Below are positions 1 through 64,000 of a stretch of 64,000 nt of DNA, in pieces. The translations under genes were made by a program, and so were the position numbers. The stretch is from positions 124,001-188,000 of the IMG/VR virus record IMGVR_UViG_3300032245_001860; one strand, given 5' to 3'. The notes under the pieces are model-generated. The model did not search any database and was not told the origin of the DNA. It was given only the letters and a program-made list of their open reading frames with translations. Positions within the stretch are counted from its first letter, which is position 1. The number at the start of each line of letters is the position of its first letter.

Positions 1-83
1 TAGGCAATTACAGGTACTACGATATGGATATGACAATAGGTAACGCATTAGCTACAGTAAAAAAAGAATTTGCAGGAAAATAA
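1..83 (+). CDS. glf: UDP-galactopyranose mutase, C-terminal fragment (gene runs off the left edge)
   Basis: Frame starting at nt 3 reads GNYRYYDMDMTIGNALATVKKEFAGK*, matching the conserved Glf C-terminal motif GRLxxYxYxDMDxxIxxAL. Not in the ORF track. Confidence 0.75.
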   Translation, partial: GNYRYYDMDMTIGNALATVKKEFAGK

Positions 84-169
84 TATAACGAATGCAAAAA
101 ACATATTATGTCTGTCTCTTCAATGAACCTAAAAATAAAAGAAGACAAATATTTTAATGGAACAATATA

Positions 170-622
170 ATGCCACAAAAAATATCTTCAGAAATTAACA
201 ATCTAATTAAAAAAGCAAAAATTTTAGATTCATTAGGAAAATTTAAAGAGTCAGATAATATTTTTGTAAAGTTATCCCAATATTACGTAGAGCAATCAGT
301 CACCAAAGTTCCATCTGTTCAATATTTTGAAATGGATGAAATTGCTGATGAGTACGAAGAAAATGAAAAAAACTATCGTACTAAAAAACCCAATCTTCGT
401 GTCCCTCAATATTTTGATTTAGGTGTTGGTGAAGATGAAGAAAACTTAGAGGGTAAACTCAACGGTCCTGATAGTGTTCCTGGTCCTGCTTATATAGACC
501 CAGGTAATCTTGCCTCAAGCCCATCAATGGCTGGAGATGTTGATTGCTTTACTTGGGAAGAAACTTACGAAAAGAATGTTGATGAAGGCAATGGATGGAA
601 AAATAGAATTCCATTGAGATAG
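170..622 (+). CDS. Hypothetical head-associated protein
   Basis: 150-aa ORF. N-terminal helix LIKKAKILDSLGKFKESDNIFVKLSQ followed by an acidic, Pro-rich region. Lies in the head gene block. Confidence 0.6.
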   Translation: MPQKISSEINNLIKKAKILDSLGKFKESDNIFVKLSQYYVEQSVTKVPSVQYFEMDEIADEYEENEKNYRTKKPNLRVPQYFDLGVGEDEENLEGKLNGPDSVPGPAYIDPGNLASSPSMAGDVDCFTWEETYEKNVDEGNGWKNRIPLR

Positions 623-630
623 GAGAAATT

Positions 631-1122
631 ATGCCAATTCCAATTAAACCAGTTCATTCATTAGATTTGCATGCTGAAATTTTTGATTCACCCTCAATGG
701 AAGGCTTAGGACTGTCAGACATCCAAATCCAACTTTTGGGTATGACCGCAGCACCTAAAAAAGAAGCATCTGTAAAATTAAGCGAAAGATACATTTCTAT
801 GCTTAAGGATATTGATAAAAACATTAACGAAGTTGTTACTGCTGCAAATGCTGCTGTTAATAACAAAGATGGAAAAGTTTGCACAGTTCCAGGTGAAATC
901 TCAGACAATGATCTTTTAGCACTTAAAACTGCAGGATTGATCAGTGGTTATGGCAGATCTGTTTCCTTGACAGATAAAGCAAAATTAGCTTTGAGAGATT
1001 TTTATCTTAGCACAGATACAACTAATGAATTCAGAAAATCAAGAACAAAAGAAAAATTTGATTTAAATGAAGCAAGAACAGTGAAGGTTTCAAACACAAA
1101 ATTTATACGTGTTGCAACTTGA
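631..1122 (+). CDS. Hypothetical protein, possibly read through into the downstream DUF192 domain
   Basis: SD AGGAG upstream; 163 aa; ends KFIRVAT-TGA, with the frame staying open to 1506. Confidence 0.7.
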   Translation: MPIPIKPVHSLDLHAEIFDSPSMEGLGLSDIQIQLLGMTAAPKKEASVKLSERYISMLKDIDKNINEVVTAANAAVNNKDGKVCTVPGEISDNDLLALKTAGLISGYGRSVSLTDKAKLALRDFYLSTDTTNEFRKSRTKEKFDLNEARTVKVSNTKFIRVAT

Positions 1123-1506
1123 CTGAGCAAATCTGACGAACTGGATGTTCGCTTTATAGCAAAAGATGATCATTCAAGGGCAAAAGGCTTAATGCATGCA
1201 AAGCCCTTAAATGAACTTGAAGTAGCATATTTTATATTTCCAACAGAAGATTGTCATTCATTTTGGAATAAAAATGTAGATTTTTCATTAACTTTAGCTT
1301 TTTTAGATAAAGATAATGAGATTGTTGATTTCAAAGACTTAGAAAAGCAAAGTCCTAAACTTGTTAGCCCAGATTCAAACAGAGTTAAATTTGTTGTAGA
1401 AGCTAATAAAGGATTATTCGAAAAACTTGGAATTAAAACTGGGGATAAGCTTATCCTTAAAAATAATAAACTTATAGTTGAAAAAAACCACAAAACAAAA
1501 CCTTAA
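1123..1506 (+). CDS. DUF192-family protein (ORF track starts it at 1192; homology extends back to 1123)
   Basis: Motifs RFIAKDDHSRAKGLM, FIF, SFWNKNVDFSLTLAFLD, VVEANKG and GIKTGDKL match DUF192. The RxxGLM motif starts upstream of the first ATG. Confidence 0.75.
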   Translation: MSKSDELDVRFIAKDDHSRAKGLMHAKPLNELEVAYFIFPTEDCHSFWNKNVDFSLTLAFLDKDNEIVDFKDLEKQSPKLVSPDSNRVKFVVEANKGLFEKLGIKTGDKLILKNNKLIVEKNHKTKP

Positions 1507-1531
1507 AGGAAATTGAGCCTTTTTTTTAGAA
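1507..1531 (+). promoter_or_regulatory. Putative phage late promoter AGG-N17-TAGAA
   Basis: AGG 1507-1509 and TAGAA 1527-1531. The same spacing recurs upstream of other structural genes. Confidence 0.55.
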
Positions 1532-1596
1532 GGTTTTAATAAACCCCGACTATGTATTTAGGGTGCTGTTTGAAATCTTGAGGAGAAAAAATAATT

Positions 1597-2604
1597 ATGG
1601 CTGATAGAATTTTCCCAAACAGATATCAAGAGGAACCTCTTGATTCTGACTTGGTCTACCAAGCAATTAACTGGGATAACTTTAACACCAAACTCGCAGA
1701 AGTTCAAAATGGTGTCAACGTACCAGAACTTCCAGCTGAGTTCAAAGAAGTTCTTGCTAAAAAGAAATCTGAAGACATGCCAGAAGAAGTTGAAGAAATG
1801 TTCAAAAACAAGAACAAAAGAGATGATGCAGATGCTGATGATCTTTCTGATGTTCCTGAGCAACTTCGTGAATTTGTAAAGAAGAAGCAAGACAAATCTA
1901 AGGGCAAGAAGTCCGAAGTAAAAGATGAAGAAGTCAAACCAGTTGAAACTGAAGAAGCTGGTTGGAAAAATGGCAAAAATATGAAGAAAGCTAATACTTT
2001 AGTTTTCAATCATCCTTCACAATTGTCAGCAGAAGCAGTAGAAGCTGCTATTGCAGAAGGTAATCAAGAATTAGCAAATGCTATTCTTGCTGCAAGACAT
2101 GAAAGAAGAGTCAGATTAGCTGGCAAGATTGAAACAAGAATTGCAGAAGAAACTGATAGATCTGTCAAGCTTGCGCAAAGAAGAGCTTACAGAGAAAATT
2201 TAGTTAAGATGGCAGCACAAGAAACTAAGAGTGTCAAGACTGCTAATACTGCCAAGAAGACTGAAACAGCAACAGAAGATGGTTTTGTTAAGGTTTCTAA
2301 TCTTGACAATTCTGCTAAGAAAGCTTTCGCATCTAAGGCCATTGCACAAGGTTTCCCAAAAGAATATGTTGATGCTATTTTAGGTGAATCACAGCCAGTT
2401 GTTGACAATACATCAGAAATCAGAAATGTCATGGCATCTGAATTATCTGAGAATGTAAAGAAAGCAGCTGTTTCTTCAATGGTCAAAGTTGCAACCCTTA
2501 CAGACGCTGATTATTCCAGAATTATTGATTACTGGAAGAATGAGCTTGGTTATGGCGATCAAGAGTGGATCGACGCACTCTTTACCAAAAAGTACGATAA
2601 GTAA
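1597..2604 (+). CDS. Head-associated/scaffold-like protein
   Basis: SD GAGGAG; 335 aa, charged and helical; three short P-x-x-hydrophobic-...-KK repeats; C-terminal DYWKNELGYG motif. Confidence 0.6.
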   Translation: MADRIFPNRYQEEPLDSDLVYQAINWDNFNTKLAEVQNGVNVPELPAEFKEVLAKKKSEDMPEEVEEMFKNKNKRDDADADDLSDVPEQLREFVKKKQDKSKGKKSEVKDEEVKPVETEEAGWKNGKNMKKANTLVFNHPSQLSAEAVEAAIAEGNQELANAILAARHERRVRLAGKIETRIAEETDRSVKLAQRRAYRENLVKMAAQETKSVKTANTAKKTETATEDGFVKVSNLDNSAKKAFASKAIAQGFPKEYVDAILGESQPVVDNTSEIRNVMASELSENVKKAAVSSMVKVATLTDADYSRIIDYWKNELGYGDQEWIDALFTKKYDK

Positions 2605-2618
2605 TTCCTCAAGATTAA

Positions 2619-2647
2619 TATCCCAGGAGGTTTATCCTCCTGGGATA
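2619..2647. terminator. Intergenic 12-bp perfect hairpin (terminator or RNA-processing site)
   Basis: TATCCCAGGAGG-TTTAT-CCTCCTGGGATA; no clear U-tract on the + strand. Confidence 0.55.
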
Positions 2648-2681
2648 AAATTGTAGGAAATAAATATCCAGGGAAATAAAA

Positions 2682-3497
2682 ATGAGTAAATTCAGAAGAG
2701 TACAAGAAACCGAAAACATACCAAATTTTATCACTAATAAATTTGTTGGTGCTTCTGTTGATATCGAAGAAGATCCGTATGCTGAACTTAAGAAAAATTC
2801 AACAGAAAATAGAATTAAGATTTCTAAACAACAAATTGGTATGACTAAGGAAGCTGCAAGTGTAAACAAACCTTGGGAAAAGATCTCTGGTGCATCAATG
2901 TACGATGATCTTCGCCCACAATCATTTGAAGAAAGACTTGCAAATCTTGAAGTTGGAGCTATCAGAAGATCTGATTATGCTTATGACGATGGTGATAATA
3001 CCAGAACTACAACAAGTGGCCTTAAAGCATTTTCAAGTGAAGATTATATGAATGCTATGCTATCAAGATCAGCTTCTATTTTTAATCCAGATATGATTGC
3101 AATATCTGAAGAATTTCTCAGTAGTCAAGAAACAACATCATCTCAAGCAGTTTTAGAACAATCTACAAGAAGAGAAGCAAAAGCATCAAAACATCAAGCT
3201 TGGGAAGAAAAGAATTTAGGAACTCTTAGACAATCTAAAGTTGTCACATCAAGAGCAAATTCAATCTTAAGAACTTCTGCTGAATCAGAATACAATTCTC
3301 AATTTGGAATGATCGACCCAAGTCAATTAGATCAAAGAGAATCAATGAGAGTTGCTAATCAAGAAAAGATTAGAGAACAAAGATTAGCTATTAAGAAAAA
3401 CTTTGATGAAGAAATTTTAAGAAATTCTCAACAAAGACCAAAGACATTATCAGAAATTTACAACAGCATTAATTTGGATTTTGAAGATTTAGATTAA
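2682..3497 (+). CDS. Hypothetical head-region protein
   Basis: 271-aa ORF, SD GGGA, tightly packed with the next gene. Confidence 0.65.
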   Translation: MSKFRRVQETENIPNFITNKFVGASVDIEEDPYAELKKNSTENRIKISKQQIGMTKEAASVNKPWEKISGASMYDDLRPQSFEERLANLEVGAIRRSDYAYDDGDNTRTTTSGLKAFSSEDYMNAMLSRSASIFNPDMIAISEEFLSSQETTSSQAVLEQSTRREAKASKHQAWEEKNLGTLRQSKVVTSRANSILRTSAESEYNSQFGMIDPSQLDQRESMRVANQEKIREQRLAIKKNFDEEILRNSQQRPKTLSEIYNSINLDFEDLD

Positions 3498-3498
3498 T

Positions 3499-4407
3499 AT
3501 GGAAAAGTTATCAAATATGCCAATTGGATCTAATCCAGCTACAGCACCTGAAGGAGCAATTAATAATCAATTGAATGCGCCAGCTGCTGGAATAACTCCT
3601 AAACAACTAAAAGATTTCTTGAACAAGCTTATCAGATACGGTAATAGGCCACCTAAAGAACTTTTAGAAGAATTAGGCAATTTGTCAACTTCAGATAAAA
3701 TTAAAAGCGACAAAATCAAAGATGAATTAAGAAAAATTGGCAATGCTTACACTCATGGTGGTATTGAAACAAAAGACCCATTAAGTGGAAAAAAAGATCC
3801 TACTGGCCACACATTAGCCAAAAGATTATTAGAAAAATTGCCAGGTTTAAGTCAAACCAATCAACATCAAAGATCTATAGAGGGAACAAACGTGTACAAC
3901 AACAGAATTGCACAAACTGTCAAAAAGAAGAAAAAGACAAGAGGAAATCCTTTCAGAGTTTTAATGGGTAAAGTTGGAAAATTGCTTGACCATGGTGTTG
4001 AAAAAAATGACATAGTTCGTTATCTTGCTAAATTGAAATATTGGAACAATGAAACTATAGAAAGAGCAGTAGATATTGTCAGAGATTATAATAAAAAGAA
4101 AAAGAAAGATACTGACAAATTCAAAGAAACAACCGAAAAAGAGGCTTCATCAAACACAAGAACTGTCGTAGCTGCCCTGGATTATGACAGAGAACCTGAT
4201 TTTCACAAAAAGTCAACAGGTGAACTTATTTACAGAGCTTGTTTCTTATTAGATGTTTTAGAAACTGACAAAGAAACTGTTCAACCATTAGATAAACCTA
4301 CTGTTGGCAAAAAAGAAGCCAAGGCAGAATTAGCACTTGTTAAAAAGGCACTTGTTGATAGAGGTTTAGATCAAGAAGAACTTTTACTTTTGGGTATAGG
4401 AAAATAA
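3499..4407 (+). CDS. Hypothetical head-region protein
   Basis: 302-aa ORF with basic patches, 1-nt gaps to neighbouring genes. Confidence 0.65.
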   Translation: MEKLSNMPIGSNPATAPEGAINNQLNAPAAGITPKQLKDFLNKLIRYGNRPPKELLEELGNLSTSDKIKSDKIKDELRKIGNAYTHGGIETKDPLSGKKDPTGHTLAKRLLEKLPGLSQTNQHQRSIEGTNVYNNRIAQTVKKKKKTRGNPFRVLMGKVGKLLDHGVEKNDIVRYLAKLKYWNNETIERAVDIVRDYNKKKKKDTDKFKETTEKEASSNTRTVVAALDYDREPDFHKKSTGELIYRACFLLDVLETDKETVQPLDKPTVGKKEAKAELALVKKALVDRGLDQEELLLLGIGK

Positions 4408-4408
4408 A

Positions 4409-6049
4409 ATGAGCGATAAATACAAAGTAAAAATACATACTCATAATCCAGAAGTTGCAGAAAAATTAGTTAATGGAACTGGCTTATTTCACATGCTCCA
4501 TGACACCATTGCTGGTCTTGGAAAACAATTAAATGAAAAAAGATTTATGCCAGCAGATTCCCCATTTTTTGCACTTACAAAATCTGATTTTGATATAGAT
4601 GACCCAATAGTTTCAAAGTTTTTTGACAATGGTGGTTTAGATAATGCTGTCAAAATTATCAAACTTCAACCCTCAGAAGCACATGGAAAAATGGTTGAGT
4701 GTTACAATGATCTTTACTCTTTCAGAACCGCTTTTGTAGCTAACAATTTACGTAAAGCCTATAATGCTTTACAAAATGCTATTGATTCTACTAATGATGC
4801 AGTTAGATTGGAAAGAATAGCAAATAAAGTTCAACAAAAATCTTCAGGTTATTGGCAAATTGAATCCTTAAATGCAATTGATGAAAGTTTAAAATTAGCA
4901 AATAGTTCTGAAACTAAAACATTAACATATGCCAGAGATTTAGTTTTATCTGGTGACAAAGACTTTTTTACAACTGCTTCAAAATTAGTAAAAAGTATTT
5001 TTGCTGAAGCATATCCAAAGGCTAATACAAGAGTCGCTTACACAACCTTAAGCACACAAGATAATGAACCTTTCTTAATGTGTCCAAAGGGCATTTATCA
5101 AGGCAAACATACTGTACCTATGGAAATCAGCAAATGTAGAGAAAACTGCATTGATTCAAGGGTAAGTAAAGACGGTGTAGTAACTTGTGCTTATCAAGAT
5201 TGGTTGAAAGTTGCATTCGAACCACATGATAAAGTTATGGCAAGATTATACGTCCATAGACATCCTGACAATGATGAAAATCCAATGGAAATTGCTGAGG
5301 GCGAAAGAGGTCATAAACTCAAGGATACAGATTTTGGATATGAAGCAAGATTTGATCATTCTGACCGTGGAGCTAATAAGTTAAGAGGAAAACAAAATCT
5401 TACAGAATCAAGAGAAAAACAACTTGATGATCTCAAATCCACTTCTTATGGTCATACTCGTGAAGATGAACCAAGAAAGAGACCTAAGCAAGCTCAAACT
5501 AATTCTACAAAAGTTATTGAAGATCAATTGCCAAGAAAACAACAAAAAGGTGATCATTTCTTAGAAGCTTTGCTAAATAAACTTAATAGAACAGAATCTG
5601 TTACTGATGAAGTTAGAGAAACTCAATTAGATGATAAGGGTCTTTACAATCACAGAGGCGAGATGGAAGAATCTTACCCTGTTCAATTAGAAAACAGAAA
5701 ACAAGAAAATGTAGATTATAAGGCTGAATTGAACAAAGATTTTGACGAGCCTGAAGAATCTGTTGCTCATTTGTTGAACAAGACTGCAAATAAGAAAGAT
5801 ACCACTCTTAATGGTGAACTTGATGAATCAAGAAGATACATCAAGACAGATGACACAAAAGAAATGCAGTTGAAAGAAAGAAGAACTATCAAGAAAGATG
5901 CTGATATTGATAAAAATATTGAATCTCTTTTAGACGAAGATGATGATTACCATCAATTTTCTGATGAAGACCTAAAGCATTTTGCTCATGAATTAGGGTT
6001 GGACAGCTATCTTGAAGATTCAAGAACTGACAACGATATAGAGTCTTAA
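4409..6049 (+). CDS. Head-region protein with a Cys cluster and repeated E-x-Q-L motifs
   Basis: 546 aa; CPKG...CRENC...CAY cluster; C-terminal repeats REKQLDD, IEDQLPR, RETQLDD, PVQLENR, EMQLKER. Confidence 0.65.
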   Translation: MSDKYKVKIHTHNPEVAEKLVNGTGLFHMLHDTIAGLGKQLNEKRFMPADSPFFALTKSDFDIDDPIVSKFFDNGGLDNAVKIIKLQPSEAHGKMVECYNDLYSFRTAFVANNLRKAYNALQNAIDSTNDAVRLERIANKVQQKSSGYWQIESLNAIDESLKLANSSETKTLTYARDLVLSGDKDFFTTASKLVKSIFAEAYPKANTRVAYTTLSTQDNEPFLMCPKGIYQGKHTVPMEISKCRENCIDSRVSKDGVVTCAYQDWLKVAFEPHDKVMARLYVHRHPDNDENPMEIAEGERGHKLKDTDFGYEARFDHSDRGANKLRGKQNLTESREKQLDDLKSTSYGHTREDEPRKRPKQAQTNSTKVIEDQLPRKQQKGDHFLEALLNKLNRTESVTDEVRETQLDDKGLYNHRGEMEESYPVQLENRKQENVDYKAELNKDFDEPEESVAHLLNKTANKKDTTLNGELDESRRYIKTDDTKEMQLKERRTIKKDADIDKNIESLLDEDDDYHQFSDEDLKHFAHELGLDSYLEDSRTDNDIES

Positions 6050-6050
6050 T

Positions 6051-6566
6051 ATGTGGTACAGAAAAGTTTTAGCATCATTGCCTGGACTATCTAATGCAGC
6101 AGGGCAAAATAAATCAATTTTAGATCAAGAAATTCAAGGCTTAAATGTTAGTGCAGAGCAATTATATCCTGAGCTTGAAGAAATGCTCAAAGAAATGAAT
6201 TTTGAACCTAAAGAATATGAAAAACTTCCTGATCATGCCAGAAGAAATATTTGGGATATCATAGTTCATAAGTACGACACTAATCTATATAACAATTTTG
6301 AAGATTCTGATACTCCAGGATTTGATGCTACTGAAGCAAGAAGACATTCACCTTACCATAGCAATCCATCTGAAACACCTATTGAAGAGCAGTTGGAAGC
6401 TACAAGACATGAAACTGTTGACCGTGAGCCAAACAATATGCTTCAAGCAGAAAAAGGCAATGGCGGTATGACTATGTTCAACGGAAAAGGTGTTTCACAG
6501 TATGCTTCTGGTAAGGGTGCAAGAATGTTCTATGACAATCTCCCTTCTAATCAGACATTGGTATAA
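6051..6566 (+). CDS. Hypothetical protein with an MWYRKVLA leader
   Basis: 171 aa, immediately upstream of the portal; contains IEEQLEATR. Confidence 0.65.
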   Translation: MWYRKVLASLPGLSNAAGQNKSILDQEIQGLNVSAEQLYPELEEMLKEMNFEPKEYEKLPDHARRNIWDIIVHKYDTNLYNNFEDSDTPGFDATEARRHSPYHSNPSETPIEEQLEATRHETVDREPNNMLQAEKGNGGMTMFNGKGVSQYASGKGARMFYDNLPSNQTLV

Positions 6567-6567
6567 T
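6559..6567 (+). promoter_or_regulatory. Extended -10 promoter (TGnTATAAT), probably giving a leaderless portal mRNA
   Basis: TGGTATAAT ends 7 nt before ATG 6575; no SD sequence present. Confidence 0.45.
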
Positions 6568-6574
6568 ATATGTT

Positions 6575-8917
6575 ATGGCAACAAGAAACTCATTGGCATC
6601 AGCAATCAGAACATCAGCATATTCTGTCACTGGTGAATCTGCAAAAGGGTCTGGATTCAATCAAGATCGAAACTATGCAAACAGTAGAATAAATCCTGGT
6701 TTGGGACCGAGTGTCAGACAGGCTCAGTCTATGAACACTGTAACCACTTCTCCAAACTTTTATTCTCCGTTCCTTACCCCTTCATCATTTCAAATCCCAA
6801 ATGCACGAAGAGAAGTTTATCTTTGGGCTAACTGGTGGGTAAATAATGAGCCGAAAGTTGCTGCAGCCATTAACTTCTACACAAACTTTCCATTTTCAGG
6901 TTGGGAATTAGAATGTTCTTCTACATATGTAAAAGACTATTTTGAAAAACTTGTTGAAAAGTTAAACTTCCAAAAATGGCTTCCTCAAATTGCGCACACC
7001 TATTATCTTTTAGGTGATTCTTTTGTTCTTTTATCAATTGAATGCGAGCACTGTAATGGTAGCGGTTGGAATGAAAAGAAGAACGAAGACTGTACTCATG
7101 ATGGTGCGTCTTGGAAATCTATTTCTATCTTAAATCCTGACAGTGTGTTAAAAACCCCAGGAATGCTTGATCAAGAAGGCACTTATGTTTACAGACCAAG
7201 TGCAGAAGAAATTAGAGTTGTCAATGAAAGACAACCTAAAGAAATTTATGACTCAATTCCTGATAGTGTAAAAAGAATGATTTTGAAGGGTGATCCAATC
7301 AAGCTCAATCCTTTATCGATTCACCACTTTAAGCATGGATCAAATCCTTGGGAAGATTATGGAACGTCATTGATCAGACCATTATTTCCTATTCTCACAT
7401 ATAAGGATAAATTGCGTCAAGCTCAGTTTATGATTGCTGATAGATTAATTCTTCCTATCAAAGTTGTCAAAATTGGTTCTGATACTCGCCCAGCATCACA
7501 AGAAGATATTGATGGCGTACAAGATGAACTTGCTGCACTTGCTTCTGATCCTAACCTGACCCTCGTAACCCACCATAACTTTGACCTTGAATGGTATGGT
7601 GCAAATAGTAAGTTCTATGTTGTTACTCCAGAATTTGAAGAAATTAATTCAGAACTTTTAGATGGCTTGATGCTTTCTAAGGCTTTACTTAATGGTGAAG
7701 GACCAACTTATGGAAATGCACAAGTTGGCCTTATGGCAATGGCTCAAAGATTAGAGACATTCAGAAGAGAAGTAGCTCACTGGATTGAATTGAAAATATT
7801 TAGACCAGTTGCTGAGTGGAATGGATTTGTTGTTGAGGGAGAAAGAGGACAAGAAGAGATTATCTACCCAACAATAAAGTTTAATGATTTGCAACTAAGA
7901 GATGATTCGCAAAAACTTCAGATTATGGCTACTGCAAATCAACAAGGTGTTATTTCAAACACTTCGCTAATTGAAGCTTTTGGACTTGATGTTGACCAAG
8001 AAATTGAAAGACTAAGATTTGAACAAGGCGCAAGTTTTATGAAAGAAGGAAACTTTGGTGTTCCAAGTTTCTCTATGAACTTGCAATCAGGACCCGTCAC
8101 TGGGCAGGGTTTTGCAGGTCAACAAGCAGCTCCAGGCGCAGCTCCTCCTGGTGGAATGATGGGTGGAATGCCTGGGATGGAAGCTGGTGGAATGACACCC
8201 CCTATTGCATCATCAAAAGAAGAAAACTATCGTTTAGCATCTATTGTTATTAATCAACTTTACAATGACGCATTAGAAACAAAGAAAGAGCTTTATGGCA
8301 AAAGATATGCCTCAAAAACAATAAAGTCTGCTGCGCATGAAGGATTTATCCAATCAATTATGCCTGTCACTGGTAGAGGTATCCATGGTCCACTTCCTGA
8401 GAAATATGAAGGATTCAATAAAACATTAAGTCCTGAAATTCTTGGTGGTAGTCTTTGCTCTCCATTAAATATTGAAGCTAAATTCGAATATAGACTTGCA
8501 ATGAGTTCAAATGATGAAAATGTAAGAACAGCTTTCAAGCAAAAACAAGAAATGAATCAGCCAAGCTTATATACATCTATTGAAAAGAAACTTTATGGAT
8601 TGTTACTTTCATTAAACATGCCTTATTCTTTATTTGCTCAATACTCTGCAGGACCAACAGGTGATTACACTTTGGATGCAGCTATTCCACAATTGGGCAT
8701 TGGAATAGAAGCTGACGGAGAAATCTGGCATAATAATTTTGACAAGATTGCTAAAGATAAAAAAAGAGATAGTGAATTAGCAAACAATGGATGGATTATC
8801 TTAAGGTTCACAGACAAAGAATTAAATGATCATCCAAATGATGTCTTGAATGTAATTATGCAAGGTATTAGAAAAAGAACAGGACAATCTAATAGCCCAG
8901 AAGAACAAACATTATAA
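6575..8917 (+). CDS. Portal protein with a C-terminal DUF559/Vsr-like endonuclease domain
   Basis: Portal-like segments (EPKVAAAINFYTNFPF, IHHFKH...YGTSLIRP, LSKALLNGEGPTYGNAQV, RREVAHWIELKIFRPVAEWNGF) and position before protease/scaffold/MCP. C-terminus: SIEKKL...AQY...YTLDAAIP..GIGIEADGEIWH...DKKRD..L..NGWIILRF. Confidence 0.85.
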   Translation: MATRNSLASAIRTSAYSVTGESAKGSGFNQDRNYANSRINPGLGPSVRQAQSMNTVTTSPNFYSPFLTPSSFQIPNARREVYLWANWWVNNEPKVAAAINFYTNFPFSGWELECSSTYVKDYFEKLVEKLNFQKWLPQIAHTYYLLGDSFVLLSIECEHCNGSGWNEKKNEDCTHDGASWKSISILNPDSVLKTPGMLDQEGTYVYRPSAEEIRVVNERQPKEIYDSIPDSVKRMILKGDPIKLNPLSIHHFKHGSNPWEDYGTSLIRPLFPILTYKDKLRQAQFMIADRLILPIKVVKIGSDTRPASQEDIDGVQDELAALASDPNLTLVTHHNFDLEWYGANSKFYVVTPEFEEINSELLDGLMLSKALLNGEGPTYGNAQVGLMAMAQRLETFRREVAHWIELKIFRPVAEWNGFVVEGERGQEEIIYPTIKFNDLQLRDDSQKLQIMATANQQGVISNTSLIEAFGLDVDQEIERLRFEQGASFMKEGNFGVPSFSMNLQSGPVTGQGFAGQQAAPGAAPPGGMMGGMPGMEAGGMTPPIASSKEENYRLASIVINQLYNDALETKKELYGKRYASKTIKSAAHEGFIQSIMPVTGRGIHGPLPEKYEGFNKTLSPEILGGSLCSPLNIEAKFEYRLAMSSNDENVRTAFKQKQEMNQPSLYTSIEKKLYGLLLSLNMPYSLFAQYSAGPTGDYTLDAAIPQLGIGIEADGEIWHNNFDKIAKDKKRDSELANNGWIILRFTDKELNDHPNDVLNVIMQGIRKRTGQSNSPEEQTL

Positions 8918-8949
8918 GTAGAAATACTTTATAAATTTAGTATATTCGA

Positions 8950-8980
8950 AAAACCCGTCGAATCCGACGGGTTTTGTTTT
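8950..8980 (+). terminator. Rho-independent terminator, potentially bidirectional
   Basis: AAAACCCGTCG-AATC-CGACGGGTTTT followed by GTTTT. Confidence 0.8.
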
Positions 8981-8982
8981 GT

Positions 8983-9007
8983 AGGTTTTTAAGGCTTTAA
9001 TGCAGAA
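8983..9007 (+). promoter_or_regulatory. Putative late promoter AGG-N17-CAGAA
   Basis: Directly after the terminator and upstream of the protease gene. Confidence 0.55.
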
Positions 9008-9071
9008 CTATTTTTATTAGCCTCCATCCATTTATAAGGTGGATATGGATTGAAAAGTAAGGAAAAGTGTA

Positions 9072-12000
9072 ATGAAAAAGGTTGCAAAAGGTGGAGCAAT
9101 TACTATCAATAGTTTCTTAAATGAAGGTGATAGAAATGTAGCCAGAAATCACATGCTAAAGACAGCCTCCTCAAATATGAGAGAAGCTGCAAAAATTGGT
9201 TTGCAATCATTATATGCTGATCCGAAAGAAGTTTTAGAAAAATACAAAGATTTTGATATTGTTAAAGAAATGCAAGCTCGTAAAGGAGCTAAATTACTTT
9301 GGGTTAGAGCCAGAGCAATAGATGCAGATACTGTCAATGCAAATGGTGACTATTTTTCAAAAGAAGAACTTCTCAAGGAACATGAAATTAAGGGTGAAAA
9401 AATCCCTTCATATAAAACTTTTGAAGGCGTTCCAATTTACACTAACCACAAAAATGATGATATAGAACAAGCTAAAGGAATGGTTGTCTATGCAGAATGG
9501 GACGATAAAGAAAACTGTGTTTATTGTACCTTCTTTGTAGATGAAGAAGCTTATCCTGACATCGCAAGAAATATTAGAACTGGAGTAATTCATGATGTTT
9601 CTATGGGATGTTCTGTTGACTATGGTATTTGTTCAAAGTGTAAAAATAAAGCTTACACTGAAAAAGATTATTGTGAATGTTTGAAAAAATTTAAAGGCAA
9701 GACAGATCCTCAAAGTGGCAAAAAAGTTTATGAAGAAAACTACAAGTTGAAATTTATTGAACTTTCTTGTGTAGGTGATGGTGCTTTTGAAACTTGTGAA
9801 ATTCAAGAAATCTATGATGTAGATGATGTTTTAAGTGCTGCTGAAGATTTAGAAAAGAAAGCCAATGAAATATGTTCAAATATTGTTTTGGCTTTTGATG
9901 GTGCTCCTTCAAACCCAGCTGATAGATTGGCATATGAAAACTGTTTAAGAACCGCTCAATTTGCTTCTAAGACAGCAATAAAACTTGCTCAAAACGCTGG
10001 TACTTTAGTGGGTGGTCCTCTATTAGCCGGACCTGGTGCAAATCAAAATTCTACTGTATCAGCAGTTCTACAAGGTTTAGGTATTGATCCAAGATCAGCG
10101 CTTAATGTTTTAGACTTGATCAACTTATCACTTAACTTTCTTGAAGTTGGTGTTATGAATTTGTTTGCAAGAAAAGATAATGTTGACCTTACTCACGTTG
10201 GCAAGATTACTAAAGCAATGGCTGATTTACAGGGCACCATGCAAGATATGATTGATGATGGTGTTGATGTAGGATCTGGACAAAGACCACAACCAATCAA
10301 TGCAGGACAACAAACACAACAAGCTGTCGCACCTGCTCAAAATCCAACTAATGCTAATGTTGGATTAGCAAACTACACTAATACTGGAAATGTTGGGAGA
10401 ATTATGGATTTTTCAAATCCAATTGAGTCTAATCCAGTAGGTGGGGGTGTAGCCTTAGCAAGTTCAAATATTAATTTAGTTTGGGCTTCAAGAGATGGTA
10501 AAAGAGAAGTATTTGCCAGTACAAATAATAATGTTAGAGAACCATCAAGCAAAGTTTTAAGACTTACGGAAAATTTATTATCTTTAAAGAATGCACTTAA
10601 TGATAGTGAAATTCAAAAGAGAGTAGAAACAGTCATTAGAGTTTCTAATGAGAGAAATAAAAACATAAAAACTAATGCGCCTATTTTGGCGGAGGGCAGA
10701 AATCAAATGGATCATTTTGCAAAAATCGCATCAGAGCAAAGAAAAAAACTTGCTGCTGCTGTCACCATCGACTTTAAAGTTGAAGATGCTTCTGGCAATA
10801 GAGTTGTTTTATCTACTGATGGATCTATAACTGGATACACTGGTGGAAAAAGAACAGCTTGGGAACCTATTTTAACTGAAAATCAAATCAATATGATGGA
10901 AAGTGGTCAAGGTACAAGAGTTGCCGCTGAACTTTTAAATGAGTATGGTAAGTTTGTTAGAACTGCTTTGCTTGATGTTAAAGAAAGATTTGATGACAGA
11001 GAAAAGCAACTTGAAGAAGTAAGATCTGGAGAAGGCTACAATGGTAAATCCAGATACGATGCTATTTCTGAACAACATAAACCTGCTGCTAATGTTACAA
11101 GAGAAGAAGCTTTACAAGACAAGCAAACTGGCATGGGTGCTGATGATGTTAAAGAAAAATTGCTTGCTGACGCTGGACTTTATGGTAGAAAAGTTAAGGA
11201 TTTAGAAGTCAAGAAGTCTTTATTTACCTTAATTGATGAAGTAAATAAGGGTGTTCCAACTGAAGTTCTTGAAAAAAGATTGCAAGAATGTAGAGCGGAC
11301 GGCAAGGCTTCTGCTCATGAGATTATGACAGCAACAATAAATGCTTTGGGTAAAGCAGTTGTTGCTGCGATGGAAACTCCTAATACAATTATGAGAGTTG
11401 CACAAACTCTTGTAAATGAAGAAGCACTTCCTGAAATGGTTGGAACAGCTGCTGCTGCTGCACCAATGGATGAAGCAAATGCAGAAAAGGCAGAATTCTT
11501 TGGAACAGAAGAAGGCCCTATGGATTCTGTTACAGCAGTCCTTAAACAACTTGGAGCAGCTGTAAGTTCTGAAATCACTGCAAAAGATCTTTCTGATGCT
11601 TTGTCGGTTGCAGTTGAAGAAGGCGAAATCACAAAAGAAGGCGTTACAAGAATTGCTGAACTTTTGATGGCTGATGCTAATATTCCTGAAGAAGGGCTTG
11701 ATGTTGAAGCAACTCCATCAAAAAATGAAGAGCTTAAGCAAGCTTTGACAAGTGCAGTTGATTCTGATAAGAATTTAATTTCTAAAGAAGATCTTAAGTC
11801 CGCTATTTCTGCTATGGCAATGTCAACAGAAGAAGCTGGAGTTACACCAGACGAAGTTGTCGATACAGTTGACAGCATGCCTGAAAATCAACTTGTAGCT
11901 GCAATTAATAGAGCAAAAACTGCTTCAGCAACCGAAGCCAGATTGAGAGCAAGAGCAAGAAGAGAATTCTGGGGTGTCAAAATTGCCTCCACAAAAGATA

Positions 12001-13289
12001 TTAGCAATAATGTTATTGGCTGGCTTGCTGATTATTCTACAAACTTTGATATTTCTACCAAGAAAATTGCTTTAGCTGCTAAGAGACTTTGTGAAGATTA
12101 TGAAGTTGCTGAAAGATTGGTAGCGAAGGCCATTGAAACAAAAAATTCAATGGAAAAAACTGCTGGAATGAAGGTTACTCAAAACAAAACTGAATCTCTT
12201 ACTTTTGTTTGTACTGCAGAAGATTTAGATGGTATTTCTCCATCAGACGAAGGCTTTGAAGAATCATTCAAACAAAAGGCTATTTCTGTTCTCCAAGGTC
12301 ATGGATTTACTGTTGATCCAGGGACATTTACATTTACAGATTTGAATGTAAGTAGTACCGGAGATATTACAGCAAGAGTTTCAACAAATGTTACTAAATC
12401 TTTTGATGTTGATGAATCAACTGAAATGGATGCAGAATCACCTGTAGATGAATCTATTGAAGGGACTGTTGAAGGTCCTGTTCAAAATGGCGAAATTGTC
12501 ATGACAGATGCTGCAAGAGTTGCAAGAAGAGAAAGAAGAGCACAACTTTTAGCAAGATATGCTCAAGTTCCTGGTATGGGTGCTGCACCTACTGGACCAG
12601 CCCCTGGTCCAGTAGATCCTAATCTTGGAATCGGAGCTGCACCTGCAGCAACTGATCCTGGTATTTTAGGTATGACTGGTGGAACTCCTGAAGGAGAAGA
12701 TGAAGACCCTATGGCATCAGGAGACACAGAACCAGGCGAAAAGAAACCTTGGGGAAGCATTTGTCCAGTTTGTGGATCTGATGATGTAAACATTTCAGAA
12801 TCTAATGCAGACTGTCAATCATGTGGAACAACTTACAAGATTCTTCAATCTATTGAACTTATTTCACTTGGTGAAAAGGGTAAGGATGGAGCTGCACCTG
12901 AAGAAGGTGGAGAAGATCTTATGGGTGGTTTAGGTGAAATGACTGCACCTGCAGAAACTCCTATGCCAGGTGCTGAAGCTGGAATGGGTGCTCCTGCAGC
13001 TCCTGCAGCTCCAGGTATGGCTCCTGTAGCTAACCTTAAATCAATGTTTAGATTAGCTGCAACTGTAGATTCTGATGTATATCTAAGAACAGCAATGCCA
13101 GACTTTGATAGAGCAACAGAGAAGAGATTGCCAGTAGGTATGATCTGTCCAAGTTGTGGTTCAAGAGAAGCACACAAAGTTAGTAATAATACCTTCTGCT
13201 ATGACTGTGGAAACTATTCAAAAACAACAGTTGCATCCAATAAGAAGAATCCTTCAAAACTTGATGTAACTATCACATGGATTGATTAA
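9072..13289 (+). CDS. Prohead maturation protease fused to a long scaffold/internal-head region with two C-terminal zinc ribbons
   Basis: N-terminal HK97/assemblin-type protease motifs NANGDYF, PIYTNH (His), DVSMGC (Ser), FIELSCVGDGA. Long acidic Ala-rich middle. CPVC..CQSC and CPSC..CYDC ribbons. Confidence 0.75.
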   Translation: MKKVAKGGAITINSFLNEGDRNVARNHMLKTASSNMREAAKIGLQSLYADPKEVLEKYKDFDIVKEMQARKGAKLLWVRARAIDADTVNANGDYFSKEELLKEHEIKGEKIPSYKTFEGVPIYTNHKNDDIEQAKGMVVYAEWDDKENCVYCTFFVDEEAYPDIARNIRTGVIHDVSMGCSVDYGICSKCKNKAYTEKDYCECLKKFKGKTDPQSGKKVYEENYKLKFIELSCVGDGAFETCEIQEIYDVDDVLSAAEDLEKKANEICSNIVLAFDGAPSNPADRLAYENCLRTAQFASKTAIKLAQNAGTLVGGPLLAGPGANQNSTVSAVLQGLGIDPRSALNVLDLINLSLNFLEVGVMNLFARKDNVDLTHVGKITKAMADLQGTMQDMIDDGVDVGSGQRPQPINAGQQTQQAVAPAQNPTNANVGLANYTNTGNVGRIMDFSNPIESNPVGGGVALASSNINLVWASRDGKREVFASTNNNVREPSSKVLRLTENLLSLKNALNDSEIQKRVETVIRVSNERNKNIKTNAPILAEGRNQMDHFAKIASEQRKKLAAAVTIDFKVEDASGNRVVLSTDGSITGYTGGKRTAWEPILTENQINMMESGQGTRVAAELLNEYGKFVRTALLDVKERFDDREKQLEEVRSGEGYNGKSRYDAISEQHKPAANVTREEALQDKQTGMGADDVKEKLLADAGLYGRKVKDLEVKKSLFTLIDEVNKGVPTEVLEKRLQECRADGKASAHEIMTATINALGKAVVAAMETPNTIMRVAQTLVNEEALPEMVGTAAAAAPMDEANAEKAEFFGTEEGPMDSVTAVLKQLGAAVSSEITAKDLSDALSVAVEEGEITKEGVTRIAELLMADANIPEEGLDVEATPSKNEELKQALTSAVDSDKNLISKEDLKSAISAMAMSTEEAGVTPDEVVDTVDSMPENQLVAAINRAKTASATEARLRARARREFWGVKIASTKDISNNVIGWLADYSTNFDISTKKIALAAKRLCEDYEVAERLVAKAIETKNSMEKTAGMKVTQNKTESLTFVCTAEDLDGISPSDEGFEESFKQKAISVLQGHGFTVDPGTFTFTDLNVSSTGDITARVSTNVTKSFDVDESTEMDAESPVDESIEGTVEGPVQNGEIVMTDAARVARRERRAQLLARYAQVPGMGAAPTGPAPGPVDPNLGIGAAPAATDPGILGMTGGTPEGEDEDPMASGDTEPGEKKPWGSICPVCGSDDVNISESNADCQSCGTTYKILQSIELISLGEKGKDGAAPEEGGEDLMGGLGEMTAPAETPMPGAEAGMGAPAAPAAPGMAPVANLKSMFRLAATVDSDVYLRTAMPDFDRATEKRLPVGMICPSCGSREAHKVSNNTFCYDCGNYSKTTVASNKKNPSKLDVTITWID

Positions 13290-13293
13290 ATGC

Positions 13294-13330
13294 AATAAGA
13301 TTAGGGAGATTTGTTCTCCCTAATCTTATT
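13294..13330. terminator. 16-bp perfect hairpin (terminator or processing site)
   Basis: AATAAGATTAGGGAGA-TTTGT-TCTCCCTAATCTTATT. Confidence 0.7.
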
Positions 13331-13336
13331 TAATGC

Positions 13337-13361
13337 AGGTTTAAAAAATAAATTTGTAGAA
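13337..13361 (+). promoter_or_regulatory. Putative late promoter AGG-N17-TAGAA
   Basis: Follows the hairpin; upstream of the scaffold-decoration-MCP operon. Confidence 0.6.
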
Positions 13362-13420
13362 TAAAAAAGAAGTTTCTTGATATACAAGAATTTTGTATTT
13401 TATAAGGGAAGCAGCGAATA

Positions 13421-15022
13421 ATGGAAAAAATGAAGAAAGCCACTAATCAAGATAAATTCAAGGCACTTCGTCTTGCTGAAATTAAGCTCACTGACCAAGA
13501 AGATTACAAAAATTGCGTGAAAGATATGACCAGAACAGCTTCCCTTGATAAGGCTGAAGCAAAAGTTGTAGCTGATGCAATTAGATCTAAGTATCTTCCT
13601 AATGTTCTCAGAGAAGCTGGATTTGAGCCAGTAGATGTAAAACCTATGGTTAACACTGATTCAGAGGCAGAAGAGACTACAGACTTCGCAGATGATGAAA
13701 ACAACGATGATATGGAAGAAATGCATCATTTTGAAGATGATGAAGAAGATTTAGAAGAAGATTTTGAAGAAGATTCAGACGAAGTAGACGATGAAGAAAC
13801 AGCCAAATTTGAAATAGAAGTTCCCGCTGATATGGTTGACGCCGCACAAAAAGCTGTGCAAGAGGCGCTCGACAATCTTCTTGGCGGAGAAGATGACATG
13901 GACATGGATGAAGAAGATGACATGGACGATGAAGATGAAGATCTTGGTGAAGACATGGAAGATGAAGACATGGACATGGAAGATGAAGATATGGAAGAAG
14001 ATTCCGAGCCAAATATGCACACATCAAGTACTGGAGTTAATAAAATGACAAAGCAAGCATTGGCTGCTCGCCGTGCTCAAAGAGAAGCTATCTTAAAGAA
14101 GATTGCTTCCGAAGAAGAGAAATATCCGGCGTCCAGCTCATTTAAGTATAACGAAGATTTAGTAAATATGGAAGGCGAAGTTGATTATCCTTCTATGACA
14201 ATGGAAGGCAGTGAAGGAAACAGCCTTAAGGAACAAAACCCAACTTGGGCAGATCAAAAAGTTCCTACAAACAACGCTGATTCATTACAATTCCCAGATG
14301 TCACTAAGCCAATGAAATTTGAGGGATCTGGTGACGGATCTTTAGAATACACAGTAGATTGGGAATCATTAGAAAACCCTTCTGAGGGATTAGAAGATGT
14401 AAATCTTTTTGAAGTTCCTTCACAAATGCCATCAATGCCACATAAGACAACTGTTCCTAACTCAAGAGTTGCATCAACTGAGAAGGTTGCTGTTCAGTGT
14501 ACTACATGTGGACATAAAATGGAAATGTCAGAAGAAGAAATGGCTTCTGAAAATACCAAATGTCCAAATTGTGACAAAGATGATGACATGGAAGAAGATG
14601 AAGAAACAGATGTTGAATCTAATACAGCAGTAAAACCACTTCCTGGTGGCTATGTTGATATCAAGACTTCTGCTTCATTAGACACTGCAAGAATTAAGAC
14701 TGCTTATTCTTGCTCAAGCAAGTTAGCACTTGCTGGAATCATTGAAAGTTCAGACATTGACTCATATGCTGAGCAAATGCTTAACGATGATCTTAAAGCT
14801 GACGCAATGATTAGACAAACTAAACTTTTACTTTCTGCTGCTCAAGCATCAACTGAAAGAGTTGCTGCAGCTGCTGCTGAAAGAATGAGTGTTAGAACCG
14901 CTTCTGCAAACGGAATTTCAACATCCCCTGCATTCAATGGTAGCTCTGCTGCTAATAGTGCAGCTCTCGACATTCAAGGTGCCTTAAGAGGTACTTGGAC
15001 AATGCCACAAATCGAGGATTAA
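13421..15022 (+). CDS. Capsid scaffolding protein (acidic)
   Basis: 533 aa, long D/E/M tracts, a CxxC..CxxC finger, Ala-rich helical C-terminus, positioned between protease and capsid genes. Confidence 0.65.
   Translation: MEKMKKATNQDKFKALRLAEIKLTDQEDYKNCVKDMTRTASLDKAEAKVVADAIRSKYLPNVLREAGFEPVDVKPMVNTDSEAEETTDFADDENNDDMEEMHHFEDDEEDLEEDFEEDSDEVDDEETAKFEIEVPADMVDAAQKAVQEALDNLLGGEDDMDMDEEDDMDDEDEDLGEDMEDEDMDMEDEDMEEDSEPNMHTSSTGVNKMTKQALAARRAQREAILKKIASEEEKYPASSSFKYNEDLVNMEGEVDYPSMTMEGSEGNSLKEQNPTWADQKVPTNNADSLQFPDVTKPMKFEGSGDGSLEYTVDWESLENPSEGLEDVNLFEVPSQMPSMPHKTTVPNSRVASTEKVAVQCTTCGHKMEMSEEEMASENTKCPNCDKDDDMEEDEETDVESNTAVKPLPGGYVDIKTSASLDTARIKTAYSCSSKLALAGIIESSDIDSYAEQMLNDDLKADAMIRQTKLLLSAAQASTERVAAAAAERMSVRTASANGISTSPAFNGSSAANSAALDIQGALRGTWTMPQIED
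13889..14002 (+). repeat. Coding micro-repeat (GAAGAT/GACATG units) giving an EDDMDM acidic tract
   Basis: Visible tandem degenerate hexamers. Confidence 0.8.
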
Positions 15023-15051
15023 TCCTCACAAAATTTTAGGAGAAATATAAA

Positions 15052-15723
15052 ATGGCTATTCGTGCTTTAAACTCAGTAGTTGTCGCTAACTACGATACAA
15101 CTTCAACCGCTACATGGTCAGCAGGTGTAGGTCTTCAAAGATCCGCAACAGCTGGACAAGTTGCTCTTGCTCAAAGAGCTTATGGTGCTGGTGGAGGTGT
15201 AGGATTTACTGGTGGATTTGCAGGATTCTCTGCAGATGATACTGCAAGATCTGGTAATACCATGATCCTTGCTGACCCAGTAGGTGCATCTTATGTCGAT
15301 GCTTCAGGCGTTCTTCAAGCTAACAACAACGGTTTCTATGTTGTTTCAAAGAGAGCTATTGGCGACTTCCAAGCTGAAAACGTCAATGGATTAACAAACC
15401 CAACTGCTGGTTCCTCAGGTTATGAAGGTCCAAGAAGAGGCGTTGGAGTTTTCAATACACCAGGTGGACAATTTATTACTGACCAATTCAAGGCAGGAGC
15501 TGGTTCATCAACTTCCTTAGGTAACGCAGACACTGGTACTGCAACTTATGTCCCTGGTGCATTACTTACAATTGCTGCTGATGGTTCAGGAAAGATTGTC
15601 GAACTTGCTGGTACAGCTGTTGGTGTTGCGAACGTCTCTGGTGCAGGTATTACAATGCCAGTTGTTGGTGTTGTTGACCGCTATGACTCAGCTGCTGGTC
15701 TTCTTTACTTTACACAAAAGTAA
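15052..15723 (+). CDS. Head decoration/cement protein (putative)
   Basis: Gly/Ala/Thr-rich beta-type 223-aa protein, strong SD, highly biased codons, directly before the MCP. Confidence 0.6.
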   Translation: MAIRALNSVVVANYDTTSTATWSAGVGLQRSATAGQVALAQRAYGAGGGVGFTGGFAGFSADDTARSGNTMILADPVGASYVDASGVLQANNNGFYVVSKRAIGDFQAENVNGLTNPTAGSSGYEGPRRGVGVFNTPGGQFITDQFKAGAGSSTSLGNADTGTATYVPGALLTIAADGSGKIVELAGTAVGVANVSGAGITMPVVGVVDRYDSAAGLLYFTQK

Positions 15724-15756
15724 TAACTTAGGACTTATTTAAGGAGAAAAATTAAA

Positions 15757-16611
15757 ATGTCAATGATTAAAAGAAATACAAATGAGCAAAGAGAAGCCAT
15801 TATTGCAATGGCTCTCGAGACCCCAGAGGGTCGCACAGCTCTCGCACAAGCCATGGTTGAGCCAATCAAGACTTCCTTGATGTACCAAGCTATTGGTAGA
15901 AAGCTTCTCATGGTTGATGAGCTCCCACAAGGCGCTCTTGCAAGATATGAGAGAGACGTAGCAGTTAAGTCCTATGTCATTCCTAAGAGAGGTGCTGTTC
16001 CATCAGCTGAAGTTGAAGCAGAAGAGCTCATCGTTCCAACAATTGAACTTGCTGCTCATCCTCAAATTCGCTTGAATGAAATCAGACAAAGAAGATTCTA
16101 CATTGTCGATAGAGCTCAAGTCCGTGCTAAGGACTCCCTCCAAAGACAAGAAGATACTGAAGTCTTCAAGGTTATCAACGCAGGTGTTCCAACTGACCAA
16201 TCTATCTCTGTTTCCGGTACCCTCCAACCAGAGAACATTAACCTTGCTCTTACTCTTATTGAAGAGCACGAATTGATTGGTGCTAAGGTTGTTCTTCACC
16301 CACAAAGATACAAAGATATTAGAAACTGGGGCAAGGAATTCTTTGATGAGGCAACTCAAAGAGATATCCTCATGACTGGTCTTTATGGCCACATCTACTC
16401 AGCTGACATCCACGTTTCTACAATGGTTCCTAAGAACTCTGTTTACGTTCTTGCTCCAGCACAGTTCTGTGGTGCACTTCCAGTTCGCCAAGACATTACT
16501 GTTCTCCCAGCAGACGATCCAAAGAGACTTAGACTTGGATGGGTTGTTTATGAAGAGCTCGGATTTGCTCTCATTAACGACTATGCAGTTTCAAGAATCA
16601 CCGTTTCCTAA
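15757..16611 (+). CDS. Major capsid protein, HK97 fold (short, encapsulin-like, no delta domain)
   Basis: 284 aa; EPIKTSLMYQAIGRKLL..., AQVRAKDSLQRQEDTEVF, GLYGHIYSADIHVS, GWVVYEELGFAL; strong SD, biased codons, strong terminator behind it. Confidence 0.85.
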   Translation: MSMIKRNTNEQREAIIAMALETPEGRTALAQAMVEPIKTSLMYQAIGRKLLMVDELPQGALARYERDVAVKSYVIPKRGAVPSAEVEAEELIVPTIELAAHPQIRLNEIRQRRFYIVDRAQVRAKDSLQRQEDTEVFKVINAGVPTDQSISVSGTLQPENINLALTLIEEHELIGAKVVLHPQRYKDIRNWGKEFFDEATQRDILMTGLYGHIYSADIHVSTMVPKNSVYVLAPAQFCGALPVRQDITVLPADDPKRLRLGWVVYEELGFALINDYAVSRITVS

Positions 16612-16628
16612 TTTTATATTAGTCAAAC

Positions 16629-16663
16629 AAAAAAAGACCCTTCTTCGGAAGGGTCTTTTTTTT
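16629..16663. terminator. Bidirectional Rho-independent terminator with a cUUCGg tetraloop
   Basis: A7-GACCCTTC-TTCG-GAAGGGTC-T8. Confidence 0.9.
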
Positions 16664-16681
16664 GTCTATTTATTCTTATTG

Positions 16682-16710
16682 TTTACAAAAAGTAGTTTTA
16701 AATGTAAAAT
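16682..16710 (+). promoter_or_regulatory. Sigma70-type promoter of the sugar operon (leaderless)
   Basis: TTTACA-N17-TAAAAT, ending 7 nt before ATG 16718; no SD. Confidence 0.7.
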
Positions 16711-16717
16711 AAAAAAA

Positions 16718-17434
16718 ATGAATATATTAATTCCTATGGCTGGATTAGGCTCAAGATTTCCAAATTCCAAACTTCCAAAGCCACTTATCAATGTCAATGG
16801 TAAACCTATGATACAAAGAGCAGTTGAATCAATGGGCATTGATGGTAAATTGATTTTCATAACTCGACTTGAACACAATTTTGAATTTCAATTAGATAAA
16901 AAACTTAAAGATTTATTTCCAGATTCCAAAGTCATATCAGTCGATTATTTGACTGAAGGTCCAGCATGTACAGCCATGCTTGCTAAAGATCTAATTGACA
17001 AAGATGAACCATTGATTATAGCAAATTGTGATCAAATAATGAATTGGGACCATGAGACTTTTAATTTATTTTGCAAAACATATCCTCATGATGGTTTTGT
17101 TGTAACTTATTTTGCTAACACTGAAAAAAACAGCTATGTAAATATTCGAAATAATGGATTTGCAAAAGAGTTAAAAGAAAAGCAAATAATTTCCAATATT
17201 TCGACCAATGGGATTCATTTTTGGAAAAAAGGTAGCGATTTTGTACAAAGTGTTATAAGGATGATTGAAAAAAACGACCGTGCACCAAACGGAGAATTTT
17301 ATATAGCTCCATCTTATAATTATCTTATTGAAGAAGATAAAAAAATTGGTATCTATCATATCCCTAACTGTCAACATTGGGCAGTTGGAACAGAAGAAGA
17401 TTTAGAGGAATATTTGAGGATTAATAATGACTAA
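16718..17434 (+). CDS. Sugar/polyol-phosphate nucleotidyltransferase (true start 16718, not 16385)
   Basis: MNILIPMAGLGSRF..PKPLI.V.GKPMI, TEGPACT, IANCDQ, EFYIAPSYN, WAVGTEED. Confidence 0.85.
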   Translation: MNILIPMAGLGSRFPNSKLPKPLINVNGKPMIQRAVESMGIDGKLIFITRLEHNFEFQLDKKLKDLFPDSKVISVDYLTEGPACTAMLAKDLIDKDEPLIIANCDQIMNWDHETFNLFCKTYPHDGFVVTYFANTEKNSYVNIRNNGFAKELKEKQIISNISTNGIHFWKKGSDFVQSVIRMIEKNDRAPNGEFYIAPSYNYLIEEDKKIGIYHIPNCQHWAVGTEEDLEEYLRINND

Positions 17435-18077
17435 CGATGAAATTATCAAAAACGACTTGGTTGCAGAAATTAGAATGTTTTCTGATGTAGATGACCATGA
17501 CTATAACGAAGATTTTTTTAGAATGAAACACCCTGGTATGCTTCCATGGCCAAAAGGTGGAGTCAAGACAGAATTTAGTGCTTGGAATAGATCTCAATTA
17601 ACTAAACATTTTTTGAAGGTTGCTCCACATGCTAAGGCTATTCTTGAAATTGGAGTTCACAGAAATGGTGAAGATTCTTCTACTTGGTGTTTTTTGAATT
17701 ATAAAAATAAAGACACATTTTATTTTGGTATTGATATTGTTGACAAATCTTTTTTAGATGATGAAGAAAATAATATTTATACTTTACAAGAAAATTCCTC
17801 ATACACAGAAAAGATTATGAAGGTTATTAGATCCAAAGGTATTGAAAAATTTGACTTCATTTTTATCGACGGTAAGCATAGTATCAATCAAGTATTAGAC
17901 GATTGGAAGTTTACTGAATACTTAGCAGATGGTGGTATTGTTGGCTTCCATGATACAAATTGTCATCCAGGGCCAATGTTATTTGTTGATCATCTTAATA
18001 CTGAAAAGTATAATGTTGAAAAGTGCTGTAAAACTTGGCTTGTTGATTATGGTATTTCATTTGTTTCAAGAAAATGA
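17427..18077 (+). CDS. Class I SAM-dependent methyltransferase (Methyltransf_24-like)
   Basis: ILEIGV, FDFIFIDGKHS...DDW, LADGGIVGFHD. Confidence 0.8.
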   Translation: MTNDEIIKNDLVAEIRMFSDVDDHDYNEDFFRMKHPGMLPWPKGGVKTEFSAWNRSQLTKHFLKVAPHAKAILEIGVHRNGEDSSTWCFLNYKNKDTFYFGIDIVDKSFLDDEENNIYTLQENSSYTEKIMKVIRSKGIEKFDFIFIDGKHSINQVLDDWKFTEYLADGGIVGFHDTNCHPGPMLFVDHLNTEKYNVEKCCKTWLVDYGISFVSRK

Positions 18078-18400
18078 TTATAGATAATATTTCTAACATG
18101 TTCAGAGGCTGGTTCATTGGAAACTTTGAACCAGCTATTTTCAAATCTAAAGATTTTGAAGTTGGAATTCTTTTTCATCCTAAAGGCGAAAAATGGCCTA
18201 AACATTATCATAAAGAAGCAGTAGAAGTTAATGTTTTAATGTCTGGTAGAATGACAATTAATGGAAAACTATTATCATCTGGTAATATATTTCTTATTGA
18301 AAAAAATGAAATTGCTGATCCTGAGTTTTTAGAAGATTGTACAATTGTATGTGTAAAAACTCCATCTATTCCTGGAGATAAATATGAGGTCAAAGAATGA
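18074..18400 (+). CDS. Cupin-domain protein
   Basis: GWFIGNFEP, KHYHKEAVE.NVLMSG cupin metal motif; ATGA overlaps at both ends. Confidence 0.8.
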   Translation: MIIDNISNMFRGWFIGNFEPAIFKSKDFEVGILFHPKGEKWPKHYHKEAVEVNVLMSGRMTINGKLLSSGNIFLIEKNEIADPEFLEDCTIVCVKTPSIPGDKYEVKE

Positions 18401-19572
18401 TTTTTGTAGATGAAATTGATTCGAATAAATACATCAAAGGTTTTTATTATTTAGAGTCTTCAAAAGGTGTTAGAGATGCAGCATGGAATCTTGCTATTGG
18501 ACAGAGTGTTGGAAATCCATTAGTTAGATTGGAAAGAGAAACAGATGAACTTTTTGCAAATCATTCTTGCGTAGTAAAAAACTGCCCTGATTTAGATGCA
18601 AACTCTGGACGTGTAGAAATTGGTTTCCCAGTATCTAATATTGATTTCGCATCTGACGGTATTTCCCAGTTGCTTTGTTTTCTTATGGGTGGACAATTAG
18701 ATATTGATACCATTGAAACATGCTGGCTTGAAAAGCTAATTATTCCTGACTGGGTAATTGAAAAATATTTCAAAATGCCAAAATTTGGTATCACTGGGGC
18801 AAGAGAGTATACCAAGTCATATGACAAGCCTTTATTAGGCGGTATTTGCAAACCAAAAACTGGAATTAGCCCTGATATTCTTTTAGATATGGTCAAAGAA
18901 ATGGTTGATGGTGGAGTTAATTTTATCAAAGAAGATGAAATTATGGCCAATCCTGAATGCTGTTTGCTTGAAGAAAGAGTTTCTCTTATCTCAGATTACA
19001 TCAGAGATAAGAATGTGGTTTATTGTTTCTGTATTAATTCTGATCCAGCACATATTTTAGAGAGAGTCAAGTTTGTTCATCAAGAAGGTGGAAATGGCAT
19101 CCATATCAATTTCTGGTCTGGCATGGGTGTTTACAAGTCAGTAAGAGAATTGGACTTGCCATTGTTTATGCACTTTCAAAAAAGTGGTGACAAGATTCTT
19201 ACAAATAAAAAGCATGCGTTCCATATTGATTGGAGTGTAATTTGTTATCTTGCTGGACTTATGGGTGTTGACTTCATTCATACTGGAATGTGGGGTGGAT
19301 ATGCAAGTGATGATGAAAATGACCTGAGAAATACTATGAGTATTTTGAATGCAAGAAATGTAGTGCCAGCATTGTCATGTGGCATGCATCCTGGAATCGT
19401 AAACACCATTACTGAAAAGTTTGGCATCAACTATCTTGCAAATTGTGGGGGAGCATTACATGGACACCCAAAAGGAACTGTTGCAGGAGCCAAAGCAATG
19501 AGGCAAGCTATCGACAAAACTTACGGTGAAGAATATTTTCAAGCTATAAATAAATGGGGCCTTGTTCAATAA
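18397..19572 (+). CDS. RuBisCO-like protein (form IV RLP)
   Basis: LLGGICKPKTG, GGVNFIKEDE, DFIHTG, PALSCGMHPG, GGALHGHPKGTVAGAKAMRQA; several carboxylase residues substituted. Confidence 0.9.
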   Translation: MIFVDEIDSNKYIKGFYYLESSKGVRDAAWNLAIGQSVGNPLVRLERETDELFANHSCVVKNCPDLDANSGRVEIGFPVSNIDFASDGISQLLCFLMGGQLDIDTIETCWLEKLIIPDWVIEKYFKMPKFGITGAREYTKSYDKPLLGGICKPKTGISPDILLDMVKEMVDGGVNFIKEDEIMANPECCLLEERVSLISDYIRDKNVVYCFCINSDPAHILERVKFVHQEGGNGIHINFWSGMGVYKSVRELDLPLFMHFQKSGDKILTNKKHAFHIDWSVICYLAGLMGVDFIHTGMWGGYASDDENDLRNTMSILNARNVVPALSCGMHPGIVNTITEKFGINYLANCGGALHGHPKGTVAGAKAMRQAIDKTYGEEYFQAINKWGLVQ

Positions 19573-19575
19573 AGC

Positions 19576-20940
19576 ATGCTAAAGCTTGTTGTTTTTGATT
19601 TAGATGGAGTTTTAGTTGAAGCAAAAGAAATTCATTTTGATGCTTTAAATTCTGCATTGAAAAATGTTGATGAAAAATATGTCATATCTTGGGAAGAACA
19701 TCTCAGAACATATGATGGCTTGAAAACATATGACAAACTAAAACTCTTATCTGAATATAAGGGTTTACCACTTGATAAGAGCATTCAAGAAAAAATATTT
19801 AATGATAAACAAATTTTCACAACAAGAGCACTTAATGATCTTCAAAAAAATCAAAAACTAATCGATATTTTTACCAAGTTAAAAGAAGAAAATTTCAAAA
19901 TAGCTTGTTGTTCAAATTCTGTAAAAAATACAGTGGATTTAGTTCTTGATAAGCTTGGCATTGATAAGTTTTTTGACTTAAAATTATCAAATGCAAATGT
20001 AAAATTTGCTAAACCTCATCCAGAAATCTATTGGAAAGCAATGTCTTATTTTGGAGCATTACCTGAAGAAACATTGATTATTGAAGATTCTCCTACTGGG
20101 TTAACTTCAGCATATAAATCTGGAGCTAAAGTATTAAGAGTAAAAGATCCTAATGATTATGATTTTGATAAAATACTTTCATCTTGCAATTCTGTAAAAC
20201 AAAATATTGAAAAATGGGCTGATCAAAAAATGAATGTAATTATTCCAATGGCTGGTCATGGCAGTAGATTTTCTCAAGCTGGATATACATTTCCCAAACC
20301 CTTAATAGAAGTACATGGTAAACCTATGATTCAAGTTGTTATAGATAACTTGAAAGTAGATGCTCATTTTATTTTCATTGTTCAAAAAGAACATAGAGAA
20401 AAATATAATCTTGATTCTATGCTTTCTTTATTAGCTCCAGGTTGCGATATTGTAGATGTAGATAAAGTAACAGAAGGAGCTGCTTGCACTGTATTATTAG
20501 GTAAAGAATTTATCAATAATGACAATCCTCTGGTAATAGCTAATTCAGATCAATTTGTAGAATGGAGTAGTTTAGATTTCTTTTACAAAATGAACGAACA
20601 AAACTTAGATGGTGGTATTGTTTCTTTTAAATCAACACATCCCAAATGGTCTTATGCAAAGGTAGATAGTCAGGGGTTTATTTTAGAAGTAGCTGAAAAG
20701 AAAACTATTTCTGATATTGCTACAGTAGGAATTTATTACTGGAAAAAAGGATCTGATTTTGTCAAGTATGCAGAACAAATGATTGATAAAAATATCAGAG
20801 TAAATAATGAGTTTTATGTATGTCCTGTTTATAATGAAGCTATTTTAGATGGACTTAAGTTTAAAACATTTGATGTGCCAAAAATGTGGGGGCTTGGCAC
20901 ACCTGAAGATTTAGATTATTACTTGGAAATGAATAAATGA
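19576..20940 (+). CDS. HAD-family phosphatase fused to a nucleotidyltransferase
   Basis: N-terminus FDLDGVL, CSNS, KPHPEIY, IEDSPTG (beta-PGM/CbbY-type HAD). C-terminus MNVIIPMAGHGSRF..PKPLI, IANSDQ, WGLGTPEDL. Confidence 0.88.
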   Translation: MLKLVVFDLDGVLVEAKEIHFDALNSALKNVDEKYVISWEEHLRTYDGLKTYDKLKLLSEYKGLPLDKSIQEKIFNDKQIFTTRALNDLQKNQKLIDIFTKLKEENFKIACCSNSVKNTVDLVLDKLGIDKFFDLKLSNANVKFAKPHPEIYWKAMSYFGALPEETLIIEDSPTGLTSAYKSGAKVLRVKDPNDYDFDKILSSCNSVKQNIEKWADQKMNVIIPMAGHGSRFSQAGYTFPKPLIEVHGKPMIQVVIDNLKVDAHFIFIVQKEHREKYNLDSMLSLLAPGCDIVDVDKVTEGAACTVLLGKEFINNDNPLVIANSDQFVEWSSLDFFYKMNEQNLDGGIVSFKSTHPKWSYAKVDSQGFILEVAEKKTISDIATVGIYYWKKGSDFVKYAEQMIDKNIRVNNEFYVCPVYNEAILDGLKFKTFDVPKMWGLGTPEDLDYYLEMNK

Positions 20941-21809
20941 AAAGACTAACTGCTATTTACTGGGTCAAGAATGAAGCAAGATATATTCCTGAGTGGATAG
21001 AATTTCACTTGATGCAAGGATTTGAACATTTTATACTTTATGATAACAATTCTACTGATGGAAGTCAAGAAATACTACGACCATATATTGATGCTGAAAT
21101 TTTGGAATTAAGATCATATCCAGCAGAAATGAAACAGAGATGTCTAAATAGGCCTTTAGGGGCAAAAAACTATTGGGTGGCTGAAACATGTATGCTTGAA
21201 CAAAGAAAGAAGTCAGACTGGCTTCATTTTCATGCTGTAGATGAATTTACATACTGCCCAGATGGTACAGACTTGAAAGATTTTCTTACAGAGTTTGATA
21301 AGTATGGTGGGCTTTCAGTTTGTTGGCAATGTTATAACTCAAATGGACATATAAATAGACCTGAAGGACTTGTAATTGAAAACTACAATGTGAGAGTCCC
21401 AGATCCAATGTGTCATGTTAAAACATTCCTTAAGGTTGGTCGTGCTAAGCAAACTTGTGGATCTTTGCACAATTGGGAATATATTGGAAACTATCAATCA
21501 GTCAATGAAAATCATAAACCTGTAGTGGGATCATTTTGTCCAGATGATTTTTCCTTCAATAGAATAAGAAATCATCACTATGTAACTATGTCTCGTGAAG
21601 AATTTGATATCAAGACAAATAAAGGTATTTTAGATTCAGCTTGGGCAGAAAACAGAAGAAGGCATAATTATGATTATCAATTTGATGATTACAATAATAG
21701 AGAACATATCTTCGATGATATTCTAAAACCTTGGGTACCTAAAGTAAAAGAAGCTATTATGAAAAGGTATCACACTAATAAAGATTTTTTACCTTTAATA
21801 AATCATTAA
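20937..21809 (+). CDS. Glycosyltransferase (GT-A fold, GT92/GT2-like)
   Basis: VKNEARYIPEWIEFH...GFEHFILYDNNSTDG, VDEF, INHY-like NHHYVTMSREEF. Confidence 0.75.
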   Translation: MKRLTAIYWVKNEARYIPEWIEFHLMQGFEHFILYDNNSTDGSQEILRPYIDAEILELRSYPAEMKQRCLNRPLGAKNYWVAETCMLEQRKKSDWLHFHAVDEFTYCPDGTDLKDFLTEFDKYGGLSVCWQCYNSNGHINRPEGLVIENYNVRVPDPMCHVKTFLKVGRAKQTCGSLHNWEYIGNYQSVNENHKPVVGSFCPDDFSFNRIRNHHYVTMSREEFDIKTNKGILDSAWAENRRRHNYDYQFDDYNNREHIFDDILKPWVPKVKEAIMKRYHTNKDFLPLINH

Positions 21810-21810
21810 A

Positions 21811-21840
21811 TATAAACCCATCGAAATCGATGGGTTTATA
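21811..21840. terminator. Bidirectional terminator between convergent genes
   Basis: TATAAACCCATCG-AAAT-CGATGGGTTTATA; includes the kinase stop codon. Confidence 0.8.
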
Positions 21841-22816
21841 TTTTTGCGACAGAAGCTCCATCAAAATCAAATTTAAAATTGAAAGGCTTGTTATTGTAAA
21901 ACTTTTGTTTGATTTTATTCTGAGCATATGAATCAGCAAAAAGCATCATAAAGCCCCCACCACCAGCTCCTAATATTTTTCCTCCCTTAGCTCCACAAAG
22001 CTTAGCTTCTTCATACATTTCATTGATTTCTAAATTAGAAATATCATCTGACACTTCTTTTTTAAGTTGCCAAGAATAATCAAGCATTTCACCAAAGTGT
22101 GTTAGATCTTTTTTAATTAAGTTAATTTTAAATTGTTGAGCTAATTCAACCATGGTTTTTATATTCTGAAAACTTTTATCATTATCAATCATTCTTTTGC
22201 TTTGATTTTTAAGAATGTCGTCAGCAGATCTACCTTTACTTGTATGCAGCAATATGAGGTTATTTTCAAGATATTCTATAGTATCTTCATCTAAAGTTAT
22301 TGTATTAGTTGAGACACCTCTATCAGCAAATTCATGAACATTGAATCCACCATAAGAACAAGCGTATTGGTCTTGTTTTCCAATAGGCTTTTTACATAAA
22401 TTAATTTCTATGATACAGGCTAACTCTGCCAATGAACCTTTACTTAGTATCTCTTCTGAATATTTATAATTTTCTATTGCTTTGATTAATCCAACAGCGA
22501 AAGCACTTGAAGCACCCATTCCTGTTCCATTGGAGGGTAAGTCGGAAATAGAGGCTATTTCGATACCATTTGTAATATCAAAATACTTCAAGGTATGTTT
22601 TACGATGTCATGCTTTAAGTCATCTAAATTATTGACATTTTCTGTAATAGAATAGCTCAATCTAATGGAATCATCAAACTTTTTATTCAATGATATATAT
22701 AAATACTTATTTATAGAAGCAGAAACGACCATTCCAGGGCTTTGGTTGTAAAAAGAAGATAAATCAGAACCGCCCCCAAAAAAACTTATTCTAAATGGAG
22801 TTTTACTTACTATCAT
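21836..22816 (-). CDS. hddA: GHMP-family sugar kinase, D-glycero-alpha-D-manno-heptose-7-phosphate kinase-like (start MIVSK at 22816)
   Basis: TPFRISFFGGGSD, DLPSNGTGMGASSAF, IGKQDQY, KILGAGGGGF. Confidence 0.75.
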   Translation of the reverse strand: MIVSKTPFRISFFGGGSDLSSFYNQSPGMVVSASINKYLYISLNKKFDDSIRLSYSITENVNNLDDLKHDIVKHTLKYFDITNGIEIASISDLPSNGTGMGASSAFAVGLIKAIENYKYSEEILSKGSLAELACIIEINLCKKPIGKQDQYACSYGGFNVHEFADRGVSTNTITLDEDTIEYLENNLILLHTSKGRSADDILKNQSKRMIDNDKSFQNIKTMVELAQQFKINLIKKDLTHFGEMLDYSWQLKKEVSDDISNLEINEMYEEAKLCGAKGGKILGAGGGGFMMLFADSYAQNKIKQKFYNNKPFNFKFDFDGASVAKI

Positions 22817-22841
22817 ATGACTATTGTACAATTAGCATATG
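22814..22841. promoter_or_regulatory. Palindromic bidirectional leaderless promoter
   Basis: CAT-ATGACT-ATTGTACAAT-TAGCAT-ATG: the palindromic core gives a TACAAT -10 box on each strand, each 6 nt from an ATG. Confidence 0.65.
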
Positions 22842-23651
22842 AGAAACGCAATTATTACATACGCTCAAGGTAATGACTTTGTAGAAACATTAGATTCTGA
22901 AATTTTCTTAAAAAATCTTAACAAACATAAAACATTTAGGAAATATTGTTTTACAAAAGACCTCAATCAAAAGAACTTAGATATGTTGAGTAAATATTTT
23001 GATGAAGTTTTTGTTTGCTCAAATCCTATTTACAATAGTGCAAGAGATAGATTTATGTCTTATTACTTATGGATGATTGATAATTATAAAAATTTTGACA
23101 AAATTATGCATTTGGATTTTCGAGATATAGTTATTCAAAAAGATCCATTTGAGTTTATGAATAATCATTGGGACAAAGATATTTTTGTAGTGTCTGAAGG
23201 TATGAAAATTAAAGACAACTATTGGAATAAAATGGATATGACTTATTTCAATAACACTCAAATCCAATTTCATAAAGATGATTTTTCAGATTATTATGTT
23301 ATTAACGGTGGGACTATTGGCGGTAATATTTTTCCTCTTTCGCAATTATTTTTGATGCTTTGGGTCAACAGCAATAGAAACAGTCAATCAAATACTGACC
23401 AAGCTACATTAAATTACTTATATCCTTACCTCAAAGCTAACCCAAAAGTTATGGTATGCCATCCTCTTGAAGACAATTTTTGTGCTACTGGAGAGGGAAT
23501 TAAGTATGGTAATGTGCCAGTAAAATACAATGACACTCAAGTTGCAGATCAAAATTATGAAAACTATTATATTTTTCATCAGTGGGATAGAACAGAAGTT
23601 GCAGATAAAATTAGACAAAAACAAAAGGAATCTTTGTCTTTTGTGATTTAG
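22839..23651 (+). CDS. Putative glycosyltransferase (GT-A-like)
   Basis: RDRF..Y, IMHLDFRDIVIQKDPF (DxxD), INGGTIGG, DQATLNYL, HQWDR. Confidence 0.6.
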   Translation: MRNAIITYAQGNDFVETLDSEIFLKNLNKHKTFRKYCFTKDLNQKNLDMLSKYFDEVFVCSNPIYNSARDRFMSYYLWMIDNYKNFDKIMHLDFRDIVIQKDPFEFMNNHWDKDIFVVSEGMKIKDNYWNKMDMTYFNNTQIQFHKDDFSDYYVINGGTIGGNIFPLSQLFLMLWVNSNRNSQSNTDQATLNYLYPYLKANPKVMVCHPLEDNFCATGEGIKYGNVPVKYNDTQVADQNYENYYIFHQWDRTEVADKIRQKQKESLSFVI

Positions 23652-23686
23652 AAGGTTACATGACTTATAATGTCTAAATTCTAAGT

Positions 23687-24322
23687 ATGTGGTACAAAAA
23701 AGCATTTATTCAATCAGAATTTTGGAACGAAGAGAAAACTAACGACCCAAAATCTTTGAAGGATGCTTTTTTTGGCGTCATAACAGATTCTAAAACAAGA
23801 ACCAATGATCCATATAAGATTTTTGGCAATCTAAAAACTTACAAAAACAAAGTACTTAATGAATCTCCAGAAATGACACAAGAAATAGAACAATCTTTCA
23901 ATGATGCTGTAGATTCATTAAAATCAGAATTTCCAGACTTTAATGAAAGCTCTAATAATGCTTCTGGTAATTGGCTTGAAATAGCTGAAAGTTATCTTGG
24001 CACTCCATATAAATTTGGTGGAGATGATGAAAGAGGTATTGATTGCTCAGCTTTCATTCAAAAAGTATTTCCAGATTTACCAAGAACTGCGAACGAACAA
24101 ATGAAAGTTGGTTCTGATGTCCCTATTGATGATATTTCTCAATGGCAGCCGGGAGATAGAATTTATTTTGATATGAATGCAAGATTAAGATCTGGAGACG
24201 CAGACCATACTGGTATTTATTTGGGAAATAATGAATTTATTCAAGCTTCATCAAGCAAAGGTGTAGTAAAGACACCTATCAATAATTTCTATGAACAAAA
24301 AATCATTGCTGTAAAGAGATAA
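23687..24322 (+). CDS. NlpC/P60 cell-wall endopeptidase with an MWYKKA leader
   Basis: YLGTPYKFGG, GIDCSAF (Cys), LPRTANEQ, PGDRIYF, HTGIYLG (His), FIQASS. Confidence 0.88.
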   Translation: MWYKKAFIQSEFWNEEKTNDPKSLKDAFFGVITDSKTRTNDPYKIFGNLKTYKNKVLNESPEMTQEIEQSFNDAVDSLKSEFPDFNESSNNASGNWLEIAESYLGTPYKFGGDDERGIDCSAFIQKVFPDLPRTANEQMKVGSDVPIDDISQWQPGDRIYFDMNARLRSGDADHTGIYLGNNEFIQASSSKGVVKTPINNFYEQKIIAVKR

Positions 24323-24889
24323 TTACCCACCATTTTTTACTGCTAAAATTAATTGAATAGCTTCAAACTCTCTTATAGACAATTCTTCAAATTCTTTTTT
24401 AGATAGGCTTACTATCCCTTTAGTCATATAATCAACTTCAATTATCATGGGGTGAAGTGGGAAAACTTCAGAATTGTTTGGATCAAAATATTTTTTTGAA
24501 TTAGTGTATATTTCATTTACCTCAGAACTTGATAAATGTAAATATTTTTGATAAATAATCCAAAAATCTTCGACAAAAGAAAATGATAAATCTTCAAATT
24601 TAAAATCTATTTTGATATCTTGGTCATTGCAAATTTCAAGTAAAGATTTTTGGATTATTTCTCTTTTTTCTTTTTCGGAATTTAAGTAATAATTTTTATT
24701 TTGTTGCTTAAGAGAAATAGCATCTATCTCAAGCCCTTCTTTCCAGGACAATTCTTTAAAAACAATTTTATGATTTTGAATAATTTCTGAATGAACTTTT
24801 TCAAAATTTAATGTTTTATTGTCAGTATGTATTTGATTATTTTTTTCAATGTAACTGACAATTTTATTCAATGCATCTTCAATTTGCAT
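24323..24889 (-). CDS. Putative tail assembly chaperone
   Basis: 188 aa, follows a tube-like gene; ELSWKEGLEID...; C-terminal ELSIREFEAI resembles chaperone C-termini. Confidence 0.4.
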   Translation of the reverse strand: MQIEDALNKIVSYIEKNNQIHTDNKTLNFEKVHSEIIQNHKIVFKELSWKEGLEIDAISLKQQNKNYYLNSEKEKREIIQKSLLEICNDQDIKIDFKFEDLSFSFVEDFWIIYQKYLHLSSSEVNEIYTNSKKYFDPNNSEVFPLHPMIIEVDYMTKGIVSLSKKEFEELSIREFEAIQLILAVKNGG

Positions 24890-26259
24890 TATCCGTTTAT
24901 CCCAAAAATCCCACTTGTAATTTCATTAATTAAGTTTTGAATACTAACTGTTTGTGAGCTGCTAAATTCTGCTTTATTTTGATTAAGATTATTACTTGGT
25001 AAATAAGTTCCTGATGGTACTCTTGCTCTCCACTTGTAAGTATGAGTGTATCCACCGCCAGGAGTTATAGAGACAGTCGGATTAGACCAATCTACATTTT
25101 TCATTGCATAAAAGAAAGGACCGCCAAAATACACAGAAAGCTCAGAAGTATTAGGCTGTTGTAAAGTTTTATTAAAGCAGAAATAAGTTATAGAGCCAGT
25201 AACTTCTCTGCTTTGTAATGAAGCAAATTTTGGACCAATATCATCTCTTTTATAATCAGTGGTGTAAGGATTTGTAAACTCCAAATTAACATTTTGTGTT
25301 ATATTCATAGAAAAATCAATTATCTTATATGTTGGAGGTAGATTTTTATAGGTATCTACTTTTGCTTTCAAAGACAAGTAGTTATCATAAAATTTGAAAT
25401 CAATTACAAAATCTAACAAAGATGCTGAACGATATCTGTGATAATCATAATTGATACCTGCTAAGTCAGCAGCATTTTCAACAATAGGACTTCCTTGTAA
25501 ATCATTCATTTCATTGTAGATGATTGGCTCTATTCCAGGTTTTCTTTTTACTGCTCCTGTTGGATTAGCAGCACTGTATAGTGAAATTTCTGGTGATATA
25601 AGAATTTTTCCACCAATAAAATTACAACTCACTGAAACTGCACTTAATGATTCTCCGCCTTTAGCTGAAAAATTAATACTACTTAGAAAAATTGGACCAA
25701 AACTATAGTGTGCATTTACTGTGCTGCATACCATAAGAGGAAACATTGGTATTTTTGAAGCTAAATATACAAGCATTTCTGCAGCGTTTTGATCATTGAG
25801 ATAATTGATGTAACTTGGAGCAACACTAAGTAAAGTGTCGTAATTTGAAATTCCAATATTTATCAATGGGCTAAATTCAAATGATCCTGAATAAATTTGT
25901 GATGAATAACTTGGAGTATTTTCTAAAGTAAGCGGTAAAAAAGAAGATAACCTTTTATAAACTTCAGATCCAGAATCATCATTAAAACTTCTTGCAAAAA
26001 TCTGTTTCCATGGAGCGTCAGTGCTTACTGTTTTTCTATCAACTTTTGAGTGAATAAAACCTGGAATTTTGTCAGCTAAACTATACAAATCCCACACATA
26101 TGCTGGATTCAAACCTCCTCTTTTATTGCTCAAAGAAGAACCATATGACATTTGCATCAAATTAAATATAGTTTGATCTAAGTCATACAAAGATAAAAGA
26201 AATATATTATGTGTTTTTGAGGGACTATAAGGGAGAACTGTATTATTATAGTTTGGCAT
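24889..26259 (-). CDS. Tail-tube-like protein (tube paralogue/baseplate tube initiator)
   Basis: LSSINFSAKGGE..VSCNFIG; IIDFSMNITQN...SREVTGSITYF tube-type beta motifs. Confidence 0.5.
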   Translation of the reverse strand: MPNYNNTVLPYSPSKTHNIFLLSLYDLDQTIFNLMQMSYGSSLSNKRGGLNPAYVWDLYSLADKIPGFIHSKVDRKTVSTDAPWKQIFARSFNDDSGSEVYKRLSSFLPLTLENTPSYSSQIYSGSFEFSPLINIGISNYDTLLSVAPSYINYLNDQNAAEMLVYLASKIPMFPLMVCSTVNAHYSFGPIFLSSINFSAKGGESLSAVSVSCNFIGGKILISPEISLYSAANPTGAVKRKPGIEPIIYNEMNDLQGSPIVENAADLAGINYDYHRYRSASLLDFVIDFKFYDNYLSLKAKVDTYKNLPPTYKIIDFSMNITQNVNLEFTNPYTTDYKRDDIGPKFASLQSREVTGSITYFCFNKTLQQPNTSELSVYFGGPFFYAMKNVDWSNPTVSITPGGGYTHTYKWRARVPSGTYLPSNNLNQNKAEFSSSQTVSIQNLINEITSGIFGING

Positions 26260-26261
26260 TT

Positions 26262-26648
26262 TTATCTCCCATCAGTAATTTCAAGCCATCGTGAAGCTAA
26301 ATTTTTCACGATGTCGTATTGCATTTTATTTATTAAATCTAAATTTACTGGATACACTGCATTTTCGTTTTCAGATTTAATTCTTATTTCTCTGAAAAAA
26401 GATAATAAAATTGATTTACAAAATACTGAAGATCTCAATAAGGGTTTTCCGTTTACAGCATTTATGATACTTGCATCTTCTATTATCTTTGACATTGATT
26501 CAAAGTCTCTTCCTGCAGCAAGAGCAGTGAGATTAATATCGCCACTTTCTTTGATTTTAAAGCCAATATTGTTTCCAATACTGTCAAATATATAATGACC
26601 TTTAATTTCAACTAAAAATAGCTTGTTTTTATCTATAAAAATACTCAT
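26262..26648 (-). CDS. Putative tail assembly chaperone
   Basis: 128 aa directly after a tube-domain gene; PVNLDLINKMQYDIVKNLASRWLE resembles TAC C-termini. Confidence 0.45.
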   Translation of the reverse strand: MSIFIDKNKLFLVEIKGHYIFDSIGNNIGFKIKESGDINLTALAAGRDFESMSKIIEDASIINAVNGKPLLRSSVFCKSILLSFFREIRIKSENENAVYPVNLDLINKMQYDIVKNLASRWLEITDGR

Positions 26649-29548
26649 TACAATTCGCCTGTAGGTCTTGGATATGGATCATAAGATAAACTGTCTACAA
26701 CCACAGACCAAGATATTGATTTGCTTTGAACACTTTCCACTGTAGAATTAGTACTGTCAGGTGTCCATGTAATTTGAGGCAATTCTAATGTAAATGGTCC
26801 AAAGTTGAACAATATACCACTCTTATTTATGTTACTTGGTCCTGATAATCTTTCAGCTAATAACCAAGGTTTCATAGGGCTGTTATACTTGATAGTTCCA
26901 CTTATATTTCTGCCATTAGAATAGTAAGCATATGGCTGTAAGTTTTTATTGAAATTTTCAGTATTGTCACTTGATTTTGAGTTTAGTGAATAAACTGGCT
27001 CTAAATTATTCTTGATGTCAATTGTCATTTCAGTAATTTCAAAATCTCTCAAGTCATATTCTTGGTACCCATGGAACAATTTGGATGTTTTAGCATCTCC
27101 CATATTGAATGTAAAATTAGAAGTAGATGATTGAGAATTAGATACAGTTACTAAAGAAGAGTTCAATAAATAATTGGGTTTTCTATTATTGATGTTTGAC
27201 ATAATAGTATCAAAATTATTGAAGAAATTCTTCTGATATTTTCTATCTAAATCAGTAAATTTTACATTTATATTAGCTACTATATTTTCTCCTGGCACAA
27301 TTCTCAAAGTAATAGAATCAACTAAACATCCACTGAATAATCCTTCTTTAGCAGAGAATAGCGAAAATGAAGGCTCTCTGTTTGTTGCAGGATTTGTTGC
27401 GCTTGCCCAAATGTAAGATTTATATGGTGTGTGAGAATATGATGTTGAAGGTGAAAATACAATAGTTTTGGTTTCTTTATCTATATTTAGCACAGTGATA
27501 GTTTCAGTAGTTTCAGTATTGTCATCTGACCTAATAAATGCTTCATATCCAGTTCCCAAACTAATAAAATCAGAAACATTATCAATAGTAAATCTATCTG
27601 TAGCACCTATTGCGGAATTCATGTCTGATGCTAAGATTCTACCAACAAAATTATTCGTTGATCCTTTGTAACCTTGTATACAATAGTCATATAAAGCTGC
27701 AAATGAAGGATCAACATCTCCCCATGATTCAATTTTAACAGGCATCGTAAAATCAAAAGAAAATTCTCTTTTATCAATCTTAAATGTTGTTGGGCTTGCG
27801 CCTTCTCCAGCTAATCTTTTTTCAAAATTTGAATTTTGCTTATAAGACAAATTCATGTTGTTTATTGAGAACATGTAATCTGTATTCAAGCTTGCAAATG
27901 ACATATCGTAATAAGGATCATTATTTACATCTTTTGAAATTGCTACACAATCATAATAACCCATTTCATATGTTGGATAATGTAGTTCATTCAAGAAAGA
28001 TAAAGTTTTAATTTCTCTCAAAAGTTCATGAAGACCATCTTGCTCAGTTGAAATTATTGAATATGGATAAATAAAAGAATCATAGAGCAGTTTGTGTAAA
28101 CCTAAAATATCAGAAGTTGTTCCTGAAAATGGTCTTATGTACGCTTGAGTCCTTAATGTGTGTAGTCCAGTTATTTCTACTGTCTTAATTGGATAAGGAA
28201 TTATAAATGCTTGGCTATATAATGTGTGTAATCCTGTTTGTTCATCATTATTTGCACCATGAGGGCGAATAAAGGCTTGTGCGTATAATCTGTGGAAACC
28301 TGTTTTTTCAGTTGAAATTTGAGGATTAGGATAAATATATGCTTGTGTATATAAAGTATGTAATCCTAACTTTTCAATTGATTGTATTGGTCTTGGAGTG
28401 ATATTTGCATTAGTTCTTATTGATGGTATCGGGTAACCAGAATCATCAGGCAAAATTACAGGAGCATAATTAAGTGTATTTTCAGTAGTTCTTACAGAAA
28501 ATGGAGTTATGAATGCCTGAGTGCTTAATCTATGCAATCCTGATCTTTCTACAGAAATTATAGATCTGTCTCTAAGATTTACTAAAGCAGTAAGTCGATT
28601 ATTTCCAATAACTTCAAGTGAACTTATTGGGTAATTTCTTATATTTACATTTCCTGGATTTAGTCTATGTCTTCCAATAATTTCTTGAGTTGTTTGTCCA
28701 AAAGGTCTAATATTGCTAATAGTTGCAATTTTAGTTCCTGGAGCTGGTATTTGCAAATTAACAGTTTCTAACGACTTTACAGCATATGGACCTATTGTAA
28801 CTGGTCTTACTGTTAATCTGTGAATAAAATTGCTCATCAAAACACCAGCTATTGGATATGGTGCAATACTTGGTAGAGTATATGTGAATGTTATAAGTAC
28901 ACTGTCTAATCCCCAACCTGGAATATTTTTAGCAACACTTGCTAAACTAAACCCTGCAGCAAAAGAAAACCCAGGCGTTGTATTTGTAGTTTGCCAAGTT
29001 AATGGGTTTAACAAAATAGCTCTTTGTACTGCAGTTAAACCTTGAGAAAGATCATAGTTGTATGTTGTATATGTCTGAGGCCACAAACCAGCTTGCTCTA
29101 TTCTTGGAAGAGCTGTTTGCCTTATTAAAGGCAGTGATACTTGAACTCTTGCATCAAAAACTTGAGCAAAAGTTCCTGAACCATCATTACTGGCAACTTT
29201 TCTTACAGAAACAGTAACATTACTAATTGTCCAAGATGTATTTGGCTTTACTGCAATATTAGAAAGAAAAAGAGTATCAGTCCACTGATTGTTTAAAACC
29301 CAATTGCTGACATTTGCATTAAAAGCTCCACTGTCTTGATCAAATGTCATAAAGCTTGTGTCATTAGCTTGTATAGTTGTTACATCAGGAATATTAGGCG
29401 ATGGATTTGCTCCTATTGGTCTTGAACCATTTGGACAACCTACCCAGCTCCATAGAGCATTTGGTGATACATTATTAATACCTGCAGGATATGTAAATGT
29501 TTGATTGGAACTTGCTGCATTTAAAAAATACGTTGTATGCGTTGGCAT
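26648..29548 (-). CDS. Virion protein: N-terminal beta domain, 22-aa repeats, C-terminal tail-tube-like domain
   Basis: C-terminus FSGCLVDSITLRIVPGENIVANINVK and FEITEMTIDIKNNLEPVYSL...GRNISGTI; SD GAGG. Confidence 0.6.
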   Translation of the reverse strand: MPTHTTYFLNAASSNQTFTYPAGINNVSPNALWSWVGCPNGSRPIGANPSPNIPDVTTIQANDTSFMTFDQDSGAFNANVSNWVLNNQWTDTLFLSNIAVKPNTSWTISNVTVSVRKVASNDGSGTFAQVFDARVQVSLPLIRQTALPRIEQAGLWPQTYTTYNYDLSQGLTAVQRAILLNPLTWQTTNTTPGFSFAAGFSLASVAKNIPGWGLDSVLITFTYTLPSIAPYPIAGVLMSNFIHRLTVRPVTIGPYAVKSLETVNLQIPAPGTKIATISNIRPFGQTTQEIIGRHRLNPGNVNIRNYPISSLEVIGNNRLTALVNLRDRSIISVERSGLHRLSTQAFITPFSVRTTENTLNYAPVILPDDSGYPIPSIRTNANITPRPIQSIEKLGLHTLYTQAYIYPNPQISTEKTGFHRLYAQAFIRPHGANNDEQTGLHTLYSQAFIIPYPIKTVEITGLHTLRTQAYIRPFSGTTSDILGLHKLLYDSFIYPYSIISTEQDGLHELLREIKTLSFLNELHYPTYEMGYYDCVAISKDVNNDPYYDMSFASLNTDYMFSINNMNLSYKQNSNFEKRLAGEGASPTTFKIDKREFSFDFTMPVKIESWGDVDPSFAALYDYCIQGYKGSTNNFVGRILASDMNSAIGATDRFTIDNVSDFISLGTGYEAFIRSDDNTETTETITVLNIDKETKTIVFSPSTSYSHTPYKSYIWASATNPATNREPSFSLFSAKEGLFSGCLVDSITLRIVPGENIVANINVKFTDLDRKYQKNFFNNFDTIMSNINNRKPNYLLNSSLVTVSNSQSSTSNFTFNMGDAKTSKLFHGYQEYDLRDFEITEMTIDIKNNLEPVYSLNSKSSDNTENFNKNLQPYAYYSNGRNISGTIKYNSPMKPWLLAERLSGPSNINKSGILFNFGPFTLELPQITWTPDSTNSTVESVQSKSISWSVVVDSLSYDPYPRPTGEL
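28020..28700 (-). repeat. About 7-9 protein repeats of ~22 aa, consensus S-x-E-x-x-GLH-x-L-x-x-QA-[FY]-I-x-P
   Basis: SVERSGLHRLSTQAFITP, SIEKLGLHTLYTQAYIYP, STEKTGFHRLYAQAFIRP, NDEQTGLHTLYSQAFIIP, TVEITGLHTLRTQAYIRP, TSDILGLHKLLYDSFIYP, STEQDGLHELL. Confidence 0.85.
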
Positions 29549-29563
29549 ATTTTATACCTCTGC

Positions 29564-32026
29564 TTACGGAACAGTTTCAACTGTTATTAAATCATAAATG
29601 TCCCATAGAATTGGTCCATTTCCTACTCTTGTTACATTGGCTCCTGGGCTTACTACTACATTTGTCACTCTGTCATATAAATCAGATTCAGTTCCGATTA
29701 AAAATCTTGTATCTCTTGCAGTTCCTTTTGGCACAGTTGTAGTCATAGTAACTTCTGTACCACCTATTCCATATTTAGCAGTCACAGAGACAAACAACTC
29801 ATTTTTAATTGTTTTATCTGTTGTACTTGCTATTGCCACGGAAGATCCATTAAATATCAACCCTGTGTCATCAACAATATCATCTACTGGAGGAACATAT
29901 ACAGATAATCTTCTTGCAGTGTTTGCTATCCTGTTAGTAAATTTTATTCCTCTTCTAAAAGATTCTCCAACAGTATTTCCATTATCAAGGTATCCTCTAA
30001 CTTGGAAATAAGCACTTCCGCCAGTGCTTGACCAAGTGCTTGAACCAGTGAAATCTGAATTCAAAGTCTTTATCTGACCAGAACCTGAACTCAAGATTCT
30101 GGCCCTTAAAGAAGTGGTACCAAGCCCAGTAGTAAAATCAGTAGGTTTATTTATTACTAACCAATAATTAGTGTTAGCATCTAAATTAACACCAGGTGTG
30201 AATTTTACAGTGTAACTTGCACTACCTTCTGTAATATCAGTATATAGAAGGATAGGTTGATCTGAAAGTGGAGCACTATAATTAGGAGATCCACCAGAAT
30301 TTCCATAAATAGTAAAATTCAATCCTGTAGACCCAGTTGATGCAACTTGATTAGGTGCATTGAATCCTAATTTCAATGTTACTCCACCAATAAAACAGTC
30401 TTCGTTAGTGGTTATTTTAAAAGCTGTATTTTTATTATCTAAATTTAAAAAACTATTATCAGTTACCGGAACTATTGTAGAATATGGTGGATTTTGAATA
30501 TCATCAACTAATGTTATTCTTTTTTCTGTAGATTCAGTGGATAAGCTTGGTCTTTTGTAAATATGATAAAATAATGCATTGGTTGTACCTAAACCTTGCC
30601 ATTTTAATTCAACCATATAATTTGAATTAGTTACATTTGTAGAAACTTTACTAACATATGTAGGAACTGTTTCAACATAGGATGTTCCTGCAATAGAAGA
30701 TACTGCACTTACTCCATAAATTTGGGTTCCTGGAGAAAGAGAAGATAGACTTGCAGATGAAGTTATGATGGTACCTGTAAGTTCAGAAGTTCCTATTCCA
30801 GAAGTGCCTAATACTGCTGAATTGTACGATACCAAGTCGCCTCTAAAAACAGCAAATGTATGTTGTAAATCTTGAGCTGTTCTATTGAAATAAGCTTTTG
30901 TAAAGTTTAAAGGAAATTCGAATCTCTCTAAGCCACTAAATGACACTCCCTTTGAATAGTACTGAGTTGGTCTAAAAGGTTGTAATGACCAAAACTGATT
31001 TGCATTTAGATTAGTGCCTTGAATTAATTCATTAGAATAAGATCTTATAGCATCAACAAAATTATTTATAACAATATCGTTTCTGTAAGAATTTAAGTTA
31101 GATATCGCAGCATTACAAGAGTTTACTACATCTTGAACATCATCTGTATTTCCAAGTATCAAATTACTTGAGGTTGACGTTGGGATATCATTTGCAGTTC
31201 TAACGAAGGTATCCTGTAAATTTCCAGCCACTCTTGGATTTTCTGGATTCTTGACTAATATTTTTCCAACTGGTATCCAAGATGAAGGCAATGGTGGGAA
31301 ATAATTAAAAACATAAGGATCTTCGTTTGCAGTTTCTACAGGAAAACCAGTCAAATACTTAAGTTTTGGTTGAAAAACAAACTTTACTGGAGTATCAACA
31401 GGAACTGTGGATGGGAGAATACCATAACTTGATCCATTATAGAAAGTAGAATCTAAGATTAAACCATTACCACTAACACCACTAAACTTCAGATATAAAG
31501 ATCCAACATGTGCTTCTAATGGAAAACCTAAGCTTAAGGCTGTATCAACACTTGTTACATAAAGTATATTTAATCCAGATGTAGATGCAGTACTTACAGT
31601 TGTATTGAAAGTTTGAATGGCTTTTTGAGCTTCTGATATAGGTATACCTACTGTGATTCCATATTTATGCGCAGTTGATCCTGATCCTACCAAGTTATAA
31701 TCTTTGACAAATTCTTTTTTTATCGGAATCTTTTGTTGAACAAGTTGAATGAGAGATCCATTATAAGATATTGTTCCAGATCCATAAACAACATTATATT
31801 GATCAGATGAAAAGCTATAGCTTGGTATAAAACCTAAAGGATTTGTTTCAACAATTCCAAAATATGGATATCCAGTTTGTGCAGTTGTGAGCAGATTATT
31901 TATTTCAAAAATAGCTGAAGATGGAGTATCAACATCTCCTACACCAAGTGTCATAGCATCAGAAATATTGCCAGCATTTTTAGCTATTTCTAAAATTATT
32001 TCTTCTATTTTTGATGATATTGCCAT
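29564..32026 (-). CDS. Virion structural protein (tail/baseplate region)
   Basis: 820 aa, S/T/G/N-rich; jelly-roll-like module ending NTNYWLVI. Confidence 0.55.
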   Translation of the reverse strand: MAISSKIEEIILEIAKNAGNISDAMTLGVGDVDTPSSAIFEINNLLTTAQTGYPYFGIVETNPLGFIPSYSFSSDQYNVVYGSGTISYNGSLIQLVQQKIPIKKEFVKDYNLVGSGSTAHKYGITVGIPISEAQKAIQTFNTTVSTASTSGLNILYVTSVDTALSLGFPLEAHVGSLYLKFSGVSGNGLILDSTFYNGSSYGILPSTVPVDTPVKFVFQPKLKYLTGFPVETANEDPYVFNYFPPLPSSWIPVGKILVKNPENPRVAGNLQDTFVRTANDIPTSTSSNLILGNTDDVQDVVNSCNAAISNLNSYRNDIVINNFVDAIRSYSNELIQGTNLNANQFWSLQPFRPTQYYSKGVSFSGLERFEFPLNFTKAYFNRTAQDLQHTFAVFRGDLVSYNSAVLGTSGIGTSELTGTIITSSASLSSLSPGTQIYGVSAVSSIAGTSYVETVPTYVSKVSTNVTNSNYMVELKWQGLGTTNALFYHIYKRPSLSTESTEKRITLVDDIQNPPYSTIVPVTDNSFLNLDNKNTAFKITTNEDCFIGGVTLKLGFNAPNQVASTGSTGLNFTIYGNSGGSPNYSAPLSDQPILLYTDITEGSASYTVKFTPGVNLDANTNYWLVINKPTDFTTGLGTTSLRARILSSGSGQIKTLNSDFTGSSTWSSTGGSAYFQVRGYLDNGNTVGESFRRGIKFTNRIANTARRLSVYVPPVDDIVDDTGLIFNGSSVAIASTTDKTIKNELFVSVTAKYGIGGTEVTMTTTVPKGTARDTRFLIGTESDLYDRVTNVVVSPGANVTRVGNGPILWDIYDLITVETVP

Positions 32027-32028
32027 TT

Positions 32029-32943
32029 TTAATTTACCAGTCTATGTCTGCCTAATGTTTGCTGTGATACAACGCTCTTTAGTTGAAATTGATGTATGAC
32101 ATTGATACCAATTTCATTACTTATAAAGTCTCTTAGCTCTTTTGGCAGTTGAGGATTAGCTGTTTCCCAATAGGTTTGGAAATTTGGACTCCAACCATCT
32201 AAATCAATCCATTTTTGAACTAACTTTGTTATATTTTCAAGCAAATCAGAATCAAAATTAATTATATCTTGATTAGCTTGAAGTACCCTTGGAGCAATTT
32301 TAGTATATAAAGTTTCCTCAGGTAATCCAAAATAGCCTCTTGGTTTTCTCTCATCTCGCACAAAAATAAAAACTCTATCTTTTTTATACTCGTTAGAATA
32401 CTTTTCAACATCTAAGATAAACTTAAAAAGCATTACACTTGTCGTTGAATTGTTTGTAGGATATGGAAAATAAATGTCAGTGCTATACTTGAGAATGTCT
32501 TCTATCTCTGAAAAAGAAATATCTTTGGAAAAAATACAAGTATCTCCATTAGGTTGATTTATAGATTTACATAAAGAAAAAACAACTTCTTCGTCCGATG
32601 TAATCCAAGCTGTGCCCAAAACATAACAATTAGAAATTTCTGTAAGATTATCTAAAATATCAGAAGCAGAAAAACCAAATTGATTTCTTGAAGTGTCTGG
32701 CAACTCAACTCTTACATCTGAATTGTATATAATTCCCTTTCCTAATACAAAAATGTTTTTCATCATTTCTGTATTAGATGGGTCAACATACGACAACCCA
32801 TAATTAAGTTTCAATGAATCATTATTGTTTATTGCCAAACTATATTCAATTGTTGACTGAGATATATCATTTACAGAAATTGCTATATTGTAGGATTTTA
32901 CAAGATTGTTCAAGATCAATGCTGAAGCATAATTAGGTGTCAT
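32029..32943 (-). CDS. Hypothetical protein (tail operon)
   Basis: 304-aa ORF coupled to its neighbours. Confidence 0.6.
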   Translation of the reverse strand: MTPNYASALILNNLVKSYNIAISVNDISQSTIEYSLAINNNDSLKLNYGLSYVDPSNTEMMKNIFVLGKGIIYNSDVRVELPDTSRNQFGFSASDILDNLTEISNCYVLGTAWITSDEEVVFSLCKSINQPNGDTCIFSKDISFSEIEDILKYSTDIYFPYPTNNSTTSVMLFKFILDVEKYSNEYKKDRVFIFVRDERKPRGYFGLPEETLYTKIAPRVLQANQDIINFDSDLLENITKLVQKWIDLDGWSPNFQTYWETANPQLPKELRDFISNEIGINVIHQFQLKSVVSQQTLGRHRLVN

Positions 32944-35900
32944 TATTTGCTCCTCAAAACAATTCTGTCACCAGGAGATGATCCAAAATTTGCATCGTTT
33001 ATTTCACTTAATGTTTTTCCTACGTAAACTAATGATAATCTTTCAATATTAGTGTCAATTAATATAGGTTCATTGGATGGAACTTGATAGAAGCTTTCAT
33101 CAATATTTTGCCAAGTAGTAGTTCCTCTAATTTTCCAAAGACCTATCAATGTTTGCCCAGTGCCAGCTAAATTTTTGAAGTTATTAAATTGCACTTCAAG
33201 AGACACTCTTTCACCAGGAGAAGAAAGATTGTGATAAAAAGTTACACCAGTTGCAGAACTTGATTTCCAATTATCAATGGTTGGAGTTGAAGCATTATTT
33301 ACAAAAACCCTAACTCCATAAGAAGAAATAAATTTGAAATCAATGGATGTTCCTATACTGGATTTAGCAAAGAAATCTCCCATAGCATATCCATTGAGAT
33401 AGCTATATTGAGAATCTATATTGTAGTTATTGAAATCTAAATTATAAGTGGCTGTAATAGAATCTGAACTTATATTTTTATCTAAAAAATTATAGTTGTA
33501 TTTTGCTCTTTTGTACCAATTCGTAATCCAAGTTGGAGATTCCTCAAGTAAAAAAGTTGTTGTAGCCAATCCGCCATTTTTATAATAATTTATATTGACA
33601 TAAATATCATTTGCTCTTCCAATATAAGAAGAATAGTTAGTGCCAAAACCTACAATAGAATTATTGAAAGAACCCAAAAGATTTGATGAAAGATGAACAT
33701 TATATTTATCATCAGATGTACTGTAAACAATATTTGTTATACTTGTTCCAGCAGAAATATTTGAATCAGCAGAAACACCTAATCCTATTAACAATTTATT
33801 GCTATAGTTTGTTGCTCCTATAGAAATGATATTTGAACTTCCAACTCCAGTAGATATAATATTTTCTTTTTTAAAAAATAAAGATCTTGGATATATATAC
33901 AAATCATCATTTACAGTATTGCAATTAAAATTCCAATAACCATCAACTTTGTAATTTGATTGTTCTCTATATTTATTTGGTGGAGGTAAAGTCAAATTGC
34001 TTGAACTAAAATCTCTGTTAAAAGATCCATACAATTCAATATCTGGCTGAAAGAATTCAACAAATGCTGTTCCTTCATAAGATGTCCAACCAGTAGAAGT
34101 CTTGATTGCTAAATTTGTTGAAGCACCGATAGCAGAATATTCTTTGATTCCAAGTTCGTATTTATATCTTACAGAGTAATTTTGCTTATTAGCTGTAACT
34201 CCAGACCCCGAAACAACCATTGTTGTTGAAGATCCAATTGCAACTATTGGATACCAAGTATTTATGTTAGATCCATTTGTAGAGCCAATGCCAAATTCTG
34301 CATTTATTTTATATCTTGAAAAATCTGCATATGTATTTGTATTTTTATCATAAATGCCTGATACATTATTGCTTGAAATATTTGCAAGCCCATTTGTATG
34401 CGGGTCATATTCTGGCGGCAATGTATCGGTGTAAAGAACTAACCAATAGTTTTTATTTTTGAAAAACTTATAATATAAATCAAAATAGTAGTCATCTGTT
34501 AAGTTTGTAATGTTTTTAGTGAAGACTGAAGATCCAGTGCATAAAACTTCATCTGGTAAATTATTTTTATCAGAATAAAGATATGCTTTTATTTTTGCAT
34601 TTTGATTAATATAATCGGATGTATTTCTAAGCTTAACTCTGAATGATTTTATTTCTTGATTTTGTTCACAATGAATTCTAACAGCAATATAATTATCTGA
34701 TATCAATTGTAAACTATTGAATGAACTTTGATTTATTGAACTTCCTGTACTTGCAAATATTCCTTGATCTCTAATATTTTCAATATAATTTACAGAATTA
34801 TCGGTTAAGTAAAAACCAGACTTACCAATTATAAATGAATCAGATCTTGTGCTACGTATATCTGTAACAGGATTTATTTTATCTAATAAATTGTTGCCAT
34901 ATAAATGTTCTGTATTATTTATCCAATAATAATTTTGATTTAGAGAATAATTTGCAACTGAAAAACCTAATTCTGCAATAGTTTCAAATAAATTATTAGG
35001 TTTTGATGTGTCTACAGCATAAAAAGAATCTGTTATAGCAAATCCTGATTTGGCACTTATAATTTCATCTTTAGTGATAGATGGATTTTGTGACAACAAA
35101 TTGCTTTCAAATTCATCTTCAGTTATTCTTAGAGAATTCATAGGCATATTTTGTTTAAAATCTATATCAGAGAATCTTTCAGGCTTCAAATCAGGGATAA
35201 CTGCTGAATACCCATATATTGCAAAATCAGATATATCATTCAATGTTGAGCTTTTATAATAGCCGACTGTAGATAAATTGTTGTCAACTCTATATTGATA
35301 ATCTGAATCTGTTAAAAAATATGATGAAGCATTTAGGAACAAATCCTTGAAAAAGTATTCATTTTTAGAATTCTTAAACTTAATTCTAAAAGTATAATCT
35401 TTGTCCAGACCATTCAATGATTCTGTTAGTGTATCTAAATCAGTTGAGTTTACTTTTTCCAAATAAACTTCAAAGTTAGAATCAGAAGACAATAATGTTT
35501 TATTATTATATAAACTTGTTCCATTAAAGCCAGCAATTACAGTAGATGGTATGTCCCCTGCAAATGAATTTATGACTTCAGATGCATCATTATTGAACTG
35601 TATGGCAAATGGTTCGGAGTCAGATATCAATAAGTTATCTTTTGGACTTTTTAAAAGATTATGCAAAGATATTTTTTCTAATGATCCAAAGCTGTTAAAA
35701 TGTCCTTCGTTTTTGATTTTAGAAATATCATATCTTGAAAATCTTGAAATAATTCTTCTTGCAAGATTGTTAAATAGTCTATTGTATTCATTTTGTCTTA
35801 ATTTAGTGGATAGCCTAATAAATGTATCAATAAAATATTTTGTAATATTTTCATCAGATTGTGGAGATATTAAAGAATTATCTGAAAGAAGTTCGATATA

Positions 35901-37391
35901 AATTATTGATCTGTCATCTTCCAATCCATCATATAAAATGTAGTCTTTTGAAAAACTATTTCCATTTCCAGGATATTGTGCTATGACGTTTGCTATCAAG
36001 TTATATCCTTCTGGAACTTCAGGATAATATGTGAAATTTTCCCAAGAATCTGGTACTTCATTGTAAGGAAATGGTTCACCAACAATAACTTCAAAATCTA
36101 TATTTGGTTCATCAAAGTAAACACCTGAATTTTTAGAAATAATTCTGATTCCAATGTAGTCTTCAAATGATAATAATTTTGTACCTAATATAGTACCTGT
36201 TGATCCTGTTGATCCTACTATATTGTCATTTACTTTATATCTAAAAGGATTTTTGACTTCATTGTAAATACTTTCTCTGTAAATATGATTTGTATGATTG
36301 GTGTTATATAGATAGACATTTGTATCATTAACACCAGTTTTGGAAAATCCTATACCGCTTGTAATATTTTTGTTGAAAAATGATTTAGTAGCAAAAATAT
36401 ACCAATTGGTGTTTAAACTATTTGGATAAAAGCTTAAACTTGTTCCGGGTATGTAAACAGGGTAAGAGTTTAAATAAAAAGTATCCCTTGTGCCCCAATA
36501 AATTACAAAATGAAAAAACAAGTTTGGATCCCATGTAATTCCTGACGGTAAAATAATTTTTATTAGGTAGTGATCTCTTGTTCTGGATATATTTCCATTG
36601 ATATCAGATTCTGAAATTTCAAAAGCCAGCTTTACAAGTGTGTCTGATACCCCTACTACACCCATAGAAGAATTAATTGTGCTATCAGATAAACTGCTTG
36701 TAATCAATCTACGGTGAGAATATATTGCTAAATCAATAGGTGTATTAGTGTATGGATTTATATTTTCTGAGCCATCAAGGTATTTTTTAGGTATTACTAT
36801 TCTGCATTCTGTTGGATAAGAGCCAGAGACATTTAACACAGATATCCATCTTGCAAAATTAAACAAAGGTACTCTTGAATATGTAGTTCCTGTATATCTT
36901 ATTGGAAAAGAATAATTAATTCTTGAAACTCCGGTGCCAGGCTCACCAAGAGTGTTGTAAATTATGTAATTAGTATTTGCAAGTCCTGATGAATTATATT
37001 TTGGTATATAATTTGAAAATGCATTGTAATCATAAATATTCCATCCTTCTAATGATGGAGGAGAAACAATATCAGGATTCCATATCGAAGACACACCAAA
37101 ACCTGATAGTCTTTTATTAACTGCTACAGATCCACCTTGCATTACAAAATCAGAAATGTCAAGTGTATTGAAAGTATTAAAATCTGAGTTAGTGTTACCA
37201 AAAGCAGATTTCTTATTTAAGTCATAATCGTGAAAAATACTTGAACCACGAACTTTAATAAAATTATTTTCAAAAACTAATCTTATTGTTTTTCCAGAAA
37301 AGGTATTACCCATCAAATTTCTTAATGCTTTTTTAGCATTTCCAATTTGATTTGCAGCAAATATTATTCCTTTTCGTTTTGCAGTGCTCAT
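32943..37391 (-). CDS. Large virion protein with a C-terminal PA14-like domain
   Basis: 1482 aa; FISSYGVRVFVNN...IDNW...SLEVQFNN...LIGLWK resembles PA14; internal AYLYSDKNNLP...KNYWLVL module. Confidence 0.55.
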   Translation of the reverse strand: MSTAKRKGIIFAANQIGNAKKALRNLMGNTFSGKTIRLVFENNFIKVRGSSIFHDYDLNKKSAFGNTNSDFNTFNTLDISDFVMQGGSVAVNKRLSGFGVSSIWNPDIVSPPSLEGWNIYDYNAFSNYIPKYNSSGLANTNYIIYNTLGEPGTGVSRINYSFPIRYTGTTYSRVPLFNFARWISVLNVSGSYPTECRIVIPKKYLDGSENINPYTNTPIDLAIYSHRRLITSSLSDSTINSSMGVVGVSDTLVKLAFEISESDINGNISRTRDHYLIKIILPSGITWDPNLFFHFVIYWGTRDTFYLNSYPVYIPGTSLSFYPNSLNTNWYIFATKSFFNKNITSGIGFSKTGVNDTNVYLYNTNHTNHIYRESIYNEVKNPFRYKVNDNIVGSTGSTGTILGTKLLSFEDYIGIRIISKNSGVYFDEPNIDFEVIVGEPFPYNEVPDSWENFTYYPEVPEGYNLIANVIAQYPGNGNSFSKDYILYDGLEDDRSIIYIELLSDNSLISPQSDENITKYFIDTFIRLSTKLRQNEYNRLFNNLARRIISRFSRYDISKIKNEGHFNSFGSLEKISLHNLLKSPKDNLLISDSEPFAIQFNNDASEVINSFAGDIPSTVIAGFNGTSLYNNKTLLSSDSNFEVYLEKVNSTDLDTLTESLNGLDKDYTFRIKFKNSKNEYFFKDLFLNASSYFLTDSDYQYRVDNNLSTVGYYKSSTLNDISDFAIYGYSAVIPDLKPERFSDIDFKQNMPMNSLRITEDEFESNLLSQNPSITKDEIISAKSGFAITDSFYAVDTSKPNNLFETIAELGFSVANYSLNQNYYWINNTEHLYGNNLLDKINPVTDIRSTRSDSFIIGKSGFYLTDNSVNYIENIRDQGIFASTGSSINQSSFNSLQLISDNYIAVRIHCEQNQEIKSFRVKLRNTSDYINQNAKIKAYLYSDKNNLPDEVLCTGSSVFTKNITNLTDDYYFDLYYKFFKNKNYWLVLYTDTLPPEYDPHTNGLANISSNNVSGIYDKNTNTYADFSRYKINAEFGIGSTNGSNINTWYPIVAIGSSTTMVVSGSGVTANKQNYSVRYKYELGIKEYSAIGASTNLAIKTSTGWTSYEGTAFVEFFQPDIELYGSFNRDFSSSNLTLPPPNKYREQSNYKVDGYWNFNCNTVNDDLYIYPRSLFFKKENIISTGVGSSNIISIGATNYSNKLLIGLGVSADSNISAGTSITNIVYSTSDDKYNVHLSSNLLGSFNNSIVGFGTNYSSYIGRANDIYVNINYYKNGGLATTTFLLEESPTWITNWYKRAKYNYNFLDKNISSDSITATYNLDFNNYNIDSQYSYLNGYAMGDFFAKSSIGTSIDFKFISSYGVRVFVNNASTPTIDNWKSSSATGVTFYHNLSSPGERVSLEVQFNNFKNLAGTGQTLIGLWKIRGTTTWQNIDESFYQVPSNEPILIDTNIERLSLVYVGKTLSEINDANFGSSPGDRIVLRSK

Positions 37392-38197
37392 TATCTATAA
37401 TTTATTGCATTTGTTGGTACATTGTCTGGACCGAATTGAGTTTGTTTTACAAGTTCTTTAGCGGTTATTGTAATGTTTCCGCCTTTCATCAAAGCTCTTC
37501 CAGTAGCATCGTCAGAAAATGTCCCTTCATTACAACTTACATCATACAAAATTCTTATAGGTTCTACTAAGTCAGTTTGCATACGTAAAATATTTTTTCT
37601 TGCTGTAGCAGACAAATTTGTCACTGTTTCTGCATTTCGCACATCTTCAAACATTCTTAAAAAAGATTCTGTAGCTAAAGAAGAATTGGGCAATGTTGGG
37701 GGTGGAATAGAAAGGGGGTGTGTTTCAGCCCAAAGAGCATTATAATCTGATTGAACTATAGCTGCATAAGGAGAAAGAATGTCATCTCCTGGATTTGCTG
37801 GATTACCGTGAGTTATTAGAAAATGTTCAGGAGATAAAGTAAACTTTTGACAAATTGGACAAATATCTATTACCCACATTCTTCTATGTTTTCTTAATAT
37901 TGCAAGCATTAATCTTGTAGCCTCTTGGACTAATCTCTCTGAGAGATCAATATTATCAGCTCCTGCATCAATCTCTACACTTATACTATGTGTAAATTCT
38001 TGCATTCCAAGAGCTATATCTTTGATGTTGCTTTTACCGCCCTTGAAAGTTACAGAGAGATTAGTGTTCTTGATGTCTCTTTCACCTACATACCAAGCAG
38101 TTATAGGACGATCATAAATAATCACTTTCCCGTTAATGTCTTGTGGCATTTCATAAAATAAAATGCCTCTCAAGGTATCGTAAATTCTATCTAACAT
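37391..38197 (-). CDS. Tail completion/terminator-like protein
   Basis: Follows the head-tail connector gene; QEFTHSISVEIDAG...ERLVQEATRLMLAILRKH; CxxC insert. Confidence 0.45.
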   Translation of the reverse strand: MLDRIYDTLRGILFYEMPQDINGKVIIYDRPITAWYVGERDIKNTNLSVTFKGGKSNIKDIALGMQEFTHSISVEIDAGADNIDLSERLVQEATRLMLAILRKHRRMWVIDICPICQKFTLSPEHFLITHGNPANPGDDILSPYAAIVQSDYNALWAETHPLSIPPPTLPNSSLATESFLRMFEDVRNAETVTNLSATARKNILRMQTDLVEPIRILYDVSCNEGTFSDDATGRALMKGGNITITAKELVKQTQFGPDNVPTNAINYR

Positions 38198-38206
38198 TTA
38201 CCTTAC

Positions 38207-38701
38207 CTACTGATTTTTACCTTTTGAGCTACCATCTTTTTTTGGATTATTTGGGATACCACGCAAGGTAGATCTAACAAATCTATCTCCTCTTGTGTTT
38301 CTCTGACCAAACAGTCTTATTTCACCATTTTGAATTCTAACAAGCTCATTCATAGCAAAATCGAATCTATCTTTTTGTGCTTCAGAAAATTGTTTGTCTG
38401 CGCCTTGAAGTGCTTGTGAATAGTACATTTGAGCAGCTAAAATGGCACAAATAACAGGGATTGGGTGAGGATAAGTAACTTCTCCACCCATATTCATTTG
38501 TTTCAAAGGAACATCGTAAATTATAGCTAAATTAGCATCAATCTGTGCTGAAGCTTGTCCGATAAAAAAATCCAGATTTACATTTGAAGCTGTCTCTGGA
38601 GCTGGGTTTCTGAAATTAGGATTTGGGTTTGATCCTTCAGTCACCACATTTGGTGGCAAATACTGTTTAACTTGGTCAGTATTACAATATGCTCTGGCCA
38701 T
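38207..38701 (-). CDS. Head-tail connector, Mu gp36/DUF1320-like
   Basis: AYCNTDQVK, QASAQIDANL..IYDVPL, ICAILAA..YY, RFDFAMNELVRIQNGEI. Confidence 0.75.
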   Translation of the reverse strand: MARAYCNTDQVKQYLPPNVVTEGSNPNPNFRNPAPETASNVNLDFFIGQASAQIDANLAIIYDVPLKQMNMGGEVTYPHPIPVICAILAAQMYYSQALQGADKQFSEAQKDRFDFAMNELVRIQNGEIRLFGQRNTRGDRFVRSTLRGIPNNPKKDGSSKGKNQ

Positions 38702-39383
38702 TATTCAATCCTCCAGACTTAGGTTTAAGATATTTAGGAACAAAATCTACGCCTTCTTCAGGACGCAATAAATTCATTTTTTCTGCTGTTTTTCTGTCTA
38801 ACAATGTAAAAACATCTGTATTTTCAAGGTCTGTAGCAGATGTGGCTCCAGAAGAAACAAATTTTGGAAAATCAATATTCAAGTCTCTGTAACCACCGAT
38901 TTTGGAATTGAAAATTTCTACTGCATCTGGAGCGCTGTCGCTTCCTTGAAGTTTATCTAACAATAAGGCTTGCCTTTTTGTTATATTAGAAGCAACAACA
39001 AAACCATTGTAGGAGTGAGCAGTTCTACAAGCTTCGGCAAATGTAAGGTTGGGTTTTAAAGGTTGCTGCATATTATAAATATACAGTTCAATGCCTTCTT
39101 GACAAATGTAAGTTTGCCCAGGAACTACAACTATGTCCATTTGCTGTACTTTCGCCATTTGGACGGCTTTCCAACCAATTGATGAATTTTTTGGTGTCAA
39201 GATACCAATAATATCAAGGCCCTTAATAATGGCAGCTGTAAGAATTGATTTTATAGTTGAATTCAAGTAGTTTTCATCAGTAAAAGCTTTTTCTTCATCA
39301 ATGAAAACACAAAGATCAACCCTCAATACGTGCTTTCTAAGGGCTGTACATTGTTTTGAAGTTTGATACCAGGAGCGTCTCAT
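38682..39383 (-). CDS. PHP-fold protein lacking the metal ligands
   Basis: RVDLCVF (for DLHxH), AAIIKGLDIIGILT (for GLDxxAITDH), VVVPGQT (for PGxE), VVASN (for AHP), DAVEIFNS. Confidence 0.6.
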   Translation of the reverse strand: MRRSWYQTSKQCTALRKHVLRVDLCVFIDEEKAFTDENYLNSTIKSILTAAIIKGLDIIGILTPKNSSIGWKAVQMAKVQQMDIVVVPGQTYICQEGIELYIYNMQQPLKPNLTFAEACRTAHSYNGFVVASNITKRQALLLDKLQGSDSAPDAVEIFNSKIGGYRDLNIDFPKFVSSGATSATDLENTDVFTLLDRKTAEKMNLLRPEEGVDFVPKYLKPKSGGLNNGQSIL

Positions 39384-39393
39384 ATTTAGTTTT

Positions 39394-39418
39394 TTCTAAA
39401 TATTCAGCCTGTAATCCT
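39394..39418 (-). promoter_or_regulatory. Putative late promoter AGG-N17-TAGAA (minus strand) for the neck/tail operon
   Basis: Plus strand shows TTCTA 39394-39398 and CCT 39416-39418; ATG lies 10 nt downstream. Confidence 0.55.
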
Positions 39419-39421
39419 TGA

Positions 39422-40042
39422 TTATCTTTTCTTTCCGCAGTCAGGACAGAACTTTTCCGTTCCAGGAAAACTATATCCACACTCTGAACAAAATTTTGGC
39501 ATTTGAGCACTGCCACATTTTAAACAATATTGAGCATCTTTAGGAAGAGCATACATACATTCTTTGTTGGAACAATATTTTGAATTATTAAGTGCTGTAG
39601 ATGATTTTATCGAATTGCTAATGTTAGAAGCTATTTGTGCACCAGAACCTGAAAGAACTTCTTGTTTTGAAATTCCAGCATTAGAATTGGCTAAATCATC
39701 AAGTTCTGAGATCAATTCGGAATATAAGCTTCTACCCTCAATATGTGGCTGAATTGTGGATTTTTGTGTTTCTATAAGACTTTGAACTGTAAGGGGAGTT
39801 TCATTTTCTATTTTCAATGAATCTGATAATTTTGAAATAAGCTCATCATTTTCAAGCCATCCTTCAGAATTAGCTTCAACCTCCCCATTTTCGTTTAAAG
39901 CAAGTTTGATATGAGAGACGTCAAGCAAATTATCTTCACCCAAAATGGTATGCCCAAATTGGTTTTTAGAAACTTTGCCTGCTTCTTCTTTTTTTGAAGT
40001 CGTAAAGCTATGTCGTAGATTTTTTATTTCTTGATCGTCCAT
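39422..40042 (-). CDS. Double zinc-ribbon protein (probable start 40042, alternatively 40048)
   Basis: C-terminal CSNKEC...CLKCG...CSECG...CPDCG; TATAAT 6 nt upstream of ATG 40042; the ORF-track extension to 40138 overlaps the preceding gene. Confidence 0.7.
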   Translation of the reverse strand: MDDQEIKNLRHSFTTSKKEEAGKVSKNQFGHTILGEDNLLDVSHIKLALNENGEVEANSEGWLENDELISKLSDSLKIENETPLTVQSLIETQKSTIQPHIEGRSLYSELISELDDLANSNAGISKQEVLSGSGAQIASNISNSIKSSTALNNSKYCSNKECMYALPKDAQYCLKCGSAQMPKFCSECGYSFPGTEKFCPDCGKKR

Positions 40043-40055
40043 AGCCATATTATAC

Positions 40056-40460
40056 TTATTGTTGTTTCTTTTTGTCGTCTCTTCTCTCGTACTTAAAACT
40101 GACAACCTCAAACTTTGGCATTTCGTTACCTGCTGCATATTCAGATGTCATGTCTTCACTTGCATTACTTTGGTTTTCAATCGCTTGAAGAATTTTTGAC
40201 ATCAATTGAGTGTCAGGAATTGGACCATCTTTGCTTGCTTTAATTTCAACTGCAAATGAATGGATTGTCCCACTATCATTCACAACATTGACATTAGCTC
40301 TTTGTTTTGCAAAAGACTCAATCTTTGGATTACCTACTGTATTTATCATAGGATTGGTATCCATATCAGTTATCATATTGTCAATGTTACCAGCAAGTTC
40401 AGGATTGGCTTGTGCAATCTTCTTGTGTATTGAAACCAACTTATCTCTTAAGCTACTCAT
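40056..40460 (-). CDS. Hypothetical protein
   Basis: 134 aa, SD GGGAG, N-terminal LRDKLVSIHKKIAQ. Confidence 0.65.
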   Translation of the reverse strand: MSSLRDKLVSIHKKIAQANPELAGNIDNMITDMDTNPMINTVGNPKIESFAKQRANVNVVNDSGTIHSFAVEIKASKDGPIPDTQLMSKILQAIENQSNASEDMTSEYAAGNEMPKFEVVSFKYERRDDKKKQQ

Positions 40461-40488
40461 TTTTTACTCCCAAAAACATTTCGTTTTT

Positions 40489-40518
40489 TTTACACCCGAT
40501 AAAAGGGATAACTATAAT
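40489..40518 (+). promoter_or_regulatory. Orphan sigma70-like promoter pointing into the AT-rich repeat array
   Basis: TTTACA-N18-TATAAT; no credible plus-strand gene downstream until 42986. Confidence 0.5.
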
Positions 40519-40525
40519 TACTAAT

Positions 40526-40608
40526 TAAATTGTTAATTTAAATTGTTAAATTTTAAATTGTTAAATTAAATTAGTAAATTTAAATAATCTAATTTAAATT
40601 GCAAAATT
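40526..40608. repeat. AT-rich array of six degenerate 13-15 bp repeats (TAAATTGTTAA...)
   Basis: Exact TAAATTGTTAA at 40526, 40539 and 40554; degenerate copies at 40567, 40581 and 40595. Confidence 0.8.
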
Positions 40609-40621
40609 TAGAAATACTCTT

Positions 40622-41731
40622 TTAGTTTGCTCCTCCAATATTCCAGATATATCTAAAGAATCTTGATCTTCCACCTGGCATATTGAACTCTGGAACAACT
40701 ATTCCTCTTATACCTGGATATCTTGATATAGGTAGTTTTTCTAAAAGCTTGTCAAAATCTTCTTTGTACATACCTGCTGTTTCTTTTATGTTTGAAAATA
40801 TAGAAGCATCAGGATCTTCTAACAATAGTCTTCTCTGTCTTTGAGTAAGCTGGACTAATAAACTTCTAAGAAGATAATATGCAGCTCCGAAAACTAATGC
40901 TGGATCATAGTAATAAGGTACTGATGCAATCGATGGGTACTTTGAAGCACCAGGTTGAGCATTAATCACTTGTAATGCCATATTTAGGCTTGAATTCATA
41001 TGTTGTGATGTGAACGCCTTAACGTTATATGAAACAAAGACTGTGTCATAAGATTGTATTGCTTGAGGAGTACCATCACTTTTAACAAAATAAATATTCC
41101 CCATATAATCACATTTGTATTTTAATCCATCTGAGTAATTGTTTCCGTTAGTGTAGTTATTTATTGCACCATCTCGGTTATATTCTATAGGGTTGTAGTC
41201 AGGATTAATTGTTTTGTAAATTGGATCATATTCTGATAAAGTGAACATTGCATCTTGATCACCTTCGTTTGAAGATCCTGTAATTCTTACTTCTGGTCTT
41301 GGGTAAAAATTCCAAAAAGGAAATGCTACTGTAGCTTGTGTTCTACCTTTTCTAAAAAGCACTTCTTCATCATAAATAGGAATATTCAAGAGATGTTCAA
41401 GCTCATATCTTAAGCTTGATTTAATTAGTAATTCATCACCATTTATTGGAGCTGATGTTGATAAAACTGTAGTGAGGTCATTCCCTATTTCTTGAATTTT
41501 ATAAAAGCTTGATGGTGACCCTCCCCCATCTACATATTCATTTATTGGAAATAACACTTCATCAATTTCTGTATATGTTCCATCAAAATAATCACTTCTA
41601 AAAATTTTATATGAATAAACGCCTGACAGAGTATATCTTTCCCATTCTATGAAAATTCCTGGGTTTGCTGCATTTGTATTATAATAAACTAAGTTGCTTT
41701 GCGAGAAAGATAATTGTGTGAATTCTGACAT
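40622..41731 (-). CDS. Neck/head-tail adaptor-like protein with an N-terminal Fn3-like segment
   Basis: IEWE..SYKIFRS..GTY..I..YVD..SFYKI; C-terminal helical LNMALQVINAQP...ALVFGAAYYLL; SD GGAG. Confidence 0.55.
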   Translation of the reverse strand: MSEFTQLSFSQSNLVYYNTNAANPGIFIEWERYTLSGVYSYKIFRSDYFDGTYTEIDEVLFPINEYVDGGGSPSSFYKIQEIGNDLTTVLSTSAPINGDELLIKSSLRYELEHLLNIPIYDEEVLFRKGRTQATVAFPFWNFYPRPEVRITGSSNEGDQDAMFTLSEYDPIYKTINPDYNPIEYNRDGAINNYTNGNNYSDGLKYKCDYMGNIYFVKSDGTPQAIQSYDTVFVSYNVKAFTSQHMNSSLNMALQVINAQPGASKYPSIASVPYYYDPALVFGAAYYLLRSLLVQLTQRQRRLLLEDPDASIFSNIKETAGMYKEDFDKLLEKLPISRYPGIRGIVVPEFNMPGGRSRFFRYIWNIGGAN

Positions 41732-41742
41732 TTATTTCTCCA

Positions 41743-41770
41743 TAAAAAAAAGCTACCCAAACGGGTAGCT
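41743..41770 (-). terminator. Rho-independent terminator (minus strand)
   Basis: AGCTACCC-loop-GGGTAGCT followed by T8 on the minus strand. Confidence 0.75.
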
Positions 41771-41797
41771 TCTATTTTCCGTTCTTCTTGTTCTTTT

Positions 41798-42571
41798 CTA
41801 AACTCTACGGAATGAGCCCTTTTCTCCATCGGAATCCATTGCTTCCAAATCGATAGCTTCTGCAATAGGAGCTTCATCTATTCCAGCATAATCAAAATCA
41901 CCACCAGCAATATATCCATCTCTATTTATATTTGTCATTTGCATTTTTTGTACTGCTGTACCATTAGCATTTTCACTTGATGTTGCTACATATGCCTGTG
42001 CTTTTCTTGTAGTTCCTGACACTGATGAATTTGCATCCATATTTTTTTGCATATTGATCATTCTTCCAACTAAATTTGGATCTTTCTGAACTTGATCTGC
42101 AAAATCTTCTACTGACAAATCATCTCCTCTTAGTTGAGCTTGTTGCTGAGCAATATCTAAAGCCATTGCATATGACAATGAATCATTTGCATACCCTGCA
42201 GTGCTTATAGTCCCATCTGGGTTATAAGCCTTTTCAGCATCGATTGTCTCTGCTTGAAGTTGCTTTCCATCTACTTCAACATCTTGAAGCCTTAGATTAT
42301 TTTGTTGTTTAAGTAGCTCTTTCTTTTCTCGTATAGCTTGCCTTTCTTCAATTTGATCAAACTGATCTAATGTAATTTTTTTAAGCAAACCCATACGCAA
42401 AGATTGTCTAAGATCTTTGGAGTTTTTCACATGAGCTGGATCCATCCATGTAAGATCAATTGCTTGCAGTGGAGCAAAATTTAGCTTAATATCACTTACA
42501 TAGTGAGGACCAAGAGTTACATTTTGCACTACGAAGGATTCTGGTTCGTTAGATTCTGGAGTATTACTCAT
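41798..42571 (-). CDS. Hypothetical virion-associated protein
   Basis: 257 aa; VQNVTLGPHYVSDIKL..P..AIDL N-terminal domain followed by a coiled coil. Confidence 0.6.
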   Translation of the reverse strand: MSNTPESNEPESFVVQNVTLGPHYVSDIKLNFAPLQAIDLTWMDPAHVKNSKDLRQSLRMGLLKKITLDQFDQIEERQAIREKKELLKQQNNLRLQDVEVDGKQLQAETIDAEKAYNPDGTISTAGYANDSLSYAMALDIAQQQAQLRGDDLSVEDFADQVQKDPNLVGRMINMQKNMDANSSVSGTTRKAQAYVATSSENANGTAVQKMQMTNINRDGYIAGGDFDYAGIDEAPIAEAIDLEAMDSDGEKGSFRRV

Positions 42572-42920
42572 ATTTTTTTACCTTTTTGTCTACTGGTAAA
42601 GATGTGATACCATCAAGTCCTTCTTTACCTGTCCATAACTCATTAGTATTAGCTTCTCTACTATCTGGATCATAAGATTTTTTTCTTACATCTCTCTGAT
42701 CTTTCACATAATCAGCCATATCTTTTCTATTTTTATTAGAACCGAATTTCTTTTCATTTGCAGTTAATCCGTGAAGAACACTAACATCTGAGAATTTTCT
42801 AATCGCAAATCCATTTCCACATGGGCAAGGGATTTCTGATTTATATTCACTAAAAGAAAGTCTGACTGTGTAAGTTTTTTCAACTTCATCACAGTTGCAA
42901 ATGTATTCATAGCGTGGCAT
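42564..42920 (-). CDS. FmdB-family zinc-ribbon protein
   Basis: MPRYEYICNC...CPCG...RKFS. Confidence 0.7.
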   Translation of the reverse strand: MPRYEYICNCDEVEKTYTVRLSFSEYKSEIPCPCGNGFAIRKFSDVSVLHGLTANEKKFGSNKNRKDMADYVKDQRDVRKKSYDPDSREANTNELWTGKEGLDGITSLPVDKKVKKYE

Positions 42921-42985
42921 TTTGAAGCTAACCTTAAAGGTATTTGTACAATAATTTATGAAATTGTTTTCATAAGGAGATTATT

Positions 42986-43168
42986 ATGTCATCAGAAAAT
43001 TTGTCAGATGCAGCCACAACTCACCAAATGTATTGCGTAAAATGCAGAACAATGGTAACTATCACTGCTCCTAAAAAAGTTGTCATGAAGTCAAGCAGAC
43101 ATGCATTGCAAGGTAAATGTCCTCATTGTTCCATTTCAACCTACAAAATCATTGCCAAAACAGAGTAA
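42986..43168 (+). CDS. Small zinc-finger protein (DUF5679-like)
   Basis: YCVKCR...KSSRHALQGKCPHC..TYKI; SD AGGAG. Confidence 0.7.
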   Translation: MSSENLSDAATTHQMYCVKCRTMVTITAPKKVVMKSSRHALQGKCPHCSISTYKIIAKTE

Positions 43169-43171
43169 ATC

Positions 43172-46100
43172 ATGTTTCAAAAAATTTCAGCACCTAAAAA
43201 ATTTAAAGATTTTTTCAAGAGAAATCCGTCACCTCCTGCACCTGGTGATGTAGATACTCCTCCAACAAAGACTCCTAAAGAAAAAGATCCAGTTGCTTCA
43301 GGAGCTGCTGGAGCTGCAACGGGGGCAGCTGTAAGTGCTGTTTCAGATTTAGCCAATAAACTAATGAGTTCTAAAAACCCTGCTGATGTTTTTATTGGAA
43401 AGGTTATGGACAATGCTAAAAGACAAGGAGAAAATGCTGAACAACTACAGATAGAACTTGGAGAAAGAGAAGTTCTAATTTCTCAACTTTTAATAAGCAT
43501 TCCAGAACCTTTATTGGCTAAATATTTTGATGAGTTTCTTTTTCAAAAAGATATACCTTGGACTGCTACAAGAGAGTTTATGCAGAAAGCAATTAATGCA
43601 GAAAAACAAGGTTCTTCTGCCCGTGATGTTTTAGATTTTGCTTTGGTATTTTATGATAAAAGAAGAAATTATGGCAATACCCTATATATCATAGACACAG
43701 CATTAGATCTTCAGCCCAGTATGAGAAATGTAAACATTTTTCAGTATTTAAAAGAAAGTTTACAAGGGATTAGAAAGACTGGATTAAATTTCTTATTATT
43801 AGGCCCTGAAAATCTTGATAATGCTATTGTTCTTAATAAACTTATGGGAATGGTTTTAGCAAGAGGTTCTGAAGACATAGAAGCTTTACGAAGAGAATAT
43901 CAAAAAAGCAAAGATCAACTTCAAAGAAAAAGAGAAGTTGCAGACAGATTTAGAGGCATTTATGACATTATGATGTCAATGGAATTCCAAAGTGCATTAA
44001 AAAGAAATGTCCAATTTGTTACTGAGCAATTTGCACTTTCTGCTAATGATCCTGAAGTACAATCTTTTGCAAGAATTCTTTATGATATAAAATTGGGACA
44101 ACAATTTAGAAGTGAAATTTTTGCATCTTTAGAAGGTAGACAAACAGCTGAAAAATCTCCAGGATTGGCTGAACAAAATGCAAGACCTTCGACAAGAACC
44201 ACTTCTACAAATCTTAAATTTGTCAAAGCTCAAGTAGCACAAACAAAACTAAATCCTGAGTTTGTTAAGAATTTTACTAACTATATTATAAGACTTCAAC
44301 AGGGTGCATCCGGTTTGCTAATGAAGTGTGAAAACCCGAAACCAAATGAAAAACAGTTAGCCGATGAAGTTAAAGGTCTTATTAGTAGTGCAAATATTAA
44401 TTTTACAGATGCAATCAGATTGTTAAAAAGTCAAAACATTAATTTCAAAGATGTTTATGATTTATATTATGCTGCTATGAAAAAGTTTAGTACTGTTGAC
44501 TCAATTCAAAAGCAATATGCAAGTACTACTACTGCCAAAACTGACGCTACTAACTTTAGATTTGCACAAAATCCTGTAAATACACCTCCAGGTGTAGCTG
44601 TAAATGTTACAGGAGATAGCTCAGGAGCAGGAGGCGGAAACGGAAAATTTCTTTCTGATGAAGCTGCAAAAGTAGCTAATACAATTTTCAAAGGTACAGC
44701 AGCAGGAGTAGGAGTTATTGCTTTTACTGCTTTTGGAGATCTTAAGACTGCATTAGCTGCTGGAACTGCTCTTTATTTGCAACAAAAAAATGAAAATGCT
44801 CTTAAAATTGCTAAAGAAGCTGGTATTGAACCACCTGTAGATGAAACTCCACAATATGTTTTAGAAGATGCCGCAGAAGCACTTAAAGCTTTGGGTGCCA
44901 ATGATCTGCAGCAAAAAGAATTTCTTGCTAATGATCAATTTATATCACAAGTTGAAGCTACTGTCAATGCTATGGAAAGACGATTAGTATTAGTTATAGA
45001 TGCTCAGGTCAAGACTGCAGACAGTAATGTTGAAACTCCTTTAGAAAGTCCAGAAAAAGTCGATAAACTTTACAGAGATTTTATGGCTTACCTAAGACAA
45101 GCTAATCAGTACTGTTCAAGACAAATAGACTTAGTAAACTTTATTACTAAAAATTCAAAAAATCCAACAGTAAAAATGAAGCTTGGTTCAATTAATCAAT
45201 ATCAAGCTAAGGTTGGAGAAAAAGTAGAAACAGTTAGATCTAAAATATCTGAATATGCTTCTTTGACCGAAATTATATCTAATGTTCAAAGCCAAAAGTT
45301 TTTATTGGTGAAAATCAAAGAACTTATGCCTCAGTTAGAAAAATATCTTTCAACTGGTTTATCTGTAGCAGATGTACTTGGTTCAGAAGGTGGAGTGCTT
45401 GATAAAATTAAGCAATATATAGATTTAGAAAAAGACAGCTATTTTAAACTTTTCAAAAAATGGCAAGATTTAGTAGCTAAATTTCCAAATCTTAATTTTA
45501 ACGCAGCAAATGCTCCTGAAACATTAGAAGGACAATCTCAAGTAAATGTGCCTACTTCTGTTGCTCCAACAACAACAGTTTCAGAAGGAGTATCTGTTCA
45601 AGGAACAAATACGAGTGAAGGTGGAGATTTAGTAGGTTACCAAAGATCTGCAAGTCTTCAGTTTTCTAATTTGATGTTTGAAAAAAATGTAAAGGTTGCA
45701 GCAGTCGATCCACAACAACAAGCAAAATATAATTATTATATTAACAGAATGAAAGATCCAAATATAAACTTGCAATCTTTAGTAAGAGCTTTAGACAGTG
45801 ACGCAACATTCACAGATGCTGGTTTGAAATTGTTAGCAAGAAATGCTATATTGCAAAAATCAGTAAGTCAATTTGGTGCTTCTTTAACTCAAAGACCAGC
45901 ATATGAAGGAAGTTACACAAATGATCAAGGGCAGCCTGTAGCACCTCCAAATCAGCAAACAACCCAGCCTGTTGGACAAACTGTCAATCAACCAGCTACT
46001 CCACCTCAAGGAGCAGCAGGAGTGGGTTCAACCACACCTGGAAGAGAACTTTCTACTCCTGCAGAACTAAGCTTATACACAGATGTGAAAAATGCTTATA

Positions 46101-46531
46101 AAGATATTGAAATAGAAACAAAGAACTACGGAATTTTACCAAGTGCTGACACTCTTGATTATGATCCAAAAAGAATGATTGCAAGCATGAGAGCACAGTT
46201 GCAAAAAGTATTTGAGAAAATTCAGGGCATGCAAACTATATATTATAAATTATTACAAAATCCTCAAGATTTTGGAGGCATCATACCAGCATTGAGAACT
46301 AATTCTGCAAATAAATTTTTAAAATTAGCAAAGTTTGAAAAAGTTGAAAACTTAAATCAAGAATCTAAAGAAGTAGAATCTGACCAAAGATTTAGAGACT
46401 ATTGGGATAAAGAATTAGGTTATGGTCCATGGGGTACTACTGTGGATGAAAAACCTGAACATTCTGATAAAACTTATGAAGAAGAAAAAAAACTTCATCC
46501 TCAAAGAACTTCTAAATTTAAGAAAATCTAA
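43172..46531 (+). CDS. Large alpha-helical virion protein (internal/ejection protein or tape-measure candidate)
   Basis: 1119 aa, helical, with an Ala/Gly-rich hydrophobic segment (AAGVGVIAFTAFG); C-terminal DYWDKELGYG. Confidence 0.5.
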   Translation: MFQKISAPKKFKDFFKRNPSPPAPGDVDTPPTKTPKEKDPVASGAAGAATGAAVSAVSDLANKLMSSKNPADVFIGKVMDNAKRQGENAEQLQIELGEREVLISQLLISIPEPLLAKYFDEFLFQKDIPWTATREFMQKAINAEKQGSSARDVLDFALVFYDKRRNYGNTLYIIDTALDLQPSMRNVNIFQYLKESLQGIRKTGLNFLLLGPENLDNAIVLNKLMGMVLARGSEDIEALRREYQKSKDQLQRKREVADRFRGIYDIMMSMEFQSALKRNVQFVTEQFALSANDPEVQSFARILYDIKLGQQFRSEIFASLEGRQTAEKSPGLAEQNARPSTRTTSTNLKFVKAQVAQTKLNPEFVKNFTNYIIRLQQGASGLLMKCENPKPNEKQLADEVKGLISSANINFTDAIRLLKSQNINFKDVYDLYYAAMKKFSTVDSIQKQYASTTTAKTDATNFRFAQNPVNTPPGVAVNVTGDSSGAGGGNGKFLSDEAAKVANTIFKGTAAGVGVIAFTAFGDLKTALAAGTALYLQQKNENALKIAKEAGIEPPVDETPQYVLEDAAEALKALGANDLQQKEFLANDQFISQVEATVNAMERRLVLVIDAQVKTADSNVETPLESPEKVDKLYRDFMAYLRQANQYCSRQIDLVNFITKNSKNPTVKMKLGSINQYQAKVGEKVETVRSKISEYASLTEIISNVQSQKFLLVKIKELMPQLEKYLSTGLSVADVLGSEGGVLDKIKQYIDLEKDSYFKLFKKWQDLVAKFPNLNFNAANAPETLEGQSQVNVPTSVAPTTTVSEGVSVQGTNTSEGGDLVGYQRSASLQFSNLMFEKNVKVAAVDPQQQAKYNYYINRMKDPNINLQSLVRALDSDATFTDAGLKLLARNAILQKSVSQFGASLTQRPAYEGSYTNDQGQPVAPPNQQTTQPVGQTVNQPATPPQGAAGVGSTTPGRELSTPAELSLYTDVKNAYKDIEIETKNYGILPSADTLDYDPKRMIASMRAQLQKVFEKIQGMQTIYYKLLQNPQDFGGIIPALRTNSANKFLKLAKFEKVENLNQESKEVESDQRFRDYWDKELGYGPWGTTVDEKPEHSDKTYEEEKKLHPQRTSKFKKI

Positions 46532-46552
46532 TGATTTAGTATAATTATTTAC

Positions 46553-47509
46553 ATGGAAGATAAAAGCATCAGTTTTTTGAGATATGTAAAAGTAGCTCAA
46601 GAATCAGATGCTTTTTTTGAGTCTGAGCAATTTTGTCCATTTATTCAAGTTCAACTATCTACTTCTCACTCAACTATTCCATTAGAAGCAAATTTCTATA
46701 CTGCTGGAAATACAAATAATCCTGAAGACTATACTTTGCCAGATATTAGTGATACAGTTTCTCCTAAAAAACTTATCAGATTGAATGCTTTCAATTCTAA
46801 TTTGAATGACAAGATTACAACTTATGAATTTGAAAATGATAAAGAAGTTGTTCAAGAAGAAATATTTGAACCTTTTGTAAATGAAGAAGCCAAGAGACTT
46901 TTAGCTTTTATGAGAAATAGACCAAAGCAAAAGTCTAAAAACATTAACACACATTTATCATTGGGCTCTTCAAATTATAGTGAACATATTTTTGAAATTA
47001 GGTCCAGGAATTTTGAAGAGAAAAAAAGTGAATTTTCTTATGAAGAAAATGAAACTGTTACATTAAGCAATGGCACAAAAGTTACTTCAAGATCTAAAAA
47101 ACCAACAGTAAATAAAGTCGATAATGTTACTAATGTAAATAACACTCAAGAAATAAATAATAAAATTGAAAATCAAAGGATAGAATATAAGTCTAACAAT
47201 ATTAGCTATGACTTATATAATCAAAGTTTTCCAACAAATATAGATTTTACTAACAATTTTAATACAACTAATATAGTTCAAGATATAAAAACAGAAATTA
47301 TTCAAGAAGTGAATTCAAGTATAACAAAGCTTGAGAATACTTTTGTTAATCAATCAGTCACAAGAAATGAAATAACACAAGTTGAGAATAATATAATCAA
47401 AGTTATTGAAGAAAAAATAGTTGAAAGAGATTCAAGATTATTAGAAAAAATTGAAGAAAAAACAAAGAAGGATTTGAAATCTTTTAGTAGAGATTTTCTA
47501 AACAGCTAA
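46553..47509 (+). CDS. Hypothetical protein, N/E/I-rich C-terminus
   Basis: 318 aa; TATAAT 7 nt upstream of the ATG. Confidence 0.6.
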   Translation: MEDKSISFLRYVKVAQESDAFFESEQFCPFIQVQLSTSHSTIPLEANFYTAGNTNNPEDYTLPDISDTVSPKKLIRLNAFNSNLNDKITTYEFENDKEVVQEEIFEPFVNEEAKRLLAFMRNRPKQKSKNINTHLSLGSSNYSEHIFEIRSRNFEEKKSEFSYEENETVTLSNGTKVTSRSKKPTVNKVDNVTNVNNTQEINNKIENQRIEYKSNNISYDLYNQSFPTNIDFTNNFNTTNIVQDIKTEIIQEVNSSITKLENTFVNQSVTRNEITQVENNIIKVIEEKIVERDSRLLEKIEEKTKKDLKSFSRDFLNS

Positions 47510-47510
47510 A

Positions 47511-50500
47511 ATGCCAAAGAACTTACTTAATGATAGAGATATTGATGAATTTTATGTCAATATACAACCTTCACAACTTCAATTTCATTATGTTGATTAT
47601 CACTATACAACAAGAATAGGTGCAGCATATACAAGACCAGCTTATATCCCTGCAGGTTTGGCTCCAAGTTATGTTTTGCCTACTACAATTGATTGTATTG
47701 GACACTGGAATAATGCTGGATTCCAAAGTAGTGTTTATGTTGTAAAAACTGAACTTACATCTACAGCTCTATTGACACAATATTTGGGATATGTACCTTT
47801 CAATAATCACACAGTAGCCATGTATGATTATTTCATGACTGTTCAACTTAATACAGGATTTGGCGCTGCAACAAATAGAGTTTACACTTTACCGCTTCAT
47901 AGAGGATTTTCAGCTCACCAAAGAACAGTTGGAGCAGCTCAGGTATGGGTTGGTGATTATTTAACTACAGTAGCTGCTCCAGCTCCAGGTGTATATGAAA
48001 AAGTTATATCTTTAGGGATTGAATTTATATATAGAGCAGTTAGAACAGACAATATTTATTCTGATACAAAATATGTAACAGTTGATAATACTCAAATTCC
48101 TCCGAAAAAATATTTAGATATTTATGAATCAATAAATCCTCCTGTTTTATTGTCTTTCACAGTAAATGTTGTAAGTGGTAATGCCACTAATACATTTGGA
48201 ACTATCAATTTCATAGGATCAATTGCACAGTTACCTCCAAATTTTGTTGTTCAAGGTCTTATAAACTTTAGCAGAGTGACAGGGAGACACTCTATAGGAT
48301 TTACATATACAGGGCCAGCTACACAAATAGATAGAGCTACATACACTCTTGGATTCAGATTCAGATTTACTGGTGAAGATTTTAGAGCATACAACACTGC
48401 TTTAGCTCTTTGGAACTATGATACAAGAACAACAGGATGGGATTATTCGAATGGAGGTAGGTCTTTAAGAGGCTTACTCAATCTTAATAATGCTGGGTTT
48501 GACAACTTCTTACTTCAAAATAAAAGCACTTTAAGAAGTGCATTTGTTTCTGCAAATACAGCTACAACAATAAGTTTTGCGAGAACATCAGTATCAGCAA
48601 CAGATAATAGATCTTTGCCTTTTATAGACTTCAATATAACAGGAAGATTTTCAAGAGGATACGCTGAATTAACAGATGCAACTGGTCTTGCTGGAATGAA
48701 TTTAACATTTCCAAAAATAGTTAGAGTAATTCCGCAACTCAAAATTTTTGACAAAGATCATATTTACACAAATGATAATATTTATTATGCAATAAAGTCT
48801 CCACAAGGAAATACAAATCTTGATCAAGTGCCTTCTTTGTGGAATGCGTCTCAAACATTATCTTTTACTAATTTTGACTCAAGAGCTTTTGTAACTCAAG
48901 CTACAAGATCTTTAGCAAACTATCTTGCAGCTGGTACTTCTGTTCAAGTATTTAATAAAGCCACTCAAAATAATTACTTAGGTAAACAGCTTTTAACAAT
49001 AGATCTTGACGCTCGTGTGGGTGGAGCAAAGTTAGGAGCAGCATTAAACACAAGAGATTCTAATACTGATGCAGCAGTATACATGAGGGGACAGATGATC
49101 CCAGCAATGACTTACAATAGAAGAACAGCTCTTGACTTGACATCAATTTTCAATGTTGTAAATTTACTTAACAAGCCAACTAATAGCATAACAGGCATTT
49201 ACTTAAATGCATATCGTTATCTTAGATTTACTGTAAATGCAGCTCCAGGGCTTGTAAATCTTACTCATCCATACAGACTGACAATTTGGGAATCTGCAGC
49301 AGATAAAATTATTGAAAAATATTGGAATGGAACAATCACTTTTCCAGGTAGAACTTCTGTCACAGTTACCATTGATTTACTGTTTCCAAATTATCCAGGT
49401 TTAGAGATAGATACTCAAGATGATCCATATCCAAGATCCAGAAATATTATTGACGCAAATGAAAAAGTCAATAATGTTTATTATGGGTGCAATAGAGTAC
49501 TAAGAATAGACTTAAATTCTAATGGTAATGTTTTTGATCCTAATGCTTTTAGTTGTCAGGCTTTGATAATACCTACAGCAACAAATGCAGATATTTTAAA
49601 TTTCATTCCTTCATCTGGTACAGACATAAATCTCAAAGAAATAGAAGTTCCGACTATTTTAAATAATGTAACAACTTCAACTTATGGAAGAAGATTTTTA
49701 TTGATGAGGCATGACAATAAACCTGAAGAAGAGACTGACATTGTTTACAATTCTGTTGGTGGTGTTTTAACAAAGAATAACCTTACAGTTTTAGATTTTG
49801 TAAATAGACTCAACTCATTGCATAATGGACTGAATTGCACTTCACTCAATAACACGTTACCAGCTGTGAATTTACAAGGTTTTCATTGGAATATTAGCTC
49901 TACTGCAATAAAAGACAATACTTCAATAACAGTAGGTTATAACACCACTGCGACCATAAATGCTTCTGAAATTTATCAAGGTGTATATTTAGATTTTCCA
50001 CCTTTTATTCAAGATTTTAACAATCATGCAATAGCTGACACTTGGTTAAACCAAGTCAATCCTTTGAGAAGATTAGAAACTGATACTGTCCATATGGAAA
50101 TTAGAGCTTATTGCAATCTAAGAGGCTATGCTTATGGTTCCGAAAGTGATGCAAATAACCTTCCTTTGACTGGTGCAAATAAATTGTCTAATGGAGAAGT
50201 TGTTGTTTCTGGAGGAGGAGTTGATAAATCTTCTACTTCTATAACTGCAAGTTCTGGAACTATACTAAATGGATTTTATACTACAGGCAGACCTCATGTT
50301 TATCCACCCTACGATTATTTGACTGCTCAAAATAATTCAGTTTCAATTAGAATAGGAGCTGCACAAGTTGGCAATTTTTCTACTTTCGCTAAATTTTTGC
50401 CAGCAAAAGCTACAAGAGTTTCATTTGGTTTTGTTCAACCATATATAACAAATCCTTATATATCTTTGGCATCAGGATATAATTATGTTTCAGCTAATGA

Positions 50501-51677
50501 AATATTAACAAAAAATCAAATAGCTGTATGTCTTGGTCAAACTTACAATTCTTTATCGCCATATATTGCTCCAAGCTCTGCCACTGCTGCAAGATTAAAT
50601 GCTGATGGTCTTTTAAGAATATTATTAATAAATTCTTATGATAATCAATCTTATGATTTAGTTCCCATTTCGAATTCTGCTTCTTTAATAAAAAATGGAT
50701 TCAACCCTAACTTAATAATAAAAAATACAAGCAATGATTTGACAAGCAATTTATTTACTGAGTCTTACTACAATGGAAATGTTTCAAACTCTATAGCTTT
50801 CAATAATCCATCTTTACTTGACGAAAACTCTTGGTATTATTATGATGACCCTCAGTATATTATGTCAAAATGCTTTGCTTTTACTGACAACAATAGTTAT
50901 TCATCATCTCCTTATCACAATGATTTATATTGTTTAGGTACATTAAGAAATACACTATTTTTGCAAAAAACATCATTTGATAGAATATTACAAATTAGTT
51001 CAGCAGCACAATATAATCAAACCCCTAATGTTCCTGAACAAGTTTATTTAATAGATGGTGCTAACTATACTGGGACCGAATTTACTGGAGTAATAACTTC
51101 TAATACTAATTCTGGAATTGTAAACAAGCCTGGATCTCTTGTTCAAATTGATGACAACATATTGTTAGCATTTTATAATCTATCAGCTGACTTAACAAAT
51201 ATTTATTGTAGGTTGATTGAATATGGAGTTACTTCAGCAAGAATAACTTTAGTAAATTCTGCAACTGTTTCTTCAAATATCTTGACTGCACTTTCAAATG
51301 TATCGGCTATTTTTGATCCAGTTTTCAATGTTGTAAGGTTTGTGTTTATGACATCTTTGACAGTGGCTGGAACAAATTATAATAATATAGTTTATTCTGA
51401 AGCTCCCTATGTTGAAGGAACAATTTCTGCACCAACTACATTCCATCATATAGCTGGAAATTTTACAAATGGTCAATTTATAGCAAATAATGTTTTTTAT
51501 ACGGCTACAAACAATGATAATCAAGTTTTGCCTTATCAAAAACCTGGCATAGTTGTTTACAATAATTCTGACCAAAAAGGGCAAGTTGGAATATTTTATG
51601 TAAATAACAGTGGGGCTTTATGCTCAACAAGTATTATTCCCTTTGTAAGCACTGATCCAAAAATAGAGTACAAATAA
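47511..51677 (+). CDS. Large virion structural protein (baseplate/tail)
   Basis: 1388 aa, beta-rich, N/T/S-rich; propeller-like C-terminus. Confidence 0.55.
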   Translation: MPKNLLNDRDIDEFYVNIQPSQLQFHYVDYHYTTRIGAAYTRPAYIPAGLAPSYVLPTTIDCIGHWNNAGFQSSVYVVKTELTSTALLTQYLGYVPFNNHTVAMYDYFMTVQLNTGFGAATNRVYTLPLHRGFSAHQRTVGAAQVWVGDYLTTVAAPAPGVYEKVISLGIEFIYRAVRTDNIYSDTKYVTVDNTQIPPKKYLDIYESINPPVLLSFTVNVVSGNATNTFGTINFIGSIAQLPPNFVVQGLINFSRVTGRHSIGFTYTGPATQIDRATYTLGFRFRFTGEDFRAYNTALALWNYDTRTTGWDYSNGGRSLRGLLNLNNAGFDNFLLQNKSTLRSAFVSANTATTISFARTSVSATDNRSLPFIDFNITGRFSRGYAELTDATGLAGMNLTFPKIVRVIPQLKIFDKDHIYTNDNIYYAIKSPQGNTNLDQVPSLWNASQTLSFTNFDSRAFVTQATRSLANYLAAGTSVQVFNKATQNNYLGKQLLTIDLDARVGGAKLGAALNTRDSNTDAAVYMRGQMIPAMTYNRRTALDLTSIFNVVNLLNKPTNSITGIYLNAYRYLRFTVNAAPGLVNLTHPYRLTIWESAADKIIEKYWNGTITFPGRTSVTVTIDLLFPNYPGLEIDTQDDPYPRSRNIIDANEKVNNVYYGCNRVLRIDLNSNGNVFDPNAFSCQALIIPTATNADILNFIPSSGTDINLKEIEVPTILNNVTTSTYGRRFLLMRHDNKPEEETDIVYNSVGGVLTKNNLTVLDFVNRLNSLHNGLNCTSLNNTLPAVNLQGFHWNISSTAIKDNTSITVGYNTTATINASEIYQGVYLDFPPFIQDFNNHAIADTWLNQVNPLRRLETDTVHMEIRAYCNLRGYAYGSESDANNLPLTGANKLSNGEVVVSGGGVDKSSTSITASSGTILNGFYTTGRPHVYPPYDYLTAQNNSVSIRIGAAQVGNFSTFAKFLPAKATRVSFGFVQPYITNPYISLASGYNYVSANEILTKNQIAVCLGQTYNSLSPYIAPSSATAARLNADGLLRILLINSYDNQSYDLVPISNSASLIKNGFNPNLIIKNTSNDLTSNLFTESYYNGNVSNSIAFNNPSLLDENSWYYYDDPQYIMSKCFAFTDNNSYSSSPYHNDLYCLGTLRNTLFLQKTSFDRILQISSAAQYNQTPNVPEQVYLIDGANYTGTEFTGVITSNTNSGIVNKPGSLVQIDDNILLAFYNLSADLTNIYCRLIEYGVTSARITLVNSATVSSNILTALSNVSAIFDPVFNVVRFVFMTSLTVAGTNYNNIVYSEAPYVEGTISAPTTFHHIAGNFTNGQFIANNVFYTATNNDNQVLPYQKPGIVVYNNSDQKGQVGIFYVNNSGALCSTSIIPFVSTDPKIEYK

Positions 51678-54600
51678 TGTCAATTTCCATTCCTGACGAT
51701 AGAGAACTAAAAGTTAGTGTCAAACTTTCTGCAATATATATGCCAGAAGTTGGTCAAGCTAATGGATATTACTCAGTGTTTAATTTTGCTCCAGATCCAC
51801 AAAATCTAAGGCCTATAAATTACGATAATAAAAATAACAACCCTAAAATAGTTTTCAATTCAGGTGGAACTCAAGGTACTCCAACAACTGAATATGAAGT
51901 TTCTAAACTTGGTTCAAGAGTAAGGTCAGTACCCTCATTGCAAAATGCTCATATTGTAGAACCAATGACTCATCCAACTTCTTCATCTTGTACCTTTGCT
52001 TTTGGTGGAATTATTCCGGCTACAGATCACCCAATTTTCAATATGCTGAAGGGCCCAACAGCAGCGGAGTTTACAGCTTTTCCAGGCTACAACCCTACAA
52101 GAGTTTCCACTGTTGCAAATTTATCAATTCCTAATTTGTCATATAATTTTAGTGATTTAGATAATTTTAATCCATTGATACCATTCGTTAAAGAGTATGG
52201 TTCTACAGCTTTTGGCAGGGTAGTAATACCTCCTGGTGGTTTAACATTATCAATTCCGGCTCCAGGAGGAGGAGTAAACTTTTCTCACCAATTGATGGCA
52301 AAAAATCTCAATGCCACAGGATCATTTACAACTTATAATATTTGGAATTTAGTCAATACTGCTGAAGTGCCATTATCCACTCAAGTAAATGAATATGAAG
52401 GTCCTGTAGGCGCTTCTGTATCTGGTAAAAACAATGCTTCAATAAAAACAATTAGAGATGGAATAAACGGCTCAAGACTTTTTATTGACTCTAAGGGCAA
52501 AGGAAAATCTTGTATTGTAAAAAGAATTTTTCCAACTTCTAAAGATGTTGTTTTTCAGAATCCATATATATTTTTTCCAACCAAAATAGCAGTAACATCA
52601 ACGCGTGGAAATTACGAAGAGAATGTTTTAAATGGAGAACAAATCACTGCAGTTTCTGGAATAAATAATGGCTTTCATATTCAGCTATCCAATCTAAATG
52701 CATCAGCTTCAGATTCCAATATTAGTGTCATTTATGATGACAGAAATCCAAAAGACAATACTGCATACAGCTTAACAATAAATTTAGCTCCAAATACTAT
52801 TCCTCAAATAATTTTAAAATATAAAAAGAATGGCGTGGACTTGTTTTACCAGTACACACAAATTAAGGCTCCATTATTTGACGGAAAAGCAACTTTGGGT
52901 TATGACATATTTGTGCATTTTGTTGGTACTGTCATTTTAGTTGGTTTTTCTCCTGACCAATCAACTTGGAACTCTATATACCCAGAAGAACTTACATTTC
53001 AGACTGCAAATCCAGCTAACACTGTTATAGACAGTAAAGCTCATATTGAACCATATTTCGGAAAAGATACTTCTTATGTAAAAATACTTGCAAAAAATGC
53101 AAGTTTTGAAATGAGATATTCTTCAATTTTGTTCAATAATTATTCAAAGCCATCTTTGACTGATATTATAAACTATGAATCACCAAGCACTGGTTTTATA
53201 ACAAATACTCTTATTTCAACAGATCCTAATTTATTTCCAACTAATACTACTAATAAATTATTAAATACTAAAAATCATATCTTGATGACATTTACATCTC
53301 CATCAGATAAAAACACATTAATTTCACCAGGAAACATTGAAGATACCTTTCATAATGCAAAATATTACGGATTGTATGGTTCAAGATATTCTACAATTCC
53401 TGATAAAACAATTTCTGCAATGCCTGACTGGAGAACTTTTCTTCCATCTCTTTCCACAACAAATCCTACTGATTTTATTTTTAAGAAAATAGCTTCTTCT
53501 TTCGACAATCAAGGCAGAGAAACAAACAAGCCATTTATAGACAGAAAACAATCTCAATTATGGGGAAATTTGTTTTTTAATGGCACTATAGAGGGTCCAG
53601 CATTTTTAAGTTTGGAATCACCAGCTCAAAATACTTTTCAGCAAGTTGATTTTCTTACAGACATAGTAAAAGGTGAACTTACTCCTTGGGTTTCATCTAT
53701 AAGTGTTTCTTGTTCTTGTGATGAACCTAATTTTTCTTTAGTCAAGAAAACAGCATCTATAAGTTTGACTAATTTAGATACAACACCTGAAGGTCTTAGA
53801 ATATTAGAACTTATTGAGAAAAATGTTTTAGTTGTGACTGTTACTGCTGGTTACGGAAAACTTGGATCAGAACATACTTATTTTCAAGGTGCTATCACAA
53901 ATGTCAATACCACAAGAACTGGAAGTAATAGCAGTATGTCTTTGGATTGTCTTGATTTAGGCAATTACATTATTGACAATTTGTATTTTGATTATATTGT
54001 TCCTTTTGGTAACAGATCTATAAAAACATGTATTCAAGCAATAATGAATTTTTCTGGTTTTTCAAAATACTATTCGCTTAGAAATGATCAACCGACAACC
54101 ATAGGTGGTGTTCAAGTTGGTGGTATAGGAGGTTTGAATCTAAGAATAGTAAACAATCCAGCTGCAGCTCCTGATGCAATAAGAGCTACAAACCTTGATA
54201 AAATTGGAGATAAGCTAAAAGTATTTTTGACTAAATTATTTGAACTTGAAAAACTTCCTACATTTAGATGGGATGAAAGATCTGGTTTTGTTCTTGATGC
54301 AAGATATGCAGTAACAAACTTAGACACTGACTTAAAGTTTTTTGGTTATGATTTAGATACAAAACAAACTTACAACTTAAGAACTACAGGTCCGAATAGT
54401 AATAATGTAAATATCAGTATTCCAGATTGGCATGGATTATTGAGTGGTTCTTTTAATGTAAATACTAATGTCAATCCATTGTCATATCATGTATCAACTT
54501 ACGGTTTTACATTATTTGGTCTGGAAGAATATCATACTCAAGATAAAGAGCATGACATAAAAATGTCACAAGTTGCATTTAATAATATTGTAAATTCCAT

Positions 54601-54967
54601 TGTCAACACTGGTCTTCCAGTTCCTGGCAAGTATGTTGGTTTCAGAAAAAAAGTTATTGATAGTCTTGATAAAAATGAATTGCCGACAAAAGACCTTGTA
54701 GCACTAAAACATCAACAAAATGAGTTCATAACAAGTAACCCAATACATAGTTTGTCGTTCAACTGTTATGTCACGAGACCATTAACTTTCCATGGATGCT
54801 TTACTATCACGGCAATCGATGGAAATGATGTTACCGATGTTACAAGTAAATATATCTATCAGTCAGTAAATTACACTATTGATAAATCTCAAAACTTAAT
54901 TACTGCTCAAGTACAAGGTTATGCTCATCCTTGGTCTATTAGAGATTTACAAGTTAATGGAGAGTAA
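51677..54967 (+). CDS. Baseplate hub-like protein
   Basis: C-terminal VSSISVSCS..TASISL..VTVTAGYG..YFQGAITNV..SLDCLDL and final YIYQSVNYTID, typical of gp27/gpD-type hubs. Confidence 0.5.
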   Translation: MSISIPDDRELKVSVKLSAIYMPEVGQANGYYSVFNFAPDPQNLRPINYDNKNNNPKIVFNSGGTQGTPTTEYEVSKLGSRVRSVPSLQNAHIVEPMTHPTSSSCTFAFGGIIPATDHPIFNMLKGPTAAEFTAFPGYNPTRVSTVANLSIPNLSYNFSDLDNFNPLIPFVKEYGSTAFGRVVIPPGGLTLSIPAPGGGVNFSHQLMAKNLNATGSFTTYNIWNLVNTAEVPLSTQVNEYEGPVGASVSGKNNASIKTIRDGINGSRLFIDSKGKGKSCIVKRIFPTSKDVVFQNPYIFFPTKIAVTSTRGNYEENVLNGEQITAVSGINNGFHIQLSNLNASASDSNISVIYDDRNPKDNTAYSLTINLAPNTIPQIILKYKKNGVDLFYQYTQIKAPLFDGKATLGYDIFVHFVGTVILVGFSPDQSTWNSIYPEELTFQTANPANTVIDSKAHIEPYFGKDTSYVKILAKNASFEMRYSSILFNNYSKPSLTDIINYESPSTGFITNTLISTDPNLFPTNTTNKLLNTKNHILMTFTSPSDKNTLISPGNIEDTFHNAKYYGLYGSRYSTIPDKTISAMPDWRTFLPSLSTTNPTDFIFKKIASSFDNQGRETNKPFIDRKQSQLWGNLFFNGTIEGPAFLSLESPAQNTFQQVDFLTDIVKGELTPWVSSISVSCSCDEPNFSLVKKTASISLTNLDTTPEGLRILELIEKNVLVVTVTAGYGKLGSEHTYFQGAITNVNTTRTGSNSSMSLDCLDLGNYIIDNLYFDYIVPFGNRSIKTCIQAIMNFSGFSKYYSLRNDQPTTIGGVQVGGIGGLNLRIVNNPAAAPDAIRATNLDKIGDKLKVFLTKLFELEKLPTFRWDERSGFVLDARYAVTNLDTDLKFFGYDLDTKQTYNLRTTGPNSNNVNISIPDWHGLLSGSFNVNTNVNPLSYHVSTYGFTLFGLEEYHTQDKEHDIKMSQVAFNNIVNSIVNTGLPVPGKYVGFRKKVIDSLDKNELPTKDLVALKHQQNEFITSNPIHSLSFNCYVTRPLTFHGCFTITAIDGNDVTDVTSKYIYQSVNYTIDKSQNLITAQVQGYAHPWSIRDLQVNGE

Positions 54968-54971
54968 CTAA

Positions 54972-55190
54972 ATGGCATTCAAAAGTCTTTCAGCAGCGAT
55001 TAATTCTCGTATAGTTCAAGCTCAGAGCAATATGATGGCATCTGTCAAATTAAGTTCAGCAACAATGAACAACATGGGTGTTGTCAAAGCTAATGAAGGC
55101 ATACTTTCTGAGGATCAAAATGTTTTAACCTGGGGAAATTCAACCTGGGGAGTGGAAAAAGTTACATCTTTTTATAAGCCGAAAAGTTAG
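54972..55190 (+). CDS. Small hypothetical protein
   Basis: 72 aa, coupled to its neighbours. Confidence 0.55.
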   Translation: MAFKSLSAAINSRIVQAQSNMMASVKLSSATMNNMGVVKANEGILSEDQNVLTWGNSTWGVEKVTSFYKPKS

Positions 55191-55195
55191 AATTA

Positions 55196-58100
55196 ATGGG
55201 AAATACACCTTTTTATAATTTAGGATATCTGGAACCAAGCCAAGATTTATCAAAAAATTTAGATCTCGATGAAAAAAGATTTAAGACAATTGATACTCAA
55301 CTTTATGCTGTCTATCAAATTTTCAGAAATGGCATCATAGAAGATTCCAATAATAATGTTTCTTGGCAAGTTGAAACATATGCAGATACAAATAAATTTT
55401 TAAAGGTTTCTGTTACATCTGGAAAAGGACATGTTGCTTATAAAGCTGCCGAAACAACAGCTTCAAAAGATGTAACTTTGCCTGTTATTCCTCTTGATGC
55501 AACAGAGGTCAAAATTTGGATTTATGCAGTTGAAAATCTAAATACTCCAGTTACAAAAGATGTTGATTTTATTGCATCTTTGCTTAGAATAGATGACATA
55601 GACAATTATGTCAACGTTGGTGGTGTTGTTGTAAATGTATCAGCAAACACAATATCTGTATTTACTGACGAAAGACAAATTATCACAATATTCAGTTCAT
55701 TGTCTTCTTCTTTGACAAATCATAAGCATATTGGTGGTTCTGTAAACCCAGCGCCTATTAATTTACAAGACCATGTGATTAATAAATTATCTGGTGAATA
55801 TATAGATAATTTGAATCTTGATAAAGTTACCACTGGAAAACTTGACGCTGCAAGATTACCTCAAATTGATCACAATACTTTGACAAATAAAGGAACTCTT
55901 ACACATACTCAGATTGATTCATTACTCACTCAGTATTTAGAACAAGATAGTACTTACAAGCTTGCTGATTTATCAATAGCTAATAGATTGCAAACATTGG
56001 TAGCCTTGAAAAAACAATCAGGATTTGAGTATATTGATAAAACTCAAATAAATACTATTGTATATGTGCCTGGAATTTGGCCCAATACTCTTGCAAATAC
56101 ATCTACAGGGACAACATCTAACTTTAGTGATAGAAATGTGCCAGGAGCCTTAATTGGAGCCACAATTTTAGATTCTGCTCCATGGTCAAGTGGTTTAGGG
56201 ATAAGTGGTTCTACTTCTGATTCAGTTTTTTCAGATGTAAGAACTTATGCAACAAGAAGAGATTTTGAGACAGCTAAAACTTATAACCAAGATCAAAGCA
56301 TTGGATTTTTTGAAAACATTACAATTGTTGGTGATAATCTTGATGATTCAGCTGGTTATTTCACCATATCTAATCCATTAAACTTTAGTGCAATAGAACA
56401 ACCAGTTACAAATATTTTCAACGAAGCAAGTGGTTGGAATAGGGCAATCAACACTACATCTAATTATTCTGGTGGAACAGTTAGCGTTGATACAAGATTG
56501 TATTCTTACAAGCTATTTGACAACCCAATTCCAATGAATGAAGTAAGTAAAGTTGGTATTGGTTTTTCTGTTGGTTTAGGCACAACTTCATCAAAAATTG
56601 GACAGATATATATGTATCTTGTTCTTGGTTCTGATGATAATGATCCACAATTTGCTAATGACATTGCTGTAACTTTTGATAGTGGCCAATATTTTCCAAC
56701 AACAGGTCCTTCAAAACTTTATCTTTCTTCTACAGATGGATCAGAAATTGGATATAAAATATTTGATGACTCCACAGATTCTGCAAGCATTGGTTCAAGT
56801 GTATACAAAATTGTATCTCTTGAAAATTTATGGCCAGCTCAAAATAGAACTTCCGTTAAGGGACTTGGTTTTTATTGGTCTTCCTTAAAAGGTTGGAATC
56901 CAGAAAAGTCTATTAATTTTTACTTGAACACTCCAAGTGACGATCAAGTAAATCCCTACCCTTACAATTATGATACTTTGCAAACAGCGAGAAAATCATC
57001 AGCTACAAACAGCACAGCATCTATGTTCTTATGGAATGATTCTTTGTATGCTGGGACAGGAAAGTTTTTATTTAGATTTGATTCTGGATTAAACAATACA
57101 ATTTATAACTTAGTACAATGGACATCCTCAAAGCCATCTGGAACTACTTATTCTTTGACAACCAGAACAGATATCAATAATACTGTTTTTGATGATCTTG
57201 CAAATATAGATGATTCAACAGAACTTGCTTATGGATACTTGGCATCTACTTCCAGCCAAGGTAGATATTTAGATGTTTTAGTGACATTAAATTCCGATTC
57301 TACTAAAGCTTATGCCCCAGAGTTTGATTTATTAAAGATTTATTATTCAACTGTAGGAACTGGCAATACTAAAACATATAATGCAAGATTCTCTAATTTC
57401 TCAACAGCTCAAACTGGCTGGGAAACTGAACAATATTATGCTAAAAATATTGGATTTGGAAGTACATATTTTGAAGACAATAGATTGAAAAACACAATGA
57501 AAATCTCTTCTACCAATTCTATTGGTAACTGGATTTTCTTGCGTAACAATTCGGCTATATCTGCATACACCTCACAAACTGAAGTAATTTATGAGGACGG
57601 TATAGACATTGCAAATTTGTCAACTTATCTTTCTCCAGTTCAAATTTACAATAAATCATTAGACAGAGGGTTTAGTAGTCCTAAAGATTTCCAAGCTTTA
57701 GCTAACGGTTCAAATTTATATAGTGACACTCTTAATGACAGAGTTGTAATGTTTGATCTTGATGGAAATATCACAAGAATTATTCAAGGCAATTTGAGAC
57801 TAAAGCAATCTAATAGAGATTTTGTCGTTTTAGGTGCTTATTTTAATCCAACCATAAGAAAAATATGGGTTGCATTTTCTCAAAATATTTCAACTACAAC
57901 TCCATTTGACCCAACCAAAATTTACATTGACTATGACAGTATTTCAGTAAGGTTAGATGATACAAGAATAGATCAAAACAATACAGGTTTATTTGATTTA
58001 GTTTCTAATACATCATCTACATTAGAAATCACATTTAAGAATAATGATTTAGGCATAGCTTTGTCTGCAGCAATCAGTTCAGCAAGAATTAAAAGAATTA

Positions 58101-58897
58101 GATTTGATAAAGGTGCTGTTACAAATGGTGGGTTTGCTCAAAATACAGTCGGAGTAGGAACAGCAACAACAAACACAACCTCTCAAAAAACTGCAAATTC
58201 ATTATCTTACTTAAGTTCCTACAGTTCTGTATATTCAGGAACTGCTTCTACATCTTATGGATTACCTGTTACAACCTTAATTTCATCTTCAACAAATGAT
58301 TTCAACGCAGATAATATAGTTCCAACTCCTGATGTTTTAGATCCAGTAGGTGATGTTGGAAATGTTTCTGTAGATTTATTTGAGGGTCCAATACATTTTG
58401 CAAATATTTACAATCCAATTTCTGTCCATTATTCGAACAGTAAAATTATAATTGCTCAGCCTTTTAGTGATTCTGTTTTAGCTTTTAATGATGATTCTTC
58501 TTTATCATTGGCATGGAAGATATCAAGTGATGTAGCAGAGTTTATAGACACTAAGCTTGGATCTGTTTATGAATTATCCGACGGTGTTGTCATATTAGGT
58601 TGTCCAATCACAGATAACAATGCGACAGGTAGATTGATAAAATACAGAGTCTCTGGTGGAATTATTGAAACAAAACTATTATTCAATAATCTTGATGTAA
58701 TAAAAGCTTTACCTGGGCCTGATCAAGATAATTTTTATGTTCTTTTAGATGATTCTGTCAATAATGGCACAAACACAAGATTGAAGTTAGTTGATATTTC
58801 TGGAAATATTATTTCTGTTTGGGGTGAAAATTATGAAATTATCCACCCTAAAGGATTGAGATTACTTTCTAATAATGACATTTTGGTATCTGAATAA
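55196..58897 (+). CDS. Virion structural protein with a C-terminal beta-propeller/NHL-like region
   Basis: TPFYNLGYLEP N-terminus; SDTLNDRVV, IIIAQPFSDSV, HPKGLRLL repeats. Confidence 0.55.
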   Translation: MGNTPFYNLGYLEPSQDLSKNLDLDEKRFKTIDTQLYAVYQIFRNGIIEDSNNNVSWQVETYADTNKFLKVSVTSGKGHVAYKAAETTASKDVTLPVIPLDATEVKIWIYAVENLNTPVTKDVDFIASLLRIDDIDNYVNVGGVVVNVSANTISVFTDERQIITIFSSLSSSLTNHKHIGGSVNPAPINLQDHVINKLSGEYIDNLNLDKVTTGKLDAARLPQIDHNTLTNKGTLTHTQIDSLLTQYLEQDSTYKLADLSIANRLQTLVALKKQSGFEYIDKTQINTIVYVPGIWPNTLANTSTGTTSNFSDRNVPGALIGATILDSAPWSSGLGISGSTSDSVFSDVRTYATRRDFETAKTYNQDQSIGFFENITIVGDNLDDSAGYFTISNPLNFSAIEQPVTNIFNEASGWNRAINTTSNYSGGTVSVDTRLYSYKLFDNPIPMNEVSKVGIGFSVGLGTTSSKIGQIYMYLVLGSDDNDPQFANDIAVTFDSGQYFPTTGPSKLYLSSTDGSEIGYKIFDDSTDSASIGSSVYKIVSLENLWPAQNRTSVKGLGFYWSSLKGWNPEKSINFYLNTPSDDQVNPYPYNYDTLQTARKSSATNSTASMFLWNDSLYAGTGKFLFRFDSGLNNTIYNLVQWTSSKPSGTTYSLTTRTDINNTVFDDLANIDDSTELAYGYLASTSSQGRYLDVLVTLNSDSTKAYAPEFDLLKIYYSTVGTGNTKTYNARFSNFSTAQTGWETEQYYAKNIGFGSTYFEDNRLKNTMKISSTNSIGNWIFLRNNSAISAYTSQTEVIYEDGIDIANLSTYLSPVQIYNKSLDRGFSSPKDFQALANGSNLYSDTLNDRVVMFDLDGNITRIIQGNLRLKQSNRDFVVLGAYFNPTIRKIWVAFSQNISTTTPFDPTKIYIDYDSISVRLDDTRIDQNNTGLFDLVSNTSSTLEITFKNNDLGIALSAAISSARIKRIRFDKGAVTNGGFAQNTVGVGTATTNTTSQKTANSLSYLSSYSSVYSGTASTSYGLPVTTLISSSTNDFNADNIVPTPDVLDPVGDVGNVSVDLFEGPIHFANIYNPISVHYSNSKIIIAQPFSDSVLAFNDDSSLSLAWKISSDVAEFIDTKLGSVYELSDGVVILGCPITDNNATGRLIKYRVSGGIIETKLLFNNLDVIKALPGPDQDNFYVLLDDSVNNGTNTRLKLVDISGNIISVWGENYEIIHPKGLRLLSNNDILVSE

Positions 58898-58898
58898 A

Positions 58899-59822
58899 AT
58901 GATAACACTTATAAATGAAAAGAGTAAAACAATACATGTAAACAAAACTTTAGATATAAGTTTTGTTTCTAAAAATATTTCTTTTGAAGAATCCAAAATA
59001 ACAATAGATGATGTTTTTCAAATAAATCTTTTACCCGAAGATGACACTTTATTTTTTAATTTTGATAATACTAACAATTTAAAAAATTCATTTTTGTTGA
59101 ATTTTAATTATGATATTTTGGTAGAAGTAAAGTTTAATAGTGTTTTGTTTGCAAAAGATGATTACAATTATTATGTCACTTCAGATAATTGCCTTTTTGA
59201 AGTAGATAATGAAGGAATTGTTATAGTAAGAATAAATGATAAAAGTTCATCAATAAAATTGTCTTATTATAATCATCATAAAAAACAAGATAGTTTCAAA
59301 ACATTAAGTTATGCTGCAAATGCCACGTTTATAACTGAAAATGATTATGTTCCAGAGTTTTCCATAGCAACATTTGATGATAGTAACTTTGCAATATCAA
59401 GACCTATAAGACAAGGTGTTCCAATTATTTCAACTGTTCCATCTTTTATTGACGGCAACTCTTCTGCAGCCGATGTTTCATTTTTCAATACTGGTAAAGG
59501 CAATTATTACAAAACTATTTATTTTAGAATCATTTGCAACAAAATAATGGAAAATATTTCTCCAAATGATTTGTCTGAATTGAAGTTGAAAATATATATG
59601 CCAAATGGATTAGATACTGTAAAAACTGCCATTTACAATGATATGTATTTAGTGTCTAATGATTCGACAAATAACTATTCAATATACAGATCAAGTTTTA
59701 ATTTCTATATCCAAGGCAATTATGACGGAATTGACTATGTTGATGGGTACATGTATACAGATGTCCATGTTCCCTTAACTGTACAAACAATTATGCCTAT
59801 TGAGATTGATTTCAGTCTCTAA
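58899..59822 (+). CDS. Hypothetical protein (probable start 58899)
   Basis: ATG 1 nt after the upstream stop; very AT-rich. Confidence 0.55.
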   Translation: MITLINEKSKTIHVNKTLDISFVSKNISFEESKITIDDVFQINLLPEDDTLFFNFDNTNNLKNSFLLNFNYDILVEVKFNSVLFAKDDYNYYVTSDNCLFEVDNEGIVIVRINDKSSSIKLSYYNHHKKQDSFKTLSYAANATFITENDYVPEFSIATFDDSNFAISRPIRQGVPIISTVPSFIDGNSSAADVSFFNTGKGNYYKTIYFRIICNKIMENISPNDLSELKLKIYMPNGLDTVKTAIYNDMYLVSNDSTNNYSIYRSSFNFYIQGNYDGIDYVDGYMYTDVHVPLTVQTIMPIEIDFSL

Positions 59823-59823
59823 T

Positions 59824-59848
59824 AGGTCTATTTTCTGTCAAATAAGAA
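59824..59848 (+). promoter_or_regulatory. Putative late promoter variant AGG-N17-AAGAA
   Basis: Intergenic, same spacing as the other copies. Confidence 0.45.
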
Positions 59849-59884
59849 TATTAAAAACAAAATAAACAAGCCTTGGTGGATCAT

Positions 59885-62800
59885 ATGGCCTTTGATGTCA
59901 CAATAATTTTACCCAATAATCTAAGAAGTGGATATTTACAATCAGAGTTTGTAGCTTCTGGTTTAGCATATACCACTAATAAATTTTCATTTGATCCATC
60001 TCTTGACACCAATAGAAATCAAATTAGTTTAGGATTTCAATTAAGAAATAAAACAACTCGCGATCTTACTACTTTAGCAAGAATCAAAACTCTTTCTTTG
60101 TCAAATGATCCCTACTTTGAGCCAACATCTACTATTACTATTAGTAATTGGCCACCTAACCCAGAATTATTCAATTCAACTTATGATTATACTTACGATA
60201 TAAATACAAACTATTTTTTCGATAACACATTGAATCAAGGTTCGTTTGGAGGAACATCTTCAGGATCTGGTTTATTCAAGGTAAATAACTGGGCTTTATC
60301 TGCAAATGGTGGACTTTCAAGAGTTTATCTAAAAGCAATTATTGAAGCCCCTAATGGTCAGCTTGTTGAATACCCTAATGGATACGGAATTTATGACACA
60401 ATCATTTGGGAAGGCACTTTACCAACAAATCCTGACAAACTTGAATACTCTTCTTTGAAGACAGGGTACACAGGTAAAAGTTCTATCTTCAACTTCAAAT
60501 CATCAACATCAAAAGCTCAAACAAATGATGATGGCATAGGTGCTTATCTTTTTAGTTCATATGAAGTTACAAGTACTGGCAATACAGTTGATTTGTATTC
60601 CCATGTTGGAAACACAGTTTATAGATCATTATGCCCATCATCAAGCATAGCATCTACGGGATCAAATGCTTATAATTTCTATACAGACTCTGGAATCACT
60701 ACCTACAGTTCAAGATCTTACACAATAAACTCTGGAGCAGCAGTTTCATCATATGGATTCAATAGTGGTGTAATATTATATAGTAACTCAAAAGTTTTAC
60801 CAACTACAGATAAGCCAGATATCATGGTTCAAGGTTATCTTAATTATTACACTGGAAGTATTAGAGACACTTCTCACGCTTATCTAAAACTTTATAGACT
60901 TCCAGAATATCAAGCCACTAATCACGAATTAGCCTTAAGAGTTGATATTCCTGAAAATGACAACCCAACCTCATATCTTTACACTATCACTAATGGAACA
61001 GCTTCTACAAGTCAGCAAGTGACCACATTGCCAAATAGCTTATTACCATTACTAAAGAGTGGTGGACTATATGAAATGTATTATTCACAACTTGATAATA
61101 CATATGCATATGTAGAAGGATATTTCACTCCTACATCTGACCAAGATCAATCTTCAAGAAAAAGTTACCTTATTGCAAATTCCTTAATAACAAGTTTTGG
61201 ATCAACTACTTTAGGCGCTGCACTTGGTTATCAAAGATCTGCAGCTTTAGGATCCTCTTCAAATGTAAATATTGGAGAACTTTGTATTGCTCGAGGTAAA
61301 AATATTCTTTCTGCAGATATTGGCGATTGCTTAAATGATAATCTTACAAGCTCTAATTCTCCTGTTGTATCTATCACATCAGATTGGACTGGTGCTCAAA
61401 ATGTTGATTATATTTACTTGAATGACATCAACCCAGACATTTCATTTGAATATAGCGCTAATTCTTCTTATTTTGAAATTCAAAAAATTGATGTAAACAA
61501 TACTTTATTGAACAAAAATGTTTCTGAAATTCAATTGTATAAACCATCGATGTCTACAAGATGCTCATTAGAAGTAAAAGTTAGACATAGAACTGATGAT
61601 TTCTATATTGCACTAAGTCAAAAATCTTCTTATAGACCACACACTGAAAATAATCTTCAGGTTGAATGGGATAGCCCTATGGGTTCAAGATGCTTAGACT
61701 CTTTTGTTTATGCTGAAAATCCTGTAAACGCTCCAACTATTTCAGTAGTATTTAGTAAAGTTAAAAATCAAATAATTATTCTTCAAAGAAATGAAGATAA
61801 TACAATATCTAAAACACTTCTTAAGACTTACAAACCAAGTGATACATATGATCGATATCTGATTGAAATTACAGACAAAGTTCCTAATTATCTTGAAAGC
61901 AAATCGGTAAATAGCACTTGGATATTTGTCAAAGCTATAACAGGTTCTAATTTAGATGTTCTGGGGTATGCAAGATTAAATAACAAAATGCCAAGCTCTT
62001 CTTCAGGATTAGGTTATTATGCAGCTTGTGGATTTATAAATTCTTCTTACAATAATTCCAGTAGCACAACATATAATAGAATTTATGAAATGATTTTTAG
62101 AGGTATGCCAAGTTTAAATAACTTGGAAACTGAAAATTATGCTTCAATCAGAACAGTTTCACTTGCACCTGAAGCAATTTCTAATAACAAGTTTTATTTA
62201 GGTCAAAAGTTATTATCTGGTCTTACTGACTTTCAAGACTTTATTTATTCTAATCCAGAATCAAGTGCAATAGGTGTAACAGTAGTTGTAGCTTCCAATG
62301 GAACAAATGTAAACACTGCTACTATAGCTTCATCTACTGTTGATGGAGTTTCCTTAGCTTCTTTGCCTGTAAATTCTTACGTTTTACTTAAGGATCAAAC
62401 AAATCTTTCTCAGAATGGTTTATATCTTAAGAGTGGTACATCAACATACACTTTAGATACTTCCAATTACAATGTTCCATATAATATTACAAATGGAGAT
62501 GTAAATGGTGGAGCTACTTTTTATAAAATAAAAACTCAGAAAGATAATGAAGTTGCAGATTTATTTTTATCAACAAGTTATTTTGCTCAAATAAATATAG
62601 GACAAATTTCAAATTTTGTTTCTTCTTTGAGAGCACAACTTTTTGAATTTAAATTGAACTTTACAAATTATGAAGTTCCAGTTGATCTGACCAAAATAAA
62701 AACAAGATTTTACAGTGACGTAAGTGATTCACCTGATTTCGACAACCCACTTACTGATTGGCTTACTATAGCAACAACACCACTAATAGACACTTATACT

Positions 62801-63856
62801 GTCGCACCTCATCATAATTTAGTTCAAGTTATAATGTCTGACACAGCAAACTCAGCTCCTTCTGTATCTTCTTTAGATAAAATTTGGGTTCAGATTGTAC
62901 TTCCTTTCAACACAGCTTTAGCATCAGCATTTGGACCATCAACTACTTCATCTTATATAACAAAAGGAAAGTTTACTTATTATAAAATTGCTAATAATCT
63001 TTGGCATAAACTTTTTGCAAGATATACAAGTAAATCTTTCAATGCTACACACAAAAATATACAGCATGCAAGAATGAGAGCTAAGTCTCATGCTCAATTA
63101 GAATCTAATTCGACAAATATAACTGGGCCTGTTACAGTTGATATTTTAGGACCTCAATACAATGGTGGTATTCCAAAAATTGACAATCTTACAAATGATA
63201 ACTTGAGATCTATTGAACTTTCAATATTAGCTGAAGACAATGAGTCTGGAATATTAGCTTTCAGAGTTGGCAGATATATTGATAACTTTAGAACTCAATA
63301 CACTCCTTGGATGTCTTGGAATCAGTTTACTGTAGATAATGGTGGTAAATATTTTATTTATCTTTATGGAAATTTGAATTATTACACTTCTGGAACAGCA
63401 AACTCAACTTTTGATTATCAGAATATGGGTTTTTCTGGACCAAGAAAAATTTGGATTCAGTTGATGGACTATTCTGGTAATGTAAGTCAATCTTATCCAA
63501 TAACTTTTGTAGCTCAATCTTGGGGTTTAGTAGACACACAACCTCCAATTGGTAGTGCTTCTTTCTATAATCCAAAAACATATTCAAATGTTGAGGTTAC
63601 TAACTTAATATCTTCAGTTGTAAAGTTAGAAGCCAGCGATACTGTATCAGGTGTCAAAGATTTCAAAATGAGAAGAATTTATGACTCTGGAGCTGATGAT
63701 TGGAGTAACTGGCAATACTACAGTCCATATACAAATGTTAGCCTCAGTGGAGAAAAAGACGGAGTTAAAAAAGTAGAATTTTTATTTAGAGATTTTGGAA
63801 ACAACGCAATGCAACCAGAAATAATTTGGGAAAAAGTAAAGAGGCCAAGCAAATAA
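59885..63856 (+). CDS. Large tail-fibre/baseplate-associated protein with Ig-like modules (probable start ATG 59885)
   Basis: STVDGVSL..NSYVLLKDQTNLSQNGLY matches a common phage fibre motif; two DxxSG..FR/MR...W.xW modules at the C-terminus. Confidence 0.6.
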   Translation: MAFDVTIILPNNLRSGYLQSEFVASGLAYTTNKFSFDPSLDTNRNQISLGFQLRNKTTRDLTTLARIKTLSLSNDPYFEPTSTITISNWPPNPELFNSTYDYTYDINTNYFFDNTLNQGSFGGTSSGSGLFKVNNWALSANGGLSRVYLKAIIEAPNGQLVEYPNGYGIYDTIIWEGTLPTNPDKLEYSSLKTGYTGKSSIFNFKSSTSKAQTNDDGIGAYLFSSYEVTSTGNTVDLYSHVGNTVYRSLCPSSSIASTGSNAYNFYTDSGITTYSSRSYTINSGAAVSSYGFNSGVILYSNSKVLPTTDKPDIMVQGYLNYYTGSIRDTSHAYLKLYRLPEYQATNHELALRVDIPENDNPTSYLYTITNGTASTSQQVTTLPNSLLPLLKSGGLYEMYYSQLDNTYAYVEGYFTPTSDQDQSSRKSYLIANSLITSFGSTTLGAALGYQRSAALGSSSNVNIGELCIARGKNILSADIGDCLNDNLTSSNSPVVSITSDWTGAQNVDYIYLNDINPDISFEYSANSSYFEIQKIDVNNTLLNKNVSEIQLYKPSMSTRCSLEVKVRHRTDDFYIALSQKSSYRPHTENNLQVEWDSPMGSRCLDSFVYAENPVNAPTISVVFSKVKNQIIILQRNEDNTISKTLLKTYKPSDTYDRYLIEITDKVPNYLESKSVNSTWIFVKAITGSNLDVLGYARLNNKMPSSSSGLGYYAACGFINSSYNNSSSTTYNRIYEMIFRGMPSLNNLETENYASIRTVSLAPEAISNNKFYLGQKLLSGLTDFQDFIYSNPESSAIGVTVVVASNGTNVNTATIASSTVDGVSLASLPVNSYVLLKDQTNLSQNGLYLKSGTSTYTLDTSNYNVPYNITNGDVNGGATFYKIKTQKDNEVADLFLSTSYFAQINIGQISNFVSSLRAQLFEFKLNFTNYEVPVDLTKIKTRFYSDVSDSPDFDNPLTDWLTIATTPLIDTYTVAPHHNLVQVIMSDTANSAPSVSSLDKIWVQIVLPFNTALASAFGPSTTSSYITKGKFTYYKIANNLWHKLFARYTSKSFNATHKNIQHARMRAKSHAQLESNSTNITGPVTVDILGPQYNGGIPKIDNLTNDNLRSIELSILAEDNESGILAFRVGRYIDNFRTQYTPWMSWNQFTVDNGGKYFIYLYGNLNYYTSGTANSTFDYQNMGFSGPRKIWIQLMDYSGNVSQSYPITFVAQSWGLVDTQPPIGSASFYNPKTYSNVEVTNLISSVVKLEASDTVSGVKDFKMRRIYDSGADDWSNWQYYSPYTNVSLSGEKDGVKKVEFLFRDFGNNAMQPEIIWEKVKRPSK

Positions 63857-64000
63857 TGAATAAAACATTATATACTGCCATGACTACTTGGCAAGGACCA
63901 TATGATTCAGAAAGTGTTGTTTATTTAGCTGGCATTACCCAAAAAATATACAAAAATCTCAAATTAGTTAACAGTTTTGACCCAGATTATCCCGACAACA
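63856..64000 (+). CDS. Partial hypothetical protein (runs off the right edge)
   Basis: ATG overlaps the previous TAA; reads MNKTLYTAMTTWQGPYDSESVVYLAG... with no stop before the window ends. Confidence 0.55.
   Translation, partial: MNKTLYTAMTTWQGPYDSESVVYLAGITQKIYKNLKLVNSFDPDYPDN

What the first reader, a model, noticed from the sequence alone, without database searches (positions are those of the whole stretch)
16718..21809. Phage-encoded RuBisCO-like protein at the centre of an apparent new nucleotide-sugar pathway
Seen: a translationally coupled operon of nucleotidyltransferase, methyltransferase, cupin, RLP, HAD phosphatase/nucleotidyltransferase fusion and glycosyltransferase. By-eye alignment to spinach RbcL: K175/K177 (CKPK), carbamylated K201 with D203/E204 (IKEDE), H327, S379 and G403/G404 are kept. 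E60 is G, N123 is G, H294/R295 are Q/K and loop-6 K334 is Y. Established: such form IV proteins do not fix CO2; they enolise, isomerise or decarboxylate sugar-phosphate-like substrates (methionine salvage, apionate catabolism). RuBisCO enolisation alone epimerises RuBP to xylulose-1,5-bisphosphate, which CbbY-type HADs dephosphorylate. Inference: the RLP (with or without the cupin) rearranges a pentose or other ketose phosphate, the HAD trims a phosphate, the nucleotidyltransferases activate it, and the GTs and methylase attach and cap an unusual ketose, branched sugar or polyol. That would be a biosynthetic RLP role in a virus, which I do not know to be described.
Basis: partly seen in the sequence, partly recalled or inferred. 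Interest (0 to 1): 0.9.

Follow-up and report, generated by a model that had tools for sequence, protein, structure and literature searches.

The report
Phage RuBisCO-like protein in sugar-activation cassette
A jumbo phage carries a non-CO2-fixing relative of RuBisCO locked into a widely conserved gene cassette with a sugar-nucleotide-forming enzyme and a small cupin, which points to a so far undescribed biosynthetic (glycan-building) job for this enzyme family.

Summary
Window 16718-21809 is a terminator-bracketed, tightly overlapping operon of nucleotidyltransferase, methyltransferase, 108-aa cupin, RuBisCO-like protein (RLP), HAD-nucleotidyltransferase fusion and GT-A glycosyltransferase. 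It lies just after the major capsid gene of a 316-kb phage.

It belongs to a well-supported clade outside MtnW, OiaX-like and form III-like groups.

These sit together in every related locus with enough flanking DNA, and next to RLPs only 33-41% identical. RLP is fused to the NTase in both orders. Most loci add a short GDPD-like protein, about half the methyltransferase. The HAD and this glycosyltransferase are particular to this phage.

Rare RLP-less variants put other sugar-phosphate enzymes there: RpiB fused to the NTase, or a PMM-type mutase in the RLP's slot. The basal member of the clade sits in what looks like a bacterial sugar-catabolic cluster.

Best reading: the RLP enolises or isomerises a sugar phosphate, probably a pentose phosphate, that is then nucleotide-activated, methylated and used for a glycan. 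The substrate and product are unknown.

Phage RLPs were already reported in 2018/19 without a function, and the pathway link appears new.

The parts
16629..16662 (+). Intrinsic terminator after the major capsid gene; it marks the upstream edge of the operon
   Evidence: 15-bp stem with 5 GC pairs followed by a T-run
16682..16710 (+). Sigma-70-like promoter match (TTTACA-17-TAAAAT) 8 nt before the first ATG
   Evidence: 10 of 12 consensus matches. This is a consensus match only.
16718..17434 (+). Nucleotidyltransferase NT1 (238 aa), the conserved partner of the RLP
   Evidence: phrog_3980 at 3e-59. Weak hits to GlmU, RmlA, GalU and IspD models. GxGxR loop intact. Best PDB hit 4evw at 2e-9, with HddC at 9e-6. 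An orthologue lies upstream of the RLP in 54 of 58 loci. The longer ORF from 16385 overlaps the capsid gene and is not the real start.
17427..18077 (+). Class I SAM methyltransferase (Methyltransf_24 type)
   Evidence: Pfam 4e-7, above the cut-off. Homologues occur in 29 of 58 RLP loci and 56 of 79 cupin-anchored loci. It is 45% identical to L053:11700-12341.
18074..18400 (+). Minimal monocupin (108 aa), a conserved partner of the RLP
   Evidence: phrog_24762 at 4e-35. AF2 pLDDT 96.4. Foldseek probability 1.0 to cupins, including 104-aa archaeal phosphomannose isomerases. Invariant H44, H46, E51, N53, E79, D102, K103. Adjacent to the RLP in 53 of 58 loci and in deep-branching loci.
18397..19572 (+). 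RuBisCO-like protein (391 aa) of the phage-type clade
   Evidence: PF00016 at 6e-33. The best NCBIfam score is only 155 bits (form III model, cut-off 497). Clade support is SH-aLRT 100, apart from MtnW, OiaX-like and form III-like groups. Signature: GGQxDI, KPK, KEDE, FQ(K/R)SG, HxGMxGGY, SCG, GG.
19576..20940 (+). HAD-IA (beta-phosphoglucomutase-family) domain fused to a second nucleotidyltransferase of the same phage family
   Evidence: HAD_2 at 1.5e-25 and PGMB-YQAB at 6e-27. NTP_transferase at 1e-11 and phrog_3980 at 4e-81. HAD motifs I-IV are intact. It occupies the slot that closest relatives fill with a methyltransferase and a GDPD-like protein. The same fusion occurs in RLP-less locus L149.
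20937..21809 (+). GT-A fold glycosyltransferase (GT92 / GT2_4)
   Evidence: Pfam 3e-19 and 8e-15. It has no homologue in the 57 other RLP loci.
21808..21843 (.). Hairpin between the convergent glycosyltransferase and kinase genes; a likely two-way terminator
   Evidence: 16-bp stem, called on the minus strand
21836..22831 (-). GHMP sugar kinase related to heptose-7-phosphate anomeric kinases (HddA, WcbL)
   Evidence: NF049969 at 5e-46, below its cut-off. PDB 3k85 at 9e-35 and 4usk at 4e-32. phrog_34407 at 6e-74. Kept at the same place in L001 and L002 at 54-55% identity. A GHMP kinase is also present in the Bellamy cluster.
22839..23651 (+). Unknown 270-aa protein conserved with the cluster in the two closest relatives; whether it belongs to the pathway is uncertain
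   Evidence: No Pfam, NCBIfam or PHROG hit. It is 59-60% identical in L001 and L002 at the same position.

Best explanation
**What the operon is.** It is this jumbo phage's version of a widespread phage cassette. The invariant core is a sugar-phosphate nucleotidyltransferase, a 108-aa metal-type cupin and a phage-clade RuBisCO-like protein. Most relatives add a short GDPD-like phosphodiesterase-fold protein, and about half add a Methyltransf_24 methylase.

**The RLP (inferred).**
- It cannot carboxylate, because K334, N123, E60 and H294 are replaced.
- It keeps the carbamate-lysine, Asp and Glu metal site, K175 and K177, and one phosphate-binding site.
- It therefore most likely enolises a keto-sugar phosphate and re-protonates it. 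That gives an isomerisation, carbonyl migration or epimerisation.
- The most probable substrate comes from the pentose-phosphate pool.
- The cupin performs a further isomerisation or rearrangement. The NTase converts the product into a nucleotide-activated sugar.

**The extra genes in this phage (inferred).** They fit the logic of GDP-heptose synthesis:
1. A sugar omega-phosphate is made by the RLP and cupin.
2. The HddA-like GHMP kinase phosphorylates the anomeric position.
3. The HAD domain removes or shifts a phosphate.
4. The fused NTase makes the NDP-sugar.
5. The methylase modifies it.
6. The GT-A transferase attaches it to a virion or cell-envelope target.

**Shown:** gene content, residue pattern, clade position, conserved linkage and fusions. 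**Inferred:** substrate, order of steps, product and target.
For: **Linkage**
- NTase to cupin to RLP is found in 53-54 of 58 RLP-anchored loci, which is every locus with enough upstream DNA.
- In 79 cupin-anchored loci, 75 have the RLP and 77 the NTase.
- The trio persists in the order RLP, cupin, NTase next to RLPs only 33-41% identical.

**Fusions**
- NTase-RLP (637 aa), RLP-NTase (667 aa) and a GDPD-like-RLP fragment.

**Glycan context**
- GT2, GT4, GT9 and GT61 transferases, SDR dehydratases and epimerases, GDP-mannose dehydratase, a sugar C-methyltransferase, Glf and UDP-glucose dehydrogenase lie around the trio.

**Sugar-phosphate enzymes at the same place in RLP-less variants, and on the same NTase family elsewhere**
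- RpiB is fused to the NTase in Synechococcus phage Bellamy, with the cupin and GDPD-like protein present.
- A PMM-type mutase sits in the RLP's slot in L140, and HAD domains in L149.
- DHBP synthase, a ribulose-5-P enzyme, is fused to the same NTase family in S-SKS1, which lacks the cupin and GDPD-like protein.

**Basal clade member**
- P0140 sits beside a cupin-type PGI-like protein, a split transketolase, an FGGY kinase and a class II aldolase.

**Active site**
- The metal triad, K175/K177 and the S379/G381/G403/G404 site are kept across the clade. The K334-to-Y change is invariant among the 24 clade members examined.

**Accessory enzymes**
- The GHMP kinase's nearest solved relatives are HddA and WcbL.
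- HddC is among the NTase's PDB hits.
- The HAD motifs are intact.
Against: - No biochemical datum exists for any member.
- The NTase cannot be assigned to anomeric-phosphate or alcohol-phosphate substrates. Its best solved relative, 4evw, is uncharacterised, and it has weak LicC, IPCT and IspD hits.
- Most relatives have no kinase, mutase or HAD. The heptose-like logic therefore cannot be the general mechanism.
- Relatives instead carry a GDPD-like protein whose role this model does not explain.
- Known RLP chemistry moves carbonyls inward (2,3-enediol) rather than making aldoses. A simple RpiB-like role is therefore not the obvious reaction for this fold.
- RpiB in Bellamy may be an addition rather than a replacement.
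- Radical-SAM genes and multiple methyltransferases nearby would also fit a SAM by-product salvage role.
- The target of glycosylation is unknown.
Confidence: 0.55

Rival explanations
1. **Activated phospho-alcohol or 5-linked NDP-pentose route.** The NTase acts on a primary phosphate, as in CDP-ribitol, CDP-methylerythritol or ADP-ribose-type compounds. The RLP and cupin work either before it on a pentulose-5-P, or after it on an NDP-pentose or NDP-pentulose that mimics the two-phosphate RuBP. The product is transferred as a phospho-sugar or phospho-polyol substituent, and the GDPD-like protein handles a phosphodiester.
For: - The NTase has weak hits to IspD, LicC (1jyk), inositol-1-P cytidylyltransferase and KdsB models.
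- Most loci lack any kinase or mutase that would make a sugar-1-phosphate.
- A phosphodiesterase-fold partner is conserved and can be fused to the RLP.
- RpiB and DHBP synthase, the NTase's fusion partners, both yield omega-phosphates.
- The distal site of the RLP keeps a basic residue (K/R295) and H327, so it could hold a second anionic group.
Against: - PF00483-type hits and the HddC, RmlA, GalU and MurU relatives point to anomeric phosphates.
- L140 has a PMM-type mutase in the RLP's slot.
- This window adds an anomeric-type GHMP kinase and a GT-A glycosyltransferase, which uses NDP-sugars.
- No LicD-, TagF- or CDP-alcohol-transferase-type enzyme was detected nearby.
Confidence: 0.25
2. **Salvage or detoxification module.** The RLP and cupin dispose of 5'-deoxyadenosine- or methylthioadenosine-derived sugars made by the many SAM-dependent methyltransferases and radical-SAM enzymes in these islands. 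The models are MtnW/MtnX/MtnD, or the R. rubrum RLP plus cupin methylsulfurylase.
For: - RLP, HAD and cupin mirror MtnW, MtnX and MtnD. An RLP-cupin pair is also known from the MTA-isoprenoid shunt (papers listed; the detail is from my own knowledge).
- Radical-SAM genes and one to three methyltransferases are frequent neighbours.
Against: - The RLP lies outside the MtnW clade, scoring 94-124 bits against cut-offs of 409-514.
- No MtnK, MtnP, MtnA or MtnB homologue appeared among the neighbouring genes that were annotated.
- The HAD is not conserved.
- Fusion to an NTase in both orders is hard to explain for salvage.
- The context is consistently glycan synthesis.
Confidence: 0.08
3. **Redirection of host carbon or nucleotide metabolism.** The RLP is an auxiliary metabolic gene that shifts pentose-phosphate flux toward nucleotides. 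It is not a glycan pathway enzyme, and the linkage to glycan genes reflects co-location in variable islands.
For: - Many carriers look like cyanophages. L053 has an SLH-OprB porin, and the cultured relatives of the NTase and cupin are Synechococcus phages. Cyanophages are known to carry pentose-phosphate genes (my own knowledge).
- An RpiB fusion exists.
Against: - Gene order and fusions are conserved down to 33% RLP identity, across phage lineages as different as a phage-G-like jumbo phage and cyanophage-like contigs.
- That is far more than island co-location would give.
- An NTase has no role in simple flux redirection.
Confidence: 0.07

Closest known systems
Phage 'form IV-like' RuBisCO-like proteins reported by Jaffe, Castelle, Dupont and Banfield (bioRxiv 10.1101/386292; also PMC6389311)
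   Same: - They are phage-encoded, including one on a roughly 200-kb phage.
- They are highly divergent and were placed as an outgroup to other RLPs.
- Key residues are only partly conserved.
- My tree gives the same picture.
   Different: - That work left the function open and does not mention nucleotidyltransferase, cupin, methyltransferase or glycosyl genes.
- I could not compare sequences directly, so identity of the two clades is inferred.
DK-MTP-1-phosphate enolase MtnW with MtnX (HAD) and MtnD (cupin) in methionine salvage
   Same: - The same three folds occur together: RLP, HAD phosphatase and cupin.
- The RLP acts as an enolase on a keto-sugar 1-phosphate using the conserved Mg2+ and carbamate site.
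   Different: - The window RLP scores 94-124 bits against cut-offs of 409-514 and lies in another clade.
- MtnW lacks K177, R295 and H327. This clade keeps K177 and H327 and has K/R at 295.
- The other salvage genes were not found.
- The HAD is not a conserved partner.
- The NTase partner has no counterpart in salvage.
Rhodospirillum rubrum RLP (5-methylthio-ribulose-1-P 1,3-isomerase) with the cupin methylsulfurylase, feeding DXP into the MEP pathway (IspD is an NTase)
   Same: - An RLP that migrates a carbonyl along a pentulose phosphate is followed by a small cupin.
- Further down that pathway comes a cytidylyltransferase.
- This is the closest mechanistic analogy (my own knowledge; related papers are listed).
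   Different: - No methylthio-sugar-supplying genes and no reductoisomerase were found.
- The context here is glycan synthesis, not sulfur salvage.
GDP-D-glycero-alpha-D-manno-heptose pathway (GmhA, HddA, GmhB, HddC)
   Same: - The window has an HddA/WcbL-like GHMP kinase, a HAD phosphohydrolase-family domain and an NTase with HddC among its solved relatives.
- The logic is ketose-P isomerase, then anomeric kinase, then phosphatase, then NTase.
   Different: - There is no SIS-type GmhA. The RLP and cupin would take that place.
- The HAD is of the IA/beta-PGM type, not the GmhB type.
- All scores are far below the equivalog cut-offs.
- The kinase and HAD are missing from most related cassettes.
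RLPs of D-apionate catabolism (OiaX / OiaT)
   Same: - They are non-carboxylating RLPs acting on keto-sugar-acid phosphates within sugar pathways.
- The OiaX model is the third-best hit.
   Different: - The score is 131 bits against a cut-off of 700, and the clade is separate.
- Those enzymes are catabolic and cellular.

Membership tests
RuBisCO large-subunit superfamily | Catalytic TIM-barrel domain (PF00016) with the KPK, K-x-D-E, S-x-G and GG motifs | tested here: met
   PF00016 at 6e-33 over residues 131-375. Motifs were aligned to form III 2cwx.
Bona fide carboxylating RuBisCO (forms I-III) | All catalytic residues, including E60, N123, H294 and loop-6 K334 | tested here: not met
   E60 to G, N123 to G, H294 to Q and K334 to Y, invariant in the clade members examined. 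The form III model scores 155 against a cut-off of 497.
MtnW / DK-MTP-1-P enolase | Score above the equivalog cut-off and placement in the MtnW clade | tested here: not met
   124 and 93 bits against cut-offs of 409 and 514. True MtnW (P0225, 706 bits) lies across a branch with SH-aLRT 100.
MtnW / DK-MTP-1-P enolase | Genomic association with MtnK/MtnA/MtnB/MtnX/MtnD | tested here: not met
   Neighbourhoods hold an NTase, cupin, GDPD-like protein, methyltransferases and glycosyltransferases. No MtnK, MtnA or MtnB appeared among the neighbouring genes that were annotated.
OiaX 3-oxo-isoapionate-4-P decarboxylase | Score above the equivalog cut-off | tested here: not met
   131 bits against 700. 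The OiaX-like representative P0207 is in another clade.
Phage 'IV-like' RLP clade (Jaffe et al.) | Phage-encoded, monophyletic, and outside all named RLP and RuBisCO groups | tested here: met
   A 32-row clade with SH-aLRT 100, separate from 79 other representatives. Carriers are IMG/VR contigs with phage genes. Direct comparison with the published sequences was not possible.
Cupin superfamily (the 108-aa protein) | Double-stranded beta-helix fold with the motif-1 HxH...E metal ligands | tested here: met
   AF2 pLDDT 96.4 and Foldseek probability 1.0 to many cupins. H44, H46 and E51 are invariant. No motif-2 histidine is conserved.
Sugar-1-phosphate nucleotidylyltransferases (PF00483, RmlA/GalU/HddC type) | GxGxR loop and a family-level score | tested here: inconclusive
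   The C-terminal domain of the fusion passes PF00483 (45 bits against 21). NT1 reaches only sub-threshold NTP_transf_3. Both have the GxGxR loop. Substrate class is not decidable.
HAD-IA beta-phosphoglucomutase family | HAD motifs I-IV and a family score | tested here: inconclusive
   Motifs are intact. PGMB-YQAB scores 95 bits against a cut-off of 153, and bPGM 86 against 189. Mutase and phosphatase cannot be told apart from sequence.
GDP-heptose-type pathway (GmhA/HddA/GmhB/HddC) | SIS-domain sedoheptulose-7-P isomerase GmhA | tested here: not met
   None of the cluster genes 15757-24322 matches a SIS-domain/GmhA family in Pfam or NCBIfam. The rest of the window was not scanned.
GDP-heptose-type pathway (GmhA/HddA/GmhB/HddC) | HddA-type anomeric kinase | tested here: inconclusive
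   The HddA model gives 5e-46 but 158 bits against a cut-off of 600. The nearest structures are HddA and WcbL.

The most novel reading that the evidence does not exclude
The phage-type RLP catalyses the committed step of a previously unknown route. That route turns a pentose-phosphate-pool metabolite into a new nucleotide-activated, probably methylated and possibly rearranged or branched sugar. Phages would use it to decorate their virions or remodel the host envelope. It would be the first anabolic, glycan-building function for the RuBisCO superfamily apart from CO2 fixation. It would also assign a function to the 'IV-like' RLPs that are abundant in aquatic viromes, and possibly to the novel RuBisCO-homologue groups first seen in the Global Ocean Sampling data.
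Probability: 0.45. Interest if true: 0.85.

Novelty: new variant of a known kind. Interest (0 to 1): 0.72.

Why it matters
- RuBisCO-like proteins are a textbook case of an enzyme fold re-used for new chemistry. Every assigned function so far is catabolic or salvage.
- This clade is large: 2726 clusters at 90% identity matched the window RLP at E <= 1e-3, the best 120 of them at 60-92% identity. It is almost entirely viral, has been known since 2018/19, and has no function.
- The strict linkage and fusion to a nucleotidyltransferase and a cupin gives a concrete, cheaply testable hypothesis. It would take three to five soluble enzymes, common sugar phosphates and LC-MS or NMR.
- It also exposes a family of phage NTases fused to different pentose-phosphate enzymes. 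That suggests phages build unusual activated sugars straight from the pentose-phosphate pool.
- The result bears on phage glycobiology: virion glycosylation, receptor masking and superinfection exclusion.

Tried and rejected
**Searches that found nothing**
- Megablast of the cluster and tblastn of the RLP against 50,697 GenBank phage records gave no match. No cultured phage in that collection carries this RLP.
- The genome-contig scan found only two short MAG contigs (3-5 kb). Both hold the same cassette and are probably mis-binned phage fragments. The scan used peptides from the window, so it says little about distant cellular homologues.
- Full-text searches for RuBisCO-like proteins together with nucleotidyltransferase, glycosyltransferase or polysaccharide terms found nothing relevant.

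**Function calls that stayed open**
- The cupin's function could not be read from its fold. Foldseek hits span isomerases, dioxygenases, lyases and dehydratases at similar scores.
- hhalign of the 108-aa cupin against the cPGI-type cupin next to P0140 gave E 0.11, so they are not demonstrably orthologous.
- Accessory-gene HMMs from related loci (WavE-like, DUF7796-like, SDR, APH-type kinase, DHQS-like, radical SAM) found nothing in the window. Accessory content is lineage-specific.

**Corrections and readings set aside**
- My first clustering merged the GDPD-like protein with the methyltransferase by single linkage. BLAST showed they are unrelated, and I corrected the counts.
- I rejected a recent foreign insertion: GC of the operon (0.32-0.34) matches the rest of the window.
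- I gave low weight to a DNA-hypermodification role, because no DNA-modification genes accompany the cassette in the loci examined.

Full report
**1. What is in the sequence**

The window is 100% identical to part of IMG/VR contig UViG_3300032245_001860, which is 315,852 bp long. It is phage DNA.
- A portal gene lies at 6575-8917 and an HK97-fold major capsid gene at 15757-16611.
- The capsid protein is 47% identical to that of Bacillus phage G.

Directly after the capsid gene comes a strong terminator (16629-16662) and a promoter-like site (16682-16710). Six + strand genes follow, running to 21809, where a 16-bp hairpin separates them from a convergent gene. Four of the five junctions overlap by 4-8 nt.

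The six genes are as follows.
- **NTase, 16718-17434.** It belongs to phrog_3980. The longer ORF from 16385 overlaps the capsid gene and is not the real start.
- **Methyltransferase, 17427-18077.** It is of the Methyltransf_24 type.
- **108-aa protein, 18074-18400.** It models with pLDDT 96 as a minimal cupin with an invariant HxH-x4-E motif.
- **RuBisCO-like protein, 18397-19572.**
- **HAD-NTase fusion, 19576-20940.** The HAD-IA domain is of the beta-phosphoglucomutase family. All four HAD motifs are intact.
- **GT92/GT2-type glycosyltransferase, 20937-21809.**

It is a GHMP kinase whose nearest solved relatives are the heptose-7-phosphate anomeric kinases HddA and WcbL.

**2. The RLP**

- Kept: K175 and K177 (KPK), K201/D203/E204 (KEDE), H327, S379, G381, G403/G404.
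- Replaced: E60 to G, T65/W66 to N/P, N123 to G, H294/R295 to Q/K, K334 to Y.
- These replacements are a signature conserved across the 24 clade members examined: AIGQSxGNP, GGQxDI, FQ(K/R)SG, HxGMxGGY, SCG.

Placement:
- Its best curated-model score is 155 bits (form III, cut-off 497). MtnW models give 94-124 bits and OiaX 131, all far below their cut-offs.
- A tree was built from 111 full-length sequences drawn from a HMMER scan of 1.84 billion representatives.
- In it the phage-type proteins form a 32-member clade with SH-aLRT 100, apart from all others.
- The other clades include true MtnW (706 bits), OiaX-like and form III-like groups.

**3. Is the neighbourhood conserved?**

Yes, but the core differs from the operon as read.
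- In 58 loci anchored on the RLP, an NTase of the same family lies about 1 kb upstream in 54, and the cupin about 0.3 kb upstream in 53. The exceptions are loci cut at the contig end.
- In 79 loci anchored independently on the cupin (449 viral contigs matched, best 80 kept), 75 have the RLP, 77 the NTase, 62 a short GDPD-like protein and 56 the Methyltransf_24 methylase.
- Deep-branching RLPs of the clade, 33-41% identical to the window's, still sit beside a cupin homologue and an NTase. The order there is RLP, cupin, NTase. hhalign gives E 4e-39 and 3.5e-37 for two of these cupins.
- Natural fusions exist as NTase-RLP (637 aa), RLP-NTase (667 aa) and a GDPD-like-RLP fragment.
- The HAD domain, this glycosyltransferase family and the GHMP kinase are not general. 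The kinase is shared only with the two closest relatives, L001 and L002. The HAD-NTase and the glycosyltransferase are unique to the window.
- In L001 and L002 that slot holds an FkbM-like methyltransferase, the GDPD-like protein and a third methyltransferase.
- The GDPD-like assignment rests on three things. The profile hits GDPD structures at 8e-7 and 7.5e-5. The HRG/EN/ExD/HD motif is invariant. The AF2 model's top fold matches are all GDPDs, though weak.
- The GDPD-like protein is absent from the window.

**4. Context**

Around the trio lie variable glycan genes:
- glycosyltransferases of families GT2, GT4, GT9 and GT61
- SDR dehydratases and epimerases, and a GDP-mannose 4,6-dehydratase
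- a sugar C-methyltransferase
- UDP-galactopyranose mutase and UDP-glucose dehydrogenase
- WavE-like, DUF7796 and DUF6071 proteins
- in one sub-group, an APH-type kinase, a DHQ-synthase-like cyclase and radical-SAM enzymes

One carrier encodes an SLH-OprB porin, which is typical of cyanobacteria. The cassette is thus shared between a phage-G-like jumbo phage and cyanophage-like contigs at about 60% protein identity. That implies transfer among phages.

**5. What the variants say about chemistry**

No cultured phage in GenBank has the RLP, but some have its partners.
- In Synechococcus phage Bellamy, the NTase is fused to RpiB (ribose-5-phosphate isomerase). The cupin homologue and a DUF7796 protein follow. 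A GDPD-like protein, a GHMP kinase, a HAD phosphatase and glycosyltransferases lie nearby.
- In S-SKS1, the same NTase family is fused to DHBP synthase, which uses ribulose-5-phosphate.
- Among the four RLP-less cupin loci, L140 has a PMM-type phosphomutase exactly where the RLP normally sits. L149 has NTase-HAD and HAD-NTase fusions.
- The basal member of the RLP clade (P0140, from a MAG) lies next to a cupin-type glucose-6-phosphate-isomerase-like protein. The same cluster holds a split transketolase, an FGGY kinase, a class II aldolase, an aldo-keto reductase, a GntR regulator and an ABC sugar transporter. It looks like a bacterial sugar-catabolic cluster.
- In most variants, the place next to this NTase is taken by an enzyme that interconverts sugar phosphates, most often of the pentose-phosphate pool.

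**6. Most likely mechanism**

Shown:
- an intact metal and enolisation site without the carboxylation residues
- strict linkage and fusion to an NTase and a cupin
- a glycan context

Inferred:
- The RLP enolises a keto-sugar phosphate and re-protonates it, giving isomerisation, carbonyl migration or 3-epimerisation. These are the reactions this fold is known to perform in the R. rubrum enzyme and as a RuBisCO side reaction (my own knowledge).
- The cupin carries out a further isomerisation.
- The NTase activates the product, and the methylase modifies it.

In this window the added HddA-like kinase, HAD domain and second NTase reproduce the logic of GDP-heptose synthesis: isomerase, anomeric kinase, phosphatase, NTase. 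The RLP and cupin would stand where GmhA stands, and the GT-A enzyme would use the product.

I put 0.55 on this general model, and considerably less on any particular substrate. Ribulose-5-P or xylulose-5-P is the leading candidate.

The main rival (0.25) is that the NTase makes a 5-linked NDP-pentose or CDP-polyol-type compound, with the GDPD-like protein acting on a phosphodiester. A SAM by-product salvage role (0.08) and a pure flux-redirection role (0.07) fit the fusions and conserved order poorly.

**7. Comparison with what is known**

- Phage RLPs are not new. Jaffe et al. reported about 90 'IV-like' sequences, including one on a roughly 200-kb phage, as an outgroup to other RLPs. They left the function open and do not mention NTase, cupin, methyltransferase or glycosyl genes.
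- The Global Ocean Sampling paper had already noted novel RuBisCO-homologue groups.
- Full-text searches found no paper linking RuBisCO-like proteins to nucleotide-sugar or polysaccharide synthesis.
- The gene is therefore a further member of a reported clade. The conserved cassette and the functional inference appear new. A biosynthetic role would be a new variant of RLP function.

**8. Limits**

- No biochemistry is available.
- The substrate class of the NTase is undecided.
- The role of the GDPD-like partner is unexplained.
- The target of the glycan (virion or host envelope) is unknown.
- Only the best 80 of 449 cupin-bearing contigs were examined.
- The cellular distribution of the clade was probed only through representatives.

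Noticed in passing
P0184 (583 aa): A TIR domain is fused to a RuBisCO-like protein of a different clade. TIR enzymes make ADP-ribose derivatives. An RLP domain attached to one hints at RLP chemistry on nucleotide-linked ribose, perhaps in a defence system.
   Followed up: no
L060:7001-8428 (Synechococcus phage S-SKS1, SWZG_00042): This is a fusion of the phage NTase family (phrog_3980) with a full DHBP synthase domain (PF00926, 5e-65). It is annotated only as DHBP synthase. It suggests nucleotide activation of a ribulose-5-P-derived C4 compound.
   Followed up: partly
L059:5847-7004 (Synechococcus phage Bellamy gp206): It is annotated 'phosphatase' but is an NTase fused to RpiB/LacAB (PF02502, 4e-32). 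The cluster also holds a double-NTase protein (gp209), GT61, DUF7796, a GDPD-like protein (gp213) and a GHMP kinase.
   Followed up: partly
L142 (IMGVR_UViG_GVMAG-M-3300023184-17_000001): A contig labelled as a giant-virus MAG carries an NTase-cupin108 fusion next to a GDPD-like gene, with no RLP. It is flanked by a DEAD-box helicase.
   Followed up: no
L053:19117-20589: A 175-kb viral contig carrying the RLP cassette encodes an SLH-domain OprB-type porin, which is typical of cyanobacterial outer membranes.
   Followed up: no
P0161 and P0179 (726 and 742 aa): An IF-2B-family (ribose-1,5-bisphosphate isomerase-like) domain is fused to a form III-like RuBisCO. Two steps of the AMP pathway are joined in one protein.
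   Followed up: no
L001:1311-2462: A LAGLIDADG homing-endonuclease-like ORF is inserted between the capsid gene and the NTase in a close relative of the window phage.
   Followed up: no
window 43172-63856: There is a run of five very large + strand ORFs (1096-1388 aa). Large ORFs also lie at 9072-13289 (1405 aa) and on the minus strand at 32943-37391 (1482 aa). None was annotated here. No tRNA genes occur in the window.
   Followed up: no
window 23687-24322: An NlpC/P60 peptidoglycan endopeptidase (PHROG tail/lysin families) lies just beyond the sugar cluster.
   Followed up: no
L057 (WTHI01000081.1) and L058 (DORI01000002.1): These are the only two hits in 185,579 species genomes. They are 3-5 kb contigs binned to a Methanobacteriota archaeon and a Crocinitomicaceae bacterium. 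They contain only the phage-type cassette, so they are likely binning artefacts.
   Followed up: partly

What the first reader, a model, noticed from the sequence alone, without database searches (positions are those of the whole stretch)
22814..22841. A 28-bp near-palindrome acts as a two-way leaderless promoter
Seen: CATATGACTATTGTACAATTAGCATATG. The two divergent start codons are 22 nt apart, and the perfect core ATTGTACAAT gives TACAAT on both strands, each exactly 6 nt from its ATG. A TTGCGT -35 lies 17 nt upstream on the minus strand. Inference: one -10 palindrome drives both the kinase and the GT, with mutually exclusive polymerase binding or a shared dimeric regulator site.
Basis: partly seen in the sequence, partly recalled or inferred. 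Interest (0 to 1): 0.6.

Follow-up and report, generated by a model that had tools for sequence, protein, structure and literature searches.

The report
Two-way leaderless promoter in a jumbo phage
A 10-base palindrome (ATTGTACAAT) in the 22-base gap between two back-to-back genes of a 316-kb freshwater phage most likely acts as one shared promoter, starting both messages at their start codons; it is a tidy, conserved example of two known mechanisms combined, not a new kind of element.

Summary
The sequence is as described: CATATGACTATTGTACAATTAGCATATG at 22814-22841, with TACAAT on both strands, each 6 nt from an ATG. Both start codons are confirmed by homologues. The window lies in a 315,852-bp IMG/VR virus record, a jumbo phage from freshwater with two sigma factors and no detected RNA polymerase gene.

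The functional unit is the 10-bp core plus its spacing, not the 28-bp near-palindrome. ATTGTACAA is invariant in the five related lineages that keep the kinase/glycosyltransferase pair (59-91% protein identity). The flanking spacers and the CATATG ends diverge.

Genome-wide, G-TA(C/T)AA(T) sits 6-7 nt before about 30 credible start codons, including DnaK and DnaJ, and is rare at other spacings. It carries no -35 signal. The same box precedes two tRNA units, so it is a transcription signal.

The predicted start sites are 23 bp apart, a spacing already described for symmetric bidirectional promoters.

No RNA data exist, so transcription starts are inferred. The proposed TTGCGT -35 is weak and is confounded by coding sequence. 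A dimeric regulator is neither needed nor excluded.

Verdict: real, a new member of a known kind, of moderate interest.

The parts
22823..22832 (.). Composite palindromic -10 core ATTGTACAAT, made of two TACAAT hexamers on opposite strands that share their TA
   Evidence: sequence. ATTGTACAA is invariant in L007, L009, L010, L011 and in L045/L046. Only the last base varies, T to A in L009.
22827..22832 (+). Plus-strand -10 hexamer TACAAT (G at -13), 6 nt before ATG 22839
   Evidence: It belongs to the GTAYAA(T)-N6/7-ATG class. The 6-nt spacing is kept in all relatives.
22823..22828 (-). Minus-strand -10 hexamer TACAAT (G at -13), 6 nt before ATG 22816
   Evidence: Spacing is 6 nt in L007, L009 and L011, 8 nt in L010 and 9 nt in L045/L046.
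22839..22839 (+). Predicted plus-strand transcription start, the A of the ATG (inferred, not measured)
   Evidence: It lies 7 nt downstream of the last base of the hexamer. No RNA run is available.
22816..22816 (-). Predicted minus-strand transcription start, the A of the ATG (inferred, not measured), 23 bp from the plus-strand one
   Evidence: Geometry. A 23-bp separation is one of the favoured spacings for symmetric bidirectional promoters.
22839..23651 (+). 270-aa GT-A-fold (retaining-type) glycosyltransferase-like protein with no Pfam or NCBIfam family
   Evidence: There are 67 homologues, mostly 266-273 aa, and the N-terminus M(R/N/K)N is conserved. The AF2 model has pLDDT 89.9. Foldseek finds GT6/GT8 enzymes at E about 5e-8, TM about 0.55.
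21836..22816 (-). 326-aa GHMP-family sugar kinase, HddA-like but below the equivalog cut-off
   Evidence: Pfam GHMP_kinases_N and _C. NF049969 scores 157.7 bits against a cut-off of 600, and its alignment begins at residue 6 of the TTG-started ORF, which is the Met at 22816. Gene callers give 326 aa in relatives.
21808..21843 (-). Terminator-like hairpin with a T-rich tail at the kinase stop codon; it probably ends the kinase transcript
   Evidence: 16-pair stem with 5 GC pairs.
22846..22851 (-).
   Evidence: One search shows the 17-nt spacer. It is a 3/6 match to TTGACA and was not picked up. The class logo has no -35 signal.

Best explanation
The 22-bp gap between the divergent kinase and glycosyltransferase genes holds a single compact bidirectional promoter. 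Two -10 hexamers (TACAAT, each preceded by G) lie on opposite strands and overlap by their first two bases, giving the palindrome ATTGTACAAT. A sigma-70-family RNA polymerase holoenzyme can engage it in either orientation without a -35 element. Transcription would start about 7 nt downstream of the hexamer, at the A of each ATG (22839 on plus, 22816 on minus). Both mRNAs would therefore be leaderless, or carry at most 1-3 nt, and be translated without a Shine-Dalgarno site. Which holoenzyme reads the box is not established; the host primary sigma is the more likely candidate. The two hexamers overlap and the predicted starts are only 23 bp apart, so the two orientations of polymerase binding must exclude each other. 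The element is one instance of a promoter class (G-TAYAA-T, no -35) used for roughly a tenth of this phage's genes and for its tRNA units. Shown here: the sequence, the start codons, conservation, and genome-wide positional enrichment. Inferred: the transcription starts, leaderless translation, the identity of the polymerase and sigma, and mutual exclusion.
For: Geometry: each TACAAT is exactly 6 nt from its ATG and neither gene has an SD, although the average gene in this genome has G-rich SD signal at -13..-8. Start codons: the HddA profile begins at Met 22816, callers give 326 aa in relatives, and the upstream TTG is out of frame in L010. GT homologues are mostly 266-273 aa with aligned N-termini. 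Phylogenetic footprint: in every lineage that keeps the divergent pair, ATTGTACAA is invariant and the GT-side 6-nt spacing is kept. These lineages are L007/8 (91% protein identity), L009 (76%), L010 (76%), L011/12 (70%) and L045/46 (59-60%). Spacer letters and the CATATG ends change freely. GT orthologues in other contexts still carry GTATAA(T)-N6-ATG, after a terminator in L047 and after a co-directional epimerase in L014, L048-53 and L054. Genome-wide: GTAYAA lies 7 nt (17 cases) or 8 nt (13 cases) before long-ORF ATGs, against 0-3 at other spacings. About 30 of the 40 class members have no more than one upstream in-frame ATG and only short open sequence upstream. The class includes DnaJ and DnaK, whose Pfam profiles begin at residues 3-4. 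Transcriptional nature: tgGTATAAT lies 7 and 9 nt before the mature 5' ends of the tRNA-Leu/Lys and tRNA-Ser units. The box also occurs 20-35 nt upstream of SD-led genes. GTATAAT is 3.6-fold enriched in non-coding DNA (23 found, 6.4 expected). Polymerase: no RNAP beta or T7-type RNAP gene was found, and there are two phage sigma-70-family genes. Literature: symmetric -10 elements give bidirectional promoters, with 23 bp among the favoured TSS separations. A Pribnow box 6-8 nt from the start codon is the accepted signature of leaderless transcription. A -10 motif alone next to an ORF drives leaderless genes in Deinococcus experimentally.
Against: There is no transcript evidence. All 14 public runs holding this DNA are metagenomic DNA, none RNA, and the contigs laid on the locus cannot show 5' ends. 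The host is unknown, so its ability to translate leaderless mRNA and to use -35-less promoters is assumed. The kinase-side spacing is 8 nt in L010 and 9 nt in L045/46, so that transcript may carry a 1-3 nt leader there. T at -7 is only preferred in the class (26 of 40) and is A in L009. That is looser than canonical sigma-70 recognition and may mean a non-standard sigma. The two phage sigmas have regions 2 and 4, which would normally imply a -35 partner that is not seen. Enrichment of the N7 pattern in four related phage records is modest without ORF filtering.
Confidence: 0.72

Rival explanations
1. The palindrome TTGTACAA/ATTGTACAAT is mainly an operator for a dimeric phage or host regulator that controls both genes. 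Its resemblance to a -10 box is secondary, or it overlaps a promoter.
For: It is a perfect 10-bp inverted repeat conserved across lineages. TTGTACAA occurs 10 times in the genome, 6 of them non-coding, although only 9.4% of the genome is non-coding.
Against: Most members of the positional class carry the non-palindromic GTATAA(T) (28 of 40 have T at -10). At the other TGTACAA sites the flanking bases break the longer palindrome, and the motif is oriented and spaced relative to one ATG only. Conservation of a fixed distance to the start codon fits a promoter, not an operator. No regulator gene is linked to the locus.
Confidence: 0.1
2. Both genes are translated from leadered transcripts that start further upstream, inside the opposite gene. 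The conserved box is then an RNA-level signal, such as an A/U-rich non-SD ribosome-loading or processing site at a fixed distance from the AUG.
For: The motif is tied to start codons at a fixed distance, which is also how ribosome-binding sites behave. No TSS data exist. In several relatives the box lies inside the 3' end of a co-directional upstream gene.
Against: The same box precedes tRNA genes, which are not translated. It also occurs at variable distances upstream of genes that have their own SD. Its consensus is the sigma-70 -10 consensus, and its distance to the ATG equals the normal -10-to-TSS distance. An RNA signal would not need to be symmetric on both strands.
Confidence: 0.1
3. 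The palindrome acts through a hairpin or cruciform formed by the 28-bp near-palindrome, for example as a terminator, processing site or structural DNA element.
For: RNA folds of the 44-nt region give -8.2 and -7.3 kcal/mol, with z-scores of -2.4 and -1.4 against shuffles.
Against: The stem rests on the TCATATG arms, which are not conserved. In L009, L011 and L045 the arms no longer pair beyond the CAT/ATG bases forced by the start codons. The conserved core would sit in the loop. There is no T-tract.
Confidence: 0.03
4. Chance: an AT-rich 22-bp gap between two start codons happens to contain a -10-like palindrome that has no function.
For: The genome is 33% G+C, TAnnnT-like strings are common, and a second ATTGTACAAT in the window is plainly coding.
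Against: The core stays invariant at 59-91% protein identity while the neighbouring spacer bases change. The genome-wide spike at 6-7 nt has p of about 1e-10.
Confidence: 0.03

Closest known systems
Symmetric bidirectional promoters of bacteria (Warman, Forrest, Wade & Grainger; bioRxiv 10.1101/2020.01.31.928960; follow-up NAR 2026, PMC12825309)
   Same: Divergent transcription comes from -10 elements that coincide on opposite strands because of the element's own symmetry. Divergent start sites 23 bp apart are one of the favoured configurations listed (18 bp is the commonest; also 29, 23, 12, 10 and 7). One polymerase binding event excludes the other.
   Different: Here both predicted starts coincide with start codons, so the whole 22-bp intergenic region is promoter and nothing else. 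The hexamers overlap only by their TA. There is no -35 on either side. The host is unknown and no TSS has been measured.
The '-10 region adjacent to ORF' mode of leaderless gene expression (Deinococcus-Thermus, PMC12340547; GeneMarkS-2 group C genomes such as Actinobacteria, PMC6028130)
   Same: A TANNNT/Pribnow box lies 6-8 nt from the start codon, usually without a -35, and is enough to start leaderless mRNAs. It coexists with SD-led genes in the same genome.
   Different: This is a 33% G+C freshwater jumbo phage, not a cellular genome of those phyla. The box has a strong G at -13 and a near-consensus TA(C/T)AAT. About 10% of genes use it, rather than 25-60%.
Phage lambda PRM/cI, and Thermus phage phiYS40 middle/late genes (from my own knowledge; the phiYS40 paper, J Mol Biol 366:420, could not be opened)
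   Same: These are phage genes expressed as leaderless mRNAs by host RNA polymerase. As I recall, phiYS40 middle/late promoters lack a -35 and give leaderless transcripts. Lambda PRM is one of a divergent promoter pair.
   Different: Lambda PR and PRM are separate promoters tens of bp apart and are controlled by operators, and only cI is leaderless. No shared palindromic -10 is involved in either system.
phiKZ-type jumbo phage transcription
   Same: A jumbo phage with its own promoter classes.
   Different: phiKZ uses phage multisubunit RNA polymerases, and dRNA-seq found no leaderless transcript among 65 viral TSSs. This phage has no detectable RNAP gene, carries two sigma-family genes and shows a large leaderless-type class.

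Membership tests
Sigma-70-type promoter | -10 hexamer of type TAnnnT (consensus TATAAT) | tested here: met
   TACAAT is on both strands. The class consensus is G-TA(C/T)AA-T.
Sigma-70-type promoter | -35 hexamer at 16-18 nt, or an extended -10 TGn | tested here: not met
   The minus strand has TTGCGT at 17 nt, but it is a 3/6 match and coding. The plus strand has none. The site was not reported by the two-hexamer scan. The class logo has no information at -35 or -15/-14. This does not exclude -10-only promoters, which are known in several phyla.
Sigma-70-type promoter | Transcription starts 6-9 nt downstream of the hexamer | not testable with these tools
   No RNA run holds this DNA. The contigs laid cannot show 5' ends.
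Leaderless mRNA | AUG start codon with no Shine-Dalgarno sequence, and a promoter box 6-8 nt upstream of the start codon | tested here: met
   The criterion is as used by GeneMarkS-2.
Leaderless mRNA | The mRNA 5' end lies at, or within a few nt of, the start codon | not testable with these tools
   No transcript data.
Symmetric bidirectional promoter (Warman et al.) | -10 elements on opposite strands overlap or base-pair at key positions, with divergent TSSs 7-29 bp apart | tested here: met
   T-12/A-11 of one hexamer pair with A-11/T-12 of the other. The predicted TSSs, 22816 and 22839, are 23 bp apart. The TSS positions themselves are inferred.
Symmetric bidirectional promoter (Warman et al.) | Mutation of the shared element lowers transcription in both directions | not testable with these tools
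   This needs reporter assays or in vitro transcription.
Palindromic operator of a dimeric regulator | The inverted repeat recurs as a palindrome at several regulated sites, with a cognate regulator | tested here: not met
   Recurring sites are mostly the asymmetric GTATAA(T). At the other TGTACAA sites the palindrome does not extend, and the sites are oriented to one ATG. No regulator was identified.
D-glycero-D-manno-heptose 7-phosphate kinase HddA (NCBIfam NF049969) | Score above the curated equivalog cut-off | tested here: not met
   157.7 bits against a cut-off of 600. It is a GHMP kinase by Pfam. The sugar substrate is unknown.
GT-A fold glycosyltransferase | GT-A Rossmann-like fold with a DxD-type acidic motif | tested here: met
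   The model has pLDDT 89.9. Top PDB matches are GT6/GT8 retaining transferases at E about 5e-8 and TM 0.5-0.56. D93, R95 and D96 (DFRD) are invariant in 49 homologues. No sequence family matches, and activity is untested.

The most novel reading that the evidence does not exclude
A clade of uncultured freshwater jumbo phages expresses a sizeable non-structural regulon as leaderless transcripts from -35-less G-TAYAA-T boxes that abut the ORFs. The regulon includes chaperones DnaK and DnaJ, a ClpX-like ATPase, a UvsW-like helicase, sugar-modification enzymes and tRNA units. Within this system a 10-bp palindrome is the minimal complete control region for two genes at once. This would imply a host, or a phage-modified polymerase and ribosome, specialised for -10-only initiation and leaderless translation outside the phyla where that is known to be common.
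Probability: 0.45. Interest if true: 0.55.

Novelty: new member of a known kind. Interest (0 to 1): 0.45.

Why it matters
If the start sites are confirmed, this would be about the smallest complete two-gene control region known to me: 22 bp, with no leaders, no ribosome-binding sites and one shared 10-bp element, kept intact across phage lineages down to 59% protein identity. It would extend the bidirectional-promoter concept to a fully leaderless pair. It would also mark a group of uncultured jumbo phages as heavy users of leaderless expression, in contrast to phiKZ, where none was found. In practice the G-TAYAA-T-N6/7-ATG rule corrects gene starts in these phages. Examples are the kinase at 22816 rather than the TTG at 22831, the second ATG in L010, and the pair at genome 56267/56302. 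The rule also offers a compact bidirectional part for synthetic biology once a host is known.

Tried and rejected
1. Close relatives among annotated phages: blastn of 4 kb and tblastn of the GT found nothing. DnaK tblastn hits were host-like sequences in phage records and gave no host information.

2. Single-protein word searches of IMG/VR for both proteins found nothing, and the exact palindrome pattern found nothing. The alignment-based search succeeded, returning 33 loci.

3. Transcript evidence: none of the 14 runs is RNA. Laying four freshwater DNA runs showed relatives at 80-95% identity bridging the junction. Only the best-supported differences are listed, so conservation could not be read from that table.

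4. Host inference failed. The PurA-like gene's nearest genome hits are scattered MAGs (Woesearchaeota, Bdellovibrionota and others) at 35-43% identity.

5. A Z-genome (PurZ) idea was rejected. The 331-aa PurA-like protein scores 283 bits to PurA and 125 bits to PurZ, whose cut-off is 300. It matches solved PurA structures far better than PurZ structures.

6. The hairpin or terminator reading of the 28-mer was rejected because the arms are not conserved.

7. The second ATTGTACAAT, at 18336, was rejected as a promoter because it lies inside a 108-aa ORF.

8. The TTG at 22831 was rejected as the kinase start because it is out of frame in L010 and lies upstream of where the profile alignment begins.

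9. phiKZ-like or T7-like phage RNA polymerases were not found. The T7-family control search matched no control genome, so that negative is weak.

10. Pattern counts in four related phage records showed only about a two-fold excess of N7 over N11 spacing without ORF filtering.

11. The phiYS40 paper could not be opened.

Full report
**What is in the sequence.** One search shows CATATGACTATTGTACAATTAGCATATG at exactly 22814-22841.
- The minus-strand ORF can begin at TTG 22831 or at ATG 22816. The plus-strand ORF begins at ATG 22839.
- With the ATGs, the gap is 22 nt (22817-22838).
- Its centre is the perfect palindrome ATTGTACAAT (22823-22832). This reads TACAAT on both strands, each followed by 6 nt and then ATG.
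- The two hexamers share their first two bases (TA, 22827-22828).
It matches TTGACA at only 3 of 6 positions and lies inside the glycosyltransferase codons. The two-hexamer scan did not report it.

**Where the window comes from.** The window is bases 124001-188000 of a 315,852-bp IMG/VR virus record estimated 88% complete.
- It is 33% G+C and tightly packed with ORFs.
- It has a PHROG hit to a head-maturation protease region, four tRNAs and a clamp-loader subunit.
- It encodes DnaK, DnaJ, a ClpX-like ATPase and a UvsW-like helicase.
- No RNA polymerase beta-type or T7-type gene was detected. The T7 control search matched no control genome, so that negative is weak.
- Two sigma-70-family genes with regions 2 and 4 are present.
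- It is therefore a jumbo phage of a bacterium that depends on host core polymerase.
- DNA close to it is found only in freshwater and aquatic metagenomes, and no RNA run holds it.
- No annotated phage is close.

**The two genes.**
- The minus gene is a GHMP-family sugar kinase (Pfam N and C domains). It is HddA-like but far below the equivalog cut-off (157.7 bits against 600). The profile alignment begins at the Met encoded at 22816.
- Gene callers on related contigs give 326 aa, which is the ATG start.
- In L010 the kinase-side spacer is 8 nt, which puts the TTG out of frame while the MIV(S/T)KTPFRISFFGG N-terminus is kept. The kinase therefore starts at 22816.
- The plus gene has no Pfam or NCBIfam family. 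It has 67 homologues, mostly 266-273 aa, whose N-termini align at M(R/N/K)N.
- A confident model of it (pLDDT 89.9) matches retaining GT-A glycosyltransferases of families GT6 and GT8 (E about 5e-8, TM about 0.55). DFRD is invariant. 'GT' is therefore a fair label, and 22839 is the start.
- Both genes sit in a sugar-modification island. Its members are an NTP-transferase-like protein, a methyltransferase, a RuBisCO-like protein, a HAD-phosphatase/nucleotidyltransferase fusion and a GT92.
- A terminator-like hairpin at 21808-21843 ends the kinase unit.

**Phylogenetic footprint.** Contigs carrying GT orthologues were fetched.

| Lineage | GT protein identity | Kinase-side spacer | Core | GT-side spacer |
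|---|---|---|---|---|
| window | - | atgact (6 nt) | ATTGTACAAT | tagcat (6 nt) |
| L007/L008 | 91% | same as window | ATTGTACAAT | same as window |
| L009 | 76% | attagt (6 nt) | ATTGTACAAA | ataggt (6 nt) |
| L010 | 76% | atacgttg (8 nt) | ATTGTACAAT | atgact (6 nt) |
| L011/L012 | 70% | aagctt (6 nt) | ATTGTACAAT | ttgatt (6 nt) |
| L045/L046 | 59-60% | gacacttag (9 nt) | ATTGTACAAT | acctat (6 nt) |

- ATTGTACAA is invariant wherever the kinase is the divergent neighbour, and the GT-side spacing is always 6 nt. The spacer letters and the CATATG ends are not conserved. The conserved unit is the 10-bp core and its distance to the start codons, not the 28-bp near-palindrome.
- Orthologues in different contexts keep a one-sided version, GTATAA(T)-N6-ATG. 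L047 has it after a terminator hairpin. L014, L048-53 and L054 have it after a co-directional gene, an epimerase where it was annotated (L014). More distant orthologues have SD-led starts instead.

**A genome-wide class.**
- The average gene in this genome has SD-like G enrichment at -13..-8.
- The most enriched hexamer just upstream of starts is GTATAA (22 genes against 0.8 expected). TGTACA is also enriched (8 against 0.4).
- GTAYAA lies 7 nt (17 cases) or 8 nt (13 cases) before an ATG opening an ORF of at least 60 aa, against 0-3 at every other spacing up to 38 nt.
- TA[CT]AAT gives 17 and 8 cases at 6 and 7 nt, against about 2 elsewhere.
- The aligned 40-member class shows G at -13 (31 of 40), then T-A-(T28/C12)-A-A, then T at -7 (26 of 40). 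There is no information at -35 or at the extended -10 position.
- About 30 of the 40 have at most one upstream in-frame ATG and short open sequence upstream, so they are true starts. About 8 look like chance internal sites.
- Members include DnaJ and DnaK, whose Pfam profiles start at residues 3-4 and so independently validate those starts.
- A second divergent leaderless-type pair exists at genome 56265-56304. It has two separate back-to-back boxes, and its ATGs are 35 bp apart.

**Transcription signal, not translation signal.**
- tgGTATAAT lies 7 and 9 nt before the mature 5' ends of the tRNA-Leu/Lys and tRNA-Ser units.
- The same box occurs 20-35 nt upstream of genes that have their own SD, for example at genome 12391-, 72410+ and 289108+.
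- GTATAAT is 3.6-fold enriched in non-coding DNA (23 found, 6.4 expected).
- Together with the match to the -10 consensus and the canonical -10-to-start distance, this makes a promoter the best reading. An ATG 6-7 nt downstream then makes those messages leaderless or nearly so.
- This is the signature that GeneMarkS-2 uses for leaderless transcription and that agreed with dRNA-seq data in several species.
- In Deinococcus a -10 motif alone next to an ORF was shown experimentally to drive leaderless genes without a -35.

**Bidirectionality.**
- With starts at 22816 and 22839, the divergent start sites are 23 bp apart.
- Warman et al. showed that bacterial promoters are often bidirectional because the -10 element is symmetric. 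The commonest TSS separation is 18 bp, and there are further peaks at 29, 23, 12, 10 and 7 bp where key -10 positions pair across strands.
- Here T-12/A-11 of each hexamer pair with A-11/T-12 of the other.
- Their follow-up states that one polymerase binding event prevents the other, and that competition matters only when one direction is strongly activated.
- Mutual exclusion at this site is an inference from geometry. It was not tested.

**What is not established.**
- There is no RNA evidence.
- The host is unknown.
- The sigma that reads the box is unknown. The loose T-7, the strong G-13 and the missing -35 leave two possibilities. One is a host primary sigma able to use -10-only promoters. 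The other is an unusual use of a phage sigma.
- On the kinase side, spacings of 8-9 nt in two lineages suggest a 1-3 nt leader there.
- A regulator binding the palindrome is not needed by the data but cannot be excluded.
- The modest hairpin potential of the 28-mer rests on arms that are not conserved.

**Comparison and verdict.** The element works like a symmetric bidirectional promoter of the 23-bp configuration combined with the '-10 adjacent to ORF' leaderless mode. It meets the sequence-level criteria of both. The functional criteria (mapped starts, mutational coupling) could not be tested. It does not meet the classical two-hexamer definition of a sigma-70 promoter.
- I file it as a new member of a known kind.
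- Its interest lies in its extreme compactness, its conservation, and the phage-wide leaderless class it reveals. By contrast, phiKZ dRNA-seq detected no leaderless transcript.
- Confidence in the two-way leaderless (or near-leaderless) promoter reading is about 0.7. Interest is 0.45.

Noticed in passing
G000:C1:1134-27222 (same virus record, outside the window): There are 22 copies of a palindromic hairpin, GGGGTG(A/G)T-N6-A(T/C)CACCCC, about one per 1.2 kb. All lie in the left 27 kb of the genome. This looks like a terminator or REP-like array punctuating a block of small genes.
   Followed up: no
window 23687-24322 (+), and genome 62626(-), 66166(+), 105217(-), 240331(+): Five otherwise different ORFs (156-362 aa) begin with the same N-terminus, MWYK(K/T/L/I)A (ATGTGGTACAA...). 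They include the NlpC/P60 endopeptidase just downstream of the glycosyltransferase. This may be a shared targeting or processing tag.
   Followed up: no
G000:C1:5472-5486 and 6855-6871: The tRNA-Leu/tRNA-Lys and tRNA-Ser units are preceded by tgGTATAAT, ending 7 and 9 nt before the mature 5' end. The tRNA precursors would therefore have almost no 5' leader.
   Followed up: partly
window 18397-19572 (+): A RuBisCO-like protein (391 aa) sits inside the sugar-nucleotide/glycosyltransferase island. Its best NCBIfam hits are type III RuBisCO, OiaX decarboxylase and MtnW enolase, all far below their cut-offs. An unusual sugar-phosphate chemistry in a phage glycan or DNA-modification pathway is possible.
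   Followed up: no
window 19576-20940 (+) with 21836-22816 (-): A HAD-phosphatase/nucleotidyltransferase fusion (454 aa) lies near the HddA-like kinase. Together they resemble three of the four steps of nucleotide-activated heptose synthesis: kinase, phosphatase and nucleotidyltransferase. No isomerase was identified.
   Followed up: no
G000:C1:56265-56304: This is a second divergent pair of leaderless-type starts. Two separate back-to-back boxes (GTATAAT and GTATAAA) lie 8 bp apart, and the ATGs are 35 bp apart. A longest-ORF caller makes these two genes overlap by 56 nt.
   Followed up: partly
G000:C1:111671-112666 (L005:2150-3145): A short (331 aa) adenylosuccinate-synthetase-like gene lies next to a phage sigma factor and a clamp-loader subunit. 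It scores as PurA, not PurZ. Its nearest genome hits are scattered archaeal and bacterial MAG contigs at 35-43% identity.
   Followed up: partly
G000:C1:206749-212572: The phage encodes DnaJ, a UvsW-like helicase and a full-length DnaK (Hsp70, 570 aa) in one block. Each has the leaderless-type box 6 nt before its ATG.
   Followed up: partly
L010:66-74: In this relative the gene caller started the glycosyltransferase at an ATG directly abutting TACAAT, giving 271 aa. The conserved MRNAI start is the next ATG, 6 nt further on. This shows how the box-plus-6 rule corrects start calls.
   Followed up: yes
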